A program made the translations under genes and the position numbers. Positions 1 to 64,000 of a stretch of DNA of 64,000 nt are shown in pieces; positions within the stretch are counted from its first letter, which is position 1, and the number at the start of each line of letters is the position of its first letter. The DNA comes from an uncultured archaeon (GTDB lineage Archaea > Nanobdellota > Nanobdellia > Pacearchaeales > GW2011-AR1), in the NCBI GenBank assembly GCA_963845205.1, contig CAWJRC010000004.1:185724-249723 (forward strand). The letters are read 5' to 3'. The notes beneath the pieces are model-generated. The model saw only the letters and a program-made list of their open reading frames with translations. It had not been told where the DNA came from and made no database searches.

Positions 1-8
1 AAGAAGTT

Positions 9-1259
9 TTGACAAAAGTAAATCCTTCAAAAGAAGAACTAAATTATATTAACAAATTTCTTAAAAATTTTATCGCTGAACTTGAAAAAAAATTAAAGTC
101 AACAAAAATAAATGCGGAAGTTTTTGTGGGAGGAAGTTTTGCAAAAAAAACCCTGATAAAAAAAGATGAATATGACATTGATATATTTGTAAGGTTCGAT
201 GAAAAATACAAAGGAAAAAATATTTCTGAATTAACTGAAAAAGCTATCAAGAAAATGAAGGGAACAGGGAAAATTTCAGTGATACATGGTTCAAGAGATT
301 ATTTCAGAATCAATGAACCTTCTTTTTTTGTTGAAGTTGTGCCTGTAATGAAAGTCAAAAATCCAAAGAATGCAGAGAATATAACCGATCTTTCTTATTT
401 CCATGTTAATTATATACGAAACAAATTAAAGACAGAGAAAATGCTAGAAGATGTGAGGCTTGCTAAAGCATTCTGCCATGCAAATAAATGTTACGGTGCA
501 GAAAGCTACATTAATGGTTTTTCGGGATATGCTATTGAATTGTTGATTTGCTATTATGGAAGTTTTATGAATTTTATCAAAGCAGTCAGTAAGATTAAGG
601 AAAAAGAAATAATTGATATCGAGAAAATTTACAAGAACAAATATGAGATTTCCATGAATCTTAACAGCGCAAAAATGAGTTCTCCAATAGTAATTATCGA
701 CCCGACGTACAAGGAGAGAAATGCGCTTGCTGCGCTTTCTAAAAATACACTTGAAAAGTTCCAGAAGGTGTGCAAAAAATTTCTAGAAAATCCTTCAGAG
801 AAATTTTTTGAGGATGAAAAAGTAAATCTTGATAAGATAAAAGAGGGTGCTAAAAAAAACAAAATGGAATTTGTTCTTTTGAAGGCAAAAACAAACAAAC
901 AGGAAGGAGATGTTGCAGGAAGCAAACTGATAAAATTTTACAGACATCTTGGAGATGAGATAGAAAAATCTTACAAAATAGGCCAGAATGGATTTGAATA
1001 CAATGGTAAAAAGGAATCAAGATCCTTTTTTGTAGTAAAGAACATAGGAGAAGTTCTGATAAGCGGACCAAAGACAGATGATAATAAAAATGTAATTTCT
1101 TTCAAGAAAAAACATAAAAATACTTTCTCTAAAAATGGACATATTTACGCAAAAGAGAAGGTGAATAAAAGCGCCAAGGAATTTTTAAAAAATTGGAAAT
1201 TAAAAAATAAAGAAAAAATTAAGGAGATGGGTATAACCGATTTGGAAATTGGTGATTAA
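9..1259 (+). CDS. cca: CCA-adding enzyme (archaeal class I tRNA nucleotidyltransferase); true 5' end may lie upstream of the window
   Basis: 416-aa ORF with nucleotidyltransferase core GGSFAKKT...DIDIFV and an archaeal CCA-enzyme-like body. The listed start is TTG and the frame stays open to position 3. Confidence 0.8.
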   Translation: MTKVNPSKEELNYINKFLKNFIAELEKKLKSTKINAEVFVGGSFAKKTLIKKDEYDIDIFVRFDEKYKGKNISELTEKAIKKMKGTGKISVIHGSRDYFRINEPSFFVEVVPVMKVKNPKNAENITDLSYFHVNYIRNKLKTEKMLEDVRLAKAFCHANKCYGAESYINGFSGYAIELLICYYGSFMNFIKAVSKIKEKEIIDIEKIYKNKYEISMNLNSAKMSSPIVIIDPTYKERNALAALSKNTLEKFQKVCKKFLENPSEKFFEDEKVNLDKIKEGAKKNKMEFVLLKAKTNKQEGDVAGSKLIKFYRHLGDEIEKSYKIGQNGFEYNGKKESRSFFVVKNIGEVLISGPKTDDNKNVISFKKKHKNTFSKNGHIYAKEKVNKSAKEFLKNWKLKNKEKIKEMGITDLEIGD

Positions 1260-2041
1260 TTTTTTCCGCCGATTGCTTTCTCGAACAGATCTGCAAAAGC
1301 GTTTACAAAAAAGTCTGAGTTAAGCCAGACAGCAATATCTTCATTTTCATTTCTTGCCTTGGATAGATAAAACAGAACTTCTTTTCTGTCAATTATGAAA
1401 AATTTGGCATCAACGTCTATTCTCTTTAGTTTTATTGCAAGTTTTTCTTCAATTTCCTTGATAAGTCTTGCATCTCCTGAAAGAGCAATTTTTATTTTGA
1501 CATTATTTTCTTTAAGGATTTGGAAGGTTTGTGAGAATAGTTTAGATTTTGATTTTATTTCCTCTGCATTTGTGCATATCATTACTTCTTTCTTAGCCTC
1601 ATTTATTATCTCTTTAAGGAAATTAGAGATATTTGACTTTCCCCTCAATGAAGTAGATATTTCTTCTTTTTTTATCGGATTTATTCCTTCTTTATACAAT
1701 TCTTCAAGTTTTACAAATTCTTCTGTATCTTTTAATTTGGATAAATTATCTACTTTTTCCTCTGCCCCCCTTCTTATGTCTGCTTTTATTCTTTCAAGGA
1801 TTATCTGAGGCTTCACTCCCAGATATTTAACCGGCTTACCCATCCTTATTATTGCAAATCCCTTTTTCTCCAAAGATTCAAGAACATCGTATGTTCTGCT
1901 TCTTGGAACTCTTGATATTGCGGCGACTTCTCCTACAGAGGCAACACCTTTGCTAAGCAAAGCTAGCCAAACCTTGGTTTCATAAAGATTAAGGTCAAAA
2001 TGATCCTTGATTCTTCCTACTAATTCCTGCGCTAGTATCAT
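1256..2041 (-). CDS. TrmB-family winged-helix transcriptional regulator
   Basis: N-terminus LNLYETKVWLALLSKGVASVGEVAAISRVPRSRTYDVLESLEKKGF is a typical TrmB HTH. A C-terminal effector-like domain follows. Confidence 0.75.
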   Translation of the reverse strand: MILAQELVGRIKDHFDLNLYETKVWLALLSKGVASVGEVAAISRVPRSRTYDVLESLEKKGFAIIRMGKPVKYLGVKPQIILERIKADIRRGAEEKVDNLSKLKDTEEFVKLEELYKEGINPIKKEEISTSLRGKSNISNFLKEIINEAKKEVMICTNAEEIKSKSKLFSQTFQILKENNVKIKIALSGDARLIKEIEEKLAIKLKRIDVDAKFFIIDRKEVLFYLSKARNENEDIAVWLNSDFFVNAFADLFEKAIGGKN

Positions 2042-2361
2042 TTTCTATTAAATATATTTAATTCGTTGAAATGAGGTTTTCTATTAAAAACATTTAACTC
2101 ATAGAATAGACTATCAAGAATTTTTGCACTTTTAGGAATAGTACCTTGTATTGATGCTCCATATAATCTACAATAAATTTTCCTTAATCTATCAAGATTT
2201 TTTTCGGGAATTGGAATAGATTTTTTTGAATAATTCTTTACAAAATAATTTGTTAATCTATTGTATCTTTCTAAATCTCTTTTATTCAAATTTAGATCAT
2301 AGACTTCTACTCTATCTTGCATAGTTCTTTCGGTTCTTGCTGTTCTAAGTTGTTTTCTCAT
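2038..2361 (-). CDS. hypothetical protein, translationally coupled (ATGA) to the TrmB-like gene
   Basis: 107-aa ORF whose stop overlaps the downstream ATG. The C-terminus carries a duplicated ELN[VI]FNRK peptide encoded by a 36-bp tandem repeat. Confidence 0.45.
   Translation of the reverse strand: MRKQLRTARTERTMQDRVEVYDLNLNKRDLERYNRLTNYFVKNYSKKSIPIPEKNLDRLRKIYCRLYGASIQGTIPKSAKILDSLFYELNVFNRKPHFNELNIFNRK
2041..2102. repeat. two copies of a 26-bp unit at 36-bp spacing (TTTTCTATTAAA..TTTAA.TC)
   Basis: 2041-2066 and 2077-2102 match at 22 of 26 positions. The repeat lies at the 3' end of the 107-aa ORF, directly upstream of the trmB-like ATG. Confidence 0.8.
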
Positions 2362-2416
2362 AAAAGGCCATAGAAGAATTCGTTTATAAATCTTATGTAT
2401 TGTTGTTACTTGTTAA

Positions 2417-3385
2417 TTATAACAAATAGCTCAAAATCATCCCAAACAATATTCCTGCTGTTATGAACGGCATTGCAGGATAGAATTTCTTTTTCTCCGA
2501 AAACAGGAATAATAAAGCCAAACCAAGAGTTGCTCCTGCTATTACAAATATAGCCGGAATCAATCCGCCCATAAAGACAAATGAGGGCAACAATCCGAAA
2601 GGAAGGCTTATTGAAGTCGTAGTAAAAACGACTCCTGCAGTAATTATCGGAAAGACTACATCCCCTCCTCCAAGAATTGCAAGATTGACCTTTATTTTTT
2701 TATTTTTCCGCTTTGATTTCTTCATTTTCTTTAATTTTTTTCTTAATTCTTTTGAAATGTAAGGAATGAAAAAACCAGAGAATATCTTCAAGTTATTTAT
2801 CTGATATTTAGCCATTTTCTGCATGATTCCCGAGTGCCAGACAGCCCACATATCATATACAGAAATTAATAAAAGAAGAATTATAGCAGACCATACATTA
2901 AGTATAGGCACAAATAACGTAGCAATTCCCGGATAAATTAAAAGTTCGGTCAGATTATGTATCAGGAAATTTCTTCTGAAAATTTTTATGAAAGCCAGTC
3001 CAACTGCTAAGATTAATGCGGGAATTGCATAATAGACATCTTTGGGAAAAATTGCAGTCAGAGTTATAAACAACGCGATTATTACAACTACAAAAAACCA
3101 GATCTTCAAGATAACATCAACTTTGAATCTTGTCAGCAGGAATAAAATGAAAATTGCAAGGATAAATGCAAAGATAATAGAACCAAGAAAAGTTCCAAAA
3201 TCAGATTCGCTTTGAGCGACAGGAGGCTGAATCCATGAAAGAGTTGGATTTGAAACATTCTGAACTGTCCCGTTAACTACTGCAGTTATATAGAATGGAT
3301 TTGAATTTATGACGTACAGCCCAATAAACTGGGTAACTATAAACATTGACAATAAGATCAGTGTTATCTTAAAATTGTGTTTCAT
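2417..3385 (-). CDS. presenilin / signal-peptide-peptidase-like GxGD intramembrane aspartyl protease
   Basis: Polytopic 322-aa protein with a YD motif (SVYDMWAV), a GxGD motif (LGGGDVVFP) and a PAL-like motif (IPAIF). Confidence 0.7.
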   Translation of the reverse strand: MKHNFKITLILLSMFIVTQFIGLYVINSNPFYITAVVNGTVQNVSNPTLSWIQPPVAQSESDFGTFLGSIIFAFILAIFILFLLTRFKVDVILKIWFFVVVIIALFITLTAIFPKDVYYAIPALILAVGLAFIKIFRRNFLIHNLTELLIYPGIATLFVPILNVWSAIILLLLISVYDMWAVWHSGIMQKMAKYQINNLKIFSGFFIPYISKELRKKLKKMKKSKRKNKKIKVNLAILGGGDVVFPIITAGVVFTTTSISLPFGLLPSFVFMGGLIPAIFVIAGATLGLALLFLFSEKKKFYPAMPFITAGILFGMILSYLL

Positions 3386-3427
3386 ATTCCTCTTCCTGTT
3401 TATAATAAACTGAAAATGGTTTTTAAA

Positions 3428-5311
3428 TTATCTCAATCTTAAAGTTTCCAAGGTTCTCGGAACATTCGTTTCAACCCTGTTAAGCTTGTAAAGTGCAGAA
3501 GCCAAGTCAAGAGATTTTGAAACTTCCCCATGATTAATGATTATTCTTTTTGATTTTGGACGCATGTTATTGAAAAAAGAAATCAGCTCGTTTCTTCCTG
3601 CGTGCGCACTGAAGCCAGTAATTGTTTCAACCTGCATTTCAATTTTTACTACTTCTTCTTTTCCTTCTACAATCATTCTTGTATCCTTTATTCCATCCTG
3701 AACCTGACGCCCAAGAGAGCCGACTCCCTGATAACAAACAAAGATTATTGAATTATTCTTATTTCCTGCAAATTCCCTGAAATATTCAACTGAAGCTCCG
3801 CCGACTAACATTCCGGAAGTTGCAAGAACAATGCACGGGCCTCCTTCGACTACATTTTTTCTTTCCTGAGGAGAACCAACTCTTACAAAAAATTCTGACA
3901 TGAACGGATTTTTTTCTGCAAAAACATTTGACTTAACCTGACTGCTCAAAAAATCAGGATATGCTGTATGAATTGCATTAATATCCCAAATCATTCCATC
4001 AATATAAATCGGAACCTTCTTCAATTTTCCTGAAGCCATTGCATCTTCAAGAATAAGCATTGTTTCCTGCGCTCTTCCTAACCCCAATTCAGGAATAAGA
4101 ACTTTGCCAGTTCTTTCTATGGTTGTATTTACCAGATCGATAAATTTATCTTCTGTATCTTTTCTCGGAGGGAAAATATCTGTTTTTGCCCCGTAAGTTG
4201 ATTCTGTTATTACGGATTCTACTCTTGGAAAAGAAGCAATTGCAGGATCCAGCAATCTTGAACGGGCATATTTGAAATCCCCTGTATAGAGAAGATTGTG
4301 CAATCCGTTTCCGATATTAAGATGAGACAATGCACCGCCCAATACGTGTCCTGAATTATAGAAAGTTAATCTAACATCCGGAGTTATATCTGTAACCTCG
4401 TTATAGTTCAGGCAAATGCTGTGCTTTACCATTTCTTTTATGTCTGTTGAATCAAACAATGGTTTCGTTGCCTGTTTATACGCAACTCCGATAAAGTCTA
4501 AAGCAAGCAAAGCAGCGATGTCTCTTGTCGGAGCAGTCATATAAACCGGGCCATCATAACCCATTTTATACAAATAAGGAAGAAGCCCGACATGATCAAG
4601 ATGTGCATGGGAAATTATTACAGCATCCAACTGGCTTAAATTAAATTCAGGAACATCCAGATAAGGAAATTTGTCATGCCCCTGAGAAGCAACATCAATA
4701 CCACAATCTAAAAGAATTTTTGAATTGGGTGTCTGCAATAAAAGACAGCTTCTTCCAACCTGCCTTCCTCCCCCTAAGAATGTCAGTCTTACCCATTCAT
4801 CAACTTTTTCAGGATTCCATTCTTTGTAGACTTTTTCTCCGATTGAATTCAAAAATTTTCTTCTATAATTGTTATTTGCGTAAAGAACTTCTCTTATATT
4901 ATCTGTAATTTTACTTTTTATTGAAGGAGAACGCTGAACCTGTGGTGTCCATAAAGTTGTATTCCTAATCTCGTTAAGAATACTTCCCATCTTACCTATA
5001 ACCATTCCTGGTCTTTTGGCTTCTATGATGACTATGCTTCTCTGAACCTCAAAAATCAGGTCTGTAATTTCGGCCTCTTCAGGAACAATTTTTCTTATTT
5101 CTGCGTCTGTTTTTTCCTGCTTTGTAAGGATTTTTTCATCAGCGCGAAGTTCGATTCTTTTTTTAACTTTATCAACAATTTCTTTTATTTTTGATTCTCC
5201 TTCTTTGAAGAATTTTTCATTATCTGTGTAAAGAACGATGTTTGCTCCTTCGAAGGTTGCATCAGTTATACTTTCATGTAACTGGTCTTTTATATTTTTC
5301 AAGATATCCAT
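3428..5311 (-). CDS. aCPSF1 (KH domains + metallo-beta-lactamase + beta-CASP ribonuclease)
   Basis: 627 aa with an N-terminal KH region, HAHLDHVG motif and beta-CASP body. Length is typical of archaeal CPSF1. Confidence 0.9.
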   Translation of the reverse strand: MDILKNIKDQLHESITDATFEGANIVLYTDNEKFFKEGESKIKEIVDKVKKRIELRADEKILTKQEKTDAEIRKIVPEEAEITDLIFEVQRSIVIIEAKRPGMVIGKMGSILNEIRNTTLWTPQVQRSPSIKSKITDNIREVLYANNNYRRKFLNSIGEKVYKEWNPEKVDEWVRLTFLGGGRQVGRSCLLLQTPNSKILLDCGIDVASQGHDKFPYLDVPEFNLSQLDAVIISHAHLDHVGLLPYLYKMGYDGPVYMTAPTRDIAALLALDFIGVAYKQATKPLFDSTDIKEMVKHSICLNYNEVTDITPDVRLTFYNSGHVLGGALSHLNIGNGLHNLLYTGDFKYARSRLLDPAIASFPRVESVITESTYGAKTDIFPPRKDTEDKFIDLVNTTIERTGKVLIPELGLGRAQETMLILEDAMASGKLKKVPIYIDGMIWDINAIHTAYPDFLSSQVKSNVFAEKNPFMSEFFVRVGSPQERKNVVEGGPCIVLATSGMLVGGASVEYFREFAGNKNNSIIFVCYQGVGSLGRQVQDGIKDTRMIVEGKEEVVKIEMQVETITGFSAHAGRNELISFFNNMRPKSKRIIINHGEVSKSLDLASALYKLNRVETNVPRTLETLRLR

Positions 5312-5334
5312 TTTGTTTTAAAAATAAAATAAGT

Positions 5335-6006
5335 TTAATCCTCTTTAAAGGAAGGTTGAATCCCTTGAGACACCACTTTTTTAATTCCTTTAGAAGTAAT
5401 TGTAAAAACGTCTATACCGAAACCGCTTCCGATATCCCTCTGAGTTGAAGACTTTACACATTCTGTAGCCAGCTTTATTCCCTCTTCAACAGACATTCCT
5501 TTTTTATACTGCCTTTCCAATAAACCAAGAACATAAGGCATTCCAGAGCCGAAGTTTGCATCATAATCTTCTACTTTTACAACACTTCCTGCTGGTTCGA
5601 TTGAATATAATTCTGTTGCTCCGTCTTCGTCAAAACCCCCAAGCAAAAATCCTGCCTGCATTGGAATCATTGAAGGCTGCCTTATTCCTGAATAAAGAAT
5701 ATTTGCCATTAAATTTGCTGCCTGTTTAACAGAAGGGCGTGTTCTGGATTTTAATTCTTTTAATTTTAATTCTGCCGGAAGCACTTTTTCTATTCTGTGA
5801 ATGTCTGAAACCATTCCTGTCCCTGAGATCATCAGGTAATCATTTATCTTTTTAGTTTTCTCAGAATTTTTGTTCATGACTATATTCCCTGCGGTGCTTT
5901 GCCTGTCAGAAGCCATTACAATTCCATCTTTGCAGACAATTCCAACTATAGTTGTTCCTGATTTCAGTATTGAATTTTTTAATTCAGTATCCATGTTAAT
6001 ATTCAT
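5335..6006 (-). CDS. psmB: proteasome beta subunit
   Basis: Propeptide followed by GTTIVGIVCKDGIVMASD, which contains the N-terminal Thr nucleophile. Confidence 0.9.
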   Translation of the reverse strand: MNINMDTELKNSILKSGTTIVGIVCKDGIVMASDRQSTAGNIVMNKNSEKTKKINDYLMISGTGMVSDIHRIEKVLPAELKLKELKSRTRPSVKQAANLMANILYSGIRQPSMIPMQAGFLLGGFDEDGATELYSIEPAGSVVKVEDYDANFGSGMPYVLGLLERQYKKGMSVEEGIKLATECVKSSTQRDIGSGFGIDVFTITSKGIKKVVSQGIQPSFKED

Positions 6007-6051
6007 AGAATAATTTCCTTATATTTCAGCAGTAAGGGGGGTTTATAAATT

Positions 6052-8106
6052 TTACGAAGAGGCTTCAACTTTTGTGATTCCGTTCTCTTTCTTAAAGCGT
6101 ATAACATTTTCAACGAAACCTTCAATCTTCTGCTCATGGGAAACAATGATAAGCTGTTTTATGTTTAGCTGCTGCAGAATATCCCTCATCTTATCCAGCT
6201 GCTGTTCGCTGAACCCGTCTGTCGGCTCGTCAAGAATTACCAGATCTCTTGTCTTTATTTTGCTCATCAGTGAGTTAATAACCTGATTAAGTGCGAGACG
6301 ATATGCAAGGGCAATCGCTGTCCTTTCTCCCCCTGACAGATAAGCATATTCAATTTCATAATCGCTCTGCTCAACTACTGGAGTGAAATCGTCGCTCAAT
6401 TTAACATTGAAAGTATCCGAGACAAGCATGTAAAACCATTCTGCAAAAAGTTTTGAAAATTCTGTCTTAAGCTTTATCATAACATTCTTCTCTATAAAAG
6501 AAATAAGAGTGGTAAACTGTTTTGAAAGCCAGTTTTCAAGTTCAGTTATGTAATTTAATTCAAGCTTTATTTTTTCTGTCCTTTCTATTTCTTTTTTCAG
6601 TTCTTCAATCTGCCTTGAAAAAACTTCTATTTCTTTTTTCAGTTCTGCAACTTTTATGTCAGCAAACCTTTCCTGCTTCAGAGCTTCATCAAGTTCTTTC
6701 TGTTTTGCATCAAAAAGGTTTCCAAATCTTACAAGGCTTAAAACAGAATTAGTAAGCAGGTCTATATGCTGCTTCAGGATTTCTACATCTTTCTCAAGGA
6801 GGATATTCAATTTTTCTATGTTCTGAATCTGAATTTTTTTCTCGTTAATATCCTGCAGCTTCATCTTCATGATTTTCAAATCTGTCAACTGATGTTCAGA
6901 TGAAGAAATTTCTTCTTCTATCTTTCTCAATTTTTCATTGACATCTTTTCTCTGAACTTCAAGTTCCTTCAACTGCTTATTCGCTTCGACATTATCTTCA
7001 TTAATTTTGTTCAGAACATTTGCCTTGTAAACAGCATCGACATTCTGCAAGCATGTCGGACAGATTTCAAGACTGGAGATTTTCTTCTCAATTTTTTTGC
7101 TATCATCTATTTTTAATAAAAGGGAATTCATTTTAGAACTTGTCTCGAGATTTATCCTGTTAAGTTTTTCTTTTTCAATTTTATTTATTGAAATAGCCTG
7201 CTCAAGATGCTTTATTTCTGATTCATCAAATTTTATCTTCTGAAGTTCTTCAATCTGGCTTTTTATCTGGGAAATAGTTTTATTGTTAGAAAAAATCGTG
7301 TCATTCTTTGTTATGATCATAATTTTTGTCTTTTCTGTTTCGCTCTGAAGTTTATTTTTCTCTTCGATTTTTTTTGAATATTCCTCTTTCTCTTCCTGAA
7401 TTTTTTTTCTTATTTCGGTCTTCTCAAACAATTCTTTCTGAATAGAAAAAAGATTAAGCTGTTTTTCCTCGAGTTCATTTTCCTTTGAAAGCAGATTGTA
7501 TTTAACCTGTTCAAGATTTGAGGTCATCCCTTCTTTTGATCTCTTTTCTTCCCTTAGTTTAGCAGTGAGGACAGCAATATTTTCAAGAATTGTCTTGTAT
7601 TTGTCAATCCCAAAAACATGCCTTAATGTGTTAATTCTCGTATCGGAATCTTCAAGGATTATCTGCTTCATCTCTTCCTGGGGGGTATATACTGTAAAAG
7701 TATAAAGCAAATTCTGCTTTTTTGCAAATTCGGAAGGATACCCCAAGAGTTCAAGAATTTTTCCTTTCAGTTCTGTGACAGACAATTCTCTTCTTTCATT
7801 GTTAACAGATATAGAACAGTAATCCTGAGAAATTGTCTTGCTTTTTTTCAAAGTTCTTTCTATTATTATCTCGTCTCCATCGATGTCAAATATTATTTTC
7901 ACTCCTCCGTCTTTTTTTCCATTTCTTAACAATGCAGAACCTCGCTGGCCGGGCTGCAATCCGAATAATGCAAATTCAATCGCAAGAAGAACTGAAGTTT
8001 TTCCCGAGCCGATGTCTCCTGAAAGGAGAGTTGAACCTTCTGTAAAATTTATTTCCTGATGCTCGTAACTCCTTATATTGTCCAAAATTATCTGTTTTAT
8101 TTTCAT
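6052..8106 (-). CDS. rad50: Rad50 ATPase (short coiled-coil version)
   Basis: Walker A GDIGSGKTS, CPTC zinc hook in the middle of a KE-rich coiled coil, signature LSGGERTAIALA, Walker B LVILDEPT. It sits immediately downstream of mre11. Confidence 0.9.
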   Translation of the reverse strand: MKIKQIILDNIRSYEHQEINFTEGSTLLSGDIGSGKTSVLLAIEFALFGLQPGQRGSALLRNGKKDGGVKIIFDIDGDEIIIERTLKKSKTISQDYCSISVNNERRELSVTELKGKILELLGYPSEFAKKQNLLYTFTVYTPQEEMKQIILEDSDTRINTLRHVFGIDKYKTILENIAVLTAKLREEKRSKEGMTSNLEQVKYNLLSKENELEEKQLNLFSIQKELFEKTEIRKKIQEEKEEYSKKIEEKNKLQSETEKTKIMIITKNDTIFSNNKTISQIKSQIEELQKIKFDESEIKHLEQAISINKIEKEKLNRINLETSSKMNSLLLKIDDSKKIEKKISSLEICPTCLQNVDAVYKANVLNKINEDNVEANKQLKELEVQRKDVNEKLRKIEEEISSSEHQLTDLKIMKMKLQDINEKKIQIQNIEKLNILLEKDVEILKQHIDLLTNSVLSLVRFGNLFDAKQKELDEALKQERFADIKVAELKKEIEVFSRQIEELKKEIERTEKIKLELNYITELENWLSKQFTTLISFIEKNVMIKLKTEFSKLFAEWFYMLVSDTFNVKLSDDFTPVVEQSDYEIEYAYLSGGERTAIALAYRLALNQVINSLMSKIKTRDLVILDEPTDGFSEQQLDKMRDILQQLNIKQLIIVSHEQKIEGFVENVIRFKKENGITKVEASS

Positions 8107-8107
8107 T

Positions 8108-9268
8108 TTAAAATTTCAAAATCCTTTGGGCTTCCTCCACAAGCCGGTTTGTAAAACTTTCAATTTTTTCACCTTCCTGTTTTTCTATTGAAAGGGAATG
8201 AATCAGCTGGGGGATAAATCTGTTAAAGTCCACGGGATTCTGCTGAGAATAAATATTGATCGTTTCCTCTTCGATATTGTCTATATTTTTTATTTCTATA
8301 GAACCCATTTCTATATCTTTTGTTTTCAGTTCATGTGTATTCTTCAAAAGGAAATATGCTTTTTTTCTCAATGCAAGCTCTTCTATCTGGCTAAATTTAA
8401 TATCCGAATTGCTGCCTGATTCAAGTTCCCCTTTTATTCTAAGAAGAATTATTTTATCTTCGACGTCTCTCTTTTCAATTTCGGAAAGAATCTGCTCGGT
8501 TGCGCTGACAGCACTTTTTATTTCAACTTCAATCAAAACAGTTTCTTTTAATTTAAGCTCAATTTTCTGAAGAGAGTTTCCCAATTCGGTATTTACAATG
8601 TAAAAACTTCCGTTCTGCAAATCTTCTAACTCCTGAAAGTTGTTCGGAAAAATAGGACCAGGGTAGACAAAATTCTGATATTGAAAGTCCATATGAAGAT
8701 GACCAAGCGCATAATAATCTGCTTTAGGAAGAAGTTCTGTTTCAAGCGAATCTACAGGCAGAGTTCCTTTTGCCTTGTCAATTGTGGTGTGAAGCATAAG
8801 AATTTTGAACAAGCCCGGACAGTCATTAAATTTTATTCTTCTCAGATCAGGAATTTCCAAACCAGATTTTTTTCCAGGATAACCATAAATTGCAACGCCA
8901 TTATATATTACGGGATTGAGGATAATATTCTCTTTTGTTTCCTCTATATTAGAAACATTTTTGCAGAATCCTGCTTTTTCCAGAACATCCAGAAAAGTTT
9001 TTCCTGAAACAGAATAATCATGGGAACCTGCAATTATGAAACACGGAATTTTTGCCTCTTTCAATCTTTTAAATTCCCCAAATGCGTCCCTTAAGATTTC
9101 TATCGGAGGATATGCAGAGTCAAACAAATCTCCTGCAATCAGAACAAAATCCAGTTTTTTGTCTATGCAGGTATCAATAGCTTTTTCAAATGACTTAAAA
9201 TTCAGATCCTGCAGGGGTTTTTGCTTCCAGCCTCCCAAATGAACATCAGAAATGTGTGCAAATCTCAT
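8108..9268 (-). CDS. mre11: Mre11 nuclease (calcineurin-like phosphoesterase)
   Basis: MRFAHISDVHLG, GDLFD, GSHD and GHLH phosphoesterase motifs. The stop lies 1 nt before the rad50 start. Confidence 0.9.
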   Translation of the reverse strand: MRFAHISDVHLGGWKQKPLQDLNFKSFEKAIDTCIDKKLDFVLIAGDLFDSAYPPIEILRDAFGEFKRLKEAKIPCFIIAGSHDYSVSGKTFLDVLEKAGFCKNVSNIEETKENIILNPVIYNGVAIYGYPGKKSGLEIPDLRRIKFNDCPGLFKILMLHTTIDKAKGTLPVDSLETELLPKADYYALGHLHMDFQYQNFVYPGPIFPNNFQELEDLQNGSFYIVNTELGNSLQKIELKLKETVLIEVEIKSAVSATEQILSEIEKRDVEDKIILLRIKGELESGSNSDIKFSQIEELALRKKAYFLLKNTHELKTKDIEMGSIEIKNIDNIEEETINIYSQQNPVDFNRFIPQLIHSLSIEKQEGEKIESFTNRLVEEAQRILKF

Positions 9269-9341
9269 TCTCTTTTAATTTTGTTCCTCCTAAAAAAGTT
9301 TATATAGACGAATATATAAAATTGATTGTGATTAAGTTAAA

Positions 9342-10835
9342 ATGAGGTTCAACATACTTTTTGGAGGAAAAGCAGGGCAGGGGCCTAACTTACTTTCTGA
9401 AATTCTGGGAAAAGCTCTGATAAAGCAGGGGCATTATGTTTTTGTTTCAAGAGATTACCAATCTTTGATAAGAGGAGGACACAATTTTAATGTACTGACC
9501 TTTTCAGACGAGCCTGTGAACAGCAATGACTCACATTTTGATATGATAATTGCTTTGGATAAGAATACAATTAACCTTCATAAAAAAGATCTGAACAAAA
9601 AAGGAGTTATAGTTGAAGGCGAAGGAAAAGGAAATATGTATTTTGCAGGAAAAGTTTTCAGAAGCCTTTGCCTTGATTTTAATGTCCTGGAAGAAGAATT
9701 AAAAGGATTGAAAACAAGATTTGATGAAAATATGCTTGAAGCAAAAGAGGGATATAATGAAGAGAGCAAAGTTCTCTGCGAGGTTGTTTATAATGAGAAA
9801 GATTTGCGATTTGAAAACGGAAATCAGGGAATTGCCAACGGTGCAATAAAATCAGGGCTGGATGTTTATTATGCTTACCCGATGACTCCTGCTACTGGCG
9901 TCATGGATGAACTTGCGAAACAGCAGATTGAAAAAAATTTTCTTGTTGTTGAACTTGAAAGCGAAGTTTCTGTTATCAACACCGCACTTGGGAGCGCGAT
10001 GACAGGGGCAAAGGCTATGGTCGGAACTTCTGGCGGAGGCTTTGATTTAATGACTGAGGCTTTGAGCATGTCTGGAATTGCAGGAATTCCTATTGTAATC
10101 TATCTTGCTTCACGTCCCGGACCATCAACAGGAGTTGCAACTTATACTTCTCAGGGGGATTTGGAATTGGCAAGGCATTCTGCTCACGGAGAATTCCCAA
10201 GATTAATTTTAGCTCCGGGAAACCCAAAAGAATGCGCGGAATTAATGAGCCAAGCATTTTATTTCACGCAAAAATACAAGATTCCCGCAATTGTTTTAGG
10301 AGACAAACATTTGGCCGAAAGTTTTTTCAGTTCAGATGAAAAATCAGTTATAACTTCTTCAAAAAAATCAACTTCATTAGTCAGATATAACAGCTATGAA
10401 ACAGACAAATTCGGATGCGCAACAGAAGATCCCGAAATTATCACCAAAAATGTAAAGGACAGGAAAATAAAAGGAGAAGAAATTGAAAGAGAAGCGGGAA
10501 AATTCAGCTCTGTTAATGTTTACGGAAAAGAATCCGAGAATATAATTGTTTGCTGGGGAAGCACAAAGGGGGCGATTCTGGATTCTGTCGAAGATCTTGA
10601 TGTCAAGGTTCTCCAGTTTTTGTATCTTGATCCATTTCCAACCCAGATAAAAAAAGATCTTGAAGAAAAAAATATAATATTAATAGAAAATAATTCAACA
10701 GGACAGTTAGGAAAATTGATTATGGAAAAAACAGGGATTTATATTCCTGAAAAAAATAAAATTTTAAAATATGATGGAAGGCCGTTCCTGGCTGATGAAT
10801 TAAGAATTGAAATTAAAAGGAGATTAAAAAAATGA
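9342..10835 (+). CDS. 2-oxoacid:ferredoxin oxidoreductase, fused gamma-alpha subunit
   Basis: N-terminal gamma-type GGKAGQG domain followed by an alpha-subunit body (YPMTPAT...). ATGA-coupled to the beta subunit. Confidence 0.85.
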   Translation: MRFNILFGGKAGQGPNLLSEILGKALIKQGHYVFVSRDYQSLIRGGHNFNVLTFSDEPVNSNDSHFDMIIALDKNTINLHKKDLNKKGVIVEGEGKGNMYFAGKVFRSLCLDFNVLEEELKGLKTRFDENMLEAKEGYNEESKVLCEVVYNEKDLRFENGNQGIANGAIKSGLDVYYAYPMTPATGVMDELAKQQIEKNFLVVELESEVSVINTALGSAMTGAKAMVGTSGGGFDLMTEALSMSGIAGIPIVIYLASRPGPSTGVATYTSQGDLELARHSAHGEFPRLILAPGNPKECAELMSQAFYFTQKYKIPAIVLGDKHLAESFFSSDEKSVITSSKKSTSLVRYNSYETDKFGCATEDPEIITKNVKDRKIKGEEIEREAGKFSSVNVYGKESENIIVCWGSTKGAILDSVEDLDVKVLQFLYLDPFPTQIKKDLEEKNIILIENNSTGQLGKLIMEKTGIYIPEKNKILKYDGRPFLADELRIEIKRRLKK

Positions 10836-11668
10836 AAGACGAACTTAATACACCTACGATTCCGACATGGTGTCCGGGATGCTATAATTTTCAGATACTT
10901 GCAGCAGTAAAGAATGTAGTTTCAGAACAATTAAAAGCGGGAAAGAAAAAAGAAGATTTTGCCCTCGTTTCAGGAATCGGATGCCATGGTAAAATCTTTG
11001 ATTATTTTAATTTGAACGGATTAAATACTCTTCACGGAAGAGTTATTCCTGCATGCACAGGAATTAAACTTGGGAATCCAAGTCTTACTGTTCTTGGCTT
11101 CAGCGGAGACGGCGATGCATATGCAGAAGGAATGGAACATTTGATTCACGCTGCGAGATATAATTCTGATTTCAAGTATTTCGTTCACAACAATCAGGTT
11201 TTTGCTTTGACAGGAGGGCAGCCTACACCGACAACAGAAATCGGGTACAAAGACAAAACAACTCCTTTAGGAGTAAAGCTTCAGCCTATGAATCCTATAA
11301 AATTAATGCTTGCTGCAGGAGCAGGTTTTGTCGCGAGAGTATTTTCAGATATAGATCAGGTAGAATCTGTTTTCAGGGAAGCATTAAAATACAAAGGGTT
11401 TGCATTCATAGAAATTATCCAGCCGTCAGTAATTTTCCACACTGATAAAGGCTATAAGGAGATAAGTTATTCTCTTGAAAAAGAAGGGCATGATAAAACT
11501 AATTTTGAAGCAGCATGGAAAAAAGCCGATGAATTCGATTACAACACCGTGAAAAAAATCCCATTAGGAATTTTTTATCAGAAAGAAAAGCCTGTTTTTG
11601 AAGATTTATTTCCCCAGCTTGTTGATTTGAAGAAGAATAAAATGGGCTGGAAAGATATTAAGAGATAA
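10832..11668 (+). CDS. 2-oxoacid:ferredoxin oxidoreductase, beta (TPP-binding) subunit
   Basis: WCPGCYNF Cys motif and GDGDAYAEG TPP-binding motif. Confidence 0.85.
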   Translation: MKDELNTPTIPTWCPGCYNFQILAAVKNVVSEQLKAGKKKEDFALVSGIGCHGKIFDYFNLNGLNTLHGRVIPACTGIKLGNPSLTVLGFSGDGDAYAEGMEHLIHAARYNSDFKYFVHNNQVFALTGGQPTPTTEIGYKDKTTPLGVKLQPMNPIKLMLAAGAGFVARVFSDIDQVESVFREALKYKGFAFIEIIQPSVIFHTDKGYKEISYSLEKEGHDKTNFEAAWKKADEFDYNTVKKIPLGIFYQKEKPVFEDLFPQLVDLKKNKMGWKDIKR

Positions 11669-11669
11669 A

Positions 11670-11972
11670 TTAGCCTATAAAACTAATCGAAGCAATAAGA
11701 CTCTTAAGCCCCTTTGAAGATAAAACTTGTCTATGCTCTTTTATTTTTCCTTCTTTATCATGGAATGATTCTTCTAATACGGTTTCTTTTCCGTTATATT
11801 CATCAGGAACATTATCCATGAAATCAAAATAAAATTCCCCAATTTTTATTTTAGTTATAAGAATAAAATCCGTATCCTTGTGACTTATTATAGGAGCAAT
11901 CGCTTTGTTTTTGTGATAACTCCCGCTATATAACTTATTTAAAATTCCTTTATACACTCTAGATTCGATCAT
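11670..11972 (-). CDS. small conserved hypothetical protein, paralog of 20452..20742
   Basis: Shares GIL..L, I.[IV]G[DE][FY], P[DE].Y..K, GK.I.[EH] and SKG blocks with the 96-aa ORF at 20452. A TTTATAAA box lies about 27 nt upstream. Confidence 0.55.
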   Translation of the reverse strand: MIESRVYKGILNKLYSGSYHKNKAIAPIISHKDTDFILITKIKIGEFYFDFMDNVPDEYNGKETVLEESFHDKEGKIKEHRQVLSSKGLKSLIASISFIG

Positions 11973-12002
11973 ATTTTACAGAAAAAAATTTGGTTTATAA
12001 AG

Positions 12003-12569
12003 TTATTTGACAGAAAGTTCCCAAATGCACAATCTTTCAAAGAATAATTTCTCGCAGCCAATTTCTTTTGAATTATATCCAAGTTTTTCAAAATCAATGT
12101 CTGGAGAAAGAGAAGAAGTTATCAGGAAAATTCTTCCGCTATCTTTTAGATAATTTTTTGCGTTGTTCAAGAATCTTAAAATTATTTCATTTCCTTTTTT
12201 CCCGCCTGTTGTTGCTAATTGCGAATCTTTTGGCTCCCGTGAATCTTCAGGCAAATAGGGGGGATTAAATATTATCAGATCAAATTTGTCTTTCGGAATT
12301 TTTTCAAACAAATCTGAATGAATGCAGTTGAATCCAAGAAGATTGCAGTAGTTCACCGCCTTTATGCTTATGTCAGAAGAAAAAATATTTTCAACTTTCA
12401 CCCCGAGAATTTCAGCTGTTTCAAGGTGAATCCCGCTTCCTGCGCCAATCTCAAGAAATTTCAAATCTTTATTTTGCTTTAGAAGTTCAGGCAATTTTTC
12501 TTTCAATATCCCCGACATCAAAAAAGAATCTTCAGCCGGCTGGTAAATAGACATTTTACTTGCCTGCAA
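12003..12569 (-). CDS. SAM-dependent methyltransferase, HemK/Mtq2-like (NPPY class)
   Basis: Motif I LEIGAGSG and motif IV IIFNPPYLP. Confidence 0.7.
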   Translation of the reverse strand: MQASKMSIYQPAEDSFLMSGILKEKLPELLKQNKDLKFLEIGAGSGIHLETAEILGVKVENIFSSDISIKAVNYCNLLGFNCIHSDLFEKIPKDKFDLIIFNPPYLPEDSREPKDSQLATTGGKKGNEIILRFLNNAKNYLKDSGRIFLITSSLSPDIDFEKLGYNSKEIGCEKLFFERLCIWELSVK

Positions 12570-13125
12570 AAATGCTACTGAAAAAGCTAAGCAGTTCCTG
12601 TTTAAATATAAAAATTGTCGCCAAAAGTCCGCTTAAAAAAATCAGGAGGAAAATTAAAACTAGAATTATAACCCTTTCATAAGGCCCCGGCTCCCCATAA
12701 CTTGAAACAATCTGAATCGGCTGGAAAACAGGCGCTTGACCCTGGGCCCCTGAAACCACCTGAACAGGAATAGCCTGAGGCGCAGACTGAACAGAAGAAG
12801 GAGCAACTATACTCTCCATTTTTTGTTTTTCCGGTTTGGGCTGTTTTGATTTTGATGATACAATGCTTTGAAAAAAAGATTTTTTTTCAGATGGAATTTT
12901 CATTTTCTGCTGTTTTGAAGTAACAGTTGTCTTTGCCACTAAAGGTTTTTTTTCTTCCAGAAGCCCTAATTTTGATTCCATATCAGAAGGAACCAAAGCA
13001 CGTGCAGCCTCTTCGATTTCAGCTTTTTGGTATCCGGCATTAAACATAGTCATCATCGCCCTTTTCAAAGATTCACCACGTTCAAGAGCAGATTTTAAAC
13101 CACCAAGAACTTCATCATTAACCAT
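12556..13125 (-). CDS. C-terminally membrane-anchored hypothetical protein
   Basis: 189-aa ORF with a helical N-domain, a Q/P/S-rich linker and a single C-terminal TM segment. Confidence 0.5.
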   Translation of the reverse strand: MVNDEVLGGLKSALERGESLKRAMMTMFNAGYQKAEIEEAARALVPSDMESKLGLLEEKKPLVAKTTVTSKQQKMKIPSEKKSFFQSIVSSKSKQPKPEKQKMESIVAPSSVQSAPQAIPVQVVSGAQGQAPVFQPIQIVSSYGEPGPYERVIILVLIFLLIFLSGLLATIFIFKQELLSFFSSIFAGK

Positions 13126-13206
13126 AAAATATTGAGGAATGTATTATTTAAAAAATATGAGGTAAAGGACCGAAAATAATATATAGAAAATATTAAAGAT
13201 AAATTT

Positions 13207-13623
13207 ATGAAAGAGTATCAGAAAAATTTCGAGGAATCCCCTCCAGCAGAATTATTGAATGCTATTGAACAAGTTCAAAGTTTTCAAACTTCCAGATTAA
13301 CAAAAGAATTGTGGAAAGCAGGAGAAAATCTTTTAAGAAAAGAAAAATTATGGGCAAATAATCCATTTAATTCAAGAAGATCTGAATTATCTTATTGCTT
13401 CCAAGAAGAAATTTACACAATTGACTATGAAAGAAAAGTTGGATTTGGATGTGATAATTTTACTTTTTGTCTTAACCAAGTTACAGAAAAAGATGAAACT
13501 CAAAAGAATATATTTATTTTAAGATATAAAAATAATTTTTGGAATTTTTTTAAGAAAGAGACTTTAACTATTTTAATAACAGAAAATGGATCAGAAAAAT
13601 CAAATAATGTTTTTTATTACTAA
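13207..13623 (+). CDS. hypothetical protein
   Basis: 138-aa ORF with no recognised motif. Its stop abuts the convergent RNase J stop. Confidence 0.4.
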   Translation: MKEYQKNFEESPPAELLNAIEQVQSFQTSRLTKELWKAGENLLRKEKLWANNPFNSRRSELSYCFQEEIYTIDYERKVGFGCDNFTFCLNQVTEKDETQKNIFILRYKNNFWNFFKKETLTILITENGSEKSNNVFYY

Positions 13624-14967
13624 TTACAATCTTAGTCTCTGCCCATTCTGCATAAGATGACAATCTTTTCCCGATTTATAACCCATTTCTTTCGCAAGTT
13701 CCATCATCGGCAGTAAATGCATAAGAGAACCATGTGCGGGAATTATATTTTCGGGCTGGATCAATGTGATTAAATCTCTAAGATCTTCACGACCAGGATG
13801 TCCTGAGACATGGATGTTGTCAAAAATTCTGACACCGAATCTCTTAAGCCTTTTGTCCAGTTGATCTTTATTTGCAACATTTACTGGACTCGGAATTGTT
13901 TTTGAAGAGAAAATTACATTGTCTCCCTGACGAAATGAAAAAGGAAGATTTCCTCTTGAAAGTTTGTCCATTATGCTTCCCGGCTCTCCCTGATGCCCTG
14001 TGCATACAACAAGACAATTTTCCCTGTTTTTATCCACCCTCTTCAAGACAGAATCAACTTGTTTTTTGTAAGTAATTAATTTAATATCTTTCTGAAAGGG
14101 GCACATGCCCACATCAATCGCAGAAGATACATATTTTTTCATGCTTCTTCCCATGAAATAAATTTCCCTGTTAAGCTTTTTTGAATAATCAACTATGCTC
14201 TTTAATCTTGCAATATGTGAAGAAAAAGTTGTTACAAATATTGCAGAATGTTCATTTTTTATTGTAAGCAAGACTTCTTCAACTAATGCTCTCGCAATTT
14301 TTTCACTCGGAGTTTTTCTTTCAACTCCAGAATAAAGCGAATCAACAATCAATACTTTAATTCCTTCTTTTCCGATTTTTTTAAGAAGCTCATAATTTGG
14401 AGGCAAACCCATGATAGGATTGTTGTCCAGCTTGAAGTCATTTGCGTAAAGCACAACTCCTTCGGGAGTATGAAGCGCAAGCATTGAAGTCTGTATTGTT
14501 GAATGGGTTATATTTATGAAATCAACCTGATAATTTGAACTCTTACCTTTAATAGTAAGAGATGAATTTGGGTTTACTGTTTTTAATTGATTCGGGATTC
14601 TTAGATCATCATCCATTATTATTTTTTTTAACACATCAATTGTGAAAGGAGTTCCTATTATCGGCGCATCATACCGGTATGCAATGTAAGGAACAGCTCC
14701 TATGTGATCAAGATGAGAATGCCCTAAAAAAATTGCCCTTACTTTATCCCTTAATCCCATCTGGTCCAGAATTAAATCATCAGGCAATGCTCCAATGCTT
14801 CGCAATTTTTTTTCAGAATAAACATGCTGTTCTGTTTCCTGTTCCTGAAGTTCAACCATTGCGGGCAAAAAAACACCCATATCAAATATGAAAACATCTT
14901 CGCCTGTTTTTATAACAGACATATTTCTTCCAACTTCATTAAACCCGCCAACCGTAAAAATTTCCAT
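13624..14967 (-). CDS. rnj: archaeal RNase J (metallo-beta-lactamase / beta-CASP)
   Basis: 447 aa with GHSHLDHIG and a beta-CASP layout, without KH domains. Confidence 0.85.
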   Translation of the reverse strand: MEIFTVGGFNEVGRNMSVIKTGEDVFIFDMGVFLPAMVELQEQETEQHVYSEKKLRSIGALPDDLILDQMGLRDKVRAIFLGHSHLDHIGAVPYIAYRYDAPIIGTPFTIDVLKKIIMDDDLRIPNQLKTVNPNSSLTIKGKSSNYQVDFINITHSTIQTSMLALHTPEGVVLYANDFKLDNNPIMGLPPNYELLKKIGKEGIKVLIVDSLYSGVERKTPSEKIARALVEEVLLTIKNEHSAIFVTTFSSHIARLKSIVDYSKKLNREIYFMGRSMKKYVSSAIDVGMCPFQKDIKLITYKKQVDSVLKRVDKNRENCLVVCTGHQGEPGSIMDKLSRGNLPFSFRQGDNVIFSSKTIPSPVNVANKDQLDKRLKRFGVRIFDNIHVSGHPGREDLRDLITLIQPENIIPAHGSLMHLLPMMELAKEMGYKSGKDCHLMQNGQRLRL

Positions 14968-15018
14968 GCTCTTTTGTTATATAATTTAGAAAGAGAAGTT
15001 TAAAAATTCTTTCTGAAA

Positions 15019-15261
15019 TCAAAATTTTGTTTTGTTCAGTGAAGAAAAATACCAGATTTCATGAATCCTCTTTCTTGCTTCATGAATATAATCCTCGTAT
15101 CCATTATTTTTCATTAATTCTTCAATTTTGCAATAACTCCCTATCGCATCCATAATATTATTAAAATCATTGCTGTCTATTGCCTTCATGATACGTTCTA
15201 TTCCTTTATCGACAAATTCAGAGATATCAACTCCAATCAATTTATTCATGTGCTCTTTCAT
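15019..15261 (-). CDS. hypothetical protein
   Basis: 80-aa ORF, helical, no recognised motif. Confidence 0.35.
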   Translation of the reverse strand: MKEHMNKLIGVDISEFVDKGIERIMKAIDSNDFNNIMDAIGSYCKIEELMKNNGYEDYIHEARKRIHEIWYFSSLNKTKF

Positions 15262-15321
15262 TTTTTTATAGGATTTGGGTTAGATATAAAGATTTATATT
15301 ATAAAATGTATAATTTATTAA

Positions 15322-15600
15322 ATGAAGTCTTTAAAACCAAGCATACGCGAAAATAAGAGGTATCTTTTAGTTGAGGGGGGGGATTTAAAGAAAAATGTCG
15401 AAAAGGCGATTCTGGACTTTATTGGAGTTTTAGGAATGTCAAAAACAGGACTTGGCTGGATTAAGGAAGATAAGAATTCTGCAATAATTTCTGTAAACCG
15501 GGAAATGGTCGATTCTGTAAGGGCTTCTTTGGCTGTTTGGCCTAAAAAAATAGAAGTTAAGAGGGTTTCAGGGACCCTGAAAGGACTAAGAAAAATTTAA
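15322..15600 (+). CDS. RNase P protein component 2 (Pop5/Rpp14)
   Basis: N-terminus LKPSIRENKRYLLVE matches the Pop5 signature. It occupies the conserved position upstream of psmA in the exosome superoperon. Confidence 0.7.
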   Translation: MKSLKPSIRENKRYLLVEGGDLKKNVEKAILDFIGVLGMSKTGLGWIKEDKNSAIISVNREMVDSVRASLAVWPKKIEVKRVSGTLKGLRKI

Positions 15601-15673
15601 ATACCATTTGTTCTTGTAAAATTTTAAGAGAAAAGGAAAAATATATTAAATTATTAATTTCTCAAATAATAAC

Positions 15674-16396
15674 ATGGATATACCACTAGACTTACAACAA
15701 CAAGCAATGGGCTATGACAGAACAGCAACAATGTTCTCTCCCCAAGGTCATTTGCTTCAGGTAGAATATGCTGAAAAAGCTGTAAGGCTTGGAAGTTCAA
15801 GTATAGGCATGACCTGCACTGATGGAGTCTTCATAATCGCTGATTTGAGGATAGAAGACAAACTTATTGTTCCGCAATCAGCAAACAAGATTTATGAGAT
15901 TGATTCACACTTAATGTCAAGCGTTGCAGGAATTATGTCTGATGCAAGAGTTTTGATTGAAAGAGCGCAGGTTTTGGCGCAACAGCATAGAGTAACTTAT
16001 GATTCTCCTATAGAACCCGAATTAATAATAAAAGATATTTCAAATCTTAAACAACAGTTTTCACAATACGGAGGAGCTCGTCCTTTTGGAGTTTCTTTGA
16101 TGGTTGCTGGGATCAATAACAAAAAGCCAGAACTTTACACAAGCGATGTCACTGGAAATTATGTTGCTTATTACGCAAATGCTATTGGAGAAAAAGATGA
16201 CAGAATAAAAGAAAAGCTAAGAGAAAAATACACTTCTAATCTGACAATAAAGAAAGGAGTAAAACTTGCAATTGACATCTTGAAAGAACTTGAGGAAAAA
16301 AAGTTTAACCTTGGCAGATTTGAACTATGCTATATCCCAAACGATGGAGAATTAAAAAGACTGCACGGTGAAGAATTGCAGGAATTTGTGAAATGA
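15674..16396 (+). CDS. psmA: proteasome alpha subunit
   Basis: YDRTATMFSPQGHLLQVEYA signature. Confidence 0.9.
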   Translation: MDIPLDLQQQAMGYDRTATMFSPQGHLLQVEYAEKAVRLGSSSIGMTCTDGVFIIADLRIEDKLIVPQSANKIYEIDSHLMSSVAGIMSDARVLIERAQVLAQQHRVTYDSPIEPELIIKDISNLKQQFSQYGGARPFGVSLMVAGINNKKPELYTSDVTGNYVAYYANAIGEKDDRIKEKLREKYTSNLTIKKGVKLAIDILKELEEKKFNLGRFELCYIPNDGELKRLHGEELQEFVK

Positions 16397-16661
16397 AGAT
16401 GACGTGCTATAAATATTCAAAATGAGAGGAGGATTATCTCTTATAATTCTCCCCCTTTCTATGGCAGGAAGCAGTTTCATGGACAGTGTATATGATCTTG
16501 TATTCCAAACAAATATTCAAAACAACAATAATGTAAAAATAAGTTCTTTATATAAAAAAAAATTATTCTCAGACAGATTATATTTACAGAAATTTTCTTC
16601 AGTTAAATACCCCCAGAGGTAATAACAAAGGAATTTTAAACTACCATAAATAATAATTAAA

Positions 16662-17333
16662 ATGACAAGAACAACCGCAAGAATAAAAAAGAATGAGAAA
16701 CATTTCGAAATTTTTGTGGAGTTGGAAGATGCAATGAAGTTCAGAAAAGGGATGTCGTCTTCAATTGAGTCTGAAGACGGAAGAGTTTATACTGACATAA
16801 AAAAAGGAAATGTTGCTTCTGAAAAAGAGTTGGAAGCTGCTTTTGGAACTTCTGATATTTTTGAAATCGCAAAAAAGATAGTAAAAGACGGTGAAGTCCT
16901 TTTGACTCAGGATTACAGGGACGAAGAAAGAGACAAGAGAATAAAACAAGTTGTTGATTTTCTTTCGGTCAATACAATCAACCCCCAGACAGGAAATCCG
17001 CACACTCCGGACAGAATAAAAAGAGCTCTTGAAGAAGCACATGTTAACATAAAAAATGTTCCTGTTGAAAATCAGATCAAAGAGATTATGGAAGAGTTAA
17101 GCAAAGTCCTTCCAATTAGAATAGAAACAAAAAGAATCAAAATAACAATTCCGGCTATGTACACAGGAAAAGCGTACAGCATAGTAACACAGTATAAAGA
17201 AGAAGAAAGCTGGATGAATGATGGAAGCCTGGAGGTTACAATAAGCATTCCTGCCGGAATGATTATGGATTTTTATGACAAATTAAATTCAGTCACACAT
17301 GGGAGCGCACTGACAGAGGAGATAAAGGAATGA
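16662..17333 (+). CDS. SBDS-family ribosome maturation protein
   Basis: ARIKKNEKHFEIFV start, three-domain length and conserved superoperon position. Confidence 0.85.
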   Translation: MTRTTARIKKNEKHFEIFVELEDAMKFRKGMSSSIESEDGRVYTDIKKGNVASEKELEAAFGTSDIFEIAKKIVKDGEVLLTQDYRDEERDKRIKQVVDFLSVNTINPQTGNPHTPDRIKRALEEAHVNIKNVPVENQIKEIMEELSKVLPIRIETKRIKITIPAMYTGKAYSIVTQYKEEESWMNDGSLEVTISIPAGMIMDFYDKLNSVTHGSALTEEIKE

Positions 17334-17617
17334 TAACCCCAAAAGCAGAAAAAATTTATAATATAGATTTCAAAAGATTTTTTTGCGAGGGGGATTACGA
17401 ACATGCAAGAGATTTATTAAATGAAAATCCTGATGTACAAGAATGTTTGACAAAAGAAGAGTCCATAACAATGTACAGATACTGCAATATTATAATTGAT
17501 GATTTATTAAAAGATTTCCTGAAAGAATTTGTTGTTCAGGTTAACCAAACAGTTTCAAAGGAAGAAAATAAGTCAATTGAAAAAAAATTAAGCAGAACGC
17601 AGGATATGATACAATGA
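17330..17617 (+). CDS. hypothetical protein, ATGA-coupled to the SBDS gene
   Basis: 95-aa ORF whose start overlaps the SBDS stop by 4 nt. No recognised motif. Confidence 0.5.
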   Translation: MITPKAEKIYNIDFKRFFCEGDYEHARDLLNENPDVQECLTKEESITMYRYCNIIIDDLLKDFLKEFVVQVNQTVSKEENKSIEKKLSRTQDMIQ

Positions 17618-17666
17618 GAAATAATCAATTACTTAAATTTATAAAGGCAGGAGTGAAAAATTAATT

Positions 17667-18332
17667 ATGAGCGACAGAAAGATTGTTGTACCTGGAGAAG
17701 TAATATTCAGCGGAGATGACTACCTTCCAGGAGAAGGAACAGAAAAGAGAGGGGAAGAAATTGTCGCGATAAAATTCGGACTTGCCGAAGAAACAAAAAA
17801 ACTTGTCAAAGTAATTCCATTATCCGGAGTTTATCAGCCTCGACGCGGAAATGTGGTTATAGGAAGGGTTGAGAATATAACATTCAACGGATGGGTCATT
17901 AACATAAACACAGCAGAAAGTGCTTTTCTTTCTTTGATGGAAGTTCCAAGATACGTAAATAAAGATGATTTAAAAGAAGTAATGGACATCGGTGACATGG
18001 TTGTCTCAAAGATATATTCTATAAATAAAAGGGGAATTGACTTAACTTTAAAGGTAAACGGATTAGGCGGAATTGACAGCGGAATAATAATACAGATAAA
18101 CCCGAATAAAATTCCAAGAGTTATCGGGAAAGAAGGGAGCATGATTTCTTTGATAAAAGATGAAACAAAATGTAGGATAACTGCTGGGCAAAACGGATTA
18201 ATATCAATTGAAGGAAATAAAGTTGAAGACGAATTATTCGCAAAAAAAGCTATTTTATATATAGCTGAAAATTCCCAAATGTCAGGATTAACAGACGAAA
18301 TGAAAAAATGGTTTGAGGAGAATAAAAAATGA
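17667..18332 (+). CDS. rrp4: exosome RNA-binding subunit Rrp4 (S1 + KH)
   Basis: S1-like GNVVIGRVENI and KH-like IPRVIGKEGSMI motifs. ATGA-coupled to rrp41. Confidence 0.85.
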   Translation: MSDRKIVVPGEVIFSGDDYLPGEGTEKRGEEIVAIKFGLAEETKKLVKVIPLSGVYQPRRGNVVIGRVENITFNGWVININTAESAFLSLMEVPRYVNKDDLKEVMDIGDMVVSKIYSINKRGIDLTLKVNGLGGIDSGIIIQINPNKIPRVIGKEGSMISLIKDETKCRITAGQNGLISIEGNKVEDELFAKKAILYIAENSQMSGLTDEMKKWFEENKK

Positions 18333-19045
18333 CAACAAAAAAATCAGACAATTTTGAAAGACCAGACGGAAGAAAACTTGATGAAACAAGAAAAATAACC
18401 GCAAAGGTCGGAGTCATACCAAATGCCGACGGAAGCGCGATGTTTGCATTCGGAGACACAGTTGCAATTGCTGCTGTTTACGGACCTAAGAAAATGCATC
18501 CACAACATTCACAAGATCCCCAAAGAGGAACATTAAGATGCAATTATAATATGCTTAGTTTTTCTGTTACAGAAAGAATAAGACCCGGACCTTCAAGAAG
18601 AAGCACTGAAATAAGCAAGATAACAGAATGGGCCTTGAAACCTGTTGTAATGATTGATGATTTCGCTGAACAAGTCGTTGATGTTCATATAAATATTCTT
18701 CAGGCAAATGCTTCAACAAGATGCGCGGGAATAAACGCAGCTGCAATGGCATTGGCTCATGCAGGAATTCCAATGAAAGGTTTAGTTTCAAGCGTTTCAA
18801 TAGGTAAACTTGACAAGACTTTAGTTGTTGATTTAATAAAAGAAGAAGAGGACTGGAAAGAAGGCGAAGGCGCAACAGATATTCCAATGACATTCACTAG
18901 CGACGGAAAAATGACTCATATTCAATTGGACGGAAAAATTTCAATGAAACAGCTTCAGGAAGCAGTTGACATGGCCAGAGAAGCAACAAAGAAAATTGCT
19001 GAAGTCCAGAAAAAAGCTTTGAAAGAAGCAGGAGAACAAAAATGA
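18329..19045 (+). CDS. rrp41: exosome catalytic subunit Rrp41 (RNase PH fold)
   Basis: RPDGRKLDETR start and RNase PH domain layout. Confidence 0.9.
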   Translation: MTTKKSDNFERPDGRKLDETRKITAKVGVIPNADGSAMFAFGDTVAIAAVYGPKKMHPQHSQDPQRGTLRCNYNMLSFSVTERIRPGPSRRSTEISKITEWALKPVVMIDDFAEQVVDVHINILQANASTRCAGINAAAMALAHAGIPMKGLVSSVSIGKLDKTLVVDLIKEEEDWKEGEGATDIPMTFTSDGKMTHIQLDGKISMKQLQEAVDMAREATKKIAEVQKKALKEAGEQK

Positions 19046-19218
19046 GTGAAGGATTATCGCAATTAGCAGAATCTGAAAAAGCTAGAGTTTTCAGGAGAAG
19101 TGCTAGAACTTTAAAATTTAATTCAATTTACAGTAGAGACATAGATCAAATTAAAAGTGATTACAAACTCGCAGAAAAATATGAAGAGAAAGCAAGAATG
19201 TTGGGGGGCAGAAGATGA
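19042..19218 (+). CDS. 58-aa basic helical mini-protein between rrp41 and rrp42 (not in the supplied ORF track)
   Basis: My translation is MSEGLSQLAESEKARVFRRSARTLKFNSIYSRDIDQIKSDYKLAEKYEEKARMLGGRR. Its ATG overlaps the rrp41 TGA and its TGA overlaps the rrp42 ATG, both as ATGA. Confidence 0.55.
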   Translation: MSEGLSQLAESEKARVFRRSARTLKFNSIYSRDIDQIKSDYKLAEKYEEKARMLGGRR

Positions 19219-20009
19219 TTGAAACATCAAACTTAACAGCAAACAGGATAAGAGAATATCTTCAGGAAGGAAAAAGATTTGATGGAAGAGGATTGGATGA
19301 TTTCAGAGAAATTACAATCGAGACAGGAATTTCAACTAAGGCAGAGGGAAGCGCAAGAGTAAAAATAGGAAAAACAGAAGTAGTAGTCGGAGTTAAGATG
19401 GATGTTTCAGAGCCATATCCTGATTCTAAAGACAAGGGAAATCTTATGGTTACTGCAGAATTTTTGCCAATGAGCTCGCCAAGATTTGAAGCAGGACCCC
19501 CACAGTTTGATTCAATTGAATTAGCAAGAGTAATTGATAGAGGAATAAGAGAAAGCCAATTCATTGATCTTAAGAAATTATGCATAAAAGAAGGAGAAAA
19601 AGCCTGGACTGTTTTTATTGATATTTACACAATGAATGAAGACGGAAATCTTTTAGATGCTGCTGGAATAGGAGCAATTGCCGCACTTAAAACAGCAAAA
19701 ATTCCAAAATACGACGAAGAAACAGGGAAAACAGTTTTCGGAGAGTGGACAGATAAAAATATTCCTCTCTCAAAAGAAGTTCCGATTTCACTTACGGTTC
19801 ATAAAATAGGAAATAGCTTGATTGTTGATCCAACAAGAGAGGAAGAGGATATCAGCGAGACAAGAGTTACAATCTGCAGTTCAGACGGAACAGTTCATTC
19901 AATACAGAAAGGAAACAGCAAAGAATTAGATGTAGAAGAATTCAAAAAGATACTTGATTTGATAGAAAAGACAGAGAGGAAAATGTTTAAAAAAATAGAA
20001 AAAATCTAA
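19215..20009 (+). CDS. rrp42: exosome subunit Rrp42 (RNase PH fold, non-catalytic)
   Basis: RFDGRGLDDFREI start and RNase PH layout. Confidence 0.9.
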   Translation: MIETSNLTANRIREYLQEGKRFDGRGLDDFREITIETGISTKAEGSARVKIGKTEVVVGVKMDVSEPYPDSKDKGNLMVTAEFLPMSSPRFEAGPPQFDSIELARVIDRGIRESQFIDLKKLCIKEGEKAWTVFIDIYTMNEDGNLLDAAGIGAIAALKTAKIPKYDEETGKTVFGEWTDKNIPLSKEVPISLTVHKIGNSLIVDPTREEEDISETRVTICSSDGTVHSIQKGNSKELDVEEFKKILDLIEKTERKMFKKIEKI

Positions 20010-20014
20010 ATAAA

Positions 20015-20386
20015 ATGTTAAAGGGATTTACAAAATACGAAACTGCAAGAATTCTCGGAGCAAGGGCTCTGCAGATTTCAATGAATGCTCCTTTATTAAT
20101 AAAAATAAATAAAGAAGATTTAGAAAAAATAAATTATGATGCGATTAAAATCGCAGAGATAGAACTTAATTCTGAAATTCTTCCAATTTCAATTAAACGA
20201 CCTTTCCCTGAAAAGAAAGAAGAAAAATTGAAAAGAGTCAAAGCAAAGGCAATTTCTGAAAAAGGAGTTCAAAGCAGGGAATCTGAAGAAGAATCTGAAA
20301 TTTCAGAAAGCGGGGAAATAATGGAACTTGCAACTCCCGTAGATGAATCTGATGAAGCGGAAGAAGATGAATCTGAAACTGAATAA
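20015..20386 (+). CDS. rpoK: RNA polymerase subunit K (Rpo6/Rpb6) with about 55-aa acidic C-terminal tail
   Basis: Core FTKYETARILGARALQISMNAPLL...ILPISIKR. The tail is rich in E/S/D (ESEEESEISESGE...DESDEAEEDESETE). Confidence 0.8.
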   Translation: MLKGFTKYETARILGARALQISMNAPLLIKINKEDLEKINYDAIKIAEIELNSEILPISIKRPFPEKKEEKLKRVKAKAISEKGVQSRESEEESEISESGEIMELATPVDESDEAEEDESETE

Positions 20387-20415
20387 TTTTCTGTTATTAT
20401 AAAGTGACAACAAAT

Positions 20416-20433
20416 AGAAACATTTATAAATCT
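20416..20433 (+). promoter_or_regulatory. BRE/TATA promoter AGAAACATTTATAAATCT, identical to the rRNA-operon promoter
   Basis: 18/18 identity with 27096-27113. The TATA lies about 27 nt upstream of the ATG at 20452, implying a leaderless mRNA. Confidence 0.5.
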
Positions 20434-20451
20434 TAAATCTACTAAGAACAG

Positions 20452-20742
20452 ATGGATTACAAATCACATGAAGGAATTTTGAAAGTATTGAGTGCTAGTA
20501 CTCGAAAAGAAATTTCAGGAGTAGTCAGCCCAAGAGTTAACAGACAAAACAAAATAACTTTGACCCAAATTAGAGTTGGAGATTATGAAGGATTATTCTT
20601 TAATTCAATTCCTGAAAACTATGAAAATAAAAATGTTATCTTTGTAGAAACAGAAAGATTAAACAACGGGAAAAAAATAATTGAAGACAGATTGTATTCT
20701 AAAGGGCGTGAACTTTTAACTGCAAAAATAGAATGTGCGTAA
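20452..20742 (+). CDS. small conserved hypothetical protein, paralog of 11670..11972
   Basis: 96-aa ORF sharing blocks with the 100-aa ORF at 11670, as listed for that feature. Confidence 0.55.
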   Translation: MDYKSHEGILKVLSASTRKEISGVVSPRVNRQNKITLTQIRVGDYEGLFFNSIPENYENKNVIFVETERLNNGKKIIEDRLYSKGRELLTAKIECA

Positions 20743-20797
20743 TAAAAAATTTTATCCGATTAAATAACTTTTTATATAACCAAAATCTTTAATTTCT

Positions 20798-21952
20798 ATG
20801 AAAATAAGAGGGGTTTCGGCTAAAATTATTCTTGATTCAAGAAAAGAAAAAACAATTCTTATCTCAATTGACACAAATTTCGGGGAATTTTCTGCGAGTT
20901 CTCCTTCGGGAAAATCAACAGGAAAATATGAAGCAAAACCTTATAACAAAAATATAGAGAATGATATAAAAATAATAAAACAGCTCAGCGAATACTTCTC
21001 TGAAGAAATTATTGAAAAATTTGATGATCTAAGAAGAGTTGAGGACGTAGTTGATAGACAGGTTGGAGCGAATACATTATTTGCGCTTGAATCAGCAATA
21101 TTGAAAGCATTAGCAAAGGAAAACAAAAAAGAAATTTGGGAACTGATTAATCCTCTCGCAAAAAAATTTCCAAGACTAGCAGGAAATTGCATCGGCGGGG
21201 GAATGCATTCTGATTCAGAAAAAAAACCTGATTTTCAGGAATTTTTATTGATCCCAAATGAGAAAAGTGTTGAATCTTCTTTTGAAACAAATAAAAAAAC
21301 AAAAATAGAACTTAAAGATCTTCTTTTATTCAAAGACAATAAGTTCAAGGGCGGCAGAAATGACGAGGACGCCTGGAGGACTTCGCTGAATGAAAAAGAT
21401 ATTTTGGATATTTTGAAAAAGATAAGAATTCCAATAGGGGTTGATATTGCTTCATCCACCTTTTACAAAAGAAAATATTACAATTACAACAACCCAAAAT
21501 TAAAGAGGGACGATAAAGAACAATTAGGGTACATCAGCAATTTAATAAAAAATTTCGGTATTTATTATATTGAAGACCCGTTTAATGAAGATGATTTTGA
21601 AAATTTTGCCAAGCTCTTAAAAAAATTCCCTGACAGGCTAATAGTGGGGGATGATTTAACTACCACAAATCCCGAACGCTTAAAGAAAGCAATAAAAATG
21701 AGCAGTATAAATACGATAATTGTCAAACCGAACCAGATTGGCTCGCTTAGCAAAGTCAAAGAGGTCATTGAAATCGCAAAAAAGAACAATATTAAAATTG
21801 TTTTCTCACATAGAAGCGGAGAGACTAATGAAACGATTATAGCGGATTTGGCCTTTGGATTTCAGGCAGATTTTTTCAAATGTGGAATAACTGGAAAAGA
21901 AAGAGAAGCTAAAATAAAAAGACTTATTGAGATTGAAAAAAGTTTGAAATGA
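20798..21952 (+). CDS. eno: enolase (short form)
   Basis: ILDSR..., SGKSTGKYEA, GDDLTTTN, KPNQIGSL and SHRSGET motifs. It is 384 aa and sits in the conserved rpoK-eno-rps2 neighbourhood. Confidence 0.8.
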   Translation: MKIRGVSAKIILDSRKEKTILISIDTNFGEFSASSPSGKSTGKYEAKPYNKNIENDIKIIKQLSEYFSEEIIEKFDDLRRVEDVVDRQVGANTLFALESAILKALAKENKKEIWELINPLAKKFPRLAGNCIGGGMHSDSEKKPDFQEFLLIPNEKSVESSFETNKKTKIELKDLLLFKDNKFKGGRNDEDAWRTSLNEKDILDILKKIRIPIGVDIASSTFYKRKYYNYNNPKLKRDDKEQLGYISNLIKNFGIYYIEDPFNEDDFENFAKLLKKFPDRLIVGDDLTTTNPERLKKAIKMSSINTIIVKPNQIGSLSKVKEVIEIAKKNNIKIVFSHRSGETNETIIADLAFGFQADFFKCGITGKEREAKIKRLIEIEKSLK

Positions 21953-21991
21953 TTATATAAATTTTTATAAATAACCTAACCATATGTTATT

Positions 21992-22282
21992 ATGGACAAA
22001 AAAGATTTAGAAGGCAGGTTAAAAGAATTTAAGGAAGGTAATTTTTTAAAACATCTTCGAATTCCTTCCGATAAAGATCTTAAAAGGATCAGGAAAAGAG
22101 TAGATTATTGTATAATACACGGACATAAATTAGATAAAAATGAATATACCCATTCTACGAATGGGATTGGACCAAAGGTTCATGGATTTTGCAGGAGATG
22201 CTATCTTCCTTATGAAAGATCTCTTACCTCAGAAGAGTTAAAGAGCTATATACAAAAGATTCAAGCCCCATTTACTATTTAA
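21992..22282 (+). CDS. hypothetical protein with Cys/His cluster
   Basis: 96-aa ORF with a possible metal site in YCIIHGH...HGFCRRC. Confidence 0.4.
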   Translation: MDKKDLEGRLKEFKEGNFLKHLRIPSDKDLKRIRKRVDYCIIHGHKLDKNEYTHSTNGIGPKVHGFCRRCYLPYERSLTSEELKSYIQKIQAPFTI

Positions 22283-22329
22283 TTTCTCTAAGCCAAAGTT
22301 TTAAAAACTATTTTTTCTCTCAATTAATT

Positions 22330-23208
22330 ATGCCTAGAAAAAAGAAATCAGAAAGTGAAAATGTTGAAGAAAAACTTCTGAACGAAGAAGCAGAAGAAGA
22401 ACCTAAAGGAAAAGAACTTGAAAAAGAAGCGGAAGCCGAATCAAACTCAAAAGAACTTGAAGCAAAAAAGAAAAAGCTACTTGAAAAGGCAAAGAAACTT
22501 GCCGAGAAAATTTCTGCAGAAGAAGTCAGCTCAGAAGAACTTAAAGAAAAGGTAAAAATCAAGAAAAGAACAGATATGCTTATTCCATTGGAGGAATATG
22601 TAAAAGCTGGAATTTACCTTGGAACAAGAGTAGTAACTCCAACTATGAGGCCATTTGTTTACAGAAGAAGAGCTGACGGACTTGCTATTTTTAATACAGA
22701 TATAATTGATGAAAAATTAAAAGAAGCGATAGAATATCTTTCTCAATTCAGTCCAAAAGAAGTTATTCTTGTATGCAAAAGACAGGCTGGCTGGAGAACA
22801 GCAGAAATGTTTTCAAAACTTACAGGCATAAGAGTTTTCGCAAAGAAATATCCTGCAGGAATTCTTACAAATACGACTCTGTCTGATTTCTTTGAAAATG
22901 AGTTAACAATTGTATGCGATGCATGGCTCGACAAAAATGCTTTAAATGATACATTAAATGTAAGGAAAAAAGTTCTAATGATCTGCGACACAAATAATTT
23001 TTCAAAGGGTGCTGACAAGATAATCATAGGTAATAACAAAAGTCCGAAGAGTTTAGGATTAATTTTTTATCTCCTTGCAAGAGGATACTGCAAGGCAAGA
23101 GAAATTGAAGCAGACATTCCTGACTTAGACTGGTGGACAAGCGAAGAAGAAGAGAAAGCTGAAGTTGAAGTTAAGACCAAAAAGACAGACGCCGAGTTCG
23201 GTGTATAA
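22330..23208 (+). CDS. rps2: ribosomal protein uS2 with about 85-aa KE-rich N-terminal extension
   Basis: Core LIPLEEYVKAGIYLGTRV...ADGLAIFN...ICDTN. The N-terminus is low-complexity E/K/A and the C-terminus is acidic. Confidence 0.85.
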   Translation: MPRKKKSESENVEEKLLNEEAEEEPKGKELEKEAEAESNSKELEAKKKKLLEKAKKLAEKISAEEVSSEELKEKVKIKKRTDMLIPLEEYVKAGIYLGTRVVTPTMRPFVYRRRADGLAIFNTDIIDEKLKEAIEYLSQFSPKEVILVCKRQAGWRTAEMFSKLTGIRVFAKKYPAGILTNTTLSDFFENELTIVCDAWLDKNALNDTLNVRKKVLMICDTNNFSKGADKIIIGNNKSPKSLGLIFYLLARGYCKAREIEADIPDLDWWTSEEEEKAEVEVKTKKTDAEFGV

Positions 23209-23273
23209 TAAGAATTCTTATAGCATAGATTAACAAACAAATATTTATAAACAAAATTTTAGTCTCAAAGTCG

Positions 23274-23537
23274 ATGATAAGTGTAGAGACAAAACTTGAT
23301 GAATCGAAATTGAAAAGAATTTGCAAGCATGCCAAATTGGAGACTATAAGAAAAGAACAGGCTATATTCTGCTGTGTAGATTGCGGAATACCAATTCCCA
23401 ATAATCTTTCTCTGACGTATATAAAAGAAAAACGAACCTGTATTGCCACAAATCTTGATAATTATAGGTCTCTTGGAATTGGGATAAACATTGAAGAGAT
23501 GAAAAAATGTTGTGGTAATCCTTACAAAGAGAAATAA
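23274..23537 (+). CDS. Cys-rich mini-protein (tandem paralog 1)
   Basis: 87 aa. Cys spacing and the CG.P.P / C.NPY blocks are shared with 23604..23849, and the two upstream regions are similar (AGCATAG...AAATATTTATA). Confidence 0.45.
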   Translation: MISVETKLDESKLKRICKHAKLETIRKEQAIFCCVDCGIPIPNNLSLTYIKEKRTCIATNLDNYRSLGIGINIEEMKKCCGNPYKEK

Positions 23538-23603
23538 TTTTGTGTAAGCATAGTTATATTTTACAAAATAAATATTTATAGGGAAGTAAATCCTTAATAA
23601 AAG

Positions 23604-23849
23604 ATGAATATAGAAGGAATAAGCAAGCTATGTTCCAATATGGAATTAAGAAATTTGAAAAAAATAGGCGATGTTATCCTGTGCGGGAAAAAAGAATATG
23701 GTTGCCCTCTTCCGTTCAAGATTCCTGAGATAGAATATAGAAAAATATGCATTGTTATGAGTCTTTACAGAACAAACGAAGGGAGTGTAAGAATTATAGA
23801 TATAGATGAAAAGAAGACAAATAATTGCCCTTATATAAATAAGGAATAA
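23604..23849 (+). CDS. Cys-rich mini-protein (tandem paralog 2)
   Basis: 81 aa. See paralog 1. Confidence 0.45.
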   Translation: MNIEGISKLCSNMELRNLKKIGDVILCGKKEYGCPLPFKIPEIEYRKICIVMSLYRTNEGSVRIIDIDEKKTNNCPYINKE

Positions 23850-24071
23850 TTATTTTTTCTGTGGCCTTTCAACTTTTGCACCGCATTCATCACAAAATTT
23901 CTGGGAATCATCCATTATTTTTCCGCAGCCTTTGCACTTAAGTATAACCTGCTTTGATTCTATTACTGGCTTGTATCCAGGTCTCCCAGACAATAATTTT
24001 CCCAATGCATTTGAAAAAGAAGCCTCTTGCTGAATTTCATTCATCCTCTTTTGCAAATTATTTGCATCCAT
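23850..24071 (-). CDS. zinc-ribbon protein
   Basis: C-terminal CKGCGK...CDECGAK double CxxC. Confidence 0.55.
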   Translation of the reverse strand: MDANNLQKRMNEIQQEASFSNALGKLLSGRPGYKPVIESKQVILKCKGCGKIMDDSQKFCDECGAKVERPQKK

Positions 24072-24154
24072 CTTTTTTTACCTCTTATATAAATAAAAAA
24101 AATTTGTTTTTAAATTTTGTTATCTATTAAAAAATGAAGAAAAAAAGATAATAA

Positions 24155-24178
24155 TATTCTAAAATATATTTTAGAATA
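24155..24178. promoter_or_regulatory. perfect 24-bp palindrome TATTCTAAAATATATTTTAGAATA centred on a TATA-like core
   Basis: It equals its own reverse complement and ends 38 nt upstream of the ATG at 24216. Confidence 0.6.
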
Positions 24179-24215
24179 GATATTTGCTTAAAAAGAAAAG
24201 AGAAATCCTTTCTTT

Positions 24216-25628
24216 ATGGTGGGAGAAAGGGAGGAAAAAGAGAATTCTAAGTTCCCAAAAAGATATGCAATAAGCTGTGCTCAAGCCATGGGTGATGAAC
24301 ATCCAAAAGGCTATCCCAATACCAATCTTATTGAGAGTTTAGAAAAATATTGTAAAGTAAATAATTCAAAACTCTATATTATTCCGACAACAGGAAAAAG
24401 TGCTAAAGAAACAAATTTACATCCGCTTTTAGAAAGAAGGGACGATATATTATGTGATAAAAGAGGAAGAATGAAAAATGAAAAATTAAATGATAATTTT
24501 CAAATATCAGATATGTTTGTACCACCCCAAAACGTTGACCCTGCAAGCGGAAGAGGAAGATTTGTACAAAGAGATAAAACTTTAATAATTACACATCCGA
24601 AACAGAGATTCAAAGCTTTTCCAAATAGTAATTTTGATTTACCAAAAATTTTAATTGGAACCGGCGCAGTTACTCATCCAAATTATAATGAGATGAATCA
24701 TCGAGGAGATGCTGCAAAAAGAGATCATACCTATGGATTTGTCGTGGCTGAAATTGTTAATGATAAAATTTTTCATTTTAGACAAGTAAGAGCTCTGCAA
24801 AACGGAAAATTTATTGATTTAGGGTGGGAATTCAACGGAAAAGAAAAACCTAGGAAGGCTAAACTCGAAGCTCTCGTTTTGGGAGATTTGCATTGGGGGG
24901 ATACAGATCCAATAGTGCAAAAAGCAAATTATGAAATGATTGACGAATTTAATCCTGAAAGACTTTTCATTCATGACTTATTTAACGGGCATAGCGTGAA
25001 TCATCATAATATCGGAAAACTCGTTACATTAGTAACAGAAGTTTTTCAACGTGGAAGAAATGATCTGAAAGAGGAATTAGAAAAATGTTATTTAGAACTT
25101 TGCTCTTTGTCTAAGGCTATGGGAAGAAAAAATGTATTTGTTGTTGCAAGTAACCACAATGAATTTCTTAACAGATATCTCGAAGAGGTAAGATTAAAAG
25201 ATGATCCCGGAAATGCGTATATCGCTGCGAAATTGATGGGGGATATGATGGACAAAGAAGATCCTGTTGAATCAGGCATCAGGAGAATAGGAAAAATTCC
25301 CAATAACGTAATCTTTTTAAAAAGAGATGAAGACTACAAAGTTTTGGGCTGGCAATTGGGAAGTCATGGAGACAAAGGAATGAACGGAAGCAAGAAAGCA
25401 AGCATGATGTCGAGAGAATTTTCGCACGGAAAAAGTATTACAGGACATGCACATACACCAGAAATTTTAAGAAATACATACGTCGTCGGGACAAGCACTT
25501 ACCTGAATCTCCCCTATACAAGGGGGCAAGCATCCTCTTGGATGAATACAAATGGATTTTTATGGGAAAATGGGACAGCGCAACTTGTTAATATAATCTA
25601 TGGTAACTGGAGATTAAAGGATGAATAA
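24216..25628 (+). CDS. calcineurin-like metallophosphoesterase with about 210-aa uncharacterised N-terminal domain
   Basis: Ordered phosphoesterase motifs LGDLHWGD, HDLFNGH, ASNHNEF, GSHGDKG and TGHAHTPE. Confidence 0.65.
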   Translation: MVGEREEKENSKFPKRYAISCAQAMGDEHPKGYPNTNLIESLEKYCKVNNSKLYIIPTTGKSAKETNLHPLLERRDDILCDKRGRMKNEKLNDNFQISDMFVPPQNVDPASGRGRFVQRDKTLIITHPKQRFKAFPNSNFDLPKILIGTGAVTHPNYNEMNHRGDAAKRDHTYGFVVAEIVNDKIFHFRQVRALQNGKFIDLGWEFNGKEKPRKAKLEALVLGDLHWGDTDPIVQKANYEMIDEFNPERLFIHDLFNGHSVNHHNIGKLVTLVTEVFQRGRNDLKEELEKCYLELCSLSKAMGRKNVFVVASNHNEFLNRYLEEVRLKDDPGNAYIAAKLMGDMMDKEDPVESGIRRIGKIPNNVIFLKRDEDYKVLGWQLGSHGDKGMNGSKKASMMSREFSHGKSITGHAHTPEILRNTYVVGTSTYLNLPYTRGQASSWMNTNGFLWENGTAQLVNIIYGNWRLKDE

Positions 25629-26067
25629 AGAATTAGAAAAAAGAATCGAAGAAGTTAATCTTTTGATAAAAGATAACAGCATTTATTTTGCACATCCAGT
25701 TAATTTCTATAATACTCATTTAGAAAAATGTTTAATCGAAAGAATAAATTTATGTTTTCCGCAATATAATTTAGAAAATCCAAATCAAAAACACCATCAG
25801 GAAAATTATAAATTCTGGAAAGAAAAAACAGAAAGCGGAATGAAATATTATTTTGATATTGTTTTGCCGAAGATGAAAGCGGGAATAGGATTGCCTTTTG
25901 AGGATAATATGTATGGAGCAGGAGTTTTTGGTGAATTAGAATTTATTTCTAACAGAGGAAATCCCATTTTGGAAATTAATCATGAAGGATTAATTAAAAG
26001 GATAAAAAGATTAGATCCTACAAGAAAGCTATCTGTTGAAGAAACGAGAAAAAGAGTTTACGGATAA
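25621..26067 (+). CDS. nucleoside 2-deoxyribosyltransferase-like (DUF1937/DUF4406-like) protein, tentative
   Basis: IYFAHP near the N-terminus and GAGVFGELEF...GNPI near the C-terminus resemble the NDT-like fold signature. The start overlaps the upstream gene by 8 nt. Confidence 0.4.
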   Translation: MNKELEKRIEEVNLLIKDNSIYFAHPVNFYNTHLEKCLIERINLCFPQYNLENPNQKHHQENYKFWKEKTESGMKYYFDIVLPKMKAGIGLPFEDNMYGAGVFGELEFISNRGNPILEINHEGLIKRIKRLDPTRKLSVEETRKRVYG

Positions 26068-26259
26068 TTATAATTTCTTCTCCAATTTTCCTTTTTCTTG
26101 ATTATTAAATTCTCTTATTTCCTGAAAAATATAGTTCAATGTTTTAACCAGATATTTTCCTGAAACGACTGTTTTAATTTCAAGGCCAGGACGAACTAAC
26201 GGAGAGGATATTGTAATTGTATAAGTTTCATTCCCCGGAAGAAGTTTATCATCGCCCAT
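26068..26259 (-). CDS. hypothetical protein
   Basis: 63-aa ORF, no recognised motif. Confidence 0.3.
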   Translation of the reverse strand: MGDDKLLPGNETYTITISSPLVRPGLEIKTVVSGKYLVKTLNYIFQEIREFNNQEKGKLEKKL

Positions 26260-26299
26260 AATTATTAAAATTTTTTATGTTATAAAAAGATTGTGGGAA

Positions 26300-26749
26300 T
26301 CAAATTTTAAAGAATAACCAGCCGTTTTTATTTCCGTAATCTGTTTTTATCAATGCATATTTTCCTTCCAGTTTTTTTCCGTGAAATTCTACAATTATCT
26401 TCTTCGGATTTTTTTCGAGCAAATCATATTTTCCCTTATCCCAAATAATCACTTTTCCTGCTCCATAATTTCCTTCTGGAATTGTTCCATGAAATTTTGC
26501 ATATTCTAACGGGTGATCTTCAACGTGCACTGCAAGGCGTTTTATTCCTTTCGACACGGGAGGAATTTTTGGAACAGCCCATGATTTCAAAACTCCATCC
26601 ATCTCAAGACGCAGATCCCAATGCAAATGAGAAGCATGATGTTCATGAATTACAAATTTTCTCGATGGAGATTTTAAAATTTTTTCTTTTCCTTCCGGCT
26701 CAGGAGTTTTATTGAACTTTCTCTTTTTTTTATATTGGATTAAAGACAT
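26300..26749 (-). CDS. stand-alone LigD-type 3'-phosphoesterase (PE) domain protein
   Basis: KRKFNKTPEP...FVIHEHHASHLHWDLRLE...LKSWAVPK...GTIPEGNYGAGKVIIWDKG matches the LigD PE domain signature. Confidence 0.8.
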   Translation of the reverse strand: MSLIQYKKKRKFNKTPEPEGKEKILKSPSRKFVIHEHHASHLHWDLRLEMDGVLKSWAVPKIPPVSKGIKRLAVHVEDHPLEYAKFHGTIPEGNYGAGKVIIWDKGKYDLLEKNPKKIIVEFHGKKLEGKYALIKTDYGNKNGWLFFKI

Positions 26750-26827
26750 AAAAGAATAATGAAAATGAAATATAAATATATTTTGAATAACAGAAATTAT
26801 TTTAAAGAAATATTTGCTTAATAAATT

Positions 26828-27073
26828 ATGACAAAAGAAATTTCAAAATTAATTTCATTCGATATGAATGATGGAAGAATTTTTGCGGGATTCTGCGACG
26901 CTGTTAATCAAAATAAAAGAGAAATTATTTTAAGAGATGCTTGTGAAATCCAACCGAAATTAGTTGAAAAAGATTACAAGAACAGAATAAAAGAGTTGTA
27001 TAATTCTTACAAGGTCAAAAGAGAAATTATAGTCAAAGTAGATAATATAGAAAAGCCTCATATAATCTATTAG
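26828..27073 (+). CDS. hypothetical protein, possibly Sm-like fold
   Basis: ISFDMNDGRIFAGFCDAVNQNKREIILRDACEI loosely resembles an Sm1 motif, and REIIVKVDNI an Sm2 motif. Confidence 0.35.
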   Translation: MTKEISKLISFDMNDGRIFAGFCDAVNQNKREIILRDACEIQPKLVEKDYKNRIKELYNSYKVKREIIVKVDNIEKPHIIY

Positions 27074-27095
27074 TCCCGTCGGTAAAAAATTTACC

Positions 27096-27113
27096 AGAAA
27101 CATTTATAAATCT
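27096..27113 (+). promoter_or_regulatory. candidate rRNA operon promoter (BRE/TATA AGAAACATTTATAAATCT)
   Basis: Consensus TTTATAAA box about 230 nt upstream of the 16S 5' end. Confidence 0.5.
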
Positions 27114-27343
27114 CTTTTTTCTTGAAAACTTTGTAATTAGAATGAGTGCTTTAAGATATACAAATTGTAACATTAAAGTATGATGTATGTAGAAGTAGTC
27201 ATTTTAGTTGTAATTCTAATATTGATAGTCAAAGCCAATAGTAAGGATTAGGAATTTTGTGTGAAGTATTTTCTTTCTTACATAAGAAAATGCGTAATAG
27301 ATTTTTTGTTGATTTATCGACGGAAAATATGATATTATTTAAA

Positions 27344-28774
27344 TCCAGTTGATCCTGCTGGCGGCTGCGGCTCTCTGGTTTGCACTTAGACATGCAAGTC
27401 TTTCGCGAGAAGGCGAACTGCTCAGTAACACGTAGCTAATCTACCCTTAAGTCAAGGATAACCTCGGGAAACTGAGGATAATACTTGATAAGAGATATAC
27501 CCTGGAAAGATTTATCTCATAAATTCGAGCTTAAGGATGAGGCTGCGGCGGATTAGGTTGTTGGCGGGGTAATAGCCCACCAAGCCTGTGATCCGTAAGG
27601 GCTCTTAGCGGAGAGGCCCTGAGAGGGAATCTGAGACACTATTCCCAGCCCTACGGGGTGCAGCAGGTAGGAATCTTTTGCAATGCGCGCAAGCGTGACA
27701 AAGCGAGCCAGAGTGCTTTTCAATTGAAAAGCTTTTGCTAAATCTAAAAAGTTTGGCGAATAAGGACTGGGTAAGACTAGTGCCAGCCGCCGCGGTAATC
27801 CTAGCGGTCCAAGTCGCAGCCATCATTATTGGGTCTAAAACATCCGTAGCTTGCTTAATAAGTTCCATGTGAAATCTTAACTCTTAAGGTTAAGGCGTGC
27901 AAGGAGTACTGTTAGGCTAGAGACTGGAAGACGTAAGAAGTATGTTCAAAGTAACGGTAAAATGTGTTAATCTTGGACAGACTAACAACAGCGAAGGCAT
28001 CTTACGAGGACAGTTCTGACAGTAAAGGATGAAGGCTAGGGGCGCGAAAGGGATTAGATACCCCTGTAGTCCTAGCAGTAAACACTGCGCACTAAACATT
28101 AGTACCTCCTCGAGAGGTATTGGTGCTGTAGGGAAGCCGAAGAGTGCGCTACCTGGGAAGTATAGCCGCAAGGCCGAAACTTAAAGGAATTGGCGGGGAG
28201 ACACTACAACGGGTGACGCGTGCGGTTCAATTAGATTCTACACCGTGAACCTCACCAGGACCGACAGCAGGATGAAGGTCAGTCTGAAGGGCTTACCTGA
28301 CACGCTGAGAGGAGTTGCATGGCCGACGTCAGCCTGTGCTGTGAAGTGACCTGTTAAATCAGGTAACAGGCAAGACCCACATGTATATTTACTATGTGTA
28401 CAATATACAGATCGCCTTAGTAATAAGGATGAAAGTGTGGGCTACGTTAGGTGAGTACGGCCTAAATGCCCTGGGCGACACGCGCGCGGCAATGGTGAAT
28501 ACAGTGAGACGCAACTCCGAAAGGAGGAGCCAATCCCATAAAGTTCATCTCAGTTCAGATTGAGGTTTGAAACCCAACCTCATGACGCTGGAATCCGTAG
28601 TAATCGTTTGTTAGCAGCGAACGGTGAATAGGTCCCTGTCTCTTGCACACACTGCCCGTCAAACCAACCGAGTTATGTTATGATGAAACGTTTCGACGGA
28701 GAATCTTAGCATGACAAGGTAGGTTAAGTCGTCACAAGGTATCTGTAGGGGAACCTGCAGATGGATCACCTCCT
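27344..28774 (+). rRNA. rrs: 16S rRNA (about 1.43 kb, short)
   Basis: 5' TCCAGTTGATCCTGCTGGCGG; GTGCCAGCCGCCGCGGTAA at 27780-27798; GGATTAGATACCCC; AAACTTAAAGGAATTGGCGGGG; GCACACACTGCCCGTCA; 3' GGATCACCTCCT. Confidence 0.95.
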
Positions 28775-28897
28775 ATATATTATTGATTTGATGATCTTGA
28801 ATTTACAGCGAGATTATTTCTACATACTATTCTATTTATCGTCGGAGAAAAAGAAAATAGAAAACATTAAAAATGATTACGGGCTAAAATATTTTAA

Positions 28898-28968
28898 GGG
28901 CCTGTAGTCCAACGGCAGAACACCTGTCTTGCACACAGGAGTTCCGGGTTCAATTCCCGGCAGGTCCA
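28898..28968 (+). tRNA. tRNA-Ala (UGC) in the 16S-23S spacer, no intron, no encoded CCA
   Basis: Cloverleaf folds by hand with acceptor GGGCCTG/CAGGTCC including G3:U70, anticodon loop CTTGCAC and T-arm CCGGGTTCAATTCCCGG. Confidence 0.95.
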
Positions 28969-29100
28969 TTTAATGAATTCTCGACGTAAAATTACAAATC
29001 ATATTCAACATAAAGTTGATAACTGACGACAAAGTCGTCAACATCGTCGGTGAGAGATGTAAAAATCTCTTATCGCTTCGAGAGTTAATACTCAATGAAA

Positions 29101-29113
29101 TAAGCACTGGAAA
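29101..29113 (+). other. 5' arm of outer 23S processing stem (pairs with 31992-32004)
   Basis: TAAGCACTGGAAA is the exact reverse complement of TTTCCAGTGCTTA at 31992-32004. A similar 16S stem pairs 27185-27194 (GTATGTAGAA) with 28818-28827 (TTCTACATAC). Confidence 0.6.
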
Positions 29114-29159
29114 TATCCCACTTAATTAAAATATTATTTGGAAAATTAAAACTTAGAAA

Positions 29160-31978
<2,819 letters not shown>

Positions 31979-32154
31979 TCTAAAAAAGATTTTTCCAGTG
32001 CTTATTTTGTTTTGATGTTTATGATTCTAAAAATTTATTGATTATCATTCTCAAGCTGAAGTTGTAATTGAGATACTTAGAAAATTATTTTCTAAAAAAC
32101 AATTAAGAAAAAATCACCAAAAAAAGACCTAGATATTTTTGGATACTCTTTTTT

Positions 32155-32325
32155 TTATTGAAATAAAGGAGATTTTGCAAAATAAAAACCTATTATTATT
32201 GAAACTATTGAAATAAAATAATCAGGAATAATGGGTTTATCTTGGAAGAAAAATATTTGAAAAAACAAACTAATCATAAAGAAAGCTATTATCATTACAG
32301 ATAAAATATGGGTTATACGATTCAT
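32155..32325 (-). CDS. 56-aa two-TM mini-protein (not in ORF track)
   Basis: My translation is MNRITHILSVMIIAFFMISLFFQIFFFQDKPIIPDYFISIVSIIIGFYFAKSPLFQ. A TATA-like AATAAATAG lies about 24 nt upstream. Confidence 0.35.
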   Translation of the reverse strand: MNRITHILSVMIIAFFMISLFFQIFFFQDKPIIPDYFISIVSIIIGFYFAKSPLFQ

Positions 32326-32342
32326 TAAATCTAATCTTAATT

Positions 32343-32522
32343 TCTATTTATTCTTTTCTTCTTTTTCTTTTTTCTTATGTTTTCCTGTCAACTCCCATTG
32401 GTTAATCAACATGCAAACAACAGCGCCGGCAACAAAATAAGGATTGACTAAAAAAGTCAGAGCGATACAAGCGAGGGCAATCAATGACAATATTACAACC
32501 AGCCAATTTACTTTTCTTTTCA
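32343..32522 (-). CDS. 59-aa two-TM mini-protein (not in ORF track)
   Basis: My translation is MKRKVNWLVVILSLIALACIALTFLVNPYFVAGAVVCMLINQWELTGKHKKKEKEEKNK. TTAAATATAA lies about 26 nt upstream. I prefer it to the overlapping 85-aa ORF in another frame. Confidence 0.4.
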
Positions 32523-32709
32523 TAAATTAAATAGAACTGAATTATATTTAAGTTTATTGACGAGAGATGAGAAAGGAGAGAAATCAATTTAATGAAAATA
32601 TTTTTCCTACAACATAGTCCGAATAATCTCAAATTAGCCGAATAGTTTTCCAAAAGCAAGATTCAAAGAAGGTGAACTTGTTGGAATTTGCGAGACAAAG
32701 GAACAATAA

Positions 32710-33009
32710 TTATCCCAGATAAGAATTCTTTTTTGATTCAGATTTAGATTCCTTAGGCATTTCTTTATTCTTCATTTCCTTTTTGTTTTTCTTGATAGTA
32801 TCCTCAATCATTTTCGGCAAACCTTCGAACGAGCTTTGAGGAAGAACGATTCTAGTTATCGCAGCCTGCCTTAACGAGTCTATAAAAACAAGCTCATTGA
32901 AAACTTCCTTTCTTATTTTTCCGTCTTCTCCCTTAACTGCCTTTGTTACTGTCGATATCACGACATCATGAGCAAAAAGAGGAACAGTATTACTTAAATT
33001 AAGATCCAT
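32710..33009 (-). CDS. hypothetical protein with K/E-rich tail
   Basis: 99-aa ORF. A weak resemblance to DUF3467-type proteins is unverified. Confidence 0.4.
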   Translation of the reverse strand: MDLNLSNTVPLFAHDVVISTVTKAVKGEDGKIRKEVFNELVFIDSLRQAAITRIVLPQSSFEGLPKMIEDTIKKNKKEMKNKEMPKESKSESKKNSYLG

Positions 33010-33033
33010 AAAATTTCAAAGAATGACTAATTT

Positions 33034-33330
33034 TTAATTCTTTCTGATTACCTTTCTTCTGAAAGCCCTCTTCAAAGTAAAGAAGAGGAGAAGCAAGCTT
33101 CCAACAATTAAAAATAAAATCGTCTGTATATAGTTCTCTAGATATATTGAATAAAGAGACAATGCAAATGAAATTAAAAGAACCAGGTCAAGGAACATGT
33201 AAAAAGTTCTCTTTATATTTCTTGAACGATATTCCTGCTTTTTCTCCAGAAAATTAAACTGCGCAGGAGTCATCTCCTTCATGTCCCCGTTAAGATTAAC
33301 CCTGTAAACTTTAGCACCCCTCTTTGCCAT
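33034..33330 (-). CDS. small membrane protein
   Basis: 98 aa with a basic N-terminal part followed by two TM helices. Confidence 0.5.
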   Translation of the reverse strand: MAKRGAKVYRVNLNGDMKEMTPAQFNFLEKKQEYRSRNIKRTFYMFLDLVLLISFALSLYSIYLENYIQTILFLIVGSLLLLFFTLKRAFRRKVIRKN

Positions 33331-33405
33331 TAGGTATTAAGAAAAAACAAGTATAAAAAGTTTGGCATAAAACAAAAAAAGAGAAATAAAACAAAAAAAG
33401 AAAAT

Positions 33406-33624
33406 TTATCTCTTTGATTTTTTCTTGCCGGTCATTCTTGCAATTTTATAGCATATCAATACAACTGCAGAGATACCAACGATATCATATATGATCCGGG
33501 ACATCATTGAATAATTCCCGAACAGATATGCAACGAGATCGAAATCAAAGAATCCGTAAAGACCCCAATTAAGTCCTCCAATTACAACTAAAATCCAAGC
33601 TATCCACTTAATTACGTATTTCAT
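33406..33624 (-). CDS. DUF378-family small membrane protein
   Basis: IGGLNWGLYGFFDFDLVAYLFG signature. Confidence 0.7.
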   Translation of the reverse strand: MKYVIKWIAWILVVIGGLNWGLYGFFDFDLVAYLFGNYSMMSRIIYDIVGISAVVLICYKIARMTGKKKSKR

Positions 33625-33684
33625 CTTAAACCCCCTTTTTATGTTTATATCAGGAAAATATTCTTTAAAAAAATTTGCTAAAGA

Positions 33685-33897
33685 CTATTTCTTATTAAAA
33701 ATTAAAAATTGCCCGATTGCAACTATTATAGCACATACACTAACAAGCAGATAAGCCCAAAGAGTCAATATGGATGTTGCTCCAAGAATAGTTGCGATTA
33801 TATCAAAATTGTATAATCCCAACAATCCCCAGTTAATACCTCCTATGATAAGAATGATCAGTGCAATGAAATAGATTACCTTTACTGCCGCATTCAT
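33685..33897 (-). CDS. DUF378-family small membrane protein (tandem paralog)
   Basis: IGGINWGLLGLYNFDIIATILG signature. Confidence 0.7.
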   Translation of the reverse strand: MNAAVKVIYFIALIILIIGGINWGLLGLYNFDIIATILGATSILTLWAYLLVSVCAIIVAIGQFLIFNKK

Positions 33898-34001
33898 TTT
33901 ATTCGCCTCCTTTTAATTTCAGGAAGCGTTTGGGATTTAAAAATTTTTACAAAAAGAAAAATTATATAAAAAAAATAAAAAAAATAAATCAGGAAATAAA
34001 A

Positions 34002-34343
34002 TTAATATCTTCTATTGTTATTAAAATTTCCTCTAGAACCACCGCCGAAGCCGCCTCTTGAATTACCACCGCCGAAGCTTCTTCTTGGTCTTTCTGGCCT
34101 TTCTTCCATTGGTCTTGCTTCAGAAACTTTGATCTGTCTTCCTTGTACGTCTTTGTCATTCATTTCTGAAATTGCTTTATTCGCAACTTCATCATCTGAA
34201 ATTGTAACGAAACCGAATCCCTTAGATCTTCCTGAAAACTTGTCTTTGATAAGAACTACTTCTTCAGGATTATAACCTGCGAAAAGCTCTTTCAAATCTT
34301 CTTCACTGACAGAAAAAGGCAAATTTCCTATATGTAACTTCAT
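34002..34343 (-). CDS. RRM-type RNA-binding protein with RGG/Gly-rich tail
   Basis: RNP2 LHIGNL, RNP1 KGFGFVTI, and C-terminal SFGGGNSRGGFGGGSRGNF. Confidence 0.85.
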   Translation of the reverse strand: MKLHIGNLPFSVSEEDLKELFAGYNPEEVVLIKDKFSGRSKGFGFVTISDDEVANKAISEMNDKDVQGRQIKVSEARPMEERPERPRRSFGGGNSRGGFGGGSRGNFNNNRRY

Positions 34344-34458
34344 TTTTTCCTCCTTACAATTTTATGATTAGAAAAGAATCCTAACTCCTGTACATTTAAT
34401 ATTCATGAATAAATCTAATAAAACATATTTTTAAAGGTTTGGATTATCCATAATATAG

Positions 34459-34734
34459 TTATAATCCGAAGTTCTCGATAAAATTCTCAATAATTTTGTA
34501 TTCCTGAAGAAAATCCTGCCCTTTTTTTGTCATGGAAAAACTTTTTTTATCTTTGTTATCAACATCAAGCTGCACAAATTTTTTTTCCAGTAATTCGGCC
34601 ATGTATTCCTTAAACATCTGAGGAGAAAGGTTTGAAGCATACAGAAGCCTAGTAGGCTTTATGCTTTTGTTTTCTTTAACTTTGTTAAGTATATCTCTTA
34701 TTACCTCCAATCGCTCACGTTTCTTTGTTGCCAT
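34459..34734 (-). CDS. winged-helix DNA-binding protein (HTH_45-like)
   Basis: RLEVIRDILNKV...KPTRLLYASNLSPQMFKEYMAELLEKKFV. Its start is 1 nt after the stop of the upstream membrane-protein gene. Confidence 0.6.
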   Translation of the reverse strand: MATKKRERLEVIRDILNKVKENKSIKPTRLLYASNLSPQMFKEYMAELLEKKFVQLDVDNKDKKSFSMTKKGQDFLQEYKIIENFIENFGL

Positions 34735-34735
34735 T

Positions 34736-35413
34736 TTATTTTTTTGTAGCTTTTATAACTCCGTACAAGAATAAAAGGAAAAAAAGGACATTGATGACCC
34801 CTATGCTGATTAGCATAAAGCGGTCCCAGTTAAAGTAGAATGCTGCAAGCAGATTAAGAATCCATGCAAGCAGGCTCATAAGCATCGCTATAAAATAAAA
34901 TTTTGGAAATTCATGCTTTCTGTTTTTCCGGTAATTCAAATAAGAAATTATTGAAGCATATATGAAAATAACTATCTGGGAAAGGAATAGGAAATAATAA
35001 CCCTGCAACAGATAATCCATCACTGCTAGTATTAAAGCAGCGATATGAAATATCAATATTTTTGAGTTGAATAGAGAGCTATAAGATTCCTTGGTTTCAA
35101 ATTTTTTCCAGACCAAGCTGTAAAAAAGGAAGAAACCTGCCATTATCAGGAAATATTCAAATGCTATTTCAATTATAGAAGCATAATTTATTGAGTAGTC
35201 AGAAAAAACTTCGTAAATGTATCTTGCAATAAATGCTATTCCGTAAAAGAAAAATGCATTCCTGAAATATCTTAATCCCTGATGCAAACTCAATCTGAAA
35301 TATTTGTCTGCCTTGAAAACTATTGCTATGCATATTGATGCGATTATAATTGAATAGAAAAATTCAAGCAGTAGCCTGTTTTCTATTATCAGCGAGTACA
35401 AATCCATGAACAT
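34736..35413 (-). CDS. polytopic membrane protein
   Basis: 225 aa with about 7 hydrophobic segments. No recognised motif. Confidence 0.5.
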   Translation of the reverse strand: MFMDLYSLIIENRLLLEFFYSIIIASICIAIVFKADKYFRLSLHQGLRYFRNAFFFYGIAFIARYIYEVFSDYSINYASIIEIAFEYFLIMAGFFLFYSLVWKKFETKESYSSLFNSKILIFHIAALILAVMDYLLQGYYFLFLSQIVIFIYASIISYLNYRKNRKHEFPKFYFIAMLMSLLAWILNLLAAFYFNWDRFMLISIGVINVLFFLLFLYGVIKATKK

Positions 35414-35561
35414 AAAATCCCTGCGCGCTATTTAAATTTTATGCAAAAGATGGATTACAACTATATATTTTTCTTTCTGACTCTTTATAAATAGATTTTT
35501 ACTGAGATAATTATAAAAAAGGTTTGATATATTCAACCGATTTTAATCTCATCAACCCCTC

Positions 35562-35587
35562 GGAAGTAAGGAGCAATCCTTACTTCC
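35562..35587. other. perfect 11-bp hairpin with GCAA tetraloop, followed on the + strand by T8
   Basis: GGAAGTAAGGA-GCAA-TCCTTACTTCC, with a T-run at 35596-35603. It lies just 3' of the tspO-like gene on the minus strand. Confidence 0.6.
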
Positions 35588-35601
35588 ACAACCTCTTTTT
35601 T

Positions 35602-36138
35602 TTATCCGAAAGCTATCAGATAATTTAATATCCCGGCAAATCCGACCCATAAAGAATACGGAACTAAAAGCCACGAAGATAATTTGCTTGATCTCCAAGT
35701 TATGTATATCATAAAGAGAATTGAAGCCCACAATAAAATCAGATCAAAAAATGCGTTTAACGGATCTTTCAGATAAAAAAAGATAAAGCTCCACAGAACA
35801 TTTAACAATAAATCAACCCCAAAAATTATTTCTATCTTTAACTTATCTTTCTTCTTTGAAGATGAAAGAGAAAAATACAGCGAGAGAAAAATCAGGAAAA
35901 ATAAGATATTCCATACAACAGGAAAAACCCAGTTCGGGGGAGTTATCAAGGGCTTTACTGAATTGTACCATTCGCTGTTTACAGCAGGTGAACTGAAAAT
36001 GCTGCCGACAAGAGCGACAAGATAAACGATAACAAAACTTCCAATCAAAAGTTTCCAGTTTATTTTCCTTTTATTCTTAACCTTCTTTTTCATAGATTTA
36101 TTAAGAAAAATATATTTAATAATTTGACGATTATTCAA
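35602..36138 (-). CDS. tspO: TspO/MBR-family tryptophan-rich membrane protein
   Basis: WYNSVKPLITPPNWVFPVVWNILFF signature and 5 TM segments. The start may be the internal Met at about 36093. Confidence 0.75.
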   Translation of the reverse strand: MNNRQIIKYIFLNKSMKKKVKNKRKINWKLLIGSFVIVYLVALVGSIFSSPAVNSEWYNSVKPLITPPNWVFPVVWNILFFLIFLSLYFSLSSSKKKDKLKIEIIFGVDLLLNVLWSFIFFYLKDPLNAFFDLILLWASILFMIYITWRSSKLSSWLLVPYSLWVGFAGILNYLIAFG

Positions 36139-37921
36139 CTGTTACGGATTTAGCAAGATTTCTTGGCTTGTCGACATCAAGACCCTTTAAGTCAGCAATA
36201 TGATAAGCAAGAAGCTGCAACGGGATTATGTTGAGTATCGGAGAAAGTTCTTCAATTGTTTCAGGAACTTCAATTATGTAATCAGAAAGTTTTGATGCTT
36301 CTGAATTTTTATTTAATACAGAAATTATTTTTCCTCCCCGTGATCTTATCTCCTGCATATTACTCAAGGTTTTTTGCAAAAGATGATTATTTGTAGCAAT
36401 AAAAACAACAGGCATTTCTTTATCAATTAAAGCAATCGGACCATGCTTCATCTCTGAAGATGGATATCCCTCTGCATGGATGTAAGAAATTTCCTTAAGC
36501 TTCAGGGCCCCTTCAAGAGCAACAGGAAAATTAATTCCTCTTCCGAAATATAAAAAATTTCTGCTGTCCTTGAAACCCTGAGCAAGATTTCTTATTTCTC
36601 CTGATTTTTTCAAGATCTGATCTATCTTTTCAGGAATAGAAATCAGTTCATCAATAATTTTCCGATCATAAATTATTCCTTTTTCCTGAGCGAGGTATAA
36701 TGAAAATAAGACAAGAGTGGTTACCTGCGAAGTGAATGCCTTTGTGCTTGCAACCCCTATCTCAGGGCCAGCATGAAGATAAATTCCCGAATCAACATCC
36801 CGTGAAATTGTAGAACCTACAATGTTTACAATCGCCATTGTTTTTGAGCCCTTTAATTTAGCTTCTCTTATTGCCCCCAATGTATCTGCTGTTTCTCCTG
36901 ACTGGGAAATTCCGATAACTAAATCACTTCCGTTTATCAAAGGAGTTCTATATCTGAATTCAGAAGCATAGTCGACCTCAACTGGTATTTGAGCAAATTT
37001 TTCTATAAGAAATTTTCCTATAAGAGCAGAATGCCAGCTTGTTCCGCATGCAATCAAGATTATTCTTTTAATTTCATCGGGCCTTAATTTCAGGGTGAGC
37101 TTTATTTTTTCATTTACCCTGCCCCTCATATTATTCCTGATTGCTAAGGGCTGTTCAAAAATTTCTTTAAGCATGAAATGCTTGAAATTTCCCCTTTCAA
37201 GCTGCTCAATTGTCCATTTTATTTCTTCAATTTTTTTGTCTACAAAATCACCGTTAAGATTTTTAATGCAAAAATTATTTTTTTCAAGAACAGCGATCTC
37301 ATTGTCTTTAAGATAAACAACCCTGTTCGTATACTCCAAAATTGCCGGAACATCAGAAGCAGCGAACATTTCCCCTTCTCCGACTCCGATTACTAATGGC
37401 GAGCCTCTTCTTGCAAGAATGATTTTTTCCTCATTTTTATGAATGACAGCTAAACCGAATGTACCTTCAATCAGATTCAGGGTTTTCACAACTGCTTCTT
37501 CCAGATTCCCTGAATAAAATTTCTCTATAAGATGCGCGATTATTTCGGAGTCTGTATCTGAAATTATTTTGTGACCTTCTGATTCAAGAATTTTTTTCAG
37601 TGACTCAAAATTTTCAACGATTCCGTTATGGACTATAGCTATGCTTTTTGTACAATCAGAATGTGGGTGCGAATTTTTTTCACTGGGCTTTCCGTGAGTC
37701 GCCCATCTTGTATGCCCGATGCCAATTTGCCCAAAAATATTTTTCAGATCAAAATATTTTTCAAATTCAGAAACCTTTCCTTCTTTTTTATGGGTGATCA
37801 GTTCATTGTTTAAAATACAGATTCCTGCACTGTCATATCCCCTGTATTCAAGCCTTTTCAGTCCGCTGATCAATACCGGGACAGCGTCTCTTTTTCCAAT
37901 GTACCCAACAATGCCGCACAT
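36131..37921 (-). CDS. glmS: glutamine--fructose-6-phosphate aminotransferase
   Basis: MCGIVGYIG N-terminal nucleophile (second Met of the ORF taken as start), two SIS domains, and the typical C-terminal KSVTVE. Confidence 0.95.
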   Translation of the reverse strand: MCGIVGYIGKRDAVPVLISGLKRLEYRGYDSAGICILNNELITHKKEGKVSEFEKYFDLKNIFGQIGIGHTRWATHGKPSEKNSHPHSDCTKSIAIVHNGIVENFESLKKILESEGHKIISDTDSEIIAHLIEKFYSGNLEEAVVKTLNLIEGTFGLAVIHKNEEKIILARRGSPLVIGVGEGEMFAASDVPAILEYTNRVVYLKDNEIAVLEKNNFCIKNLNGDFVDKKIEEIKWTIEQLERGNFKHFMLKEIFEQPLAIRNNMRGRVNEKIKLTLKLRPDEIKRIILIACGTSWHSALIGKFLIEKFAQIPVEVDYASEFRYRTPLINGSDLVIGISQSGETADTLGAIREAKLKGSKTMAIVNIVGSTISRDVDSGIYLHAGPEIGVASTKAFTSQVTTLVLFSLYLAQEKGIIYDRKIIDELISIPEKIDQILKKSGEIRNLAQGFKDSRNFLYFGRGINFPVALEGALKLKEISYIHAEGYPSSEMKHGPIALIDKEMPVVFIATNNHLLQKTLSNMQEIRSRGGKIISVLNKNSEASKLSDYIIEVPETIEELSPILNIIPLQLLAYHIADLKGLDVDKPRNLAKSVTVE

Positions 37922-38005
37922 CATTATAAGACTATGACCTCATTTAAATGCTGTATGTAGGATTGATATAGAAACTTTTAAAAGATAAGATCAAGTTAGA
38001 AATAT

Positions 38006-38334
38006 GTAAGTTGGGTAGTTAATTTTCGGGACTTTAACATTAGATTGTTAAGAAATAAATAATAATTTCTAAGTTCTGAGGAAGGTCCGCCCACCCGCAG
38101 GCAGATTTTGTCTGCGATAGGTCATCCGTGAAAATGGATTGTCGTAAGGCAAAGCTCTGTTACAGAAACGACACAGCTTTGGCGGAGTTATGAATCGTGA
38201 GAGGAACTGCGATGCCGAAGATTTGATGAAACGAACATCTTGACCGGTGCAAGTAGATGACTACGCATAGTGGAATATTAACAAGTTCGGTTCGAATACG
38301 ACGAACTACAGAAGGTGGCCTATTCCCAACTTAC
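38006..38334 (+). ncRNA. rnpB: RNase P RNA (archaeal)
   Basis: P1 pairs GTAAGTTGGG (38006-38015) with CCCAACTTAC (38325-38334). CR-I is GAGGAAGGTCCGCCC (38078-38092), and GTTACAGAAACGAC and CR-V ACTACAGAAGGTGGCCTA are present. P4 pairs AGG(T)CCGCC with GGTGGCCT, leaving a bulged U. Confidence 0.85.
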
Positions 38335-38387
38335 AATTTTTTCTAAACATTTAAAAGTTAACAATTTATTATTTTCTTAAAGCGTAA

Positions 38388-38459
38388 GGGGTCCTAGCTC
38401 AGCGGGAGAGCACTACGCTGAAGACGTAGGTGTCCCGGGTTCGACTCCCGGGGACCCCA
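38388..38459 (+). tRNA. tRNA-Phe (GAA), no intron, no encoded CCA
   Basis: Acceptor GGGGTCC/GGACCCC, anticodon stem-loop CTACG-CTGAAGA-CGTAG, T-arm CCGGGTTCGACTCCCGG. Confidence 0.95.
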
Positions 38460-38505
38460 TATTTATTTTGAAAAGATTTATAAAACTAAAAAATATAATT
38501 TAGAT

Positions 38506-38811
38506 ATGGCAAAGGAAAAGAGAGTGAAAGAACCAAGAGAATCAAAACCCAAAGGAAACTCTATGGGAGCCGCAGGATTCACTATAGGAATTTTAAGCAT
38601 TTTAACACTGGGAATTTTTGGTATAGTCATGTCTGTTATAGGATTTGGTCTGTGTTTCTTTCAACAAAAAAATAAACCAACAAAATTAGCAAAAGCAGGA
38701 CTAATTATTAATATTATCGGGCTTATTTTAAGTTTAATATGGATTTTTTATCTTGCACCTATATTAGCAAACTGGATGCAAAGCCATCTATCATCAATAC
38801 CGAGCGCATAA
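38506..38811 (+). CDS. small membrane protein (DUF4190-like)
   Basis: 101 aa with a basic N-terminus and hydrophobic GI-rich helices. Confidence 0.5.
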   Translation: MAKEKRVKEPRESKPKGNSMGAAGFTIGILSILTLGIFGIVMSVIGFGLCFFQQKNKPTKLAKAGLIINIIGLILSLIWIFYLAPILANWMQSHLSSIPSA

Positions 38812-38812
38812 A

Positions 38813-39388
38813 ATGAAAAATAATAAAGCACAGATGGAAATGTCTGTCGGGACAATTGTCACGATTGTTTTATTAGTAACCCTTCTTATTCTCGGCGTTG
38901 TTCTTGTAAAGAATATTTTTTCAAGTGCAACAAGCGTTGTAGATTTAACAAACCAGCAATTAACAAACCAGATAAGCCAATTATTTTCACAAGACAGCAA
39001 GACAGCAATCTATCCTGATACAAGACTGATTGTTATAAAACAGGACACAACAAACGGTGCAGGACTTGGAATCCAGAATCTTTTGCAGGGATCTCCAGGG
39101 GACACAACATTTTCTTATGTGGTTAATGTCTCTGACAGCGATTCAAGTTTACAATCAAAATGCGGAATTAATGGAGCAACCGCAGAAAACTGGATTGTTG
39201 CAGGAGGAGAAGAAGATAATATGGCGATTCCTTCAGGAGGAAGCGCAAGCCAAAAGATTTTATTCCAAATTCCGACAGGAGCTCCTTTATGCGTCGTAGG
39301 ATTCAATGTAAATGTTTACGACACTGTTAATGGAAGCTCGCCAACACCCTATGCAACAGACTACTTCGACTTGCAGATAACAGCGTAA
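38813..39388 (+). CDS. archaeal type IV pilin-like protein (class III signal peptide)
   Basis: MKNNKAQMEMSVGTIVTIVLLVTLLILGVVLV has a basic stretch, a KAQ-type cleavage context and a hydrophobic helix. A Thr/Ser/Gly-rich extracellular domain follows. Confidence 0.5.
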   Translation: MKNNKAQMEMSVGTIVTIVLLVTLLILGVVLVKNIFSSATSVVDLTNQQLTNQISQLFSQDSKTAIYPDTRLIVIKQDTTNGAGLGIQNLLQGSPGDTTFSYVVNVSDSDSSLQSKCGINGATAENWIVAGGEEDNMAIPSGGSASQKILFQIPTGAPLCVVGFNVNVYDTVNGSSPTPYATDYFDLQITA

Positions 39389-39424
39389 TAGTAAATTTAA
39401 AAATTAGAACTTCTTAATTACTTA

Positions 39425-40783
39425 ATGAAATTATACAACACATTAAGCAGAAAAAAAGAAAAGTTTTCTCCAAATCAGGATAATTTAGTAAAGATATATG
39501 TCTGCGGGCCGACTATCTATGACTATGTCCATATAGGAAATTTGAGGGCTTATGTTTTTGCTGATCTGCTGAGAAGAACTCTGGAAATTAACAGATACAA
39601 AATAAAAGAGGTTATGAATCTTACAGATGTCGACGATAAGACAATAAAAAAAAGCCAGCAGGAAAAAAAGAAACTAAGGGATTTTACAGATGTTTATGAA
39701 AAAGCGTTTATTGAAGATATAAAAAAAATGAACATTGAAAAGCCGGAAGTTATGCCAAGGGCTACTGAACACATAAAGGAGATGGTTTCTCTCATAAAAA
39801 AACTTCTTGACAAAAAATTAGCATACAAGACAGATGACGGAATTTATTTCAAAGTTTCAAAATTCAAAAAATATGGTAAATTGTCCGGAACAAAAGTAAA
39901 GGAATTGAAAGTAGGCGCAAGCGAAAGGGTTCTGAAAGACGAGTATGAGAAAGAGAATGTGAATGATTTTGCGTTATGGAAATTTTATGACGAGAAAGAC
40001 GGAGATGTTTTCTGGAACACAGAAATCGGGAAGGGGAGGCCTGGGTGGCACATTGAATGTTCTGCAATGAGCATGAAATATTTAGGGGAAAGCTTCGACA
40101 TCCATACAGGAGGAGTTGATCTTATTTTTCCGCACCATGAAAATGAAATTGCCCAGAGCGAAGGAGCAACAGGAAGAAAATTTGTAAATTTCTGGATGCA
40201 TAATGAATGGGTTCTGGTCGACGGAAAAAAAATGTCAAAATCTCTAGGGAACTTCTACAGGCTGGAAGATATAACTGAAAAAAACTTTTCTCCATTAGAT
40301 CTAAGATATTTTTATCTTTCAGTACATTACAGAAAGCCCCTGAATTTCACTTTTTTAAATCTGGAGAATTCAAAAAATTCATTAAAGAGACTGAATGAAA
40401 TAATTTTGCAGATTAAAAACAGCAGTGAGAAAGTAAACAAAAAAAATATCGAAAATGCAAAGAAAAAATTTCTAGAAATAATAAATGACGATTTAAATTC
40501 ACCAAATGCGTTATCATATCTTTGGGATATCCTGAGAGATGAAAAGCTAAACAATTCTGAAAAGTATGAACTTGCAATTTACTTCGATAAAATTTTCGGG
40601 TTAAATCTTGGAAAAGAAGAAAAAATAAAAATTCCCGACGAAATAAAGAAGCTTGTTGATGGAAGAGAAGATGCGAGAAAAAATAAAAACTGGAAAAGAG
40701 CAGACGAACTTAGAGAAAAGATTAAAAACAAAGGATATCAAATTAATGATACAAAAGAGGGATATAATCTGAAAAAGATTTAA
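39425..40783 (+). CDS. cysS: cysteinyl-tRNA synthetase
   Basis: HIGN and KMSKS class I motifs plus the CysRS-typical WHIECS. Confidence 0.95.
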   Translation: MKLYNTLSRKKEKFSPNQDNLVKIYVCGPTIYDYVHIGNLRAYVFADLLRRTLEINRYKIKEVMNLTDVDDKTIKKSQQEKKKLRDFTDVYEKAFIEDIKKMNIEKPEVMPRATEHIKEMVSLIKKLLDKKLAYKTDDGIYFKVSKFKKYGKLSGTKVKELKVGASERVLKDEYEKENVNDFALWKFYDEKDGDVFWNTEIGKGRPGWHIECSAMSMKYLGESFDIHTGGVDLIFPHHENEIAQSEGATGRKFVNFWMHNEWVLVDGKKMSKSLGNFYRLEDITEKNFSPLDLRYFYLSVHYRKPLNFTFLNLENSKNSLKRLNEIILQIKNSSEKVNKKNIENAKKKFLEIINDDLNSPNALSYLWDILRDEKLNNSEKYELAIYFDKIFGLNLGKEEKIKIPDEIKKLVDGREDARKNKNWKRADELREKIKNKGYQINDTKEGYNLKKI

Positions 40784-41356
40784 ATGGAAATCAAAAATGT
40801 TTTGCTAGGAATTGTTATAGCAGTTATTTTTTTCATGTTCTGTGTTTACGGAACAAAACTTATGTACAAAGAGCCTGCATACAATGATTTCTGCAATGCT
40901 TCTTATCCTTATCCGGAAACAGCTCCCAATCAGTCATGCAGTTTTAATCCGGAATTACAGCAGAAAATAAACGATTGTTCTAACCAGAACGGGATTCCAA
41001 GATATGAATATGACAGCAGTGGATGTGAGAATAGTTTAATCTGTGATTTATGCAATTCTAACTTTACAAATGCCCAACAGGGATATTTTCAAAATTTATT
41101 TCTAATAAGTTTAATAATCGGATTAGTAATAATTGCATTTTCAGTGATTATAATAAAAGTTTCTGCAGTTTCCGGCGGATTGATGTTCGGAAGCCTTATG
41201 TTCATTATTTACGGCACAGCAGGATACTGGCAGTTTATGAATGATTTTTTGAGATTTGGAATTTTGGGTGCTGTTCTTGTAATTCTTATCTGGCTTGCTT
41301 ATTATCTAGCGAAAAAAAATTCAAAAATTAAAAATAAGATAAAAAGAAAAAAATAA
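40784..41356 (+). CDS. membrane protein with Cys-rich extracytoplasmic loop
   Basis: 190 aa with an N-terminal TM, a 6-Cys segment and further C-terminal TM segments. It starts directly after the cysS stop. Confidence 0.5.
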   Translation: MEIKNVLLGIVIAVIFFMFCVYGTKLMYKEPAYNDFCNASYPYPETAPNQSCSFNPELQQKINDCSNQNGIPRYEYDSSGCENSLICDLCNSNFTNAQQGYFQNLFLISLIIGLVIIAFSVIIIKVSAVSGGLMFGSLMFIIYGTAGYWQFMNDFLRFGILGAVLVILIWLAYYLAKKNSKIKNKIKRKK

Positions 41357-41418
41357 ATTACTAATCCATTTAATTTATAAATAATAAAAATTTGATATTA
41401 AAATAAAAGAGGGAAATA

Positions 41419-42720
41419 ATGGCAGCAAAAAAAGTTGAGTGGTATCACGATTTTATTGACAGAAAATATAAACCTAAAAGAACAGATCTGAAGGTTCTTT
41501 ATTATTTTGAATCGGCTAAAGGAGAAACCAAAGATGATGCTATAGGCAGAATTGCTTCAGAATCATCGACAGGAACATGGACGACACTTCATGAATTGCC
41601 TGCAAGAATGAAAAATTTAATGGCTACAGCGTATAAAGTTGATGGTAATTTTGTTCATATTGCTTATCCTCTTGACCTCTGGGAAAAAGGAAATCTCCCA
41701 CAGCTTTTAAGCGGAATTGCAGGAAATATTTTTGGGATGAAAGCATTGAAAAATTTAAGATTAGTCGATGCAGAACTGCCTCAGGAATATGTACAAAGCT
41801 TCAAGGGACCTAATCTTGGAATCGCAGGATTAAGAAAATATTTCAAGATTTATGACAGACCTTTATTGGGAGCTGTGCCAAAACCAAAAATCGGATTCAG
41901 CGCAGAAGAACATTCCAGAATTGCATTTGAGACCTGGATGGGTGGATTTGAGTTAGTAAAAGATGATGAAAATTTAACGAGCACGAGTTTCAATAATTTT
42001 TACAAAAGAGTGCAGTTTATGTCAAAGATGAGAGACAAAGCTGAAAAAGAAACCGGAGAAATAAAAGATGCTTTACTTAATATAACTGCAGAAACAGACG
42101 AGATGAAAAAAAGAGCTAAAACGCTTTATGATCACGGATTCAAATACGCAATGATTGATGTTGTTACAGCCGGAACAGCTGCAGTACAGACATTAAGAAA
42201 TGTTTTAGGAGATTATCACATGGCAATTCACGCGCACAGAGCAATGCATGCTGCTTTTGATAGAAATGAAAAACATGGTATAACAATGCAATTTCTTGCA
42301 AAGATAATGAAGCTTGCAGGAGTTGATGAACTTCATTCCGGAACAGGCGTTGGAAAACTTGTAGGTAGCGAGGAAGATATTGACGCAATTGCATCGGTAT
42401 TAAGAGATAGGATAGTAAAAGAAAAGAAAAATGTTCTACTTGAACAGAATTGGGGGAATATGAAACCTGCATTTCCAGTTTCTTCGGGGGGACTTCATCC
42501 AGGATTGGTTCCTGAGGAGTTAAAAATTTATGGAAAAGATGTTGTTCTTCTTATCTCTGGAGGGATTCACGGACATCCACAAGGGCCAAGGGCAGGAGCA
42601 AGAGCAGTAAGACAGGCAATAGACGCAACAAAAAGAAGAATCAGCCTTGAGGAGTATGCAAAAACACATTTAGAACTTAAAGAAGCTCTGGACAAATGGG
42701 GCAGAATGAGAACTAAATAA
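41419..42720 (+). CDS. rbcL: RuBisCO large subunit, form III-like
   Basis: SESSTGTWTT, GGFELVKDDENL (carbamylated Lys context), HAHRAMHAA and SGGIHGHP. No small-subunit gene is present. Confidence 0.9.
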   Translation: MAAKKVEWYHDFIDRKYKPKRTDLKVLYYFESAKGETKDDAIGRIASESSTGTWTTLHELPARMKNLMATAYKVDGNFVHIAYPLDLWEKGNLPQLLSGIAGNIFGMKALKNLRLVDAELPQEYVQSFKGPNLGIAGLRKYFKIYDRPLLGAVPKPKIGFSAEEHSRIAFETWMGGFELVKDDENLTSTSFNNFYKRVQFMSKMRDKAEKETGEIKDALLNITAETDEMKKRAKTLYDHGFKYAMIDVVTAGTAAVQTLRNVLGDYHMAIHAHRAMHAAFDRNEKHGITMQFLAKIMKLAGVDELHSGTGVGKLVGSEEDIDAIASVLRDRIVKEKKNVLLEQNWGNMKPAFPVSSGGLHPGLVPEELKIYGKDVVLLISGGIHGHPQGPRAGARAVRQAIDATKRRISLEEYAKTHLELKEALDKWGRMRTK

Positions 42721-42738
42721 ATCTAATAAAGGAATTAA

Positions 42739-42921
42739 ATGACAGAATATTTATTCAAAGTAAGAACTACTGAAGAGATTGATTTGTTACCTGAAGGAAG
42801 CTGTATTTATGTTGAAAAAGAATTGAAAAGGCATTATAGGGGAAAATGGAGTTCTATGGCAGGAACATATACAATAAAAGTTCCTAAAGATAAATGTGTT
42901 AAATTGGATGATTTAAAATGA
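42739..42921 (+). CDS. hypothetical mini-protein, ATGA-coupled to the NUDIX gene
   Basis: 60-aa ORF lying between the RuBisCO and NUDIX genes. Confidence 0.4.
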   Translation: MTEYLFKVRTTEEIDLLPEGSCIYVEKELKRHYRGKWSSMAGTYTIKVPKDKCVKLDDLK

Positions 42922-43364
42922 AAAAATACAGACATGCAATTTTTGCAGTAGTTTATACCATTAACAAAGGAAAAGTTGAATACGCCATCCTAAAGAGAAA
43001 AAAACACTGGAAGGGATGGGAATTTACAAAAGGCAAGATTGAAAAGTTTGAGACAAAAAGAATGGCTGCGCGAAGAGAAAGCGAAGAAGAAACAGGGCAG
43101 AAAATTTTGAGTGTAAAAAGATTTCATGTTGGCGGGATTTACAGATACAAGAAAAAATTAAACGACCGCCCGGGAATTATCGGACAGACATATCATCTAT
43201 TTGCTGTAAGAGTCAAAAAAGGGAAAATTAGACTTGATCCGCAAGAGCATTCTGAAGGCAGATGGATGAGTTTTGAGGAAGCAATGAAAAAGCTTACATG
43301 GCAGGATCAGAAAAAGTGCCTTAAGATAGTAAATGACTGGATTGAAAAAAGATTACTTCCTTAA
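42918..43364 (+). CDS. NUDIX hydrolase
   Basis: Nudix box GKIEKFETKRMAARRESEEETG (GX5EX7REUXEEXGU). Confidence 0.85.
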   Translation: MKKYRHAIFAVVYTINKGKVEYAILKRKKHWKGWEFTKGKIEKFETKRMAARRESEEETGQKILSVKRFHVGGIYRYKKKLNDRPGIIGQTYHLFAVRVKKGKIRLDPQEHSEGRWMSFEEAMKKLTWQDQKKCLKIVNDWIEKRLLP

Positions 43365-43820
43365 AAGATAATTTATCTTTTTATCCTTGGCGCCAAAAAA
43401 TTCTTTTGCAAATTCTGCCACTATTTCAGGGCTGTAATATTTGCATGAGAATACATCAAGATAAATATCATTTGTAAGATTTACAAAATGTCCTGAGATT
43501 AATGATGTTTCAATCAACTGCAACATTGAGAAACCTGAAACTTTCGGGTCTTCACCGAAATTGACTACAATGCATTCCCCAAATCTCTTCATATCAATAA
43601 GAATGCAGAGTTCTATAACAAATTTTCTGATTTCCTCTGCACTACGGACTTTTTCTGGATTGCAGGAATGCAAATCAATACTTGTAAGAAGTCCCCACGC
43701 CTTTTTTTCTTCATAATCTTTTTTTATTGTATCTTCATAAGAAAAATTTTCCCTGATGTCCATGCATAGTTCTGCCCCACGTTCATCAGAAAGTAAAATA
43801 TCAGTACGAACCTCGGGCAT
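43353..43820 (-). CDS. S-adenosylmethionine decarboxylase (SpeH)-related protein
   Basis: VSGFSMLQLIETSLISGHF...YLDVFSCK aligns by eye with the SpeH core VSGVVVISESHLTIHTWPE...IDLFTCG. The self-processing ES is replaced by ETS. Confidence 0.45.
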   Translation of the reverse strand: MPEVRTDILLSDERGAELCMDIRENFSYEDTIKKDYEEKKAWGLLTSIDLHSCNPEKVRSAEEIRKFVIELCILIDMKRFGECIVVNFGEDPKVSGFSMLQLIETSLISGHFVNLTNDIYLDVFSCKYYSPEIVAEFAKEFFGAKDKKINYLLRK

Positions 43821-44014
43821 TTCGGATATTTCTCACTTCCTCAGGGTGTAAGTAAAATTTCTGGAATATTGAACTTTACGAACATTTAATTTTGTCATGT
43901 AGTATTTTATTTATTTTTTATTTAAAAATTTATTTTTTCATTTTTGTGTGACATATTTTTCTCGACGATATCTTTAGGCGAAAACAATAAAAACTTCTCT
44001 TCCTTTTTGAAAGA

Positions 44015-44401
44015 ATGAAATTCAGAGAGTTCCTAACTAGCTCGGGAAAAAAAGTTCTAGCGGGAAAAAATGCAGAGCAGAATGAAGAACTTGTAAAGCA
44101 GTTCATAGGGAAAGACAACAGAATATTTCACACTTCTGCATCTGGAAGCCCTTTTTGTGTCATAGAGAAGATAAAACACGGCAAAAAAGATGAGGAAGAG
44201 ACAGCAATCTTCTGCGCTTCAAAAAGCCAGGACTGGAGAGACCACAAAGGAGATGTTGAAGTTAATTTTTTCAGAGGAGAAGACGTGTATAAAGACAAAG
44301 GCATGAAGACGGGAGCATTTGGGGTAAAGAGATATAGGACAATAATTGCTACAAGAAAAGATATCGAGAAATTTATTTCTAAAAATATAAAAACTCAGTA
44401 A
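44015..44401 (+). CDS. NFACT-R/DUF814 domain protein
   Basis: FREFLTSSGKKVLAGKNAEQNEELV...DNRIFHTSASGSPFCVI signature. Confidence 0.65.
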   Translation: MKFREFLTSSGKKVLAGKNAEQNEELVKQFIGKDNRIFHTSASGSPFCVIEKIKHGKKDEEETAIFCASKSQDWRDHKGDVEVNFFRGEDVYKDKGMKTGAFGVKRYRTIIATRKDIEKFISKNIKTQ

Positions 44402-44414
44402 AATTTGTTTTTGC

Positions 44415-44657
44415 ATGACAATAGAAATGCAGTTAGGGAAAAACGGAATAACTGAAAGTTTTATTCAGACTTTAAAAAATTATTTTGAGAAACAGGAAAG
44501 TTTGAAAATCTCTGTTCTAAAAAGCGCAAGAGGCGAGAATAGAAGTAAGATGAAAGAGTATTCTGAAGAGATTCTAGATAAATTAGGAAAAAATTACACT
44601 GCGAGAGTAATTGGATTCAAAATAATTCTTAAGAAATGGAGAAAAGCAAAAAGATAA
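44415..44657 (+). CDS. YhbY/CRM-domain RNA-binding protein
   Basis: QLGKNGITESFIQTLKNYFEKQESLKISVL...RVIGFKIIL signature. Confidence 0.7.
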   Translation: MTIEMQLGKNGITESFIQTLKNYFEKQESLKISVLKSARGENRSKMKEYSEEILDKLGKNYTARVIGFKIILKKWRKAKR

Positions 44658-44668
44658 TTATTCTTTTT

Positions 44669-45802
44669 TTAAGCAGTACCGCATTGAGTTCCTGTTGATG
44701 AAGAACTTGAACTGCCTCCACCAAATCCGTAAGATGCCTGATTTGTATCCAATGTTGTAGAACATGCTGAAGGAACAGTATTGAATGCGCTACAGATTAC
44801 TCCTTTAATAGCTTCTGGGCTTCTAGTGTCTATTGAAGCTTGAACACCATTTATTATCATAGTAGGACTTCCTGTAACTCCAACTGATTGTGCATTTTGA
44901 GCTTCTGCATTGAATAGACTAGTTCCTTCTGAAGACATACAGGAGTTGATAGTAGTTTCGTTAATTCCCAATTGGCTGTATATAGCCTGAATTAAAGGTT
45001 CTACACAAGCTGCATTAGTTGAACTACCTTCACAGTTTCCGATACCTGAGTTTGTAGCAAATGCAGAGATGTAATTTAAGTATTCTGAAGGATAATTCTT
45101 CTCTATACATAATTGCCTTTGAGTTTCTGTTGTTTCAAAGCAGTTGCTTCCAGTACATCCCTGAGGGTCATGCATTTCACCGATATATCTTATACTGAAA
45201 TTAATATCACTTCCAAGCAAACTTATTACAGGAAGAATTGCTTTTTCTGTCTGTAATCCATAAGGGCAGTATGCAAAAACATAAAGATCAACAACTGGCT
45301 TGTCTGTTTTAGGAATAGCTGCTGTTTGCGTATTAGAAGAAGTTGATGAAGTTTGTGATTGAGAACTAACATACTTAGCATATGAGTTTATATTTATCAT
45401 TCCTCCGCCCCAGTCTATATATTGTCCGTTATATGAAAGATAAATCGGAATCGTTGAATTCTTATAGTTTACATTAACAGTATAAACACCAATTTCAGTG
45501 GTATCATTAACAGATCCAAGAGTTGACCCGTTATCTGTAGTCAAATACTGATTCAAAAAGGTTACAACTTTTGTTCCTGCCTCATTTGCAGAGATTACTC
45601 CGCCAGTATCAGAACCTGAGAACATTGAAATCAAAAGAATAACAATCAAAATCCCGCAGATGAATGTAGCAAGCATCCATGGATTTCTTCTTACATTTTC
45701 AGTCATATTTTTTTTATGAGAATGTTCGGGCATATGCTCATATTCTTTATGCTCATGCTCGTGCTCATGCATATGTTCGTGCTCTTTTTTTTCTTCATCC
45801 AT
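44669..45802 (-). CDS. membrane-anchored DsbA/thioredoxin-fold-like protein with His-rich N-terminal tail
   Basis: HEHMHEHEHEHKEYEHMPEHSH tail, then one TM, then VFAYCPYG (single Cys where CxxC is expected), then VGVTGSPTMIINGVQ, which resembles the DsbA C-terminal motif. Confidence 0.45.
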   Translation of the reverse strand: MDEEKKEHEHMHEHEHEHKEYEHMPEHSHKKNMTENVRRNPWMLATFICGILIVILLISMFSGSDTGGVISANEAGTKVVTFLNQYLTTDNGSTLGSVNDTTEIGVYTVNVNYKNSTIPIYLSYNGQYIDWGGGMININSYAKYVSSQSQTSSTSSNTQTAAIPKTDKPVVDLYVFAYCPYGLQTEKAILPVISLLGSDINFSIRYIGEMHDPQGCTGSNCFETTETQRQLCIEKNYPSEYLNYISAFATNSGIGNCEGSSTNAACVEPLIQAIYSQLGINETTINSCMSSEGTSLFNAEAQNAQSVGVTGSPTMIINGVQASIDTRSPEAIKGVICSAFNTVPSACSTTLDTNQASYGFGGGSSSSSSTGTQCGTA

Positions 45803-45888
45803 TCCAAGGCTATGAAAATATCTTTTAAAAACTTTGTGGAGCTACAGTGAATAAATAAATATTAAAACTCCCCTGAATATTTTATAAT

Positions 45889-47199
45889 ATGCCTTATGAT
45901 ATTACCCTCGGAAGAGATGAAGGAGACAAAGAAAAATTTGGTGATGCGGGATTAATCTATATCGGAAAGGGTTATGTAAAAATGGGGCAGTATACCTCGC
46001 TTAGCAATAAAATTTTTATGGATGTTGCAAGAAGCCATGTTGTTCTTGTCGCAGGAAAAAGAGGAAGCGGAAAATCCTACACGCTTGGGGTTATTGCAGA
46101 AGAGATTTCAAATCTCCCAATTGAGGTAAGCAGGAATATTGCGTCACTGATTTTTGACACGATGGGGATTTACTGGACAATGAAATATGAAAATGAGAAA
46201 GACAGAAAACTTCTCAGAGACTGGGGGTTAAAAACAAAAATTCTTCCTGTAAAAATTTTTGTCCCATTCGGACATTACGATTCTTATCTTGAAAAAGGAA
46301 TTCCTGTTGATAAAAAATTTGCTCTGGATGTCAGGGAAATGAATCCTGAAGATTGGATCATAACATTCGGACTTGATATTATCCATCCTGTTTCTGTACT
46401 TATCCAAAGAACAATCAGCAAATTAAAAGAAAGAGAAAATTTTACAATAAAAGATATTATTTCTGTAATAAAACAAGATGAACAAACTGATAATGAAATT
46501 AAGAATGCAACAACCGGCTTGTTTGAAGCAGCAGATGACTGGGGAATTTTTGCTAAAGAAAATGAAACGCCTACAGAGATAAGAGATTTGATTACTGCAG
46601 GAACAACTTCTGTTTTAGATTTGAGTGTTTACAATTCTGTCGGAGCATTTAATGTGAGAGCTTTAGTTATCAGTTTAGTTTGCAGGAAAACCTTTAATCA
46701 GAGAATGGAATCAAGAAGGGGGGAAGAAATTCAATCTGTCTCGCAGGGAATTAATGTTTCTTTTATAGAAGAAAAAAAGGAAGAGCCTCTTGTATGGATG
46801 TTTATTGATGAGGCACACGAATTTCTTCCATTGGAAGGAAAAACTGCTGCGACAGATGCGCTTATACAACTGCTAAGAGAAGGAAGACAACCCGGAATTT
46901 CTATGGTCTTGGCAACGCAGCAACCAGGACAAATTCACAGAGATGTCATGACGCAATCGGACATTGTAATCTCACACAGAGTTACTGCACAGCCAGATAT
47001 AGATGCGCTGAATTACATAATGCAGAACTATCTTATCCAAGGAATAAGCGTTTACATGAATGATTTGCCTTCAGCAAAGGGAAGCGCTATTGTTCTTGAT
47101 GATAATTCAGAAAGAATTTACCCTATCAGGGTAAGGCCAAGATTCACATGGCACGGCGGAGAAGCTCCTACTGCTGTAGGATACAAACGGGAATTTTAA
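45889..47199 (+). CDS. HerA/FtsK-like P-loop ATPase (DUF87-type)
   Basis: Walker A VAGKRGSGKSYT only about 50 aa from the N-terminus, leaving little room for a full HAS barrel, and Walker B VWMFIDEAHEF. Confidence 0.7.
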   Translation: MPYDITLGRDEGDKEKFGDAGLIYIGKGYVKMGQYTSLSNKIFMDVARSHVVLVAGKRGSGKSYTLGVIAEEISNLPIEVSRNIASLIFDTMGIYWTMKYENEKDRKLLRDWGLKTKILPVKIFVPFGHYDSYLEKGIPVDKKFALDVREMNPEDWIITFGLDIIHPVSVLIQRTISKLKERENFTIKDIISVIKQDEQTDNEIKNATTGLFEAADDWGIFAKENETPTEIRDLITAGTTSVLDLSVYNSVGAFNVRALVISLVCRKTFNQRMESRRGEEIQSVSQGINVSFIEEKKEEPLVWMFIDEAHEFLPLEGKTAATDALIQLLREGRQPGISMVLATQQPGQIHRDVMTQSDIVISHRVTAQPDIDALNYIMQNYLIQGISVYMNDLPSAKGSAIVLDDNSERIYPIRVRPRFTWHGGEAPTAVGYKREF

Positions 47200-47320
47200 A
47201 ATTGAATATTGATAAAATAGAAATTTCTGTCTTATTTACTTAAACTCATAAAATTGAGTAGTCAGTTGCATGTAGACCATAAAATATTTTTGTTAAATTA
47301 ATTGATCTTTTAGCAAATTC

Positions 47321-47749
47321 TTAATCAGAGGATGTATTCAGAATCACTGCGTCGCTAATAAGAGTTTTAAGAGCCTTCTCGTTAATCTTGTCGCCTTTAT
47401 GGAAGTCGATGGCACGCCTCGTTTTACCATTTAGACTAGAATTGAATAGACCTGAGGGATCATCCAATGAAGCGCCCTTTGGGAAAGTCATCTTTACAAC
47501 ATCTTTGTAAATTTCGCCAGTACAGACCATTCCTTTGTGGTACCATACAGATGTTCCTGGAGATGAAGGTTTAACCCACTTCCACTCTTCAACGATTTTG
47601 GGGTCGGCTTGCTTGATCAAAGCACGGAGTCGGGAAAGCATTTCTCCGCGCCAGTCGCCTAACTCTCGAATTCTCGCGTCTATCATTCGAGACGCAGATT
47701 TTTTATCCGATAAAGACACTTTAATTTTCTCTTTTTGTTTATATTGCAT
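47321..47749 (-). CDS. DUF1801 (YdhG-like) domain protein
   Basis: DWRGEMLSRLRALIKQADPKIVEEWKW...MTFPKGASLDDPSGLFN pattern. Codons look more G+C-rich than in neighbouring genes. Confidence 0.6.
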   Translation of the reverse strand: MQYKQKEKIKVSLSDKKSASRMIDARIRELGDWRGEMLSRLRALIKQADPKIVEEWKWVKPSSPGTSVWYHKGMVCTGEIYKDVVKMTFPKGASLDDPSGLFNSSLNGKTRRAIDFHKGDKINEKALKTLISDAVILNTSSD

Positions 47750-47841
47750 AGATTGATTAAACTGATGGGTTTTATTAAATTTATCTAAACCCCCTTATGT
47801 ATTCTTTTAATGGATTAAAGTATAATTTGAGATATAAACAA

Positions 47842-47850
47842 ATCTAAACC
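47842..47850. repeat. left target-site duplication ATCTAAACC
   Basis: Identical 9-mer at 51092-51100. Each copy abuts the outer edge of a terminal inverted repeat. Confidence 0.8.
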
Positions 47851-47865
47851 GGCTTTGTAAATTAA
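47851..47865. repeat. left terminal inverted repeat GGCTTTGTAAATTAA
   Basis: Exact reverse complement of 51077-51091. Confidence 0.85.
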
Positions 47866-47898
47866 TTCCTATTTTGGACTGACTTTTTTTACAAAATT

Positions 47899-48576
47899 TT
47901 ATTGAGTCATTCTATCAAATTCAGTCATAATATTTGCTATATCCTGAATTGAATGATTTAATGGATTTAATTTCATTTGCATTTCTCTGCCTCTTCTTGC
48001 AATCTGCCTAATTGTTTCTATATCTTTAGGTTTAGTCATTAGTTCGTGGATTACTTTATTTCTTTTATCATTAAATTCTAAAAGAGATTTATATGTGGGA
48101 TTATCAATGATACCTAATAAATAGCTTATTGTAGTGTAATCTCTCAAGTATCTCGGATTAAATTTCTTTTTTAGTAACTCAAGTCTTTCTTTATCATTGT
48201 TTGTTAAATCCTCAATCTTTTTCTTTAGATATGCTTCAATGGTATTATGTATCAGGGAAATTGCTTCAATAAAACATTTGCTTCTTAAGGCATGTTCTAT
48301 AACATCTTCAAAACTATTTGGGTCAACTCTTGTTATTCTTACAAGTTCATCTATTTCTTGGTCTTTCCATGCAAGTTCTCTTTCTTCTTTTTCATACACA
48401 GATTCTACATCAAATAAATCATAATAATTACATTGGGGGCATTCATGAGGGCGATTAAATCCCATATCAGAATCTATTTGTTGACCTTCAGTCATCTCCG
48501 AATAGTCTTGTTCTAATTCTTCCATTTCTGCACCACATTTAGGACATTTTACCATAATTATCTTCCCTCGCACCAC
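47899..48576 (-). CDS. Zn-ribbon + HEPN-like domain protein
   Basis: N-terminal CPKCG...CPQC. The helical C-domain carries RNKVIH (Rx4H, codons 48046-48063). Its start overlaps the transposase 3' end. Confidence 0.55.
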   Translation of the reverse strand: MVRGKIIMVKCPKCGAEMEELEQDYSEMTEGQQIDSDMGFNRPHECPQCNYYDLFDVESVYEKEERELAWKDQEIDELVRITRVDPNSFEDVIEHALRSKCFIEAISLIHNTIEAYLKKKIEDLTNNDKERLELLKKKFNPRYLRDYTTISYLLGIIDNPTYKSLLEFNDKRNKVIHELMTKPKDIETIRQIARRGREMQMKLNPLNHSIQDIANIMTEFDRMTQ

Positions 48577-49711
48577 TCACAAGATTTAGTTGGGCAGTCT
48601 TTCCTTTACTTCTTAAATTATCTTTAAACTTTGCTTTCATCGACGAGAAAACTGTTTCTGCGTTGCTTCTTTTATGATAATGTTCCAAAAATTCGTCATG
48701 CTTGTAAATGAAATAAGCATACATCTTTTTCCATGTCCCTGAACCTCTATCTCTTCTTCCTGAAACATTTCTCTTAAACGGAATGTATGGGACAGCACCA
48801 ACATCCTTAATCAGCTCTAAGTTCTTACGAGAACTATAAGCTTTGTCACAACTTATCTCACCCACCTTGAAGTTCTTAGCTGTCTGTTCGACTAAGTGAG
48901 ATAATTGTGGACTATCATTACAATCACCTTCTGTTATTTCACAACCAGTTACAATATTTGTTTTTACTCCAGAGATTAAATGTGCTTTTAACCAAACTTT
49001 ATACTTTCTTTCTTTCCCCCATTTTGTATCAAACCAACGGGCAAATCTTGAAGTAGAGAATCCAGAAGAATCAACAGCGAAATCAGTTTCAATTTCTCTT
49101 AATGGACTTGCACTAATCTCTATTAATTCTTTTAGAATATTTGTTACTTCTTCCTTATTCATAAAATTGCTAATTGTCATAAAGTTTGGAACAACATCAA
49201 CTATATTCATTGCCTGAGCAATTTTCATGTCAGACATAAATCTTCTTAGAGAAAAAGTTGAGTACACTTTCAACGCAGAGGCAAATAGCATTTCTGAAAT
49301 TGGAAGAGTTGGTCTTCCAAATTTATATTTCGGTTGTTCAATATTATCGCATAAATCTCTTAATAATTTCATAAAAATTAATTTTTCGTTTGTCTGTGCT
49401 TTATCATAAGCTTTCCAATCTTGTGAGTAAGTTATCTTTACTCCTTTCGTTTGAGTTATTTTCCCTTCTTCGTCAATTTCTCTTTTTATATAAAATTCAA
49501 CTGCATGAATATGTTTGCATTTCTTTTTTCTTAATTCGCAATCGGGGCAGTTACATTTAGGTTCATGTCCATTGAATGTAACAAGATAAGATTTTCCAGA
49601 ACTGGAAGTAGAAGGAACTCTCCATCCCCTCGAAGTTTTTACTATTTGGAATCTTTTGACTATATCTTCTCCGCGTTCTTCTCTGCTCATTTGTTTGTAT
49701 GATTTTTCCAT
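48539..49711 (-). CDS. DDE transposase with N-terminal SWIM zinc finger (IS4/IS5-like)
   Basis: SWIM CNCPDCELRKKKCKH. DDE candidates are DSSGF, SCDKAYSS and YHKRSNAETVFS. The last about 15 aa do not look like the usual C-terminus. Confidence 0.8.
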   Translation of the reverse strand: MEKSYKQMSREERGEDIVKRFQIVKTSRGWRVPSTSSSGKSYLVTFNGHEPKCNCPDCELRKKKCKHIHAVEFYIKREIDEEGKITQTKGVKITYSQDWKAYDKAQTNEKLIFMKLLRDLCDNIEQPKYKFGRPTLPISEMLFASALKVYSTFSLRRFMSDMKIAQAMNIVDVVPNFMTISNFMNKEEVTNILKELIEISASPLREIETDFAVDSSGFSTSRFARWFDTKWGKERKYKVWLKAHLISGVKTNIVTGCEITEGDCNDSPQLSHLVEQTAKNFKVGEISCDKAYSSRKNLELIKDVGAVPYIPFKRNVSGRRDRGSGTWKKMYAYFIYKHDEFLEHYHKRSNAETVFSSMKAKFKDNLRSKGKTAQLNLVSGAREDNYGKMS

Positions 49712-49720
49712 TGTTATAAT

Positions 49721-49760
49721 TCGGTACCATACATAGTTTATATACTTTTCGGTACCATAA
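49721..49760 (-). promoter_or_regulatory. transposase promoter module: TCGGTACCATA site - TATA - TCGGTACCATA site
   Basis: Sites at 49721-49732 and 49749-49760 flank the minus-strand TATATAAAC (49736-49744). The ATG is at 49711. Confidence 0.55.
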
Positions 49761-49830
49761 TGATTAAATTAATTTTAGAGATATTTGTTAAATTTAAGAA
49801 AGAAATACTTTTCCGAGCATTGAAGAATGA

Positions 49831-49992
49831 TTACTCTTTTTCTATTGTTATTTTGCCTTTCTCTGCTTTTGCTTTAAGATGTTTATCTAACAGACCAGAT
49901 TCTTTAACAATAGCTTCTGGAACAGAACTAATATTGTACTTGTAATATTGTTTATCCCCTACTTTTTTTGATTGAACTTTTAAGAGCTTCAT
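49831..49992 (-). CDS. AbrB/SpoVT-like 53-aa DNA-binding protein (not in ORF track)
   Basis: My translation is MKLLKVQSKKVGDKQYYKYNISSVPEAIVKESGLLDKHLKAKAEKGKITIEKE. It fits the swapped-hairpin pattern (vqk.g.s..v.iP..iv...gl..g..l....e.g.i.i.k). Confidence 0.5.
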   Translation of the reverse strand: MKLLKVQSKKVGDKQYYKYNISSVPEAIVKESGLLDKHLKAKAEKGKITIEKE

Positions 49993-49997
49993 TGGAA

Positions 49998-50038
49998 TAG
50001 GTACCATAATAAACTATTTAAATATGTCGGTACCATAA
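49998..50038 (-). promoter_or_regulatory. AbrB-like gene promoter module: (T/A)GGTACCATAA site - TATA - TCGGTACCATAA site
   Basis: Sites at 49998-50009 and 50027-50038 flank the minus-strand ATTTAAATA. The ATG is at 49992. The architecture matches 49721-49760. Confidence 0.55.
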
Positions 50039-50084
50039 ATAAAATTATAATAATTAATATAAACCAAAGAGAGATATATTAATT

Positions 50085-50594
50085 ATGTCAGAATACTTTC
50101 ATGTAGATTTAAGTCTGAGATTATATGAACAAGGAACTACTGGGATAGCTTGCATTAATTCAAAAACAAAAATACATAACGGCTGTGCTCTCCCAGATAG
50201 ATTAAAAAGACAAATAGAAAAAAATTTTGTTGGGGGTTTAAGAGAAAATTATGCTAAATTATATGCAATTTGTATATATTATTTGATTATAAATAAATTA
50301 GAAGAAATTAATACCCTTGTAATTTGTAATGATGAAGAATTTTTATATGTAAAAGAATATCTTTATTTTTTATTAAATGATTCTCCATTTAGAATACATA
50401 TAATTAGCATAACAGAGTTTAGAAAACAATTAGGGGGTCGAAAAATAAAATCATTGGCAGATAACGCTTCAAAATCTTATAGAAAAAGGGCACTTAAAAT
50501 GAATAAATGGGATATTGGAGTTAAATTAGATGTATTAACTATTACCTATGATATGATTAAAAATAAATTTGATTTATTAAGTAAATTAAAATAA
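50085..50594 (+). CDS. hypothetical protein (transposon passenger)
   Basis: 169-aa ORF divergent from the AbrB-like gene. No recognised motif. Confidence 0.5.
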   Translation: MSEYFHVDLSLRLYEQGTTGIACINSKTKIHNGCALPDRLKRQIEKNFVGGLRENYAKLYAICIYYLIINKLEEINTLVICNDEEFLYVKEYLYFLLNDSPFRIHIISITEFRKQLGGRKIKSLADNASKSYRKRALKMNKWDIGVKLDVLTITYDMIKNKFDLLSKLK

Positions 50595-50770
50595 CCCTTA
50601 ATGGGTGTAAGTGATTAGTGGTCTTCCCAACCAATCATCAGCATAAAAGCTTTTGGAAGATTTTTAAATCTTTTTACGGAACCAGTTCACTTACATATTA
50701 TAAGATGCGATACATATTATAAATTTTTGGCTAAGCAAAAGTTTATAAATAACTAATCCATAACTAAGCC

Positions 50771-51049
50771 ATGGATAGTAATGAATTTATAAGTCAATTA
50801 TTAGAGAAATTAAAAACAAGACCTAAAGAAGTAGCTAAAGAGATAGAGAATAATCCTCAAATATTAGAATTTTTAATTAATAGCTCAAAACAAGCCGAAC
50901 TTGAAAAAAATGAAAAAATTAGATATATAAATATGAATCAAGAAATGCAGATACAATTAGAACAAAAATCAAAAGACCTTAAAGTTACTCAAGGGGTTTT
51001 AATCGGAGCAGGGATATTATTTATCTTATCTTTATTAGATAATAAATAA
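50771..51049 (+). CDS. tail-anchored hypothetical protein (transposon passenger)
   Basis: 92 aa, helical, with a C-terminal TM segment. A TTTATAAA box lies about 30 nt upstream. Confidence 0.45.
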   Translation: MDSNEFISQLLEKLKTRPKEVAKEIENNPQILEFLINSSKQAELEKNEKIRYINMNQEMQIQLEQKSKDLKVTQGVLIGAGILFILSLLDNK

Positions 51050-51076
51050 TCATTCAACTTATTTTACAAGAGGCAC

Positions 51077-51091
51077 TTAATTTACAAAGCC
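51077..51091. repeat. right terminal inverted repeat TTAATTTACAAAGCC
   Basis: Exact reverse complement of 47851-47865. Confidence 0.85.
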
Positions 51092-51100
51092 ATCTAAACC
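51092..51100. repeat. right target-site duplication ATCTAAACC
   Basis: Identical to 47842-47850. Confidence 0.8.
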
Positions 51101-51182
51101 AAATAATTTATAAATCACCTTTTTCTCAAGATTTTATTAACGGCGTGAGCTGTTCTAATGCCGCAAGGCATGATATGATAAC

Positions 51183-51617
51183 ATGGAAAAGAAAAATTCA
51201 GTTTATGAAATGAACCCGAATGAATATAATTTAAAATTAGCAAACGCTCTAAAAGAAGTTCCTGAATTCAAGGAACCAGAATGGATTATATTTGTAAAAT
51301 CATCTCCAAGCAAACAAAGGCCTATTGAGGATGAAGATTTCTGGTACAAAAGAGCTGCCAGCATATTAAGACAGATTTACAAAAAAGAAGTCGTTGGAGT
51401 AAATAGGCTAAGGACAAAATACGGAAGTAAGAAAAATAGGGGAATGAAACCTGAAAGATTCGTCAGAGCAGGCGGAAAAATTATAAGAACAATTCTTCAG
51501 CAGGCAGACAAAGCAGGATTTACAGAGAACATCAGAGTCATAAAGGGAACAAAAGAAAAAAAGCCAGGAAGAAAAATGACACCGAAAGGAAAAGCATTTT
51601 TGGAGGGAATCAAATAA
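51183..51617 (+). CDS. rps19e: ribosomal protein eS19
   Basis: PEWIIFVKSSPSKQRPIEDEDFWYKRAASILRQIY signature. Confidence 0.9.
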   Translation: MEKKNSVYEMNPNEYNLKLANALKEVPEFKEPEWIIFVKSSPSKQRPIEDEDFWYKRAASILRQIYKKEVVGVNRLRTKYGSKKNRGMKPERFVRAGGKIIRTILQQADKAGFTENIRVIKGTKEKKPGRKMTPKGKAFLEGIK

Positions 51618-51618
51618 A

Positions 51619-51948
51619 ATGGCTAAAGAAAAAACTGAAACAAAGGTTAAAGAAAAGAGAAAAATTTTCCAGAAGAAAGAAAAAAAACAGGAAGTTAAAA
51701 TTCAACCTAAGGTAATTGAGATAAAAAAAGTCAAAGTTCCGAAAAAACAGCTTGCTATGAGAGAGAAAAAATCAAAGCTTGCCGTAAAGGGAAGGCAGAC
51801 AAAATGGGCCCCTGTCTGGGTCGTTATGAAAAAATACGGGAAAGGAAAAAGAATTCATCCTTCTGCAACGACAAAGTACAGACGTTCATGGAGAAGAACT
51901 AAACTTCACATTAAACCGAGAAAAATAAGGAAGTGGCATCTAGGTTAA
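51619..51948 (+). CDS. rpl39e: ribosomal protein eL39 with about 46-aa K/E-rich N-terminal extension (or an internal start at Met47)
   Basis: Core KSKLAVKGRQTKWAPVWVVMK...YRRSWRRTKLHI. The ATG lies 2 nt after the rps19e stop. Confidence 0.8.
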   Translation: MAKEKTETKVKEKRKIFQKKEKKQEVKIQPKVIEIKKVKVPKKQLAMREKKSKLAVKGRQTKWAPVWVVMKKYGKGKRIHPSATTKYRRSWRRTKLHIKPRKIRKWHLG

Positions 51949-51949
51949 C

Positions 51950-52531
51950 ATGGCTGAAACAAAAACTGAAAAAATTGAAAGAGAATATATTATTCCATTA
52001 AGACACAGATGGCAGATTGTTCCAAGATACAAAAGAACAAACAAGGCCGTAAAAACAGTGAAGGAATTTTTAGTAAGGCATATGAAAATCAGAGACAGAG
52101 ATTTGAATAAAATAAGACTTGACATACATTTAAACGAAATTCTGTGGAGCAGAGGAATAAAAAATCCCCCTTCAAAGATTAAAGTCAAGGCAATAAAAGA
52201 AGGAGATATTGTTAGGGTAGAAGCTGTAGACTTGCCTGAAAGAATAAAATTCAAGAAATTAAGAGCAGAGAAAGTTGAAAATGCTGCAAAGGAAATTGCA
52301 ACAAAAAAGAAAGCAGAGAAAGTAGTTGAAGAAAAAGTAGAAGAGAATAAGACAGAAAGCGAAGAAAGCAAGAAAAAAACAGAAGAAGAGAAAAAAGAAT
52401 CAACTATCCAAGCAGAAGAAAAAATTGAGAAAGCAGAAGCAAGGGCCGAGAAACACACTACAAAAGTCAAAACACCAAAGCAAGAGAAAATGCAGACTAA
52501 GGCATACGATTCAAGTTCAAGAGGACATTAA
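51950..52531 (+). CDS. rpl31e: ribosomal protein eL31 with about 90-aa K/E-rich C-terminal extension
   Basis: Core EREYIIPLRHRW...VRLDIHLNEILWSRGIKNPPSKIKVKA, followed by a low-complexity EKKAE tail. Confidence 0.85.
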   Translation: MAETKTEKIEREYIIPLRHRWQIVPRYKRTNKAVKTVKEFLVRHMKIRDRDLNKIRLDIHLNEILWSRGIKNPPSKIKVKAIKEGDIVRVEAVDLPERIKFKKLRAEKVENAAKEIATKKKAEKVVEEKVEENKTESEESKKKTEEEKKESTIQAEEKIEKAEARAEKHTTKVKTPKQEKMQTKAYDSSSRGH

Positions 52532-52884
52532 TGGGATCTAAAAACCTTAGAGAAGATGATGATTTCTATTTTATTTCTAGGCAGGGAAAAGAACCATTCA
52601 TTTATTTTGAAATTGGATACACTACATTTTCGAAAATGAAATCGAGCAGTACAAAAGATATTGTAGACCAATTTTCTGAAAGCGTTCTTAGCAAGAACAA
52701 AGCAGGAGTCAGAAAACATATTGAAAACAGGTGCGAAGAGGAATGGCCAAAATATAATTTTGAATGGAAACAAGATGCTTATCAGTCAAACGAGATTGAT
52801 AGAAAAAATATTTATGTATTAATTAACGAAATTCCCATAAAAAAAAGCTCGATAGATATAATTATTATAAGAAAGGAGAAATAA
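52531..52884 (+). CDS. hypothetical protein
   Basis: 117-aa ORF starting at the rpl31e stop. It sits where eIF6 usually follows eL31 in archaea. Confidence 0.4.
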   Translation: MGSKNLREDDDFYFISRQGKEPFIYFEIGYTTFSKMKSSSTKDIVDQFSESVLSKNKAGVRKHIENRCEEEWPKYNFEWKQDAYQSNEIDRKNIYVLINEIPIKKSSIDIIIIRKEK

Positions 52885-52914
52885 ATTTTTATATTCCTTT
52901 TAATTTTCTAATTA

Positions 52915-53928
52915 ATGGCTAAAACAAAATTTGATTCTTATTGCATTAACGGGATTACAAACGGATGCGAGTATTGCGTTAAAGGAGAAAAACTTGTTCT
53001 GTTTATTTCGGGGGTCTGCAAAAGAAACTGCTGGTATTGTTCTTTGAGCGAAAAAAGAAAAAATAAAAACCTAATTTTTGCAAATGAGAGAGAATGCAGA
53101 GACATCAATGATGTTATAAAAGAAGTCAAAGACAGCAGAGCAACTTCAGCGGGAATTACAGGGGGAGATCCTTTGCTTTTTTTTGACAGAACATTAAAGC
53201 TTGCCTCGCAATTAAAAAAGAAATTCGGAAAAAAATTCCATATCCATATTTATCTTCCTACAAAATTTGTTACAGAAGAGAAATTAGAAAAGCTATCAAG
53301 ATACATAGACGAAGTAAGATTTCATCCTGAATTTTTAATAAACAAAAAAACAGTAAAGGAGGATTTAGAAAAAATAAGACTTGCAGGATTATTTTGGAAT
53401 AAGCCGAATATCGGAATTGAATTACCCATGATTCCGGATAATAAAAAAGAGATCCTTGATTTTATTCTTAAAGCGAAAAACTTTATCAGTTTTGTAAATT
53501 TAAATGAATTTGAATTATCTGAAACAAATTTTGACCGCATTACAAAAAGATACAAATTAAAAGAAGGGGGGTATGTTGTCTCAAAAAGTCTTGAGGCAGG
53601 AAAATGGGTTCTGGATGAATTGTCTAAAAGAAAAATAGATTTGAAAGTTCATTTATGCACTGCGCAACTGAAAAATTGCTGGCAATTTGAAAACAGATTA
53701 AAGAGACATAAAATTCTTCCTTATGGAAAAAGAACAAAGGAAGGAACTGTTCTTTATCTTTTTGTAAGGGGGAAATTAAAGATGAAAGGAACGTTTTATG
53801 ATATAAAAAAAGACAGAACAATTTTATCCGAAGAAACCGCAAGAAAACTTTTAGGTGGAGGGAAAATAATCAGGATAGAAGAATTTCCTACGTACGACAG
53901 AATTGAAGTGGAGGAAGAGGAATTATGA
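52915..53928 (+). CDS. radical SAM protein (COG2108-like)
   Basis: Canonical CKRNCWYC (CX3CX2C) preceded by an N-terminal GCEYC cluster, plus a GGDPL motif. Confidence 0.8.
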   Translation: MAKTKFDSYCINGITNGCEYCVKGEKLVLFISGVCKRNCWYCSLSEKRKNKNLIFANERECRDINDVIKEVKDSRATSAGITGGDPLLFFDRTLKLASQLKKKFGKKFHIHIYLPTKFVTEEKLEKLSRYIDEVRFHPEFLINKKTVKEDLEKIRLAGLFWNKPNIGIELPMIPDNKKEILDFILKAKNFISFVNLNEFELSETNFDRITKRYKLKEGGYVVSKSLEAGKWVLDELSKRKIDLKVHLCTAQLKNCWQFENRLKRHKILPYGKRTKEGTVLYLFVRGKLKMKGTFYDIKKDRTILSEETARKLLGGGKIIRIEEFPTYDRIEVEEEEL

Positions 53929-54653
53929 AAGAGATTGAACAAATAAGAGAGAAACTTAAAACAAAGGCAAAACCTGAAAAAATCCCTTTTTTAAAAAGAA
54001 TTTTAGCGACGCCATTTGAAGTTATCGGAGTAATGGTTCCTGATTCTAGAGAAATTGCAAAAGATTACAAAGATCTCGAAATTTATGATTTGTATGACTT
54101 ATTTGATGAACTTTGGAATTCAAACATTCATGAAGAAAAGAGTTTAGCAATACATATTTTACAGCAGTATAAGAAAAGATTTAATCTGGAAACTTGGAAA
54201 TTTTTGAGGCAGAGATTAGTAAAGGCAAAAACATGGGACCATATTGACTGGCTTGCAACAGACATTTTCGGAGAAATTCTGCTTAACAATTTATTCTTGA
54301 TGACCGAGGTTAAAGAGATGGCAGAGTCGAGAAATTTTTGGGAAAGAAGATTTGCAATTGAATCAACTTACAAGATGATTAAGGAAAATAAAATTGAGCT
54401 TACTCTCCGTTTAGCCGAAAAATTAGTTTATGATAATAATACTTATGTCCAAAAAGGAGCAGGATGGATGCTTAGAGAAGCAGGGAAAAAGAACCGGGCT
54501 GCAGTTAAGGATTTTATTTTAATGCACCTTGATATGAAACCGACTGCATTCTCCTATGCGACGGAAAAAATGAAAGAGCTAAGAAAAATTAGGAAAGAAA
54601 AGTCAAAGGAAAAACCTACTCTCTTATTTTCAGATCAACATCAGAACGAGTAA
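53925..54653 (+). CDS. DNA alkylation repair (AlkD-like HEAT repeat) protein
   Basis: WERRFAIEST...YVQKGAGWMLREAGKKN signature. ATGA-coupled to the radical SAM gene. Confidence 0.7.
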   Translation: MKEIEQIREKLKTKAKPEKIPFLKRILATPFEVIGVMVPDSREIAKDYKDLEIYDLYDLFDELWNSNIHEEKSLAIHILQQYKKRFNLETWKFLRQRLVKAKTWDHIDWLATDIFGEILLNNLFLMTEVKEMAESRNFWERRFAIESTYKMIKENKIELTLRLAEKLVYDNNTYVQKGAGWMLREAGKKNRAAVKDFILMHLDMKPTAFSYATEKMKELRKIRKEKSKEKPTLLFSDQHQNE

Positions 54654-55815
54654 TTTCCTTGTATCCGTGCTTTTGATTTTTTTTTAAATAAGAGTCCAAT
54701 ATTTCACATCCATTTTTATAATTATTTTCCCATTCTTTTTGTTTTTCTGCTATAAACTCTTCTGAATTTCTTCCCAGTTCTTTTGCTTTTTCATCAAGTC
54801 TTTTTTTTGTCGGACCGTAAATTTTCAATGGGCCAATATGAATTCTTGAAGAAAAATTTTCAATCTCATTATCCATCTTTTTTAAATAATTTTCTAGACT
54901 ACTTGGATTTGGATTGTACATCTGAGGATAAATATCAAATCCTGCTTTGACAAATTTCTTTATAGAATATAACTGCTGTCTCAGCGTTGCAGTAGACTGG
55001 ACATTCTCCTGAAGATTTTCCTTATCTATCCCCTTTAATGCAGTCAAAACTTTTATCGGGTATTCTGCAAGTTTTTCTAAAATATCTTTTTCAAACACTC
55101 CTTCTTTTTCAAAATAGTCTACTACCTGCCCTGTTGATAAATTGCTGTCCAATTGCCCAACAAAATTTTCTCCACTCTCTCCTATTTTTCTCCAGAGATT
55201 TAGAATCCAGTCAAGAGCTATTGTAGGCTCTCCTCCAGAAGTCCTTACAACTTTTATATCCAAATCAGTTCCAATTTTTTTGTATTGCTCCTTAATTTTT
55301 TCTCTTGCACTGATTACGCTATCAATTACGTCCCCTGTTTTCAAAAAAGTTTTTCCGTTTGTTATTATTCCGTCATTGCTCTCATTATCTACAAAACAAT
55401 ACACGCATCCCCCAGAAGAACTACCGTCGTGGAAATTACATCCCGCAACTTGAAGTATAAAGGGGGGATTATAATCCAAAACTTTTTTCATTTTGAATCC
55501 TTTATTATGCTTAAACCATAAAGGGAAGTCAAATGATTGATTTCTGATAAAATCTTCAATTTCTTTATCAGAATGTTTCTTTATATCGAAAAAATCCTTG
55601 CCATAGACATCAGATGCTATCGGGTCTATTGCTTTTACATTAACTTTTGTCCTGAAGATATATTCTCCTGTTTTTATATTGGGCATTAAATCAATAACTT
55701 TAGAAGTATCTTTTCCCTGAAGAGTATTAGAAAAATCAACGACTAAAACTTTATCTTTATCTATTAAAGTTTTTCTCAACTCTTTTGCCCTCTTAATTGG
55801 ATCAGTACACCCCAT
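54616..55815 (-). CDS. radical-SAM-like protein with extended CX10CX2C motif
   Basis: VAGCNFHDGSSSGGCVYCFV followed by a SAM-binding-like TSGGEPT. Confidence 0.5.
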   Translation of the reverse strand: MGCTDPIKRAKELRKTLIDKDKVLVVDFSNTLQGKDTSKVIDLMPNIKTGEYIFRTKVNVKAIDPIASDVYGKDFFDIKKHSDKEIEDFIRNQSFDFPLWFKHNKGFKMKKVLDYNPPFILQVAGCNFHDGSSSGGCVYCFVDNESNDGIITNGKTFLKTGDVIDSVISAREKIKEQYKKIGTDLDIKVVRTSGGEPTIALDWILNLWRKIGESGENFVGQLDSNLSTGQVVDYFEKEGVFEKDILEKLAEYPIKVLTALKGIDKENLQENVQSTATLRQQLYSIKKFVKAGFDIYPQMYNPNPSSLENYLKKMDNEIENFSSRIHIGPLKIYGPTKKRLDEKAKELGRNSEEFIAEKQKEWENNYKNGCEILDSYLKKNQKHGYKEITRSDVDLKIRE

Positions 55816-55875
55816 AACTTGTGGATATTGTTTTTATTTAAAAGAATTTATATAACCAAAAAAAGATATTGAAAT

Positions 55876-56742
55876 ATGGATATTGAAAAACTAAAAAGTG
55901 AAAAAACAATAAAAGAGCTTCTTGAATTTGGAATTATAAATTTCGACAAACCGGCAGACTGTACAAGTTTTGACGTCGTGGATTTTGTGAGAAAAAAACT
56001 AAAATTAAGAAAAGCAAGTCATTTTGGAACACTAGACCCCATGGTTACAGGTGTTTTGCCTATCGCATTGAACAGGGCAGTAAAACTCAGCGGATTTTTT
56101 ATCGGAGAAGACAAAGAATACGAAGGAACAATGATGATTCACGAAGATGTTTTCATTGAAAAAATCAGGGAAGTCATAAAAGAAAAATTTATCGGAAAAA
56201 TTATTCAGCTTCCTCCTGTAAAATCAAGAGTTAAGAGACAAGAAAGAGAAAGAGAAATAAAAAGATTTGAACTTCTTGAAAAAGAAGGGAAGAATATCTC
56301 TTTCATAGTCGAATGCCAAGGAGGAACTTACATAAGAAAATTAATTCATGATCTGGGGGAAGAAATGGGAATAGGCGCTCAGATGACTGACCTTAGAAGG
56401 TTGCGCGCAGGAATTTTTAAAGAACCTGAAAGCGTAAAAAAAGAAGATTTTGAAAAAGCTGCTGAAGAATATCAAAGGGGCAATGAAAAATTGTTAAGGA
56501 GAATAATAATCCCCGCAGAAATTGTCAGTGAGGTTTATCCCTCCGCAGAAATAAAAAAAGAGTATGTTGAAAAAATTTTTCATGGAGCTCCTGTTGATTA
56601 TAAATTTTTAATTAAGAAAAAAGAATTTGAGAAAGGGAAAATTATATGCCTTTTCGCCGAAGAAAGATTTGTAGGCATGTTTAAAGTGGTTAATGAAAAA
56701 GATATTTTTGCAAAGCCGGAGTTCGTATTACAGCCAATATGA
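55876..56742 (+). CDS. cbf5: H/ACA RNP pseudouridine synthase Cbf5 (TruB family + PUA)
   Basis: HFGTLDPMVTGVLPIAL catalytic Asp motif and a C-terminal PUA-like region. Confidence 0.9.
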   Translation: MDIEKLKSEKTIKELLEFGIINFDKPADCTSFDVVDFVRKKLKLRKASHFGTLDPMVTGVLPIALNRAVKLSGFFIGEDKEYEGTMMIHEDVFIEKIREVIKEKFIGKIIQLPPVKSRVKRQEREREIKRFELLEKEGKNISFIVECQGGTYIRKLIHDLGEEMGIGAQMTDLRRLRAGIFKEPESVKKEDFEKAAEEYQRGNEKLLRRIIIPAEIVSEVYPSAEIKKEYVEKIFHGAPVDYKFLIKKKEFEKGKIICLFAEERFVGMFKVVNEKDIFAKPEFVLQPI

Positions 56743-56776
56743 TAAGATTTTTAATTCAGAAATACATATATGACTA

Positions 56777-57481
56777 ATGAAAAAAGAGCCGTATATAAAA
56801 AAATTTGCAAAGATTTCTAATTTTACCGTATGGATTGTCGATGGTAAATATATAAGAGACAATATAGATATCGATTTTGTGACCTACGGACAACATTACA
56901 AATACAAATTTATTCCTAAAGATGAGTTCTGGATAGACAAAGAAAAATATCCTTGGGAAGCACATTTTTATCTAAAACCCTTGCTTGTAGAATACAAATT
57001 AATGTCAGAGGGAGTTAAGTATGAAGATGCTATGGACAGAGCGAATATAGCAGAATACAAAGAGAGGTCGATATCAGAAGTGGAAAATAAAAGAATAAAG
57101 ATAAGGAAAAGAGTAAAAGAGATCGGAGAATTGGCACATAAAAGATTATTAAAAGAATACAGCAAAAAAGTTAAAGTCTGGATCGTCGATGGAGAATTAG
57201 TAAGAGATTTGTTTTCTGTGGATTTTAAAAAGGGAGGACATGACAAATGTTATTCTTTTATTCCGAAAAATGAAATCTGGATTGATAATGAAGTAGAAAC
57301 AGATGAGATTAAATTTATTTTAATCCATGAAATGCATGAGAGAAAACTTATGGCTAAAGGAATGGCGTACCTTCCTGCACATAAGGATTCAAACAAAATA
57401 GAAGCTTATTGCAGAGAACATCCCGAAGAGATTGATAAAAAATTAAAAGAAGAAATTAAAGAAAATAGGAAGATAAAATGA
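56777..57481 (+). CDS. internally duplicated protein with one HExxH motif
   Basis: Two repeats of about 85 aa (VWIVDG..[IV]RD...[ID]F...FIPK[DN]E.WID). Only the second has HEMHE, where the first has PLLVE. Confidence 0.5.
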   Translation: MKKEPYIKKFAKISNFTVWIVDGKYIRDNIDIDFVTYGQHYKYKFIPKDEFWIDKEKYPWEAHFYLKPLLVEYKLMSEGVKYEDAMDRANIAEYKERSISEVENKRIKIRKRVKEIGELAHKRLLKEYSKKVKVWIVDGELVRDLFSVDFKKGGHDKCYSFIPKNEIWIDNEVETDEIKFILIHEMHERKLMAKGMAYLPAHKDSNKIEAYCREHPEEIDKKLKEEIKENRKIK

Positions 57482-58059
57482 GGGAGTTCGTTTATTTTTC
57501 AAGCAATGCGGTAACATCAGGAAATGCTCTTTCAGAAGGACTGATGAAAGCGGGAAGAATGGATATTGCAATTCATAGTTTTATACAGGGCGTTTTTTTA
57601 TCGCATGGATTCAGAAAAGATACAAAATTCCATTTCATTTTTTATGGACAACCCGATCCCCCAAAACATATTGAAATACAGGTAACTGATGAACTTGAAA
57701 TAAGCAAAAAAGATGTGGGAAACATGATAAAAAAAATTTTATACAAATACAAGCAAGGAAAAAAGACAGAAGTTATGCCAGGATGTTTTGTTGAGAAGAA
57801 AAGTTTCCTTGATGTGATAGAAGATTTAAGAGAAGAAGATAAAGAAATTTATATTCTAGACAGAAAAGGAGAGGATATAAGGAAAGCAGAAATTAAAGAC
57901 AATTGTGTGTTTATTTTGGGAGATCAAGAAGGGCTCCCAAAAAAAGAATTGAGAAGATTGAAGGAGATAGCAACTCCTGTCTCTATCGGAAATACAATGT
58001 ATTTTGCATCTCAGACAGTTGCTGTTGTTAACAATGAACTAGATTACAGGGGAATTTAA
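57478..58059 (+). CDS. trmY: tRNA (pseudouridine54-N1)-methyltransferase TrmY (SPOUT, DUF358)
   Basis: MREFVYFSSNAVTSG...GRMDIAIHSFIQGVFLSHGFRKD signature. ATGA-coupled to the upstream gene. Confidence 0.7.
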   Translation: MREFVYFSSNAVTSGNALSEGLMKAGRMDIAIHSFIQGVFLSHGFRKDTKFHFIFYGQPDPPKHIEIQVTDELEISKKDVGNMIKKILYKYKQGKKTEVMPGCFVEKKSFLDVIEDLREEDKEIYILDRKGEDIRKAEIKDNCVFILGDQEGLPKKELRRLKEIATPVSIGNTMYFASQTVAVVNNELDYRGI

Positions 58060-58108
58060 TAGATATTAATCCAAATCTTTAAAACCTATTTTTACTTTTA
58101 TTAGTTGA

Positions 58109-58384
58109 ATGAAAAAGGCAGTTAGATTGTATATAACCGGCAGCGTGCAAGGAATTTTTTTCAGGCAATTTGTAAAAGAAAATGCAGAAAAAAATGATAT
58201 TAAAGGGTTTGTAAGAAATCTTGAAGACGGTAGAGTTGAAGTTTTCATTGAAGGGGATTTGGAAAATGTAGACAAGATGATTGAACTGTGCAAAAAAGGG
58301 CCTAAACATTCTCAGATTAGAAATGTTGAAGTTAAAGAAGAAAAATTTCAGGGGCTGAAAGAGTTTAAAATTTTGCATATTTAA
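58109..58384 (+). CDS. acyP: acylphosphatase
   Basis: ITGSVQGIFFRQFV...GFVRNLEDGRVEV signature. Confidence 0.85.
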   Translation: MKKAVRLYITGSVQGIFFRQFVKENAEKNDIKGFVRNLEDGRVEVFIEGDLENVDKMIELCKKGPKHSQIRNVEVKEEKFQGLKEFKILHI

Positions 58385-58385
58385 A

Positions 58386-58790
58386 ATGATATACACAAAT
58401 TCAGACGGAGGTGCTAGAGGAAATCCAGGACCAGGAGCAATCGGAGTTATTATAAGGGATAATGAAAAAATTCTTACAAAATATTCTTCAAAAATTGGGG
58501 AATTTGTCACAAATAATATTGCTGAATATGAAGCACTGATTAAGGCCTTAGAACTTGCATCCAAGTATACAAATGACGAACTGACTTGTGTCCTTGACTC
58601 CGAATTAGTTGTAAATCAACTTCTTGGAAAATATAAAGTAAGAAATCAAAATCTTCTTCCGTTGTTTTTGAAAGTTCAAAAGCTACAAGAAAGTTTTAAG
58701 AAAATAAAATATCAGCATGTTTCACGCTGGGACAAATTTCAGGTAATTGTTGATGGATTACTGAATGATGAATTAGATAAAGATTATTAA
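58386..58790 (+). CDS. rnhA: ribonuclease HI
   Basis: SDGGARGNPGPGAIGVII...NNIAEYEALIKALELA...D active-site pattern. Confidence 0.85.
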   Translation: MIYTNSDGGARGNPGPGAIGVIIRDNEKILTKYSSKIGEFVTNNIAEYEALIKALELASKYTNDELTCVLDSELVVNQLLGKYKVRNQNLLPLFLKVQKLQESFKKIKYQHVSRWDKFQVIVDGLLNDELDKDY

Positions 58791-58792
58791 TT

Positions 58793-59023
58793 TTAAAGTC
58801 CAAGCAACTTGTATACCAACAATGCTGGCCAGACTAAAGCTTTCAGAACTCCAACTACCCCTTGCCAGAAGGTATAAGATTGCTGAAGATAATAAACTGC
58901 TGCTCCAATAAAACCTAAGAAGTAAACTCCACCGCAAGCATGATGGTGATGACAATGACACTTTTTATCTTTCATTTTATCTTCTTTATCACGCTTAGCA
59001 ATATTTCTCTTTTTAGCAGGCAT
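58793..59023 (-). CDS. small membrane protein with CHCHHHHAC cluster
   Basis: 76 aa with a basic N-terminus, a Cys/His run and two TM helices (GGVYFLGFIGAAVYY...). Confidence 0.5.
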   Translation of the reverse strand: MPAKKRNIAKRDKEDKMKDKKCHCHHHHACGGVYFLGFIGAAVYYLQQSYTFWQGVVGVLKALVWPALLVYKLLGL

Positions 59024-59096
59024 TTTATATTATAGATATTATCTTATTTAAAGTTTTCTAAGTTAAATATATAAATTAATTCTCTTTATTACAGAC

Positions 59097-60557
59097 ATGG
59101 GACGCGAAGATCAGATTACCAATGAGAGAATAAGAAAAATAAAAGAGCTCGAAAAAGAAAAAATTGATGTTTATCCAAGCAAATTTGAAAAAAAGAATCT
59201 CGTTGAGGAATGCCTGAAGGCCAAACTTGGAACAAAGATTAAAACAGCCGGCAGATTAATCACGAAAAGAGATTTGGGCAAAATTGCTTTTGCTAAATTA
59301 AGAGACGGAACAGGAGACATTCAACTATTTTTCCAGGAAGAAAAAACTCCTGAGAAAATTTTTAATTTCTTTAAAAAATATATTGATGCTGGAGATTTTA
59401 CGGGGGTCGAAGGAGAGATTATAAAAACAAAAACAGGAGAGATTTCAATTCTTGTAAAAAAAATTGAAATATTAAGCAAAGCTATCTTACCGCTGCCTGA
59501 AAAATTTCATGGAATTCAGGATGAAGAAGAAAGATTAAGAAAAAGATATCTGGACATTATTATGAATCCGGAAGTGAAAGAACTTTTTGTAAAGAAAGCA
59601 AAATTCTGGCAGACAACTAGAAATTTCTTAATCGAAAAAGGATTTTTGGAAGTTGAAACTCCTGTTCTAGAAACTTCTGCAGGAGGAGCAGCGGCGACTC
59701 CATTCAAGACACATCATAATGCACTTAACACAGATGTTTATCTAAGAATTTCTATGGGGGAATTGTGGCAGAAAAAATTAATGGTAGCTGGCTATGAAAA
59801 AACATTTGAAATTGGAAGACAGTTCAGAAATGAAGGAATGGACATGGAACATTTGCAGGATTACACACAGATGGAATTTTATTGGGCTTACGCTGATTAC
59901 AAAGATGGGATGAAATTAGCGGAAGAATTATACAAAAAATTGGCCAAGGAAATTTTAGGGAAATTAAAATTTGAAACTCATGGATTTGAAGTAGATCTAG
60001 GGAAAAAATGGGAAACTTATGATTACAAGGATCTAATAAAAAATAAGACAGGAATTGATATTTACAAAGATGATGAAGCGAAAATAAAAAAGAAACTTGA
60101 TTCATTGAAAATGGAGTATGAAAAGAAAGTTGACAAGTGGAGACTTATTGACATTCTTTGGAAATATTGCAGGAAATCAATTTCAGGACCCGGATTTCTG
60201 GTTAATCAGCCAGTTGAACTTGCACCTTTAGCAAAAAGAAATCCAGAAGATAAAAAAGTTGTACAACAATTTCAAGTTATAATCGCAGGAACAGAAATGG
60301 GAAACGGCTATTCTGAACTAAATGATCCGATAGATCAAGAAGAAAGATTTAAAGAGCAGATGGAAAAAAAGAAAAAAGGGGACACAGAAAGCATGGAACA
60401 TGACAAAAGTTTTGTTGAAGCATTGAGATACGGAATGCCTCCAACATGCGGTTTTGGTTTTTCAGAAAGATTATTTTCTTATTTAGTTGATAAACCAGTT
60501 AGAGAATGCGTTATCTTCCCATTGATGAAACCAGAGGGAAAAATAAATGATAGTTAA
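59097..60557 (+). CDS. lysS: lysyl-tRNA synthetase, class II
   Basis: N-terminal OB domain, class II motif 2 FRNEGMDMEHLQDYTQMEFYWAY, and motif 3 region GFGFSERL. Confidence 0.95.
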   Translation: MGREDQITNERIRKIKELEKEKIDVYPSKFEKKNLVEECLKAKLGTKIKTAGRLITKRDLGKIAFAKLRDGTGDIQLFFQEEKTPEKIFNFFKKYIDAGDFTGVEGEIIKTKTGEISILVKKIEILSKAILPLPEKFHGIQDEEERLRKRYLDIIMNPEVKELFVKKAKFWQTTRNFLIEKGFLEVETPVLETSAGGAAATPFKTHHNALNTDVYLRISMGELWQKKLMVAGYEKTFEIGRQFRNEGMDMEHLQDYTQMEFYWAYADYKDGMKLAEELYKKLAKEILGKLKFETHGFEVDLGKKWETYDYKDLIKNKTGIDIYKDDEAKIKKKLDSLKMEYEKKVDKWRLIDILWKYCRKSISGPGFLVNQPVELAPLAKRNPEDKKVVQQFQVIIAGTEMGNGYSELNDPIDQEERFKEQMEKKKKGDTESMEHDKSFVEALRYGMPPTCGFGFSERLFSYLVDKPVRECVIFPLMKPEGKINDS

Positions 60558-61026
60558 AATTGATCCTCAAAAAATTCCGTTGAATATAGACTCTCCAAAA
60601 TTTTGTTGCATGCCCTACCCTAATCATCCGAAAGGCTGCCCAAACTATGGAAAAAAGGATGGATGCCCGCCAAATGTTTCTATGCTTAATGAAATCCTAA
60701 ATTTCAACAAAGAGGCTTACTTGATCTATACAGATTTTGACATGGGGGATCATACTAAAAAGATGAGGGAGATTCATCCAGATTGGAGCGAGAGACAAAT
60801 TTATTGCTGTCTTTATTGGCAACCAAAGGCAAGAAAATTGCACAGGCAAGAAGAAGAAAAATGCAAGAAAGAAAAAAAGATAGACTTAGTATTACCTTCT
60901 CCAGAAGCTATGAATGTTAATGTAACTTCATTAATGAAAAAAATCGGAGTTAATTTGGAATGGCCACCGAAAAAGATTACAAGATTAGTCTCGTTAGGAG
61001 GATATCAAAATGGGAATAATAATTAA
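60547..61026 (+). CDS. Cys-rich (CCMPYPNHPKGCPNYGKKDGCPP) putative metal-binding protein
   Basis: 159-aa ORF. The Cys pattern is reminiscent of DUF2284-type proteins, which I could not verify. Confidence 0.4.
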   Translation: MIVKIDPQKIPLNIDSPKFCCMPYPNHPKGCPNYGKKDGCPPNVSMLNEILNFNKEAYLIYTDFDMGDHTKKMREIHPDWSERQIYCCLYWQPKARKLHRQEEEKCKKEKKIDLVLPSPEAMNVNVTSLMKKIGVNLEWPPKKITRLVSLGGYQNGNNN

Positions 61027-61195
61027 ATCAAACATAAGACCATTAGTAAAAGATCTTGACAAAGACGGCTCTATTTCCAGCGTAGCTGATGAAGTTGAGA
61101 CAGCACTTGAAAGAAAAGTGGAAAATATTTTAAGTGATGCAATAAAGAGAGCTAAAGAAAATAAGAGAAGAACCTTGCAGGCAAGAGATTTGTAA
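61010..61195 (+). CDS. histone-fold-like small protein (DUF1931-like)
   Basis: 61 aa. SSVADEVETALERKVENILSDAIKRAKENKRRTLQARDL resembles the single histone-fold pattern. Confidence 0.45.
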   Translation: MGIIIKSNIRPLVKDLDKDGSISSVADEVETALERKVENILSDAIKRAKENKRRTLQARDL

Positions 61196-61227
61196 AAAAA
61201 TATAAACTTCTTTAAATAATCAGTTTT

Positions 61228-61650
61228 ATGCCGACAAAAAAAGAATTATCCCAAAGAGGGAAAAAAAATCGAGCAGGAGGCCAGAGATTTGAGGCCAAAG
61301 TTAGGCAAGATTTGGAGGATATGGGTTGGGTTGTAAGCAAGTGGATGAATACGGTGGATTATGAAAAAAATAAAATTGTTCCCGCAAAAAGAAAGTATAA
61401 TCCTTTTTCAAAGGTTTTGACCATCGGAACAGGGTTTCCAGACTTTATTTGTTTTAAGAGAAATGAAAATGGTTTTGAGGTTATAGGTTTAGAAGTTAAA
61501 GGGAATGGTTATTTAGACCAGATAGAAAGAGGAATGTGCTTTTGGCTGTTAAAAAATAACATTTTTTCCAAAATTTTAATTGCGTCAAAATCAAAAGAAA
61601 GAGGAAAAATAGAATACAAAGATTTCGAAAATAAGTACAGTAAAACTTAA
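61228..61650 (+). CDS. Hjc-like PD-(D/E)xK nuclease (Holliday junction resolvase-like)
   Basis: GQRFEAKV (E), PDFICF (D) and LEVK (ExK) occur in Hjc order, with an insertion between the first two. Confidence 0.5.
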   Translation: MPTKKELSQRGKKNRAGGQRFEAKVRQDLEDMGWVVSKWMNTVDYEKNKIVPAKRKYNPFSKVLTIGTGFPDFICFKRNENGFEVIGLEVKGNGYLDQIERGMCFWLLKNNIFSKILIASKSKERGKIEYKDFENKYSKT

Positions 61651-61695
61651 AACGGCAGATTCTTTTTAATTTTATTAAAGAAAAGGAAATACAAA

Positions 61696-62190
61696 ATGAG
61701 TTTAACAGACAAGAAGATAGATGCTGTATTTATACTAGAAATTTTAGGCAGGCCCCCTGAATTTTTGATTTCAACTCTGAATGACCTAATAAAAAAGATG
61801 GGGGAAGAAAAAGGGATCAAGATAAAGGAGTCAAAGATAAATACTCCTGTGCTCCTAAAAGATCAGAAAGACTTTTACACAAGTTTTGCGGAGATTGAAT
61901 TTGAAGCAGAAACCATGCTTAATGTTGTAATCCTTATGTTCAAGTATATGCCTGCACATGTCGAAATTATTTCTCCTCAAAATGCTTCAATGACAAATGC
62001 CGAATGGGGCGATATTCTAAGTGAATTGACAAGAAGACTCCATGGATATGAAGAGATTGCTAGAATCATGCAAAATGAAAAAATAATTTTAGAAAATAAA
62101 TTACGAGAGGTAATGGAAATTAAAAAGGGCAAGGAAGAAACCAGAAAAGAGGAAAAAGTAATAAAAAGCAAAAAGAGCAAGAAGAAATGA
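61696..62190 (+). CDS. hypothetical protein
   Basis: 164-aa ORF with a K/E-rich tail. Confidence 0.45.
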   Translation: MSLTDKKIDAVFILEILGRPPEFLISTLNDLIKKMGEEKGIKIKESKINTPVLLKDQKDFYTSFAEIEFEAETMLNVVILMFKYMPAHVEIISPQNASMTNAEWGDILSELTRRLHGYEEIARIMQNEKIILENKLREVMEIKKGKEETRKEEKVIKSKKSKKK

Positions 62191-62396
62191 TTAGAGAAAT
62201 AAGCCCAGTTTTAACCTCATATACAGTATACTTTAACCGAATTCCCGAAAGAAATTCTGATTTAAAAAAAGCAGAAGAAAATGATGAAATGAAGAAATTT
62301 TTTGAAAAAGAAAAAGAAAAAGTTCATCCAATTTATAATTCTCAAGGAAAGATCATAAGATATAACAATGGAAGAAAACTTGATATTTTAGTTTAA
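62187..62396 (+). CDS. hypothetical mini-protein, ATGA-coupled
   Basis: 69-aa ORF whose start overlaps the upstream stop. Confidence 0.35.
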   Translation: MIREISPVLTSYTVYFNRIPERNSDLKKAEENDEMKKFFEKEKEKVHPIYNSQGKIIRYNNGRKLDILV

Positions 62397-63814
62397 TACT
62401 TCTTTCCCTTAGCAATCTTTGCAAAATCAACAGGCTTTTTTGCTTTCTTATATTTCGCTAGATAGAACCAAAGCAGAAATCCTATTATAAGGACAATAAG
62501 AATTATCGCAATTATTGTCCCAGAACTTCCGGCCTGAGTTGCTGAATTGCAAGTTCCTAAACAACAAACATTATCTGTAGCATAAACCGGCTGTTCGCTG
62601 CATTGTTCATCTGAAGTACAAACTGTCCCATTCAATTCTGCGCATGTTTCTGCATAAGTGCTTCCATTTGAAACTGCTGAATTATTTGAGATGGTCAAAT
62701 TATTGTTTGTAAAATTTATTGATAATAAAGAAGAAGCTTCATTCCCATTTTCGTCTATTGCTGTAAGATTCCCATCTATGTTTGCTTCTGTTGTAGAGAA
62801 AAGAGATAAATCAATTGGAACATTGGAATTTGCACCAAGGCTATTTATTTCTGTCTCAGAAATGTTTACAAAAGGAGAAATTGAATTATCCAGAATCAAG
62901 GAGATATTATCAATCTCGGTATTTCCGTTATTGTAAAGATAAACTACTTCATTGTCTGTTGTGTTCATTGGCAATGAAAGAGTAAAGTTTGAAGGAATGA
63001 AATAAAAATTTTCTGGAGAAATTTCTGTTGTTCCGGTGTAAACATAAACTGGGACTTCATAAGTTATTCCCTCATCCGGAGATGCAGAGGTAGTATTTGA
63101 GGTATTTGAAGTAACATTTGATTGGTTGCAATTTCCCAAAAAGAAACAAAATATTGAATCGGGTATTGAAGTTAAATTTAAAGAAGAATTTGAATTTGAA
63201 CCTGTTTCAGTTGTAAGTTCAATTTCCTGAAATGTCGGTTCTCCAGGTCCAACCTGAAAATTAATTGTTTTTATTTCTCCGGAATTTACTGTTACAAAAT
63301 CTTCATTTGATCCTTCGACAAATATTTCTCTGCCTGATGAATTTGTTTCTGTCTGCACATAAATAGTTATCTGGTTATTAAGAAGATTTTGCACTTGAAG
63401 TGAAAAATTATCTGAAGTTACGATAAAGCCGGGATTAACTGAAAAATCTGCTGTCGAATTAGTAATTGAAAAATTTTGTACTATATTATCACTATCGACT
63501 CCTGCACCATTCATATATTTTATATTCTGTATTGAAATTGAATAATCATTACTTGGAGTTTTTCCAGTTGTAAGGGCATAAATGTAATAATCTCCATTAA
63601 TGTTTGTAATATCATAGTTCATAGGTATAGGAATATGTCCTGCCCGATAAAAGAAAATGTTATCTTTTGTTATGGGGGTAAGAAAATTACCTGAAAGGTG
63701 CGCAAATATTGTTTCTCCCTGCTCAAAACTGCTATTCATATCAAACTCGACTGCAGAAATTAATGGCATAAAAAACAAAAACAAAGCCAATAAAACTATT
63801 ATCTCTTTTTTCAT
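62393..63814 (-). CDS. secreted, C-terminally anchored surface protein rich in N-x-S/T sequons
   Basis: N-terminal signal/TM (LLALFLFFMPLISA), many NxS/T sites, a Cys-rich module before the C-terminal TM, and a basic tail. Confidence 0.6.
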   Translation of the reverse strand: MKKEIIVLLALFLFFMPLISAVEFDMNSSFEQGETIFAHLSGNFLTPITKDNIFFYRAGHIPIPMNYDITNINGDYYIYALTTGKTPSNDYSISIQNIKYMNGAGVDSDNIVQNFSITNSTADFSVNPGFIVTSDNFSLQVQNLLNNQITIYVQTETNSSGREIFVEGSNEDFVTVNSGEIKTINFQVGPGEPTFQEIELTTETGSNSNSSLNLTSIPDSIFCFFLGNCNQSNVTSNTSNTTSASPDEGITYEVPVYVYTGTTEISPENFYFIPSNFTLSLPMNTTDNEVVYLYNNGNTEIDNISLILDNSISPFVNISETEINSLGANSNVPIDLSLFSTTEANIDGNLTAIDENGNEASSLLSINFTNNNLTISNNSAVSNGSTYAETCAELNGTVCTSDEQCSEQPVYATDNVCCLGTCNSATQAGSSGTIIAIILIVLIIGFLLWFYLAKYKKAKKPVDFAKIAKGKKY

Positions 63815-63876
63815 GGATAATAAAAAACGGAGTAGTTAATAAATTTATTTCTTAGAAAAATTGTAACTTACTTTAT

Positions 63877-64000
63877 CTAATTCTCAAAGTTTTTTATTTT
63901 TAAATTTTCAGCAAAGTTTCTTGCATTTTCTATATCTTTTTTATTAGGATGCCCTTTACTTAGTCCACCAAAGAATTGAAAGGGTCCAAAAGTATCCCAT
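63877..64000 (-). CDS. 3' end of a CDS that continues beyond the window
   Basis: Open frame reading ...DTFGPFQFFGGLSKGHPNKKDIENARNFAENLKIKNFEN* from the window edge. Confidence 0.3.
   Translation of the reverse strand, partial: WDTFGPFQFFGGLSKGHPNKKDIENARNFAENLKIKNFEN

Follow-up and report, generated by a model that had tools for sequence, protein, structure and literature searches.

Ultra-small symbiotic archaea and bacteria lack nucleotide biosynthetic pathways, which raises the question of how such cells come by their nucleotides. The locus considered here, from an uncultured archaeon of the DPANN, brings this question to a pair of overlapping genes lying between rps2 and the rRNA operon, i.e., whether the pair belongs to a virus, to defence, to DNA repair or to the acquisition of nucleotides from foreign DNA. 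The window, namely the whole stretch of 64,000 nucleotides analysed, contains the following features at and around the pair:

23850..24071, minus strand: zinc-ribbon protein of 72-73 aa, divergent from the A1-like gene (PF12773, E 2e-7)
24155..24178, no strand: perfect 24-nt palindrome upstream of the pair, with the two halves TATTCTAAAATA and TATTTTAGAATA
24187..24194, plus strand: TATA-box-like element CTTAAAAA, ~25 nt upstream of the ATG
24216..25628, plus strand: ORF, A1-like gene of 470 aa (N-terminal A1-family domain, ~residues 1-210; metallophosphoesterase domain, ~residues 215-470)
25621..26067, plus strand: ORF, 148-aa gene
26068..26259, minus strand: predicted 62-aa ORF directly adjoining the 148-aa stop codon
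26300..26749, minus strand: stand-alone LigD-type 3'-phosphoesterase (PE), convergent with the pair (PF13298, E 6e-40)

Both ORFs of the overlapping pair reported in the first-pass annotation are present on the same strand and share 8 nt (ATGAATAA). The palindrome placed ahead of them is likewise there as a perfect 24-mer, occurring once in the window, where chance would give 0.01 occurrences, and once in the 695-kb genome. Upstream of the cluster in six aligned loci, its centre ATATAT (24164-24169) is invariant; since this centre alone is kept across related loci and the arms are perfect in the present genome only, a conserved palindromic operator was discarded. The motif TTAAA.A is invariant in 6/6 aligned upstream regions, regardless of which gene comes first, and CTTAAAAA is probably the archaeal promoter of a near-leaderless transcript of the A1-like and 148-aa genes. 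A scan for sigma-70 promoters and intrinsic terminators returned fewer sites than shuffled controls, such models being uninformative for an archaeon, and the sequencing runs containing the locus are low-share DNA metagenomes only, with no RNA runs among them. Respective to the flanking genes, the same small zinc-ribbon gene adjoins the cluster in relatives (loci L002, L012, L042, and L048), the 62-aa ORF has no family match in Pfam, NCBIfam or PHROG, and the PE neighbour passes the curated equivalog-domain model TIGR02777 (192.7 bits for a cut-off of 144).

Judged by its sequence, the 470-aa protein is homologous to phage T5 A1 over its full length, N-terminal half included. Residues 6-466 match positions 78-541 of the 542 positions of phrog_1745, the T5 A1 family (E 1.1e-85), and BLASTP aligns residues 1-465 with a T5-like A1 (3e-37, 26% identity) and the protein with an Ochrobactrum phage protein (1e-76, 33% identity); by tblastn, 1131 phage records were matched. 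The N-terminal half of ~210 aa, previously described as novel and unmatched, is thus nothing of the kind because it can be aligned with phage A1 proteins, of which it is the conserved family core. The phage N-terminal extension (profile positions 1-77) is absent, the match beginning at position 78. As for the C-terminal half, its description as calcineurin-like stands: all five metallophosphoesterase motifs are present in the sequence, the metal-binding residues D224, H226, D254, N313, H314, H384, H411, and H413 (DxH, HD, NH, H, HxH) are invariant in 42 homologues and align with those of T5-like A1, and the AF2 model (pLDDT 91.7) matches in Foldseek aq_1956, Vps29, and LpxH (probability 0.97-0.99), Mre11 (0.87) as well as purple acid phosphatase. 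PF00149 gave no match to the protein in Pfam at E <= 0.1, and a whole-genome search with the same model recovered six other genes and missed the A1-like gene. A canonical Mre11-Rad50 operon lies 15 kb away, and for this reason the A1-like protein is not the Mre11 of the cell. The T5 A1 metallophosphoesterase is reported to be necessary and sufficient for host chromosomal DNA degradation in vivo, an activity known for T5 A1 alone and by genetics (10.64898/2026.04.02.716235).

In the A1-like tree, DPANN-archaeal and CPR-bacterial genes form a separate clade (SH-aLRT 100), which also comprises five true viral contigs nested among the cellular genes. This cellular clade runs deep and is diverse, identities falling to ~32%, and its DPANN and CPR proteins are devoid of the phage N-terminal extension. 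Every genomic A1-like copy found is an open frame, and the gene is rare, being carried by ~5% of genomes in the phylum, a frequency equally compatible with a metabolic gene and with an accessory or conflict gene. Among cells, it is carried by DPANN, CPR, and Bdellovibrionota, all of which live off other cells. Signal-peptide-like N-termini are found in 5/5 Bdellovibrionota A1-like proteins; the 470-aa protein has no signal peptide, and its DPANN and CPR relatives start at the core. The suggestion that the pair is a virus-derived module holds insofar as the 470-aa protein is clearly linked to viruses, but no integrase, capsid or terminase gene is found near the pair. A provirus was rejected because viral hallmark genes are missing around the pair, and the A1-like gene does not qualify as a virus-encoded early gene, being chromosomal.

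The 148-aa protein is predicted by AF2 to adopt a three-layer alpha/beta fold (pLDDT 96.6). In Foldseek, its model matches the NDT/DNPH1 fold class with a probability of 0.84-1.0 and a TM of 0.41-0.56, including the NDT entries 8pqr, 8pqt, and 9emx (TM 0.47-0.55, probability 0.96-0.99) and DNPH1 (probability 0.84-0.97), at E-values for these NDT and DNPH1 matches of only 8e-3 to 0.1. Among viral structures (BFVD), a DUF4406 protein ranks first (E 8.7e-4), with DUF1937 and NDT entries next, and the top PDB matches are the ThsB/TIR proteins 9b7d, 8fz9, and 8wcf. The IYFAHP and GAGVFGELEF motifs previously pointed out are both found in the protein. Y22 and E105 reach a conservation of at least 90% among 93 diverse family members. 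D95 is a majority residue, and H25, P26, P54, T142, and R145 are invariant residues specific to the family. Y22 is located where strand 1 ends, with D95 and E105 in the loop/helix that follows strand 3; as placed by secondary structure rather than superposition, the three appear to resemble the Y24/D80/E104 triad of DNPH1. The earlier assignment as an NDT-like protein stands on fold and motif position only, every sequence-level test having failed. No match was found in Pfam, NCBIfam, PHROG, PADLOC or PDB sequences; phmmer as well as profile searches with the family against PDB chains gave YtoQ at best (E 0.98); the PF05014 Pfam scan matched 0/36 members, with one marginal match among 93 (E 0.013), and PF14359 (DUF4406) 2/93 only (E 0.05); hhalign gave no similarity to the DUF4406 neighbour found in CPR and a probability of 2% with a neighbouring PF05014-like family. 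The protein can be viewed as having an NDT/DNPH1/TIR-like fold and as a candidate N-glycosidase or deoxyribosyltransferase. With 1017 representative clusters (~1000 at 50% identity), it founds, on sequence grounds, a large family for which neither Pfam nor NCBIfam holds a model. Fusion partners of its members are a 5'-deoxyribonucleotidase (NT5C), a PHP phosphoesterase, and a P-loop kinase (AAA_33). The gene occurs without an A1-like gene in G009, L125, L127, and L128. Genes for thymidine kinase and adenylate kinase, another NDT-like gene, and HAD hydrolase genes are among those found next to it where it stands apart from A1-like; one homologue adjoins an integrase-like gene.

Regarding linkage, nine distinct loci of Pacearchaeota/Woesearchaeota have the two genes on the same strand, in both gene orders and frequently with gene overlaps of 4-47 nt. 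Eight of them also have a LigD PE at a distance of ~3 kb or less, and one additionally contains DeoC (equivalog, 149 bits for a cut-off of 117) and an HD hydrolase (HDIG). At least six of the nine clusters occupy the same rps2-16S rRNA slot, and because other genomes keep the cluster there, the location is not the non-syntenic island it had been taken for. An independent pairing is seen in CPR bacteria, where the A1-like gene is divergent from an adjacent DUF4406 gene recognised by Pfam. Both genes occur together in 3/201 genomes of the order, where 0.18 would be expected; the hypergeometric p of 2.5e-4 includes no correction for phylogeny. The co-occurrence is partial: the pair recurs elsewhere, but the 148-aa gene is adjacent in only 5/59 loci retrieved with A1-like, and ~40/59 A1-like loci hold none of the partner genes, as do all viral ones (0/46 with a partner). 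The LigD PE is the most frequent partner (17 loci); ASCH and Ada-type zinc-finger genes lie near the cluster in L004 and L126. The first-pass annotation would have been contradicted by a lack of co-occurrence in other genomes or of an NDT-like fold, and neither was encountered. In the genome of the window, which is 88% complete, the seeds used detected homologues of neither DeoC nor thymidine kinase nor HD; Ku is absent from this genome, and neither LigD ligase nor polymerase accompanies the PE gene. In phages, too, A1 genes have nucleotide-processing genes close by: dmp in the T5-like ones and, in an Elemovirus, a MazG-like gene. Of note, comparisons of the archaeal HD protein with T5 Dmp and of the 148-aa family with T5 A2 both failed, and these two homologies were dropped.

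The reading we prefer, at a probability of roughly 0.45, is that the pair would be part of a cytoplasmic, chromosomal DPANN cassette degrading scavenged DNA and salvaging its deoxynucleotides. In such a cassette, (i) the A1-like protein would act as a Mn/Mg-dependent cytoplasmic DNase or exonuclease turning host or environmental DNA into deoxynucleotides, (ii) the convergent LigD-type 3'-phosphoesterase would strip blocking 3'-phosphates off DNA ends, (iii) the 148-aa protein would act on the deoxynucleotides or deoxynucleosides so released, cleaving or exchanging their base-deoxyribose bond and yielding free bases for salvage and deoxyribose (5-phosphate), and (iv) in some relatives, the HD phosphohydrolase and DeoC would feed the sugar to central metabolism. 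The analysis shows the homology and the fold, the conservation of catalytic-type residues, a linkage that recurs, the taxonomic distribution and the lack of secretion signals; we infer all enzymatic activities and their substrates, where the DNA comes from and how the cell's own chromosome is spared. It is favoured by the T5 A1 homology with its invariant metal residues and intact copies, the NDT/DNPH1-like fold, the NT5C, PHP, and kinase fusions and salvage-type neighbours, the nine pair loci, the DUF4406 pairing in CPR, the 3/201 co-occurrence, holders living off other cells, the nucleotide-processing genes near phage A1 and a separate Mre11-Rad50 operon in the genome. It is weakened by the partnerless majority, the DeoC, thymidine kinase, and HD genes not found in the own genome, the rarity of the gene and the lack of an NDT sequence match; furthermore, a DNase that is cytoplasmic and has no known inhibitor should endanger the cell's own chromosome. 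In a broader and rather doubtful version, DPANN, and some CPR by transfer, would have taken a virus-type destroyer of host DNA into their chromosomes and wired it to an uncatalogued N-glycosidase family, a 3'-phosphoesterase and sometimes DeoC, as a "DNA-eating" pathway feeding cells unable to make nucleotides, and predatory Bdellovibrionota would independently secrete a version against prey DNA.

The same genes could instead serve the processing and repair of DNA ends, where the A1-like protein would trim damaged ends like Mre11/SbcD, the PE would heal 3'-phosphate or 3'-ribonucleotide ends, and the 148-aa protein would remove damaged bases or sanitise deoxynucleotides, as DNPH1 for hmdUMP. 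LigD-PE is an end-healing enzyme, and its rank as the commonest partner speaks for repair, together with the ASCH and Ada-type genes close by, Mre11 among the Foldseek matches, the cytoplasmic nature of the proteins and the role of DNPH1 as a sanitiser of the nucleotide pool (PMC10603095). However, Mre11-Rad50 is already there, T5 A1, which comes closest among characterised homologues, destroys DNA and does not repair it, the DeoC, thymidine kinase, adenylate kinase, and NT5C partners point to nucleotide metabolism, and such a function would be expected in more than ~5% of genomes; repair is thus an unlikely reading, and non-homologous end joining (NHEJ) in particular is weakened because Ku is absent from the genome.

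Still less probable is a conflict system, antiviral or toxin-immunity, with the A1-like protein as a toxic DNase effector and the 148-aa protein as a ThsB-like sensor or signal generator, or as a translationally coupled immunity partner. The toxicity of A1 in E. coli (10.64898/2026.04.02.716235), the ThsB/TIR proteins heading the PDB fold matches, a gene overlap typical of toxin-antitoxin pairs, a patchy distribution with inter-domain transfer, the viral contigs inside the cellular clade and the homologue next to an integrase-like gene would all suit it. Nonetheless, the proposal of a defence-type module found no echo in a PADLOC 2.0 screen, which gave no significant defence-system match, i.e., short stretches of the 470-aa protein at best (PDC-M01B, E 0.0044; LmuA, E 0.026) and nothing for the 148-aa protein. 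The obligate co-occurrence of a toxin-antitoxin pair is not seen either, most A1-like genes being partnerless and the 148-aa gene often standing alone beside housekeeping or salvage genes; gene order is variable, the fusion partners are metabolic enzymes, and the place occupied by the cluster is a conserved housekeeping slot, not a defence island. Finally, the genes might be leftover cargo from DPANN/CPR viruses, persisting in a recombination-prone slot by the rRNA operon with no dedicated cellular role, as the viral relatives inside the clade, an overwhelmingly phage-borne family and the patchy distribution could suggest. This is the least probable of the readings and quite improbable, given that all copies are intact with invariant catalytic residues, the cellular clade is deep and diverse, the linkage with the PE and the 148-aa gene survives rearrangements, and no other viral genes surround the pair.

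A chromosomal A1 relative linked to deoxynucleotide-processing genes represents a concrete, cloneable candidate pathway for nucleotide acquisition. The A1 family has been presented as mainly a feature of Demerecviridae (2026 preprint, 10.64898/2026.04.02.716235), and the cellular A1-like genes widen this known range. In its compact form of 450-470 aa, the cellular protein may be easier to study than phage A1 because the phage extension is missing, and the 148-aa family, which has no Pfam/NCBIfam model, is large, with catalytic-type residues under strong conservation and domain fusions that are informative.

Compared with known systems, the 148-aa protein shares with DNPH1/Rcl and the NDTs (PF05014 superfamily, including DUF4406 and DUF1937) the fold class and an association with deoxynucleotide enzymes; its Tyr after strand 1 and its Asp/Glu pair may, by secondary-structure position, correspond to the DNPH1 triad. 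It has no detectable sequence homology to catalogued members and a different Asp-Glu spacing. Its fold is also related to that of Thoeris ThsB and bacterial TIR proteins, where a catalytic Glu cuts an N-glycosidic bond, whereas here there is no ThsA-like effector and no PADLOC match, and neighbours and fusions are metabolic. The neighbouring gene, above the TIGR02777 cut-off, is like the stand-alone archaeal LigD PEs, except that it is recurrently linked to A1-like and NDT-fold genes, without Ku, LigD ligase or polymerase. With Mre11/SbcD, which act on DNA, the A1-like protein has in common the calcineurin-like metallophosphoesterase fold, but it is undetected by PF00149 and has no adjacent Rad50-like partner. 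With respect to T5 A1 itself, the phage protein bears an N-terminal extension of ~80-140 aa that the archaeal one lacks, and the archaeal gene is chromosomal, by rps2 and the rRNA operon, with no A2 or Dmp homologue as partner; the whole core is nonetheless shared, i.e., the A1-specific N-terminal domain and the metallophosphoesterase domain with all its metal-binding motifs.

The two open reading frames (ORFs) of the pair, encoding a homologue of phage T5 A1 and a 148-aa protein, have exactly the sizes and 8-nt overlap (ATGAATAA) claimed in the first-pass annotation, and are followed by the rRNA operon:

24216..25628, + strand: A1-like ORF, 470 aa (ORF reading)
25621..26067, + strand: 148-aa ORF (ORF reading)
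27342-31979: archaeal 16S-tRNA-23S operon, the basis for archaeal origin

Together with the archaeal RNase P of the window, this operon identifies the host as an archaeon, whose genome of ~695 kb is 88% complete. The G+C content of the locus (~31-33%) is that of its flanks, and the closest named homologues belong to the DPANN lineages Pacearchaeota, Woesearchaeota and Nanoarchaeota. Far from being a non-syntenic island, as initially proposed, the interval from rps2 to the 16S rRNA gene recurs as a variable slot, occupied by the cluster, i.e., the pair with such neighbours as the LigD-type 3'-phosphoesterase (PE) gene, in at least six examined loci (the window and, among loci fetched around homologues, L002, L006, L012, L042 and L048). 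Where the flank was fetched, rps2 is preceded by a conserved Rrp4-Rrp41-Rrp42-RpoK-enolase block. In one Pacearchaeota relative, a reverse-transcriptase gene (RVT_1; L125:275-1273) is inserted between rpoK and enolase and could represent a group II intron or a retron-like element in this otherwise conserved block. Of note, the window also contains (i) tandem genes for Cys-rich mini-proteins of 87 and 81 aa (23274-23537 and 23604-23849), between rps2 and a zinc-ribbon gene and without significant family match (best phrog_54, E 0.048), and (ii) a canonical operon for Mre11-like (386 aa, PF00149) and Rad50-like (684 aa, SMC_N/SbcC) proteins (6052-9268, - strand), followed by pyruvate:ferredoxin oxidoreductase subunits (9342-11668).

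Upstream of the pair lies a perfect 24-nt palindrome (24155-24178), found once in the genome. When the sequences preceding six related clusters are aligned, regardless of which gene comes first in each, two elements are invariant, ATATAT (the palindrome centre, at ~-50 relative to the start codon) and TTTAAAAA (at ~-25), and the palindrome arms show no conservation; the palindromic promoter proposed earlier holds as regards the palindrome itself, but its conserved part is the central ATATAT and not the arms. We infer that a near-leaderless transcript has TTTAAAAA as its TATA box and that ATATAT is an upstream promoter element shared by these clusters; a bacterial promoter/terminator scan was uninformative for this archaeal locus.

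Searches of Pfam, NCBIfam and PDB sequences with the 470-aa protein returned zero matches; its residues 6-466 match positions 78-541 of the 542 of phrog_1745, "DNA transfer protein" (E 1.1e-85). By tblastn, 1131 phage records were retrieved (at least 80% query coverage in 587), including T5-like phages annotated "A1"; by BLASTP, residues 1-465 align to 112-582 of T5-like A1 (26% identity, E 3e-37) and the entire protein to an Ochrobactrum phage OC protein (33%, E 1e-76). Since these alignments run through the N-terminal half, this region, at first described as novel and matching nothing, is a domain specific to the A1 family. In the confident AlphaFold model (pLDDT 91.7, pTM 0.92), the N-terminal half is covered by no solved structure in the structure search; the C-terminal half matches calcineurin-like phosphoesterases, namely aq_1956, Vps29, LpxH, purple acid phosphatase, Mre11 and the Pol-alpha B subunit, which agrees with the original assignment of this half, as does the invariance of the metal-binding D224, H226, D254, N313, H314, H384, H411 and H413 among 42 homologues. 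Many N-domain residues are invariant in the same set, among them N92, P104, K129, Q130, T149, G150, P155, Y157, H171 and R189. Some homologues (L126:6477-8108 and genome copies G251, G215, G562 and G255) carry a ~70-aa Lys/Glu-rich insertion between window residues 89 and 90, in the N-terminal domain.

A 2026 preprint (10.64898/2026.04.02.716235) describes the A1 family as apparently restricted in the main to Demerecviridae. Hundreds of cellular relatives (42-75% identity) were found here in DPANN archaea and in bacteria of the CPR (Buchanan-, Portnoy- and Falkowbacteria); those in Bdellovibrionota/Oligoflexia are more distant (27-30%). The distribution is patchy (9/201 genomes of the order, 3/7 of the genus, 21/401 of the phylum), the gene being intact in every case. 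Some carriers bear the MAG labels "uncultured Gammaproteobacteria" or "uncultured Methanosarcinales" (e.g., L013, L028, L024, L030), which look unreliable, the sequences and gene contexts being CPR- or DPANN-like. In a maximum-likelihood tree of 105 sequences, where L074 and L075 are cellular loci, all DPANN and CPR proteins form one clade (60 rows, SH-aLRT 100), apart from three phage groups, i.e., T5-like, Flavobacterium-podophage, and a large IMG/VR and Ochrobactrum-phage group. CPR sequences are nested twice among archaeal ones, which indicates a minimum of two transfers from DPANN to CPR; one nested CPR group is sister to the window's protein (60% identity). Five IMG/VR contigs with terminase-like, tail-like, GH25 lysozyme, HNH and integrase genes also fall inside the cellular clade, so the short A1 form circulates in viruses as well. 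DPANN/CPR proteins lack the phage N-terminal extension of 80-140 aa, and none of them has a signal peptide. The Bdellovibrionota proteins (~700-850 aa) have a signal-peptide-like start in 5/5; this long Bdellovibrionota/Oligoflexia form (L064, L065, L068, L069, L070; ORFs at ~5100-7600) contains repeated HTH-like modules, is preceded in each case by a gene for a protein of 362-391 aa, whose N-terminus is hydrophobic and which has a DxDGT HAD-like motif, and may degrade prey DNA as a secreted enzyme.

Linkage was approached from both sides. In seven independent look-ups seeded with 148-aa homologues, four loci (L002, L004, L006, L126) had an A1-like gene less than 700 nt away on the same strand; L125 occupied the same slot behind rps2 and lacked an A1-like gene, L127 had an adjoining integrase-like gene, and L128 a bacterial context. 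With the A1-like protein as seed, 59 loci were retrieved: the 148-aa gene was next door in five, LigD-PE within 3 kb in nine, and neither these nor DUF4406 present in ~40; a divergent Pfam-recognised DUF4406 gene stood beside the A1-like gene in four loci of CPR type and, in addition, in L008 and its two copies, L009 and L010. Altogether the pair recurs in nine distinct loci, always on one strand, in both gene orders and commonly with overlaps of 4-47 nt, and PE is present in 8/9; L004 reads PE, DeoC (above the curated equivalog cut-off), 148-aa, HDIG, A1-like, ASCH. Of the genomes sampled from the order, 3 have both genes vs. 0.18 expected (p = 2.5e-4, by a test ignoring phylogeny); two of these 3 hold them on different contigs. 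Given these partial counts and the absence of partner genes from all 46 viral loci, the linkage is real but facultative and specific to cellular lineages. In a dozen DPANN loci (L011, L024, L025, L029, L030, L032, L037, L051, L055, L058, L063, L066), an AbrB/SpoVT and PhoU-type regulator (PhoU E 4e-4 to 9e-4, slightly short of the Pfam cut-off) lies ~1 kb from the A1-like gene, which also has a trypsin-like protease and a PIN_9 gene nearby; this arrangement may be a hint of phosphate-linked regulation.

Searches of Pfam, NCBIfam, PADLOC and PDB sequences with the 148-aa protein gave no match (best PHROG E 0.078, non-significant). A word-based search gave 63 relatives. When 1.84 billion representative proteins were searched with a profile, 1017 clusters matched at E <= 1e-3 (462 at E <= 1e-10); with no library match, this count makes it a large family lacking a Pfam or NCBIfam model. 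With the very confident AlphaFold model (pLDDT 96.6, pTM 0.90), Foldseek E-values were weak (8e-4 to 0.1) and the match list coherent, i.e., ThsB/TIR, nucleoside 2'-deoxyribosyltransferase (NDT) and DNPH1 in the PDB (probability 0.84-0.99, TM 0.41-0.55), and DUF4406, DUF1937, NDT and SLOG proteins in a viral structure library. The NDT-like character first suggested is therefore borne out for the predicted fold but not for sequence-level family membership: every sequence bridge to known families failed, so the protein is not assigned to PF05014 or DUF4406. We assign it an NDT/DNPH1/TIR-like fold and consider it a probable N-glycosidic-bond enzyme. Independent functional hints come from fusions of the family to NT5C 5'-deoxyribonucleotidase, PHP phosphoesterase and AAA_33 kinase, and from stand-alone copies adjoining thymidine kinase, adenylate kinase, PF05014-like protein and HAD hydrolases. 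Individual fusion proteins from other organisms are P0190 (PHP), P0200 (NT5C), P0312 (AAA_33 and ABC1 kinase-like, 1010 aa) and P0238 (Peptidase_M50). A separate ~200-aa family, apparently a tandem duplication of an NDT-like half (L071:7217-7834, L004:10954-11556, L034, L060) with a weak PF05014 match (E 6e-5) by its first half only, is found repeatedly near the cluster; elsewhere in the window's genome there is a copy of one half (C4:80431-80685).

The best-supported reading, to which we give a probability of about 0.45, is that the cluster would be a cytoplasmic cassette degrading acquired DNA and recycling deoxynucleotides. The A1-like enzyme would act as DNase, PE would unblock 3'-phosphate ends, the 148-aa enzyme would act on the base-sugar bond of released deoxynucleotides or nucleosides, and HD and DeoC, where present, would complete the process. 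It fits that all holders live off other cells, that the Bdellovibrionota versions are probably secreted, and that phage A1 genes lie near nucleotide-processing genes (dmp in T5-like phages, a MazG-like gene in an Elemovirus). Its main weaknesses are that most A1-like genes have no partner and that the sparing of the cell's own chromosome needs explaining; neither DeoC nor thymidine kinase is detectable in the 88%-complete genome, which also weighs against it.

The PE, ASCH and Ada-zinc-finger neighbours could instead denote a DNA end-repair module, which we consider unlikely; the lack of Ku and the presence of the Mre11-Rad50 operon count against it. TIR-like fold matches, the toxicity of A1 and the patchy distribution would suit a conflict system, for defence or toxin-immunity; we consider this quite improbable, also in the defence-type form of the first-pass annotation, given that the PADLOC screen gave no match, pairing is non-obligate and fusion partners are metabolic. 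That the pair is inert viral cargo appears very improbable.

Both proteins belong to known superfamilies; new here are a cellular clade of the A1 family, the recurrent partners of that clade and the unmodelled 148-aa family, and a search of the accessible literature found no paper tying genes for A1-like proteins, or those named "DNA transfer protein", to organisms of the DPANN or CPR. In the 2026 preprint, genetics shows that T5 A1 is both required and sufficient for the host chromosome to be degraded (10.64898/2026.04.02.716235). As for the 148-aa protein, conservation among 93 diverse members is at least 90% at Y22, F23, H25, P26, E35, P54, Y76, F93, G101, E105, L137 and R145, and T142 is invariant; in the model, strand 1 ends with Y22, and strand 3 is followed by the loop and helix that contain D95 and E105. 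As sequence bridges failed, the assignment is limited to fold and probable enzyme class. DNPH1 converts dNMPs into base and deoxyribose 5-phosphate via a glycosyl-Glu intermediate, with the triad Y24/D80/E104 (PMC10603095; PMC3834327), and it is this triad that Y22/D95/E105 resemble, as judged by secondary-structure position.

Follow-up and report, generated by a model that had tools for sequence, protein, structure and literature searches.

The 3.24-kb segment upstream of rps19e raises three questions: what kind of element it is, whether it is still intact, and what placed it at the edge of a ribosomal protein gene promoter. It lies within a 64-kb stretch of DNA, hereafter the window. The reading that we favor, with a probability of about 0.85, is a unit (non-composite) IS903-related DDE transposon of a promoter-targeting family, with this copy disabled by an internal deletion. 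The main new result is the rule of target choice in this family: the elements are inserted at the upstream BRE edge of a host promoter that drives transcription in the direction leading away from the element.

Geometry of the Element and the rps19e Site

The transposon occupies positions 47851-51091 of the window (Table 1). It is bounded by a perfect 15-bp inverted repeat (GGCTTTGTAAATTAA and its reverse complement, 15/15), and the same 9-mer, ATCTAAACC, abuts the outer side of both repeats. The initial annotation had reported this arrangement together with the inventory of open reading frames (ORFs), and both proved exact. None of 100 Markov-1 simulated 64-kb sequences contained an identical 9-mer pair (<=15 kb apart) enclosing an abutting inverted repeat of at least 14/15 matches; in such simulations, 12/15 pairs arise by chance ~0.5 times per window. 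Excision of the element in silico yields ...AAACAA-ATCTAAACC-AAATAA-TTTATAAA, restoring a BRE/TATA region that precedes the rps19e ATG (position 51183; the S19e identity comes from a family search) by 68 nt, so that the placement of the element next to the rps19e TATA box, on its upstream side, which was also noted initially, follows the family rule described below. An empty site for this insertion was looked for, and none was found.

The presence of a third copy of the 9-mer nearby could suggest that the repeats and 9-mers are parts of some common repeat of intergenic regions that has no relation to the transposase, or that the segment derives from the integration of a plasmid or virus. However, the 15-mer occurs only twice in the 64-kb window, with no further copies at <=2 mismatches; in other genomes, it always brackets a transposase gene, with different flanking 9-mers; and no integrase, replication or capsid genes were detected in the element by profile searches. 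We consider the probability of such an origin to be negligible. In the window, ATCTAAACC is found in three copies compared to 0.79 expected. As a separate observation, when the third copy is read on the minus strand, the TATA-like TTTAATAA in the promoter of the DUF1801 gene follows 3 nt downstream.

Table 1. Features of the transposon and its insertion site (window coordinates)
Feature	Coordinates	Strand	Details
Third 9-mer copy	47783..47791	+	ATCTAAACC; outside the element, 59 bp from the left duplication
Target-site duplication, left copy	47842..47850	.	ATCTAAACC
Right end (downstream of tnp, in tnp orientation)	47851..47902	-	15-bp IR 47851-47865 and conserved subterminal stretch
Zn-ribbon and HEPN-like protein	47899..48555	-	218 aa (225 aa from GTG at 48576)
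Truncated transposase (tnp)	48539..49711	-	390 aa; SWIM-type zinc finger at the N-terminus, followed by IS5/IS903-like DDE domain
Cas4-like PD-(D/E)XK nuclease remnant	48558..48599	-	Last 13 codons, DCPTKSCEWCEGR, and stop; out of frame with tnp
Deletion junction	48584..48599	-	16-nt microhomology (GACTGC/CCAACTAAAT) joining the tnp 3' region to the PD-(D/E)XK gene 3' end; from three-way comparison with L004 tnp and PD-(D/E)XK sequences
tnp promoter region	49723..49756	-	Two ATGGTACCGA operator copies (GGTACC cores 49723-49728, 49751-49756) bracketing the TATATAAA box
AbrB/MazE/SpoVT-like DNA-binding protein	49831..50007	-	58 aa (probably 53 aa, start 49992); putative repressor of itself and tnp
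58-aa gene promoter	50000..50034	-	Two GGTACC cores (50000-50005, 50029-50034) bracketing the TTTAAATA box; divergently shared with the 169-aa gene
RNase H-like fold protein	50085..50594	+	169 aa
Small membrane protein	50771..51049	+	92 aa; C-terminal hydrophobic segment GVLIGAGILFILSLL
Left end (upstream of tnp, in tnp orientation)	51057..51091	+	15-bp IR 51077-51091 and subterminal CTTGTAAAA repeat
Target-site duplication, right copy	51092..51100	.	ATCTAAACC
Host core promoter adjoining the insertion	51101..51114	+	BRE-like AAATAA 51101-51106; rps19e TATA box TTTATAAA 51107-51114

A Transposon Family Related to IS903

At ~50 other sites, elements with a transposase gene have these termini, and every one of them is flanked by a 9-bp duplication of its own, a finding that bears out the earlier proposal that the segment is a true, passenger-carrying transposon. 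Inverted repeats with a perfect 9-bp target-site duplication (TSD) were identified at 48 of 84 loci, and 47 elements, ranging in size from 1.8 to 13.4 kb, were retained, with terminal repeats of 15-17 bp (GGCTTTGT...AAGT). The ends of the window element, with different duplications, are found in L002 (6.7 kb), L004 (8.3 kb, TSD TCTTGATAT) and L005 (6.2 kb, TSD GTTAAAACC). The last 52 nt of the right end of the window element, including an inverted TTTGTAAA-like repeat in the subterminal stretch, share 94% identity with their L002 counterpart, and L004 and L005 also possess this end. The family transposase (~410 aa) combines an N-terminal SWIM-type zinc finger with an IS5-like DDE core. Judging by sequence comparison, this is a large family that is represented mainly in DPANN archaea and is related to IS903 of the IS5 family.

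IS903 is ~1.06 kb long and has one gene, whereas the family elements carry cargo on both sides of tnp, and their transposase is extended at the N-terminus by a SWIM zinc-finger region of ~95 aa. The IS903/IS903B elements of Enterobacteria (IS5 family, IS903 group) share with the family the DDE_Tnp_1 domain with the YxxRxxxE...K signature and the 9-bp target duplication. The terminal repeat of IS903B starts, as in the family, with GGCTTTGT, the first 8 nt being identical (IS903B repeat GGCTTTGTTGAATAAATC, 9-bp direct repeat; PMC10569121). The family transposase is only ~27% identical to bacterial IS5-family proteins and falls below the NCBIfam cut-off.

The variable cargo of the 47 elements consists mostly of restriction-modification (R-M) and other defense genes. 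A type IIG MTase/Eco57I gene is present in 20 of them, and further cargo includes BglI/MunI/SfiI endonucleases, D12/C5/N4 MTases, ResIII, DruA, GmrSD, Fic and TOTE primase. Like tIS and unit transposons (Tn3 family and others), the family combines a single transposase and terminal inverted repeats with passengers dispensable for transposition; the resolvase/res site of Tn3 is absent. Our literature searches turned up no description of a tIS or unit transposon from the IS5/IS903 group or from DPANN archaea, and passenger-carrying DNA transposons were not detected in archaea in a 2019 survey (PMC6563490). This archaeal family with defense cargo and insertion at promoter edges apparently has not been described so far.

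Target Choice at the Upstream Edge of Host Promoters

The sequence TTTAWAWA is found at offset 6 from the duplication in 32 of 94 flanks, compared to 0-5 at any other offset. Among the sites, all of which are fixed natural insertions filtered by selection, 33 of 48 have this box at offset 6, compared to a background of 7% of positions in intergenic DNA (p = 2.5e-27). Of the 41 archaeal sites, 32 have the duplication exactly 6 nt upstream of a TATA box, and ~20% show no clear TATA at this offset; the spacing is seen in 0 of 5 high-GC bacterial sites. The spacer is BRE-like (consensus RAAANN), and the flank opposite the TATA side is featureless. An outward ORF follows the TATA box in 28 of 34 cases, most often with 21-22 nt between TATA and ATG (modal distance). 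The element orientation relative to the promoter is split 18:16. An offset-6 TATA was also found at L086 and at all four new ends from a separate metagenome scan. The target 9-mers themselves differ between sites, the constant part being the BRE/TATA 6 nt outside the duplication; hence the suggestion in the initial annotation that the third ATCTAAACC reflects a target preference was not borne out. We infer that insertion in this position spares the core promoter of the host gene and keeps clear of coding sequence in these very compact genomes.

Given that only natural, selected insertions are sampled and that the short intergenic regions of DPANN genomes abound in TATA-like sequence, promoter adjacency could in principle emerge without active targeting, through quasi-random or AT-biased insertion with survival of the harmless intergenic events. 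Such survival would permit any spacer offset, against the observed 32 flanks at exactly offset 6 and 0-5 at each other offset; moreover, the four independent ends are all in the same register, and the BRE-like RAAANN always fills the gap. We therefore regard this explanation as highly improbable.

If the targeting is real, it could still be purely sequence-directed, with the transposase (for example, its SWIM finger) reading RAAANN-TTTAWAWA and no host transcription factor involved. Intrinsic target motifs are frequent among transposases, and IS903 prefers the A/T-rich flanks of a palindrome, WTTYA-N9-TRAAW (PMC2577343), the TRAAW half-site of which is resembled by the RAAA beside the duplication. 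In contrast to that palindrome, the family motif, a BRE/TATA of 14 nt at a fixed distance, is one-sided, although palindromes would be the expected preference of a transpososome with two-fold symmetry; furthermore, the opposite flank lacks any feature, and the five relatives from bacterial hosts examined, with the same domain architecture, show no such motif. Recognition of DNA by the transposase without a host factor is a serious contender, to which we give somewhat less than an even chance.

Within the favored reading of a promoter-targeting transposon, the transposase would act on the ends and insert the element with 9-bp staggered cuts, as suggested by known DDE transposase chemistry. As the offset statistics show, insertion occurs at the upstream edge of the BRE, 6 bp before the TATA box, in either orientation; the transposase would read the target either on the BRE/TATA DNA itself or on the TBP/TFB-bound promoter. 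The yeast LTR retrotransposons Ty3, Ty1 and Tf1, tethered by protein contacts (TFIIIB, Pol III and Sap1), similarly integrate a constant, short distance away from a core promoter or from the binding site of an initiation factor, sparing coding sequence in a compact genome, although in the case of the archaeal DNA transposons a tether is hypothetical. Tn7-like transposons (Benler et al. 2021, PMC8649781; archaeal Tn7 preprint 10.1101/2025.07.27.667033) resemble the family in their defense-dominated cargo and in target choice tightly held to a 'safe' site beside a conserved host feature. However, Tn7 employs TnsABC and a target selector to home to one or few attachment sites, whereas the family relies on a single IS5-like DDE protein and a generic feature upstream of most genes.

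An Internal Deletion in the rps19e-Associated Copy

In agreement with the initial assignment, Pfam searches identify the window transposase as a SWIM and DDE_Tnp_1 protein (DDE_Tnp_1, E = 2e-18; SWIM, 16.7 bits, below the cut-off). Among NCBIfam models, IS5_2 scores best (112 bits, with the cut-off at 140), and the best annotated plasmid relatives are of the IS5 family (ISVa2-like, 27% identity). The truncated ORF is still open and retains the D, D and YxxRxxxE residues, the last within the catalytic signature YHKRSNAE. Nevertheless, the conserved C-terminus NELLLKILCYNIC...EE, kept by all 10 aligned relatives with 90-100% conservation, is missing: family residues ~377-410 (the last ~34) are replaced by 14 foreign residues, ending in ...LNLVSGAREDNYGKMS. 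Beyond element position 2508 there is no tnp homology, and the stretch 2493-2532 is a 92% match to the 3' end of a PD-(D/E)XK gene, which is present in full length (215-216 aa, Pfam PDDEXK_1; 84-87% identity) in L002, L004 and L005. These comparisons show an internal deletion across a 16-nt microhomology that took the last ~34 tnp codons and nearly all of the Cas4-like nuclease gene. In the sister elements, this gene adjoins R-M genes, and the R-M module was presumably lost in the same event. Solo-Cas4 genes next to R-M systems have been described in DPANN (Hudaiberdiev et al. 2017, PMC5704561), in the same context, but not as transposon cargo.

The initial annotation considered the transposon intact, with cargo that looked like a self-regulating or addiction package; in this reading, the element would be autonomous and its four passengers would form such a package. 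The perfect inverted repeats and TSD, the open tnp ORF with its catalytic signature, and the presence of a regulator with operators and of a putative HEPN-like toxin all fit this view. It is contradicted by the missing C-terminal segment, by the recognizable deletion junction with the remnant of another gene, and by the lack of an adjoining cognate antitoxin, such as MNT, for the HEPN gene. Furthermore, L098 is internally deleted and L095 is a fossil, that is, decay is common in this family. An intact autonomous element is thus very unlikely.

Because the deletion truncated the transposase, this copy of the promoter-targeting transposon is most likely non-autonomous, although the truncated protein may possess residual activity. 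Given that the inverted repeats are perfect, it could therefore move only with transposase supplied in trans; for any helper copy elsewhere, the part of the host genome covered is the 64-kb window. The deletion would have occurred after or around the insertion upstream of rps19e, leaving the regulator, the RNase H-fold and small membrane proteins, and the Zn-ribbon-HEPN protein.

A Putative Repressor and Its Operators

The AbrB-like mini-protein recognized initially belongs to a family that matches MazE/SpoVT-AbrB: PF04014 matches four of the seven family members (best E = 2e-5), although not the 58-aa protein of the window itself. The tnp operator layout is conserved in L004 and L005. Of the 7 elements that encode the 58-aa protein, 6 have GGTACC pairs upstream of tnp, versus 1 of the 41 that do not encode it (Fisher p = 4e-6), and the lone exception carries a divergent homologue. 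This co-occurrence suggests that the protein, bound to the four ATGGTACCGA operators at two TATA boxes, probably represses transcription of the transposase and would damp that of its own gene. Thus, of the package proposed initially, self-regulation is retained as a prediction, whereas addiction is speculation.

Other Cargo Genes

The Zn-ribbon-HEPN protein, as it had been designated, matches no Pfam family and no HEPN model. It contains four conserved N-terminal Cys and an invariant F-N-x2-R-N-x3-H (RNxxxH) motif, and its AF2 model (pLDDT 89) matches the HEPN folds of 2hsb, 2q00, 1o3u and HepT 6m6u in Foldseek (prob 0.5-0.87, E 0.5-3). The motif and the helical HEPN-like fold are shared with HepT/MNT HEPN toxins; unlike these, the cargo protein has no MNT partner or other cognate antitoxin encoded next to it, and its HEPN domain is fused to a four-Cys zinc ribbon. 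We propose that it is a putative RNase effector. Its gene is the last one before the family right end in L086, L093 and L095, and thus recurs even in fossil copies.

The 169-aa protein, with no matching Pfam model, has invariant residues including H6, D8, S10, D83 and E84. Its AF2 model (pLDDT 93.5) matches RNase HII, integrase core and terminase nuclease in Foldseek (prob 0.9-0.99, E 2e-3, TM ~0.45). Both the HEPN and the RNase H assignments, which are based on weak Foldseek E-values and conserved motifs, are best regarded as predictions. One homologue is encoded in L004 (52% identity) and others in a different MGE-like context. The 92-aa protein has no family match; its gene accompanies that of the 169-aa protein in L004 as well.

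The transposon inserted between the DUF1801 and rps19e genes is, taken as a single locus, a modest relic, and its interest lies in the family that it reveals. We put at roughly 60% the probability that this family is an undescribed, widespread and DPANN-rich group of archaeal transposons for which both of two properties are real, namely, that its members are major vehicles of R-M and other defense genes and that they target the upstream edge of the BRE/TATA element of promoters to the exact base pair.

Boundaries and Decay of the Window Element

The arrangement reported in the initial annotation, an inverted repeat abutted on the outside by the same 9-mer, is present in the sequence exactly as claimed, at every position (see table). 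Removal of the element joins ...AAACAAATCTAAACC directly to AAATAATTTATAAAT. In 100 windows simulated with a Markov-1 model and searched for inverted repeats directly abutted on the outside by identical 9-mers at most 15 kb from each other, no pair with 14 or more matches out of 15 was obtained and pairs with 12 matches occurred about 0.5 times per window, so that the real 15/15 pair is well beyond chance. Within the 64-kb window, there are no further matches to GGCTTTGTAAATTAA with up to two mismatches and no second copy of the transposase. The possibility that the repeats and the 9-mers represent a generic intergenic repeat is excluded by the loci of the closest homologs, where the same 15-mer bounds transposase-containing segments of very different size, each with its own 9-bp repeat. 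The interior of the window element consists of five ORFs, and its G+C content is 29.1%, compared to 33.9% for the whole window. Given that the non-transposition genes are located inside a single inverted repeat pair with one target site duplication (TSD), rather than between two IS copies, the element is a unit transposon. An exact 28-mer over the reconstructed DUF1801-rps19e junction had no match in JGI metagenome contigs, which is uninformative because the organism of the window is represented in ENA, NCBI and Logan but not there.

Features of the window transposon with its flanking genes, and elements delimited in the loci of its closest homologs (tnp, transposase gene)
Feature	Position in window	Strand	Description
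DUF1801 protein gene	47321-47749	minus	flanks the element
9-mer ATCTAAACC	47842-47850 and 51092-51100; third copy 47783-47791		first two copies abut the inverted repeats on the outside
15-mer GGCTTTGTAAATTAA	47851-47865 and 51077-51091		second copy is the perfect reverse complement; inverted repeat pair I13
Transposase ORF	48539-49711	minus	390 aa; DDE_Tnp_1 and N-terminal SWIM
Deletion junction	48584-48599		16-nt microhomology GACTGC/CCAACTAAAT, where two homologies overlap
Two ATGGTACCGA copies, tnp	cores 49723-49728 and 49751-49756		bracket TATATAAA box 12 nt upstream of tnp ATG
Two ATGGTACCGA copies, 58-aa gene	cores 50000-50005 and 50029-50034		bracket TTTAAATA box upstream of the gene
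Ribosomal protein S19e gene (rps19e)	51183-51617	plus	flanks the element
L002 element			6,666 bp; TSD (AAT)AAAATA, partly lost at contig end
L004 element			8,345 bp; TSD TCTTGATAT
L005 element			6,228 bp; TSD GTTAAAACC; between rpS8e and TFIIB

The reading of this locus as a real cargo transposon adjoining the rps19e promoter stands, but the element cannot be called intact as originally proposed. Close relatives of the transposase are about 410 aa long and all end in the highly conserved NELLLKILCYNIC-VVIQE-(I/T)-ELGIKGEF-VEE. The window transposase diverges at about residue 376, its last 14 residues being unrelated, and lacks the C-terminal ~34 residues, which are at least 90% conserved in the relatives. 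At the DNA level, in the tnp orientation, homology to tnp ends at element position 2508, and element positions 2493-2532 match, with 92% identity, the 3'-terminal 40 nt of a PD-(D/E)XK nuclease gene (Pfam PDDEXK_1, Cas4-like) located downstream of tnp in L002, L004 and L005 (84-87% protein identity). The nuclease genes of these sister elements match PF12705 and carry a C-terminal Cys cluster typical of Cas4-like proteins. The window lacks this gene, and the cluster DCPTKSCEWCEGR* is still encoded there in another frame, leaving a CPTKSCEWC remnant. From the junction and this remnant, it follows that the deletion took tnp codons ~377-410, nearly the whole nuclease gene and the intervening DNA, which in L002 and L004 is a type IIG methyltransferase/Eco57I gene. 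Judging from the sequence, the window copy is an internally deleted, probably non-autonomous element and, by now, a decaying and probably immobile relic.

Such decay is common in the family. In a JGI metagenome, a 3,026-bp internally deleted copy (L098:1625-4650) has perfect ends and a perfect TSD, TATTCTGTT, and retains only transposase residues 326-408, and the L095 copy has a mutated right end (the end downstream of tnp) and no transposase within 9 kb.

Relationship to IS903

The classification of the transposase by the initial annotation is borne out by a Pfam DDE_Tnp_1 match (PF01609, E 2.2e-18, residues 210-373) of the IS4/IS5 type, with an N-terminal SWIM-type CxCx(n)CxH finger that scores below the Pfam cut-off. 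In the family alignment, YHKRSNAE, corresponding to the Y-x2-R-x3-E signature, is invariant. A search of a metagenomic protein collection yielded 7,130 significant homologs; the nearest annotated plasmid-borne transposases are of the IS5 family (ISVa2 and similar), with ~27% identity over residues 96-405.

Among described elements, IS903 is the closest relative, and the mode of action of the present element resembles that of an IS903-type DDE transposon. The inverted repeats of IS903B begin with GGCTTTGTTGAATAAATC and its direct repeats are 9 bp long; the ends of the present element, GGCTTTGTAAATTAAGT, share their first 8 nt with both IRL and IRR of IS903B (PMC10569121). As in IS903, insertion produces a 9-bp duplication, with perfect 9-bp direct repeats in the window and in 47 relatives, and the DDE catalytic domain is of the IS903-group type. 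Unlike the IS903 group, however, these are not compact, ~1-kb single-gene IS but elements of 1,802-13,394 bp (median 5,644), and the window transposase has an extra N-terminal SWIM region. Furthermore, its score with the best NCBIfam model, NF033579 (transpos_IS5_2), is 112.4 bits, short of the curated cut-off of 140, with a few bits perhaps lost to truncation of the query; in relation to the NCBIfam IS5 models, this transposase is a divergent lineage. The most fitting description of the family is that of a new lineage, allied to the IS903 group, that carries cargo and homes to promoters.

Relatives and Their Defense Cargo

When one genome per GTDB species was scanned, 80 further loci were obtained, most of them from DPANN archaea (Pace-, Woese-, Nano-, Aenigm-, Micr- and Iainarchaeota); methanogens, Acidobacteria and Chloroflexi are represented by some loci with 45-55% identity. 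Using a script with the sole requirement that the transposase gene be enclosed by an inverted repeat with at least 12 matches out of 15 and identical 9-mers abutting it, elements could be delimited in 48 of the 84 loci. GGCTTTG tips, which were not imposed in the search, are common to 45 of 47 delimited elements. Each element of the family has one tnp with cargo on both sides and is bounded by one inverted repeat pair and one TSD.

Genes were called and the encoded proteins clustered for 47 delimited elements, which span 1.8-13.4 kb (median 5.6 kb). The most common cargo is a ~836-aa N6_Mtase/Eco57I type IIG enzyme (20/47 elements), and C5 methyltransferases are present in six elements. Pfam and PADLOC scans of 132 cargo proteins identified N4/N6, D12 and C5 methyltransferases, BglI, MunI and SfiI endonucleases, ResIII helicases, PDDEXK_1 and PDDEXK_3 nucleases, Fic, DruA and GmrSD proteins, a TOTE-system primase and a MADS component. 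We also considered the PD-(D/E)XK nuclease as a TnsA-like core partner in transposition. This role was rejected and the Cas4-like nuclease is regarded as cargo because it is found in only 6 of the 47 elements, usually alongside a type IIG R-M gene. The presence of solo-Cas4 genes beside R-M genes in DPANN genomes has been reported by Hudaiberdiev et al., although the transposon context was not recognized (PMC5704561).

With thousands of transposase homologs and with nearly all members carrying cargo, mostly R-M and other defense genes, the family represents a concrete route for the exchange of defense genes among DPANN archaea and their neighbors. According to a 2019 survey, no DNA transposons with passenger genes had so far been detected in archaea (PMC6563490). 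Neither the family nor the targeting of promoter edges in archaea was described in the literature that we searched; ISfinder lay outside this search, so that some members might have been named earlier. The combination of defense cargo with controlled targeting resembles that of Tn7-like elements, the machinery of which is unrelated (PMC8649781).

Several loci show additional rearrangements. In L014, another inverted repeat, GGTTCTGTCGCA... (13/15), with its own 9-bp repeat, GATTTTCGA, spans 2529-15059 and encloses the family element, which may thus be a nested insertion in a second, unrelated transposon. In the bacterial locus L079 (Terriglobia), two copies of the left end and one right end (3413, 5576 and 12136) are flanked by the same 9-mer, AGCGGATTC, suggesting that the element is partially duplicated or arranged in tandem. 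In L004, a tyrosine integrase gene and numerous small ORFs (903-1808 and 10604-13605) surround the 8.3-kb element, for which an integrated virus or plasmid might have been the landing site.

Insertion at the Promoter Edge

The empty sites of 47 elements were reconstructed, and the 94 flanks were scored for the octamer TTTAWAWA with at most one mismatch. The octamer starts exactly 6 nt outside the TSD in 32 of the 94 flanks, compared to 0-5 flanks for each of the remaining offsets in the 0-51 range. In 33 of 48 sites, it is found at offset 5-7 on one side or both, against a background in the same loci of 3.4% of all positions and 7.0% of intergenic positions (binomial p 2.5e-27). Among archaeal-titled contigs, 32 of 41 have the octamer with at most one mismatch and 37 of 41 with at most two, whereas none of the five copies from high-GC bacterial hosts does. 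The consensus of the 6-nt spacer is R-A-A-A-N-N, with A in 22, 29 and 30 of the 32 sites at positions 2, 3 and 4, respectively. By its sequence, the spacer resembles the archaeal BRE; the TSD end adjoining it is C-rich. An outward-reading ORF begins within 400 nt in 28 of 34 cases, and the most common distance from the TATA box to the ATG is 21-22 nt, as expected of leaderless archaeal mRNAs. The TATA box is present on one side only, the opposite flank being featureless, and either orientation of the element relative to the promoter is found (18 vs. 16).

In an independent test, JGI metagenomes were searched with the right-end sequence of the window's subfamily. All four new ends read TSD/RAAANN/TATA with offset 6, and three of them have an ATG exactly 21 nt after the TATA box. 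The L086 copy conforms as well, with an offset-6 TATA box at a proteasome gene promoter, and so does the window site, which reads ATCTAAACC / AAATAA / TTTATAAA (51092-51114) upstream of rps19e, the core promoter of which the insertion leaves undisrupted.

Unlike IS903, for which the preferred target is the palindrome WTTYA-N9-TRAAW (PMC2577343), the family has the one-sided motif RAAANN-TTTAWAWA, and an IS903-like palindromic target was accordingly rejected. The suggestion of the initial annotation that a third copy of the 9-mer near the window element reflects a target preference does not hold either: apart from the C-rich end beside the BRE, TSDs differ between sites, and it is the promoter that defines the target. 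Adjacency to promoters could, in principle, reflect mere survival of harmless insertions, but the exact offset-6 register argues against this explanation and for targeted insertion. How the promoter edge is recognized is a matter of two roughly equally likely alternatives: the transposase might read the DNA directly, or it might read the TBP/TFB-promoter complex. We lean slightly to a host factor because the motif is one-sided and is absent in bacterial hosts; homing through recognition of the TBP/TFB-bound promoter is possible, and this mechanism is put forward tentatively, with odds somewhat against it.

Should TBP/TFB recognition be correct, the family would be a prokaryotic DNA-transposon counterpart of the Ty3/Tf1-type targeting by the transcription machinery. 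The yeast elements Ty3 and Tf1 are a functional parallel to the family, with unrelated machinery. The system allows testing of general transcription factor tethering for a prokaryotic transposase. The insertion rule itself, a 9-bp TSD followed by a 6-bp BRE-like spacer and a TATA box, is simple and testable, suggests a safe-harbor strategy for mobile DNA in extremely compact genomes, and offers a means of promoter annotation in uncultured archaeal lineages. If reconstituted, the transposase could be considered as a tool for integration close to archaeal promoters.

A Putative Small Regulator and Its Predicted Operators

The 58-aa protein family is conserved in the window element, in L004 and L005, and in five further elements. 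Of the seven members that were aligned, four match the Pfam MazE_antitoxin family (PF04014, SpoVT/AbrB fold; best E 2e-5), the window protein itself being unmatched, and the family alignment suggests that the true start of the latter is M6 (window position 49992). Within the 500 bp preceding tnp, paired GGTACC sites are present in six of the seven elements with the 58-aa gene compared to one of the 41 elements without it (Fisher p 4e-6), and the one exception, L012, carries a divergent 58-aa homolog. Together with the paired ATGGTACCGA copies at both genes, this distribution leads us to infer that the 58-aa protein would repress its own gene and the transposase gene.

The slot directly upstream of tnp is filled by one of at least four unrelated small DNA binders, namely, RHH-like proteins of 46 aa and of 54 aa, a zinc ribbon of 66 aa and AbrB-like proteins of 53-58 aa (regulator-slot elements: L002, L009, L013, L014, L016, L026, L035, L047, L084; L018, L019, L023, L024, L034, L069, L076), which implies repeated exchange of the regulatory module.

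Other Passengers of the Window Element

The 225-, 58-, 169- and 92-aa proteins themselves have no significant match in Pfam, NCBIfam or PHROGs, and sequence-profile searches against PDB gave nothing meaningful for the 218-aa and 58-aa families. The 218/225-aa protein has 35 homologs, none of which is annotated, with four conserved Cys at the N-terminus and an invariant F-N-x2-R-N-x3-H. An R165-N-K-V-I-H170 motif, of the Rx4-6H form typical of HEPN proteins, is invariant in 27 homologs of the 218-aa protein. The only coherent Foldseek matches of its AF2 model (pLDDT 89) are HEPN proteins, with weak E values of 0.5-3.4: 2hsb (TMt 0.64, prob 0.87), 2q00, 1o3u and the HepT toxin 6m6u. In all three other loci examined, this gene is the last one before the family right end, which points to recurrent cargo that outlives the transposase. 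In two related genomes, the gene of this Zn-ribbon-HEPN-like protein is located upstream of the same proteasome/aCPSF1 gene pair (L095:9001-9830 and L086:1036-2330); at this site, the right end is intact in L086 and mutated (...TTATTCTCAAATTTC) in L095. This looks like an orthologous insertion that is fossilizing with the HEPN-like gene retained.

The 169-aa protein has 40 homologs. Invariant residues of this family include D8, located on strand 1, and D83/E84, which follow strand 4. Its AF2 model (pLDDT 93.5) suggests an RNase H-like fold, with Foldseek matches to RNase HII, an integrase core and a terminase nuclease (prob 0.9-0.99, E 2e-3 to 1e-2, TM 0.45-0.5). This gene and that of the 92-aa tail-anchored protein are also found together in L004. 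An addiction role of the cargo, as suggested in the initial annotation, is a speculative possibility. Other homologs occur in a different context resembling mobile elements, beside very large SLT and M23 proteins. Specifically, in L088-L092, the gene of the homolog P0178 (15 contigs) has a 273-aa gene on one side and that of a 1,979-aa SLT-domain protein on the other, with a 698-aa M23 peptidase encoded nearby; this context has the appearance of a distinct DPANN element of the plasmid or virus type.

Neighborhood of the Element

The third copy of ATCTAAACC is 59 bp from the left TSD and, on the minus strand, 3 nt upstream of a TATA-like TTTAATAA (47771-47778) that is itself 22 nt from the DUF1801 ATG. 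Given this position by the DUF1801 promoter, a copy of ATCTAAACC is found ahead of each of the two divergent promoters, with unequal offsets and opposite orientation. The closeness of the third copy is unlikely to be due to chance (~1e-3 by a rough estimate).

The rps19e leader, from the TATA box to the ATG, is 68 nt long and includes an unusually GC-rich stretch, GGCGTGAGCTGTTCTAATGCCGCAAGGCATGA (within 51141-51180), with a possible GCC-GCAA-GGC hairpin. A permissive Rfam search (E<=1) of positions 45000-54000 yielded no match, so that this leader is not a known RNA. On the other side of the element, just upstream of the DUF1801 gene, a 436-aa HerA/FtsK-like ATPase (DUF87, HerA_C) is encoded at 45889-47199.

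What the first reader, a model, noticed from the sequence alone, without database searches (positions are those of the whole stretch)
47899..48576. Zn-ribbon-HEPN protein overlapping the 3' end of the transposase gene
The 225-aa protein has an N-terminal CPKC...CPQC ribbon and a helical C-domain containing RNKVIH, an Rx4-6H HEPN RNase signature in its common RNxxxH form. Its start overlaps the last 17-38 nt of the transposase ORF on the same strand, so the two are probably co-transcribed. No MNT-type antitoxin with a GS...DxD motif is visible in the element. An RNase toxin-like cargo tied to a transposase could be an addiction or defence module with an unconventional partner. Candidate partners are the AbrB-like protein or the 169-aa protein.
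Basis: partly seen in the sequence, partly recalled or inferred. Interest (0 to 1): 0.6.

Follow-up and report, generated by a model that had tools for sequence, protein, structure and literature searches.

The report
Zinc-ribbon HEPN gene on defence transposon

Summary
The ORF exists on the minus strand at 47899-48576. It is 225 aa from a GTG start, more likely 218 aa from the ATG at 48555. The CPKC...CPQC ribbon and RNKVIH (48046-48063) are as described.

About 29 close homologues exist, all from Nanoarchaeota/Woesearchaeota MAGs or metagenomes. All four Cys, R172 and H177 are conserved, and dN/dS is 0.09-0.29. Across 72 distant relatives R172 is invariant and H177 is kept in at least 90%.

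No Pfam, NCBIfam or PADLOC model recognises the protein. The HEPN assignment rests on weaker evidence that all points the same way:
- Solved HEPN structures are the most probable Foldseek matches, but E-values are not significant.
- hhalign against two real HEPN families gives in-register alignments (P about 1e-3).
- Distant relatives give weak Pfam or PADLOC HEPN hits.

The gene is the last gene of a 3241-bp IS5-like transposon with 15-bp inverted repeats and a 9-bp target duplication. The 54 related transposase loci include 2-9 kb transposons, most of them carrying restriction-modification genes. This gene sits next to the same inverted repeat in four elements and next to R-M genes elsewhere.

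No neighbour is conserved, so there is no MNT, and neither the AbrB-like gene nor the 169-aa gene is a partner. The most likely function is a stand-alone R-M-associated abortive-infection-type RNase. It is a new member of a known kind.

The parts
47842..47850 (.). 9-bp target-site duplication ATCTAAACC (left copy)
   Evidence: Identical copy at 51092-51100. Exact 9-bp duplications flank 10 related elements.
47851..47865 (.). Terminal inverted repeat GGCTTTGTAAATTAA (the transposon end next to the HEPN gene)
   Evidence: Perfect 15-nt inverted repeat with 51077-51091. The family consensus is GGCTTTGTGTATAAAGT. The same end...ACAAAGCC, lies 40 nt after the stop of the HEPN homologues in L026 and L008.
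47899..48576 (-). Zn-ribbon-HEPN ORF (225 aa from GTG 48576; probable start ATG 48555, 218 aa)
48430..48546 (-). N-terminal zinc ribbon (C11xxC14 ... C46xxC49) with a conserved insert, MTEGQxADYxxGFN
   Evidence: The Cys residues are conserved. The AF2 model shows three short strands and one helix at pLDDT 78-88. The same module is fused to VRR-NUC, HNH or REase-like domains in other proteins.
47902..48324 (-). All-alpha C-terminal domain (residues about 85-225), probable HEPN domain
   Evidence: AF2 model with pLDDT 85 and pTM 0.79. The most probable Foldseek matches are HEPN structures. hhalign against RiboL-PSP-HEPN and HepT gives P about 1e-3, in register.
48046..48063 (-). R172-N-K-V-I-H177, the Rx4-6H motif
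   Evidence: Read from the sequence. R172 is invariant and H177 is kept in at least 90% of 72 distant relatives.
48539..49711 (-). IS5-like DDE transposase (390 aa), missing a 26-aa C-terminal segment found in relatives
   Evidence: Pfam DDE_Tnp_1 2e-18; NCBIfam transpos_IS5_2 3e-32, at 112 bits against a cut-off of 140. All 12 relatives checked, plus L026, carry ELLxKxLxHNICVVIQExxELGxxGE after TAQxN; the window copy does not.
49831..50007 (-). Small ORF (58 aa, or 53 aa from 49992) upstream of the transposase; a transposon-associated gene, possibly a regulator
   Evidence: Homologues (48-68% identity) lie upstream of the transposase in 10 related loci that have no HEPN gene. It has no Pfam hit.
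50085..50594 (+). 169-aa passenger ORF of unknown family
   Evidence: No Pfam, NCBIfam or PADLOC hit. No homologue in related elements or near HEPN homologues.
50771..51049 (+). 92-aa passenger ORF of unknown family
51077..51091 (.). Terminal inverted repeat TTAATTTACAAAGCC (far end)
51092..51100 (.). 9-bp target-site duplication ATCTAAACC (right copy)

Best explanation
The ORF encodes a two-domain protein. The N-terminal part is a C4 zinc ribbon with a conserved acidic insert. The C-terminal part is an all-alpha domain that is most likely a HEPN-superfamily RNase whose catalytic dyad is R172/H177.

It belongs to a small, patchily distributed family in DPANN archaea that no curated model covers. 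The gene is an optional defence cargo gene. In the window it is the last gene of a 3.24-kb IS5-like transposon, whose relatives are mostly 5.7-9 kb and carry restriction-modification systems.

In the window copy the R-M genes are absent and the transposase has lost a conserved C-terminal segment. The element is therefore probably a reduced, immobile derivative.

The likely mechanism is inferred, not shown. As in other HEPN proteins, two subunits would form a composite Rx4-6H site that cleaves RNA. The protein would act alone, without a protein antitoxin, as an R-M-associated second-line (abortive-infection-type) effector. The zinc ribbon would serve as a built-in sensing, targeting or regulatory module.
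For: Shown:
- The ORF, its motifs and its conservation, and purifying selection with dN/dS 0.09-0.29.
- Confident AF2 models (pLDDT 82 and 85). All Foldseek matches with probability of at least 0.7 are HEPN structures: 2hsb 0.97 with TM 0.66, 2q00 0.87-0.89, HepT 6m6u 0.72-0.77, 1o3u 0.75.
- hhalign of the 72-sequence C-domain profile against RiboL-PSP-HEPN gives P=0.0019, with the helix-1 block and RNxxxH both in register. Against DPANN HepT it gives P=0.001 with RNxxxH in register. The best of 30 block-shuffles gave 0.053 and 0.019, and reversed profiles gave 0.19 and 0.28.
- Distant relatives weakly hit HEPN_RiboL-PSP (7), MtlR (3), HepT-like (2), HEPN_Cthe2314 (2) and DUF4145 (1). P0029 hits the PADLOC CARF_HEPN model at 3.9e-4.
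- Transposon borders: a 15-bp inverted repeat plus a 9-bp duplication. The family has the same repeat and exact 9-bp duplications in 10 loci.
- Cargo genes are N6_Mtase, HSDR_N, Methylase_S, PDDEXK_1, C5 methylase, HATPase_c_3 and N6_N4_Mtase.
- The gene is the last gene before the same inverted repeat in the window, L026, L062 and L008, with a decayed repeat in L013. R-M genes lie directly upstream in L026, L062, L008 and L001.
- Other contexts are a defence island with an MmeI-like R-M (L003), an integrase pair (L010) and a P4-cII/Dam element (L025).
- No neighbour is conserved.
- Distribution is patchy: 3 of 101 genera in the family and 4 of 401 genomes in the phylum.
- Literature: HEPN domains are tightly associated with R-M systems, and Zn-ribbon fusions occur in other HEPN families (PMC3710099).
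Against: - No curated HEPN model (Pfam, NCBIfam, PADLOC) hits the window protein.
- A profile search of PDB sequences finds nothing.
- Foldseek E-values are 0.4-1 and TM-scores about 0.5-0.66, which is weak for a helical bundle.
- hhalign probabilities are only 14-22%.
- RNase activity, toxicity and any defence phenotype are untested.
- Some homologues sit in contexts with no clear defence gene: next to a possible Mre11/Rad50-like pair, identified only by Pfam (Metallophos and SMC_N/AAA_23), and the proteasome genes in L013, next to a DNA ligase in L117, and next to TFIIB in L116.
- The window copy lacks the N-terminal roughly 20 residues found in its closest relatives.
Confidence: 0.55

Rival explanations
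1. Addiction (post-segregational killing) module of the transposon. The HEPN RNase would be a toxin that stabilises the element or its R-M cargo. It would be neutralised by an unrecognised antitoxin: its own Zn-ribbon domain, a small RNA, or a host factor.
For: It sits at the conserved end of the transposon in 4 elements. It is tightly coupled to the upstream gene. HEPN toxins are common in TA systems (PMC3710099).
Against: Only 2 of 54 related transposase loci carry it. No conserved neighbouring ORF exists. No direct evidence of toxicity exists. With these tools this reading cannot be separated from the defence reading.
Confidence: 0.17
2. One reading: a toxin-antitoxin pair in which the AbrB-like 58-aa protein or the 169-aa protein of the same element is the unconventional antitoxin.
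For: All three genes lie inside the same 3.24-kb element.
Against: The 58-aa ORF occurs in 10 related transposons that have no HEPN gene, and none of the HEPN homologues examined has it. The 169-aa ORF has no homologue anywhere in the 54+ loci or next to any homologue. Neither has a family hit.
Confidence: 0.05
3. Not a HEPN nuclease. It would be a Zn-ribbon plus helical-bundle protein with a regulatory, nucleic-acid-binding or transposition-accessory role, and RNxxxH would serve a non-catalytic function.
For: No significant hit to any curated HEPN model or to any solved structure by sequence. Foldseek E-values are at least 0.36. Its position next to the transposon end is conserved in several elements. 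Inactive or ligand-binding HEPN-like proteins such as MtlR appear among the matches.
Against: The only invariant residue across 72 distant relatives is the motif Arg, with the His next. Profile alignments to two real HEPN families place the motif in register. The same Zn ribbon is fused to bona fide nuclease domains (VRR-NUC with an intact E...PD...ExK motif) in sister families, which argues for a nuclease effector in that position.
Confidence: 0.15

Closest known systems
HEPN superfamily RNases associated with restriction-modification and abortive-infection systems (DUF4145-like, Abi2/AbiD/AbiF, AbiU2, RiboL-PSP-HEPN; Anantharaman et al. 2013, PMC3710099)
   Same: All-alpha domain with a conserved RNxxxH in a late helix and a conserved polar block in the first core helix. 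Solitary gene embedded in R-M operons, defence islands and mobile elements. Zn-ribbon fusions are recorded for other HEPN families.
   Different: None of their models hits this protein. The best profile-profile P is about 1e-3. The family is confined to DPANN archaea. The Zn ribbon has a distinctive conserved MTEGQxADY insert and is N-terminal.
HepT-MntA (HEPN-MNT) toxin-antitoxin systems
   Same: Small HEPN protein with Rx4H. HepT structures (6m6u, 5yep, 7bxo) are among the most probable Foldseek matches.
   Different: No MNT nucleotidyltransferase lies next to any of the homologues examined. There is no PF01934 hit. The genome has no HepT-like gene at all, although 52 of 201 genomes of the phylum do. 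The protein carries an extra Zn ribbon.
IS5-family insertion sequences (IS903-type 9-bp target duplication) and cargo-carrying unit transposons
   Same: DDE_Tnp_1 transposase with a Y-x2-R-x3-E-x6-K signature, short terminal inverted repeats and a 9-bp target duplication.
   Different: The elements are 2-9 kb and carry R-M or defence cargo whose first gene overlaps the transposase stop. The NCBIfam IS5 score is below its cut-off (112 against 140 bits). The transposase has an N-terminal SWIM-like Zn finger. The window copy has a truncated transposase.
Defence-cargo transposons such as Tn7-like elements (PMC8649781)
   Same: Transposons whose variable cargo region is dominated by R-M and other defence genes.
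   Different: A different transposase class (a single IS5-like DDE enzyme), much smaller elements, and an archaeal (DPANN) host.

Membership tests
HEPN superfamily | Conserved Rx4-6H motif, commonly R-N-x3-H | tested here: met
   RNKVIH at residues 172-177. R, N and H are kept in at least 90% of 29 homologues. R is invariant and H is kept in at least 90% of 72 distant relatives.
HEPN superfamily | All-alpha up-down helical bundle that superposes on solved HEPN domains | tested here: inconclusive
   AF2 models at pLDDT 82 and 85. All Foldseek matches with probability of at least 0.7 are HEPN structures (2hsb, 2q00, 6m6u, 1o3u), but E is 0.36-1.4 and TM is 0.4-0.66.
HEPN superfamily | Sequence or profile similarity to an established HEPN family | tested here: inconclusive
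   No Pfam, NCBIfam or PADLOC hit for the window protein. Distant relatives give weak hits to five families that I take to be HEPN-type, below curated cut-offs. hhalign gives P=0.0019 (RiboL-PSP-HEPN) and P=0.001 (HepT), in register and better than all shuffled or reversed controls.
HEPN superfamily | Metal-independent RNase activity from a dimeric composite active site | not testable with these tools
   Needs biochemistry or a multimer model.
HEPN-MNT (HepT/MntA) toxin-antitoxin | Adjacent minimal nucleotidyltransferase antitoxin (GS...DxD) | tested here: not met
   No NTP-transferase hit in the element. None among the neighbours in 12 homologue contexts.
HEPN-MNT (HepT/MntA) toxin-antitoxin | Toxin matches HepT-like PF01934 | tested here: not met
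   No hit. The genome-wide PF01934 search found nothing in this genome.
Type II TA with AbrB/MazE-type antitoxin | Conserved adjacency of toxin and antitoxin genes across homologues | tested here: not met
   The 58-aa ORF is never next to other HEPN homologues. It is found in 10 transposons that lack the HEPN gene.
IS5-family transposable element (applies to the element carrying the gene) | DDE transposase of IS4/IS5 type | tested here: met
   DDE_Tnp_1 at 2e-18 and 67 bits, above the cut-off of 23. transpos_IS5_2 at 3e-32, but 112 bits is below the equivalog cut-off of 140.
IS5-family transposable element (applies to the element carrying the gene) | Terminal inverted repeats flanked by a target-site duplication | tested here: met
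   15/15-nt inverted repeat and 9/9-nt duplication in the window. The same repeat with exact 9-bp duplications is found in 10 related loci.
Single-gene HEPN Abi systems (Abi_2/AbiD/AbiF, AbiU2, AbiV) | Match to the family's profile | tested here: not met
   No Pfam or PADLOC hit at E<=0.1.
Single-gene HEPN Abi systems (Abi_2/AbiD/AbiF, AbiU2, AbiV) | Protection against virus infection through cell suicide or dormancy | not testable with these tools
   Needs an infection assay.

The most novel reading that the evidence does not exclude
The N-terminal zinc ribbon (CxxC-x14-17-MTEGQxADYxAGFN-x4-CxxC) is a previously undescribed portable module. It is joined to interchangeable nuclease effectors: this HEPN domain, VRR-NUC/PD-(D/E)xK, HNH, and an REase-like domain with one to three ribbon copies. 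Together these would form a new family of single-polypeptide sensor-effector immune proteins of DPANN archaea, spread in part by an undescribed family of IS5-like transposons that carry R-M systems.
Probability: 0.3. Interest if true: 0.6.

Novelty: new member of a known kind. Interest (0 to 1): 0.4.

Why it matters
DPANN archaea have tiny genomes. A recent survey reports that they are poor in R-M and CRISPR systems and enriched in compact single-gene defences (PMC12988326).

This locus shows how such genes may travel. A family of IS5-like transposons carries whole R-M systems, and the Zn-ribbon-HEPN gene is an optional end-of-element passenger.

If the protein is an active RNase, three things follow:
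- It adds an unmodelled HEPN family to archaeal defence catalogues.
- It gives a compact candidate (about 220 aa) for biochemical study.
- It raises the question of what a Zn ribbon shared with VRR-NUC and HNH nucleases senses.

In itself it is an expected kind of gene in an expected kind of place.

Tried and rejected
- Direct family searches of the protein (Pfam, NCBIfam, PADLOC) gave only zinc-ribbon noise.
- A profile search of all PDB sequences found nothing relevant.
- Folding the C-domain alone did not improve the Foldseek E-values. The viral BFVD library was uninformative.
- hhalign against single sequences was useless. The narrow 28-sequence profile gave no signal against HEPN families; only the broad 72-sequence profile did.
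- A second homologue search with the broad alignment added no annotated relatives.
- No relative of the Zn-ribbon-HEPN family or of a Zn-ribbon-VRR-NUC protein was found in IMG/VR viral contigs. One viral search failed for lack of conserved columns.
- A search for a conserved neighbour (all-vs-all BLAST of ORFs around 7 distinct homologue contexts) found none.
- Empty-site test. The same-genus genome G442 has rps19e but a different upstream gene and a contig break, so no exact empty site could be shown.
- Public reads are very low depth and only confirm the junction sequence. One unitig starts exactly at the element border.
- I first thought the overlap with the transposase came from a large deletion that fused the two genes. 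I rejected this because the transposase tail and the overlapping start of the next gene are the native arrangement in relatives. The window copy instead has an internal loss of about 26 codons.

Full report
**1. The observation**

The ORF at 47899..48576 is real and lies on the minus strand. It gives 225 aa from the GTG at 48576. The public gene call for the identical protein starts at the ATG at 48555 and gives 218 aa (P0001). That ATG is preceded by GAGG at about -9, so it is the more likely start.

The ORF overlaps the upstream, same-strand transposase ORF (48539..49711) by 17 nt from the ATG start or 38 nt from the GTG start. CPKC (residues 11-14), CPQC (46-49) and RNKVIH (172-177, encoded at 48046-48063) are all present.

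The organism is an A+T-rich DPANN archaeon. The genome is 695 kb in 5 contigs and 88% complete. Homologues are annotated as Nanoarchaeota or Woesearchaeota MAGs.

**2. Is it a real, conserved protein?**

A search of 5.8 billion proteins found 29 relatives at 45-87% identity, none with a Pfam domain or an informative name. In their alignment the four Cys, E104, H110, N111, E114, R172, N173 and H177 are invariant or nearly so. Pairwise dN/dS is 0.09-0.29.

A profile search of 1.84 billion cluster representatives gave 134 hits at E<1e-3. They fall into three groups:
- full-length relatives;
- many proteins of 125-190 aa that match only the C-terminal domain;
- about 25 that match only the zinc ribbon.

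In an alignment of 72 C-domain relatives (16-48% identity), R172 is the only invariant residue and H177 is kept in at least 90%. The consensus is FNxxRNxxxHxL.

**3. Is the C-domain HEPN?**

No curated model recognises the protein itself: Pfam and NCBIfam, PADLOC, and PDB sequences searched with a profile.

AF2 models are confident. The full protein gives pLDDT 82, and the C-domain gives pLDDT 85 and pTM 0.79. They show three short strands and one helix for the ribbon, followed by an all-helical domain.

Foldseek against the PDB gives no significant E-value (best 0.36). However, every match with probability of at least 0.7 is a HEPN structure:
- AF_0298, 2hsb: probability 0.97, TM 0.66, rmsd 3.8;
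- SSO protein, 2q00: 0.87-0.89;
- HepT, 6m6u: 0.72-0.77;
- TM0613, 1o3u: 0.75.

SO_3166, MtlR and YggD follow.

Distant relatives weakly hit HEPN_RiboL-PSP (7 of 72), MtlR (3), HepT-like (2), HEPN_Cthe2314 (2) and DUF4145 (1). P0029 hits the PADLOC CARF_HEPN model at 3.9e-4 over its C-domain.

I built reference profiles of two real HEPN families. One was a RiboL-PSP-HEPN subfamily seeded from a DPANN member above the Pfam cut-off. The other was 28 DPANN HepT proteins.
- hhalign of the broad C-domain profile against RiboL-PSP-HEPN gave P=0.0019 over 98 columns. The first-helix block (YIEAIxLiHxxIExyL against YKDAAAVIxGSTLExHL) and RNxxxH were both in register.
- hhalign against HepT gave P=0.001, with RNxxxH in register.
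- Thirty block-shuffled controls reached at best 0.053 and 0.019. Reversed profiles gave 0.19 and 0.28.

Taken together, HEPN is the best reading (about 80%), but it is not proven.

**4. What the gene sits in**

A perfect 15-nt inverted repeat, GGCTTTGTAAATTAA (47851-47865 and 51077-51091), is flanked by a perfect 9-bp direct repeat, ATCTAAACC (47842-47850 and 51092-51100). Together they define a 3241-bp transposon. An earlier first-stage note gives the same borders.

In transposase orientation the order is: inverted repeat, 92-aa ORF (opposite strand), 169-aa ORF (opposite strand), 58-aa ORF, transposase, Zn-ribbon-HEPN, inverted repeat. The HEPN stop lies 33 nt from the repeat.

The transposase is IS5-like: DDE_Tnp_1 at 2e-18, transpos_IS5_2 at 3e-32 but below cut-off, and a weak SWIM finger. 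It is single-copy in the genome.

**5. The transposon family**

A metagenome scan with the transposase returned 54 loci at 34-96% identity. In 10 of them I found the same kind of inverted repeat (GGCTTTGTGTATAAAGT) on both sides with an exact 9-bp duplication. Element lengths are 2.0-9.0 kb.

In 8 of the 12 relatives checked, the transposase stop is overlapped by the start of the first cargo gene (ATGA). The cargo is dominated by R-M genes:
- N6_Mtase, with or without HSDR_N, with or without fused Methylase_S;
- separate S subunits;
- PDDEXK_1 nucleases;
- a C5 methylase with a HATPase_c_3 protein;
- N6_N4_Mtase;
- DUF3800.

The Zn-ribbon-HEPN gene occurs in only two of these loci plus L026.
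- L026 carries a transposase 68% identical to the window's, then HsdM-like, HsdS, a PDDEXK fragment, a 105-aa ORF and the HEPN gene.
- L062 carries the transposase, two R-M proteins and the HEPN gene.

In L026 and L008 the family inverted repeat (...ACAAAGCC) lies 40 nt after the HEPN stop, as in the window. L013 keeps a decayed copy. The truncated upstream genes in L008 and L001 are homologues of the cargo MTase-S and HsdS proteins.

The gene is therefore a recurrent last gene of the R-M cargo, next to one end of the transposon.

The window's transposase lacks 26 residues (ELLxKxLxHNICVVIQExxELGxxGE) that are present in all 12 relatives checked and in L026. The NCBIfam alignment likewise stops 15 positions short of the profile end. 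By analogy with the C-terminal dimerisation helix of Tn5-type transposases, the enzyme is probably defective. That is my inference from general knowledge. The window element looks like a reduced derivative that kept only the transposase and the HEPN gene on that arm.

**6. Other contexts and partners**

Other homologues lie in varied settings:
- after a DUF2779 nuclease in a defence island with an MmeI-like R-M, a PLD-helicase and a DUF4411/ImmA-like pair (L003/L115);
- between two integrase genes (L010);
- in an element with P4-cII and Dam (L025);
- next to SLFN_AlbA_2 (L024);
- after a methylase, a Metallophos protein and an SMC_N/AAA_23 protein, possibly an Mre11/Rad50-like pair (L013);
- near a DNA ligase and an Hjc-like nuclease (L117).

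All-vs-all BLAST of neighbouring ORFs found no conserved partner. The 58-aa ORF has homologues upstream of the transposase in 10 loci without the HEPN gene, so it belongs to the transposon. Four GGTACCATA repeats lie around it at 49721-50036. The 169-aa and 92-aa ORFs are unique to this element. No MNT is present, and this genome has no HepT-like gene.

The family is rare and patchy: 3 of 101 genera of the GTDB family and 4 of 401 genomes of the phylum. It is absent from the same-genus genome G442.

**7. The zinc ribbon as a portable module**

Profile hits that match only the N-terminal ribbon carry other C-terminal domains.
- VRR-NUC is found in P0078, P0085, P0088 and P0117 by Pfam. An alignment of these four with P0086, P0108, P0141 and P0148 (A8) keeps E...G-x-P-D...E-x-K...Q invariant.
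- P0111 gives a weak HNH hit.
- P0081 has another Rx4H-bearing helical domain.
- P0103 and P0134 have an N-terminal REase-like domain with the ribbon at the C-terminus, in three copies in P0103.

One Zn-ribbon-VRR-NUC gene lies on a 575-kb archaeal contig. This effector swapping suggests that the ribbon is a sensing, targeting or regulatory module and that the C-domain is a nuclease effector. That is inference.

**8. Mechanism and comparison**

Shown: the domain architecture, the motif conservation, purifying selection, transposon membership, association with R-M and mobile elements, and the absence of a conserved partner.

Inferred: HEPN dimerisation, RNA cleavage by R172/H177, and action as a stand-alone second-line or abortive-infection effector (or an addiction toxin) alongside R-M.

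This matches the established picture that HEPN domains are tightly associated with R-M systems and occur fused to Zn ribbons in other families (PMC3710099). It also matches the report that DPANN archaea favour compact single-gene defences (PMC12988326). I found no paper describing this protein family or these DPANN R-M transposons, but the library is limited.

**9. Verdict**

The HEPN reading is probable. The partner hypothesis is rejected.

The protein is a new, unmodelled member of a known kind: an R-M-associated HEPN nuclease. The more interesting by-products are the R-M-carrying IS5-like transposon family of DPANN archaea and the portable Zn ribbon shared by several nuclease types. Interest is 0.4.

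Noticed in passing
L032, L033, L034, L035, L037, L049, L050, L051, L052, L072 (metagenome loci): A family of 2-9 kb IS5-like transposons with an inverted repeat of about 17 bp (GGCTTTGTGTATAAAGT) and exact 9-bp target duplications. Most carry whole R-M systems, often with the first cargo gene overlapping the transposase stop (ATGA). I found no description of it in the paper library.
   Followed up: partly
window 48539-48600 (transposase C-terminus): The window's transposase lacks a 26-aa segment (ELLxKxLxHNICVVIQExxELGxxGE) present in all 12 relatives checked and in L026. It is probably a defective enzyme in a single-copy element.
   Followed up: yes
window 49721-50036: Four copies of (T/C)GGTACCATA lie in two pairs in front of the transposase and the 58-aa ORF. 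They may be operator sites. Two of them include the ATG of minus-strand ORFs.
   Followed up: no
It is conserved (48-68% identity) upstream of the transposase in 10 related loci, so it is a core gene of the transposon.
   Followed up: partly
proteins P0078, P0085, P0088, P0108, P0117, P0141, P0148, P0111, P0081, P0103, P0134: The same Zn ribbon with the MTEGQxADY insert is fused to VRR-NUC, HNH-like, another Rx4H helical domain, or an N-terminal REase-like domain (three ribbon copies in P0103). This is an effector-swapping pattern.
   Followed up: partly
L023:5986-7136: A C-domain-only relative (153 aa, RNKAIH) sits between dnaK and dnaJ, together with a DUF433-like/PIN-like pair. This looks like insertion of selfish genes into the hsp70 operon of a Woesearchaeota MAG.
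   Followed up: no
L022:4990-6498: Two different Rx4H proteins lie two genes apart: a 179-aa protein that hits the PADLOC CARF_HEPN and Csm6 models, and a 180-aa C-domain relative of this family. A RelE/ParE-like pair lies nearby.
   Followed up: no
window 47851 (run X1, record 2): A low-depth unitig from a freshwater-sediment metagenome begins exactly at the first base of the transposon. This could reflect an assembly-graph branch at a polymorphic insertion, but coverage is too low to tell.
   Followed up: partly
G442:C4:1-2300 (L120): The same-genus genome has rps19e preceded by a 512-aa secreted repeat protein instead of the DUF1801 gene and the transposon. The HerA-like gene lies at another contig end, so synteny is broken here.
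   Followed up: partly
L054:211-726 (-) in element coordinates: A 171-aa cargo ORF in the left arm of another transposon carries RNQITH. It may be a further HEPN-like passenger.
   Followed up: no
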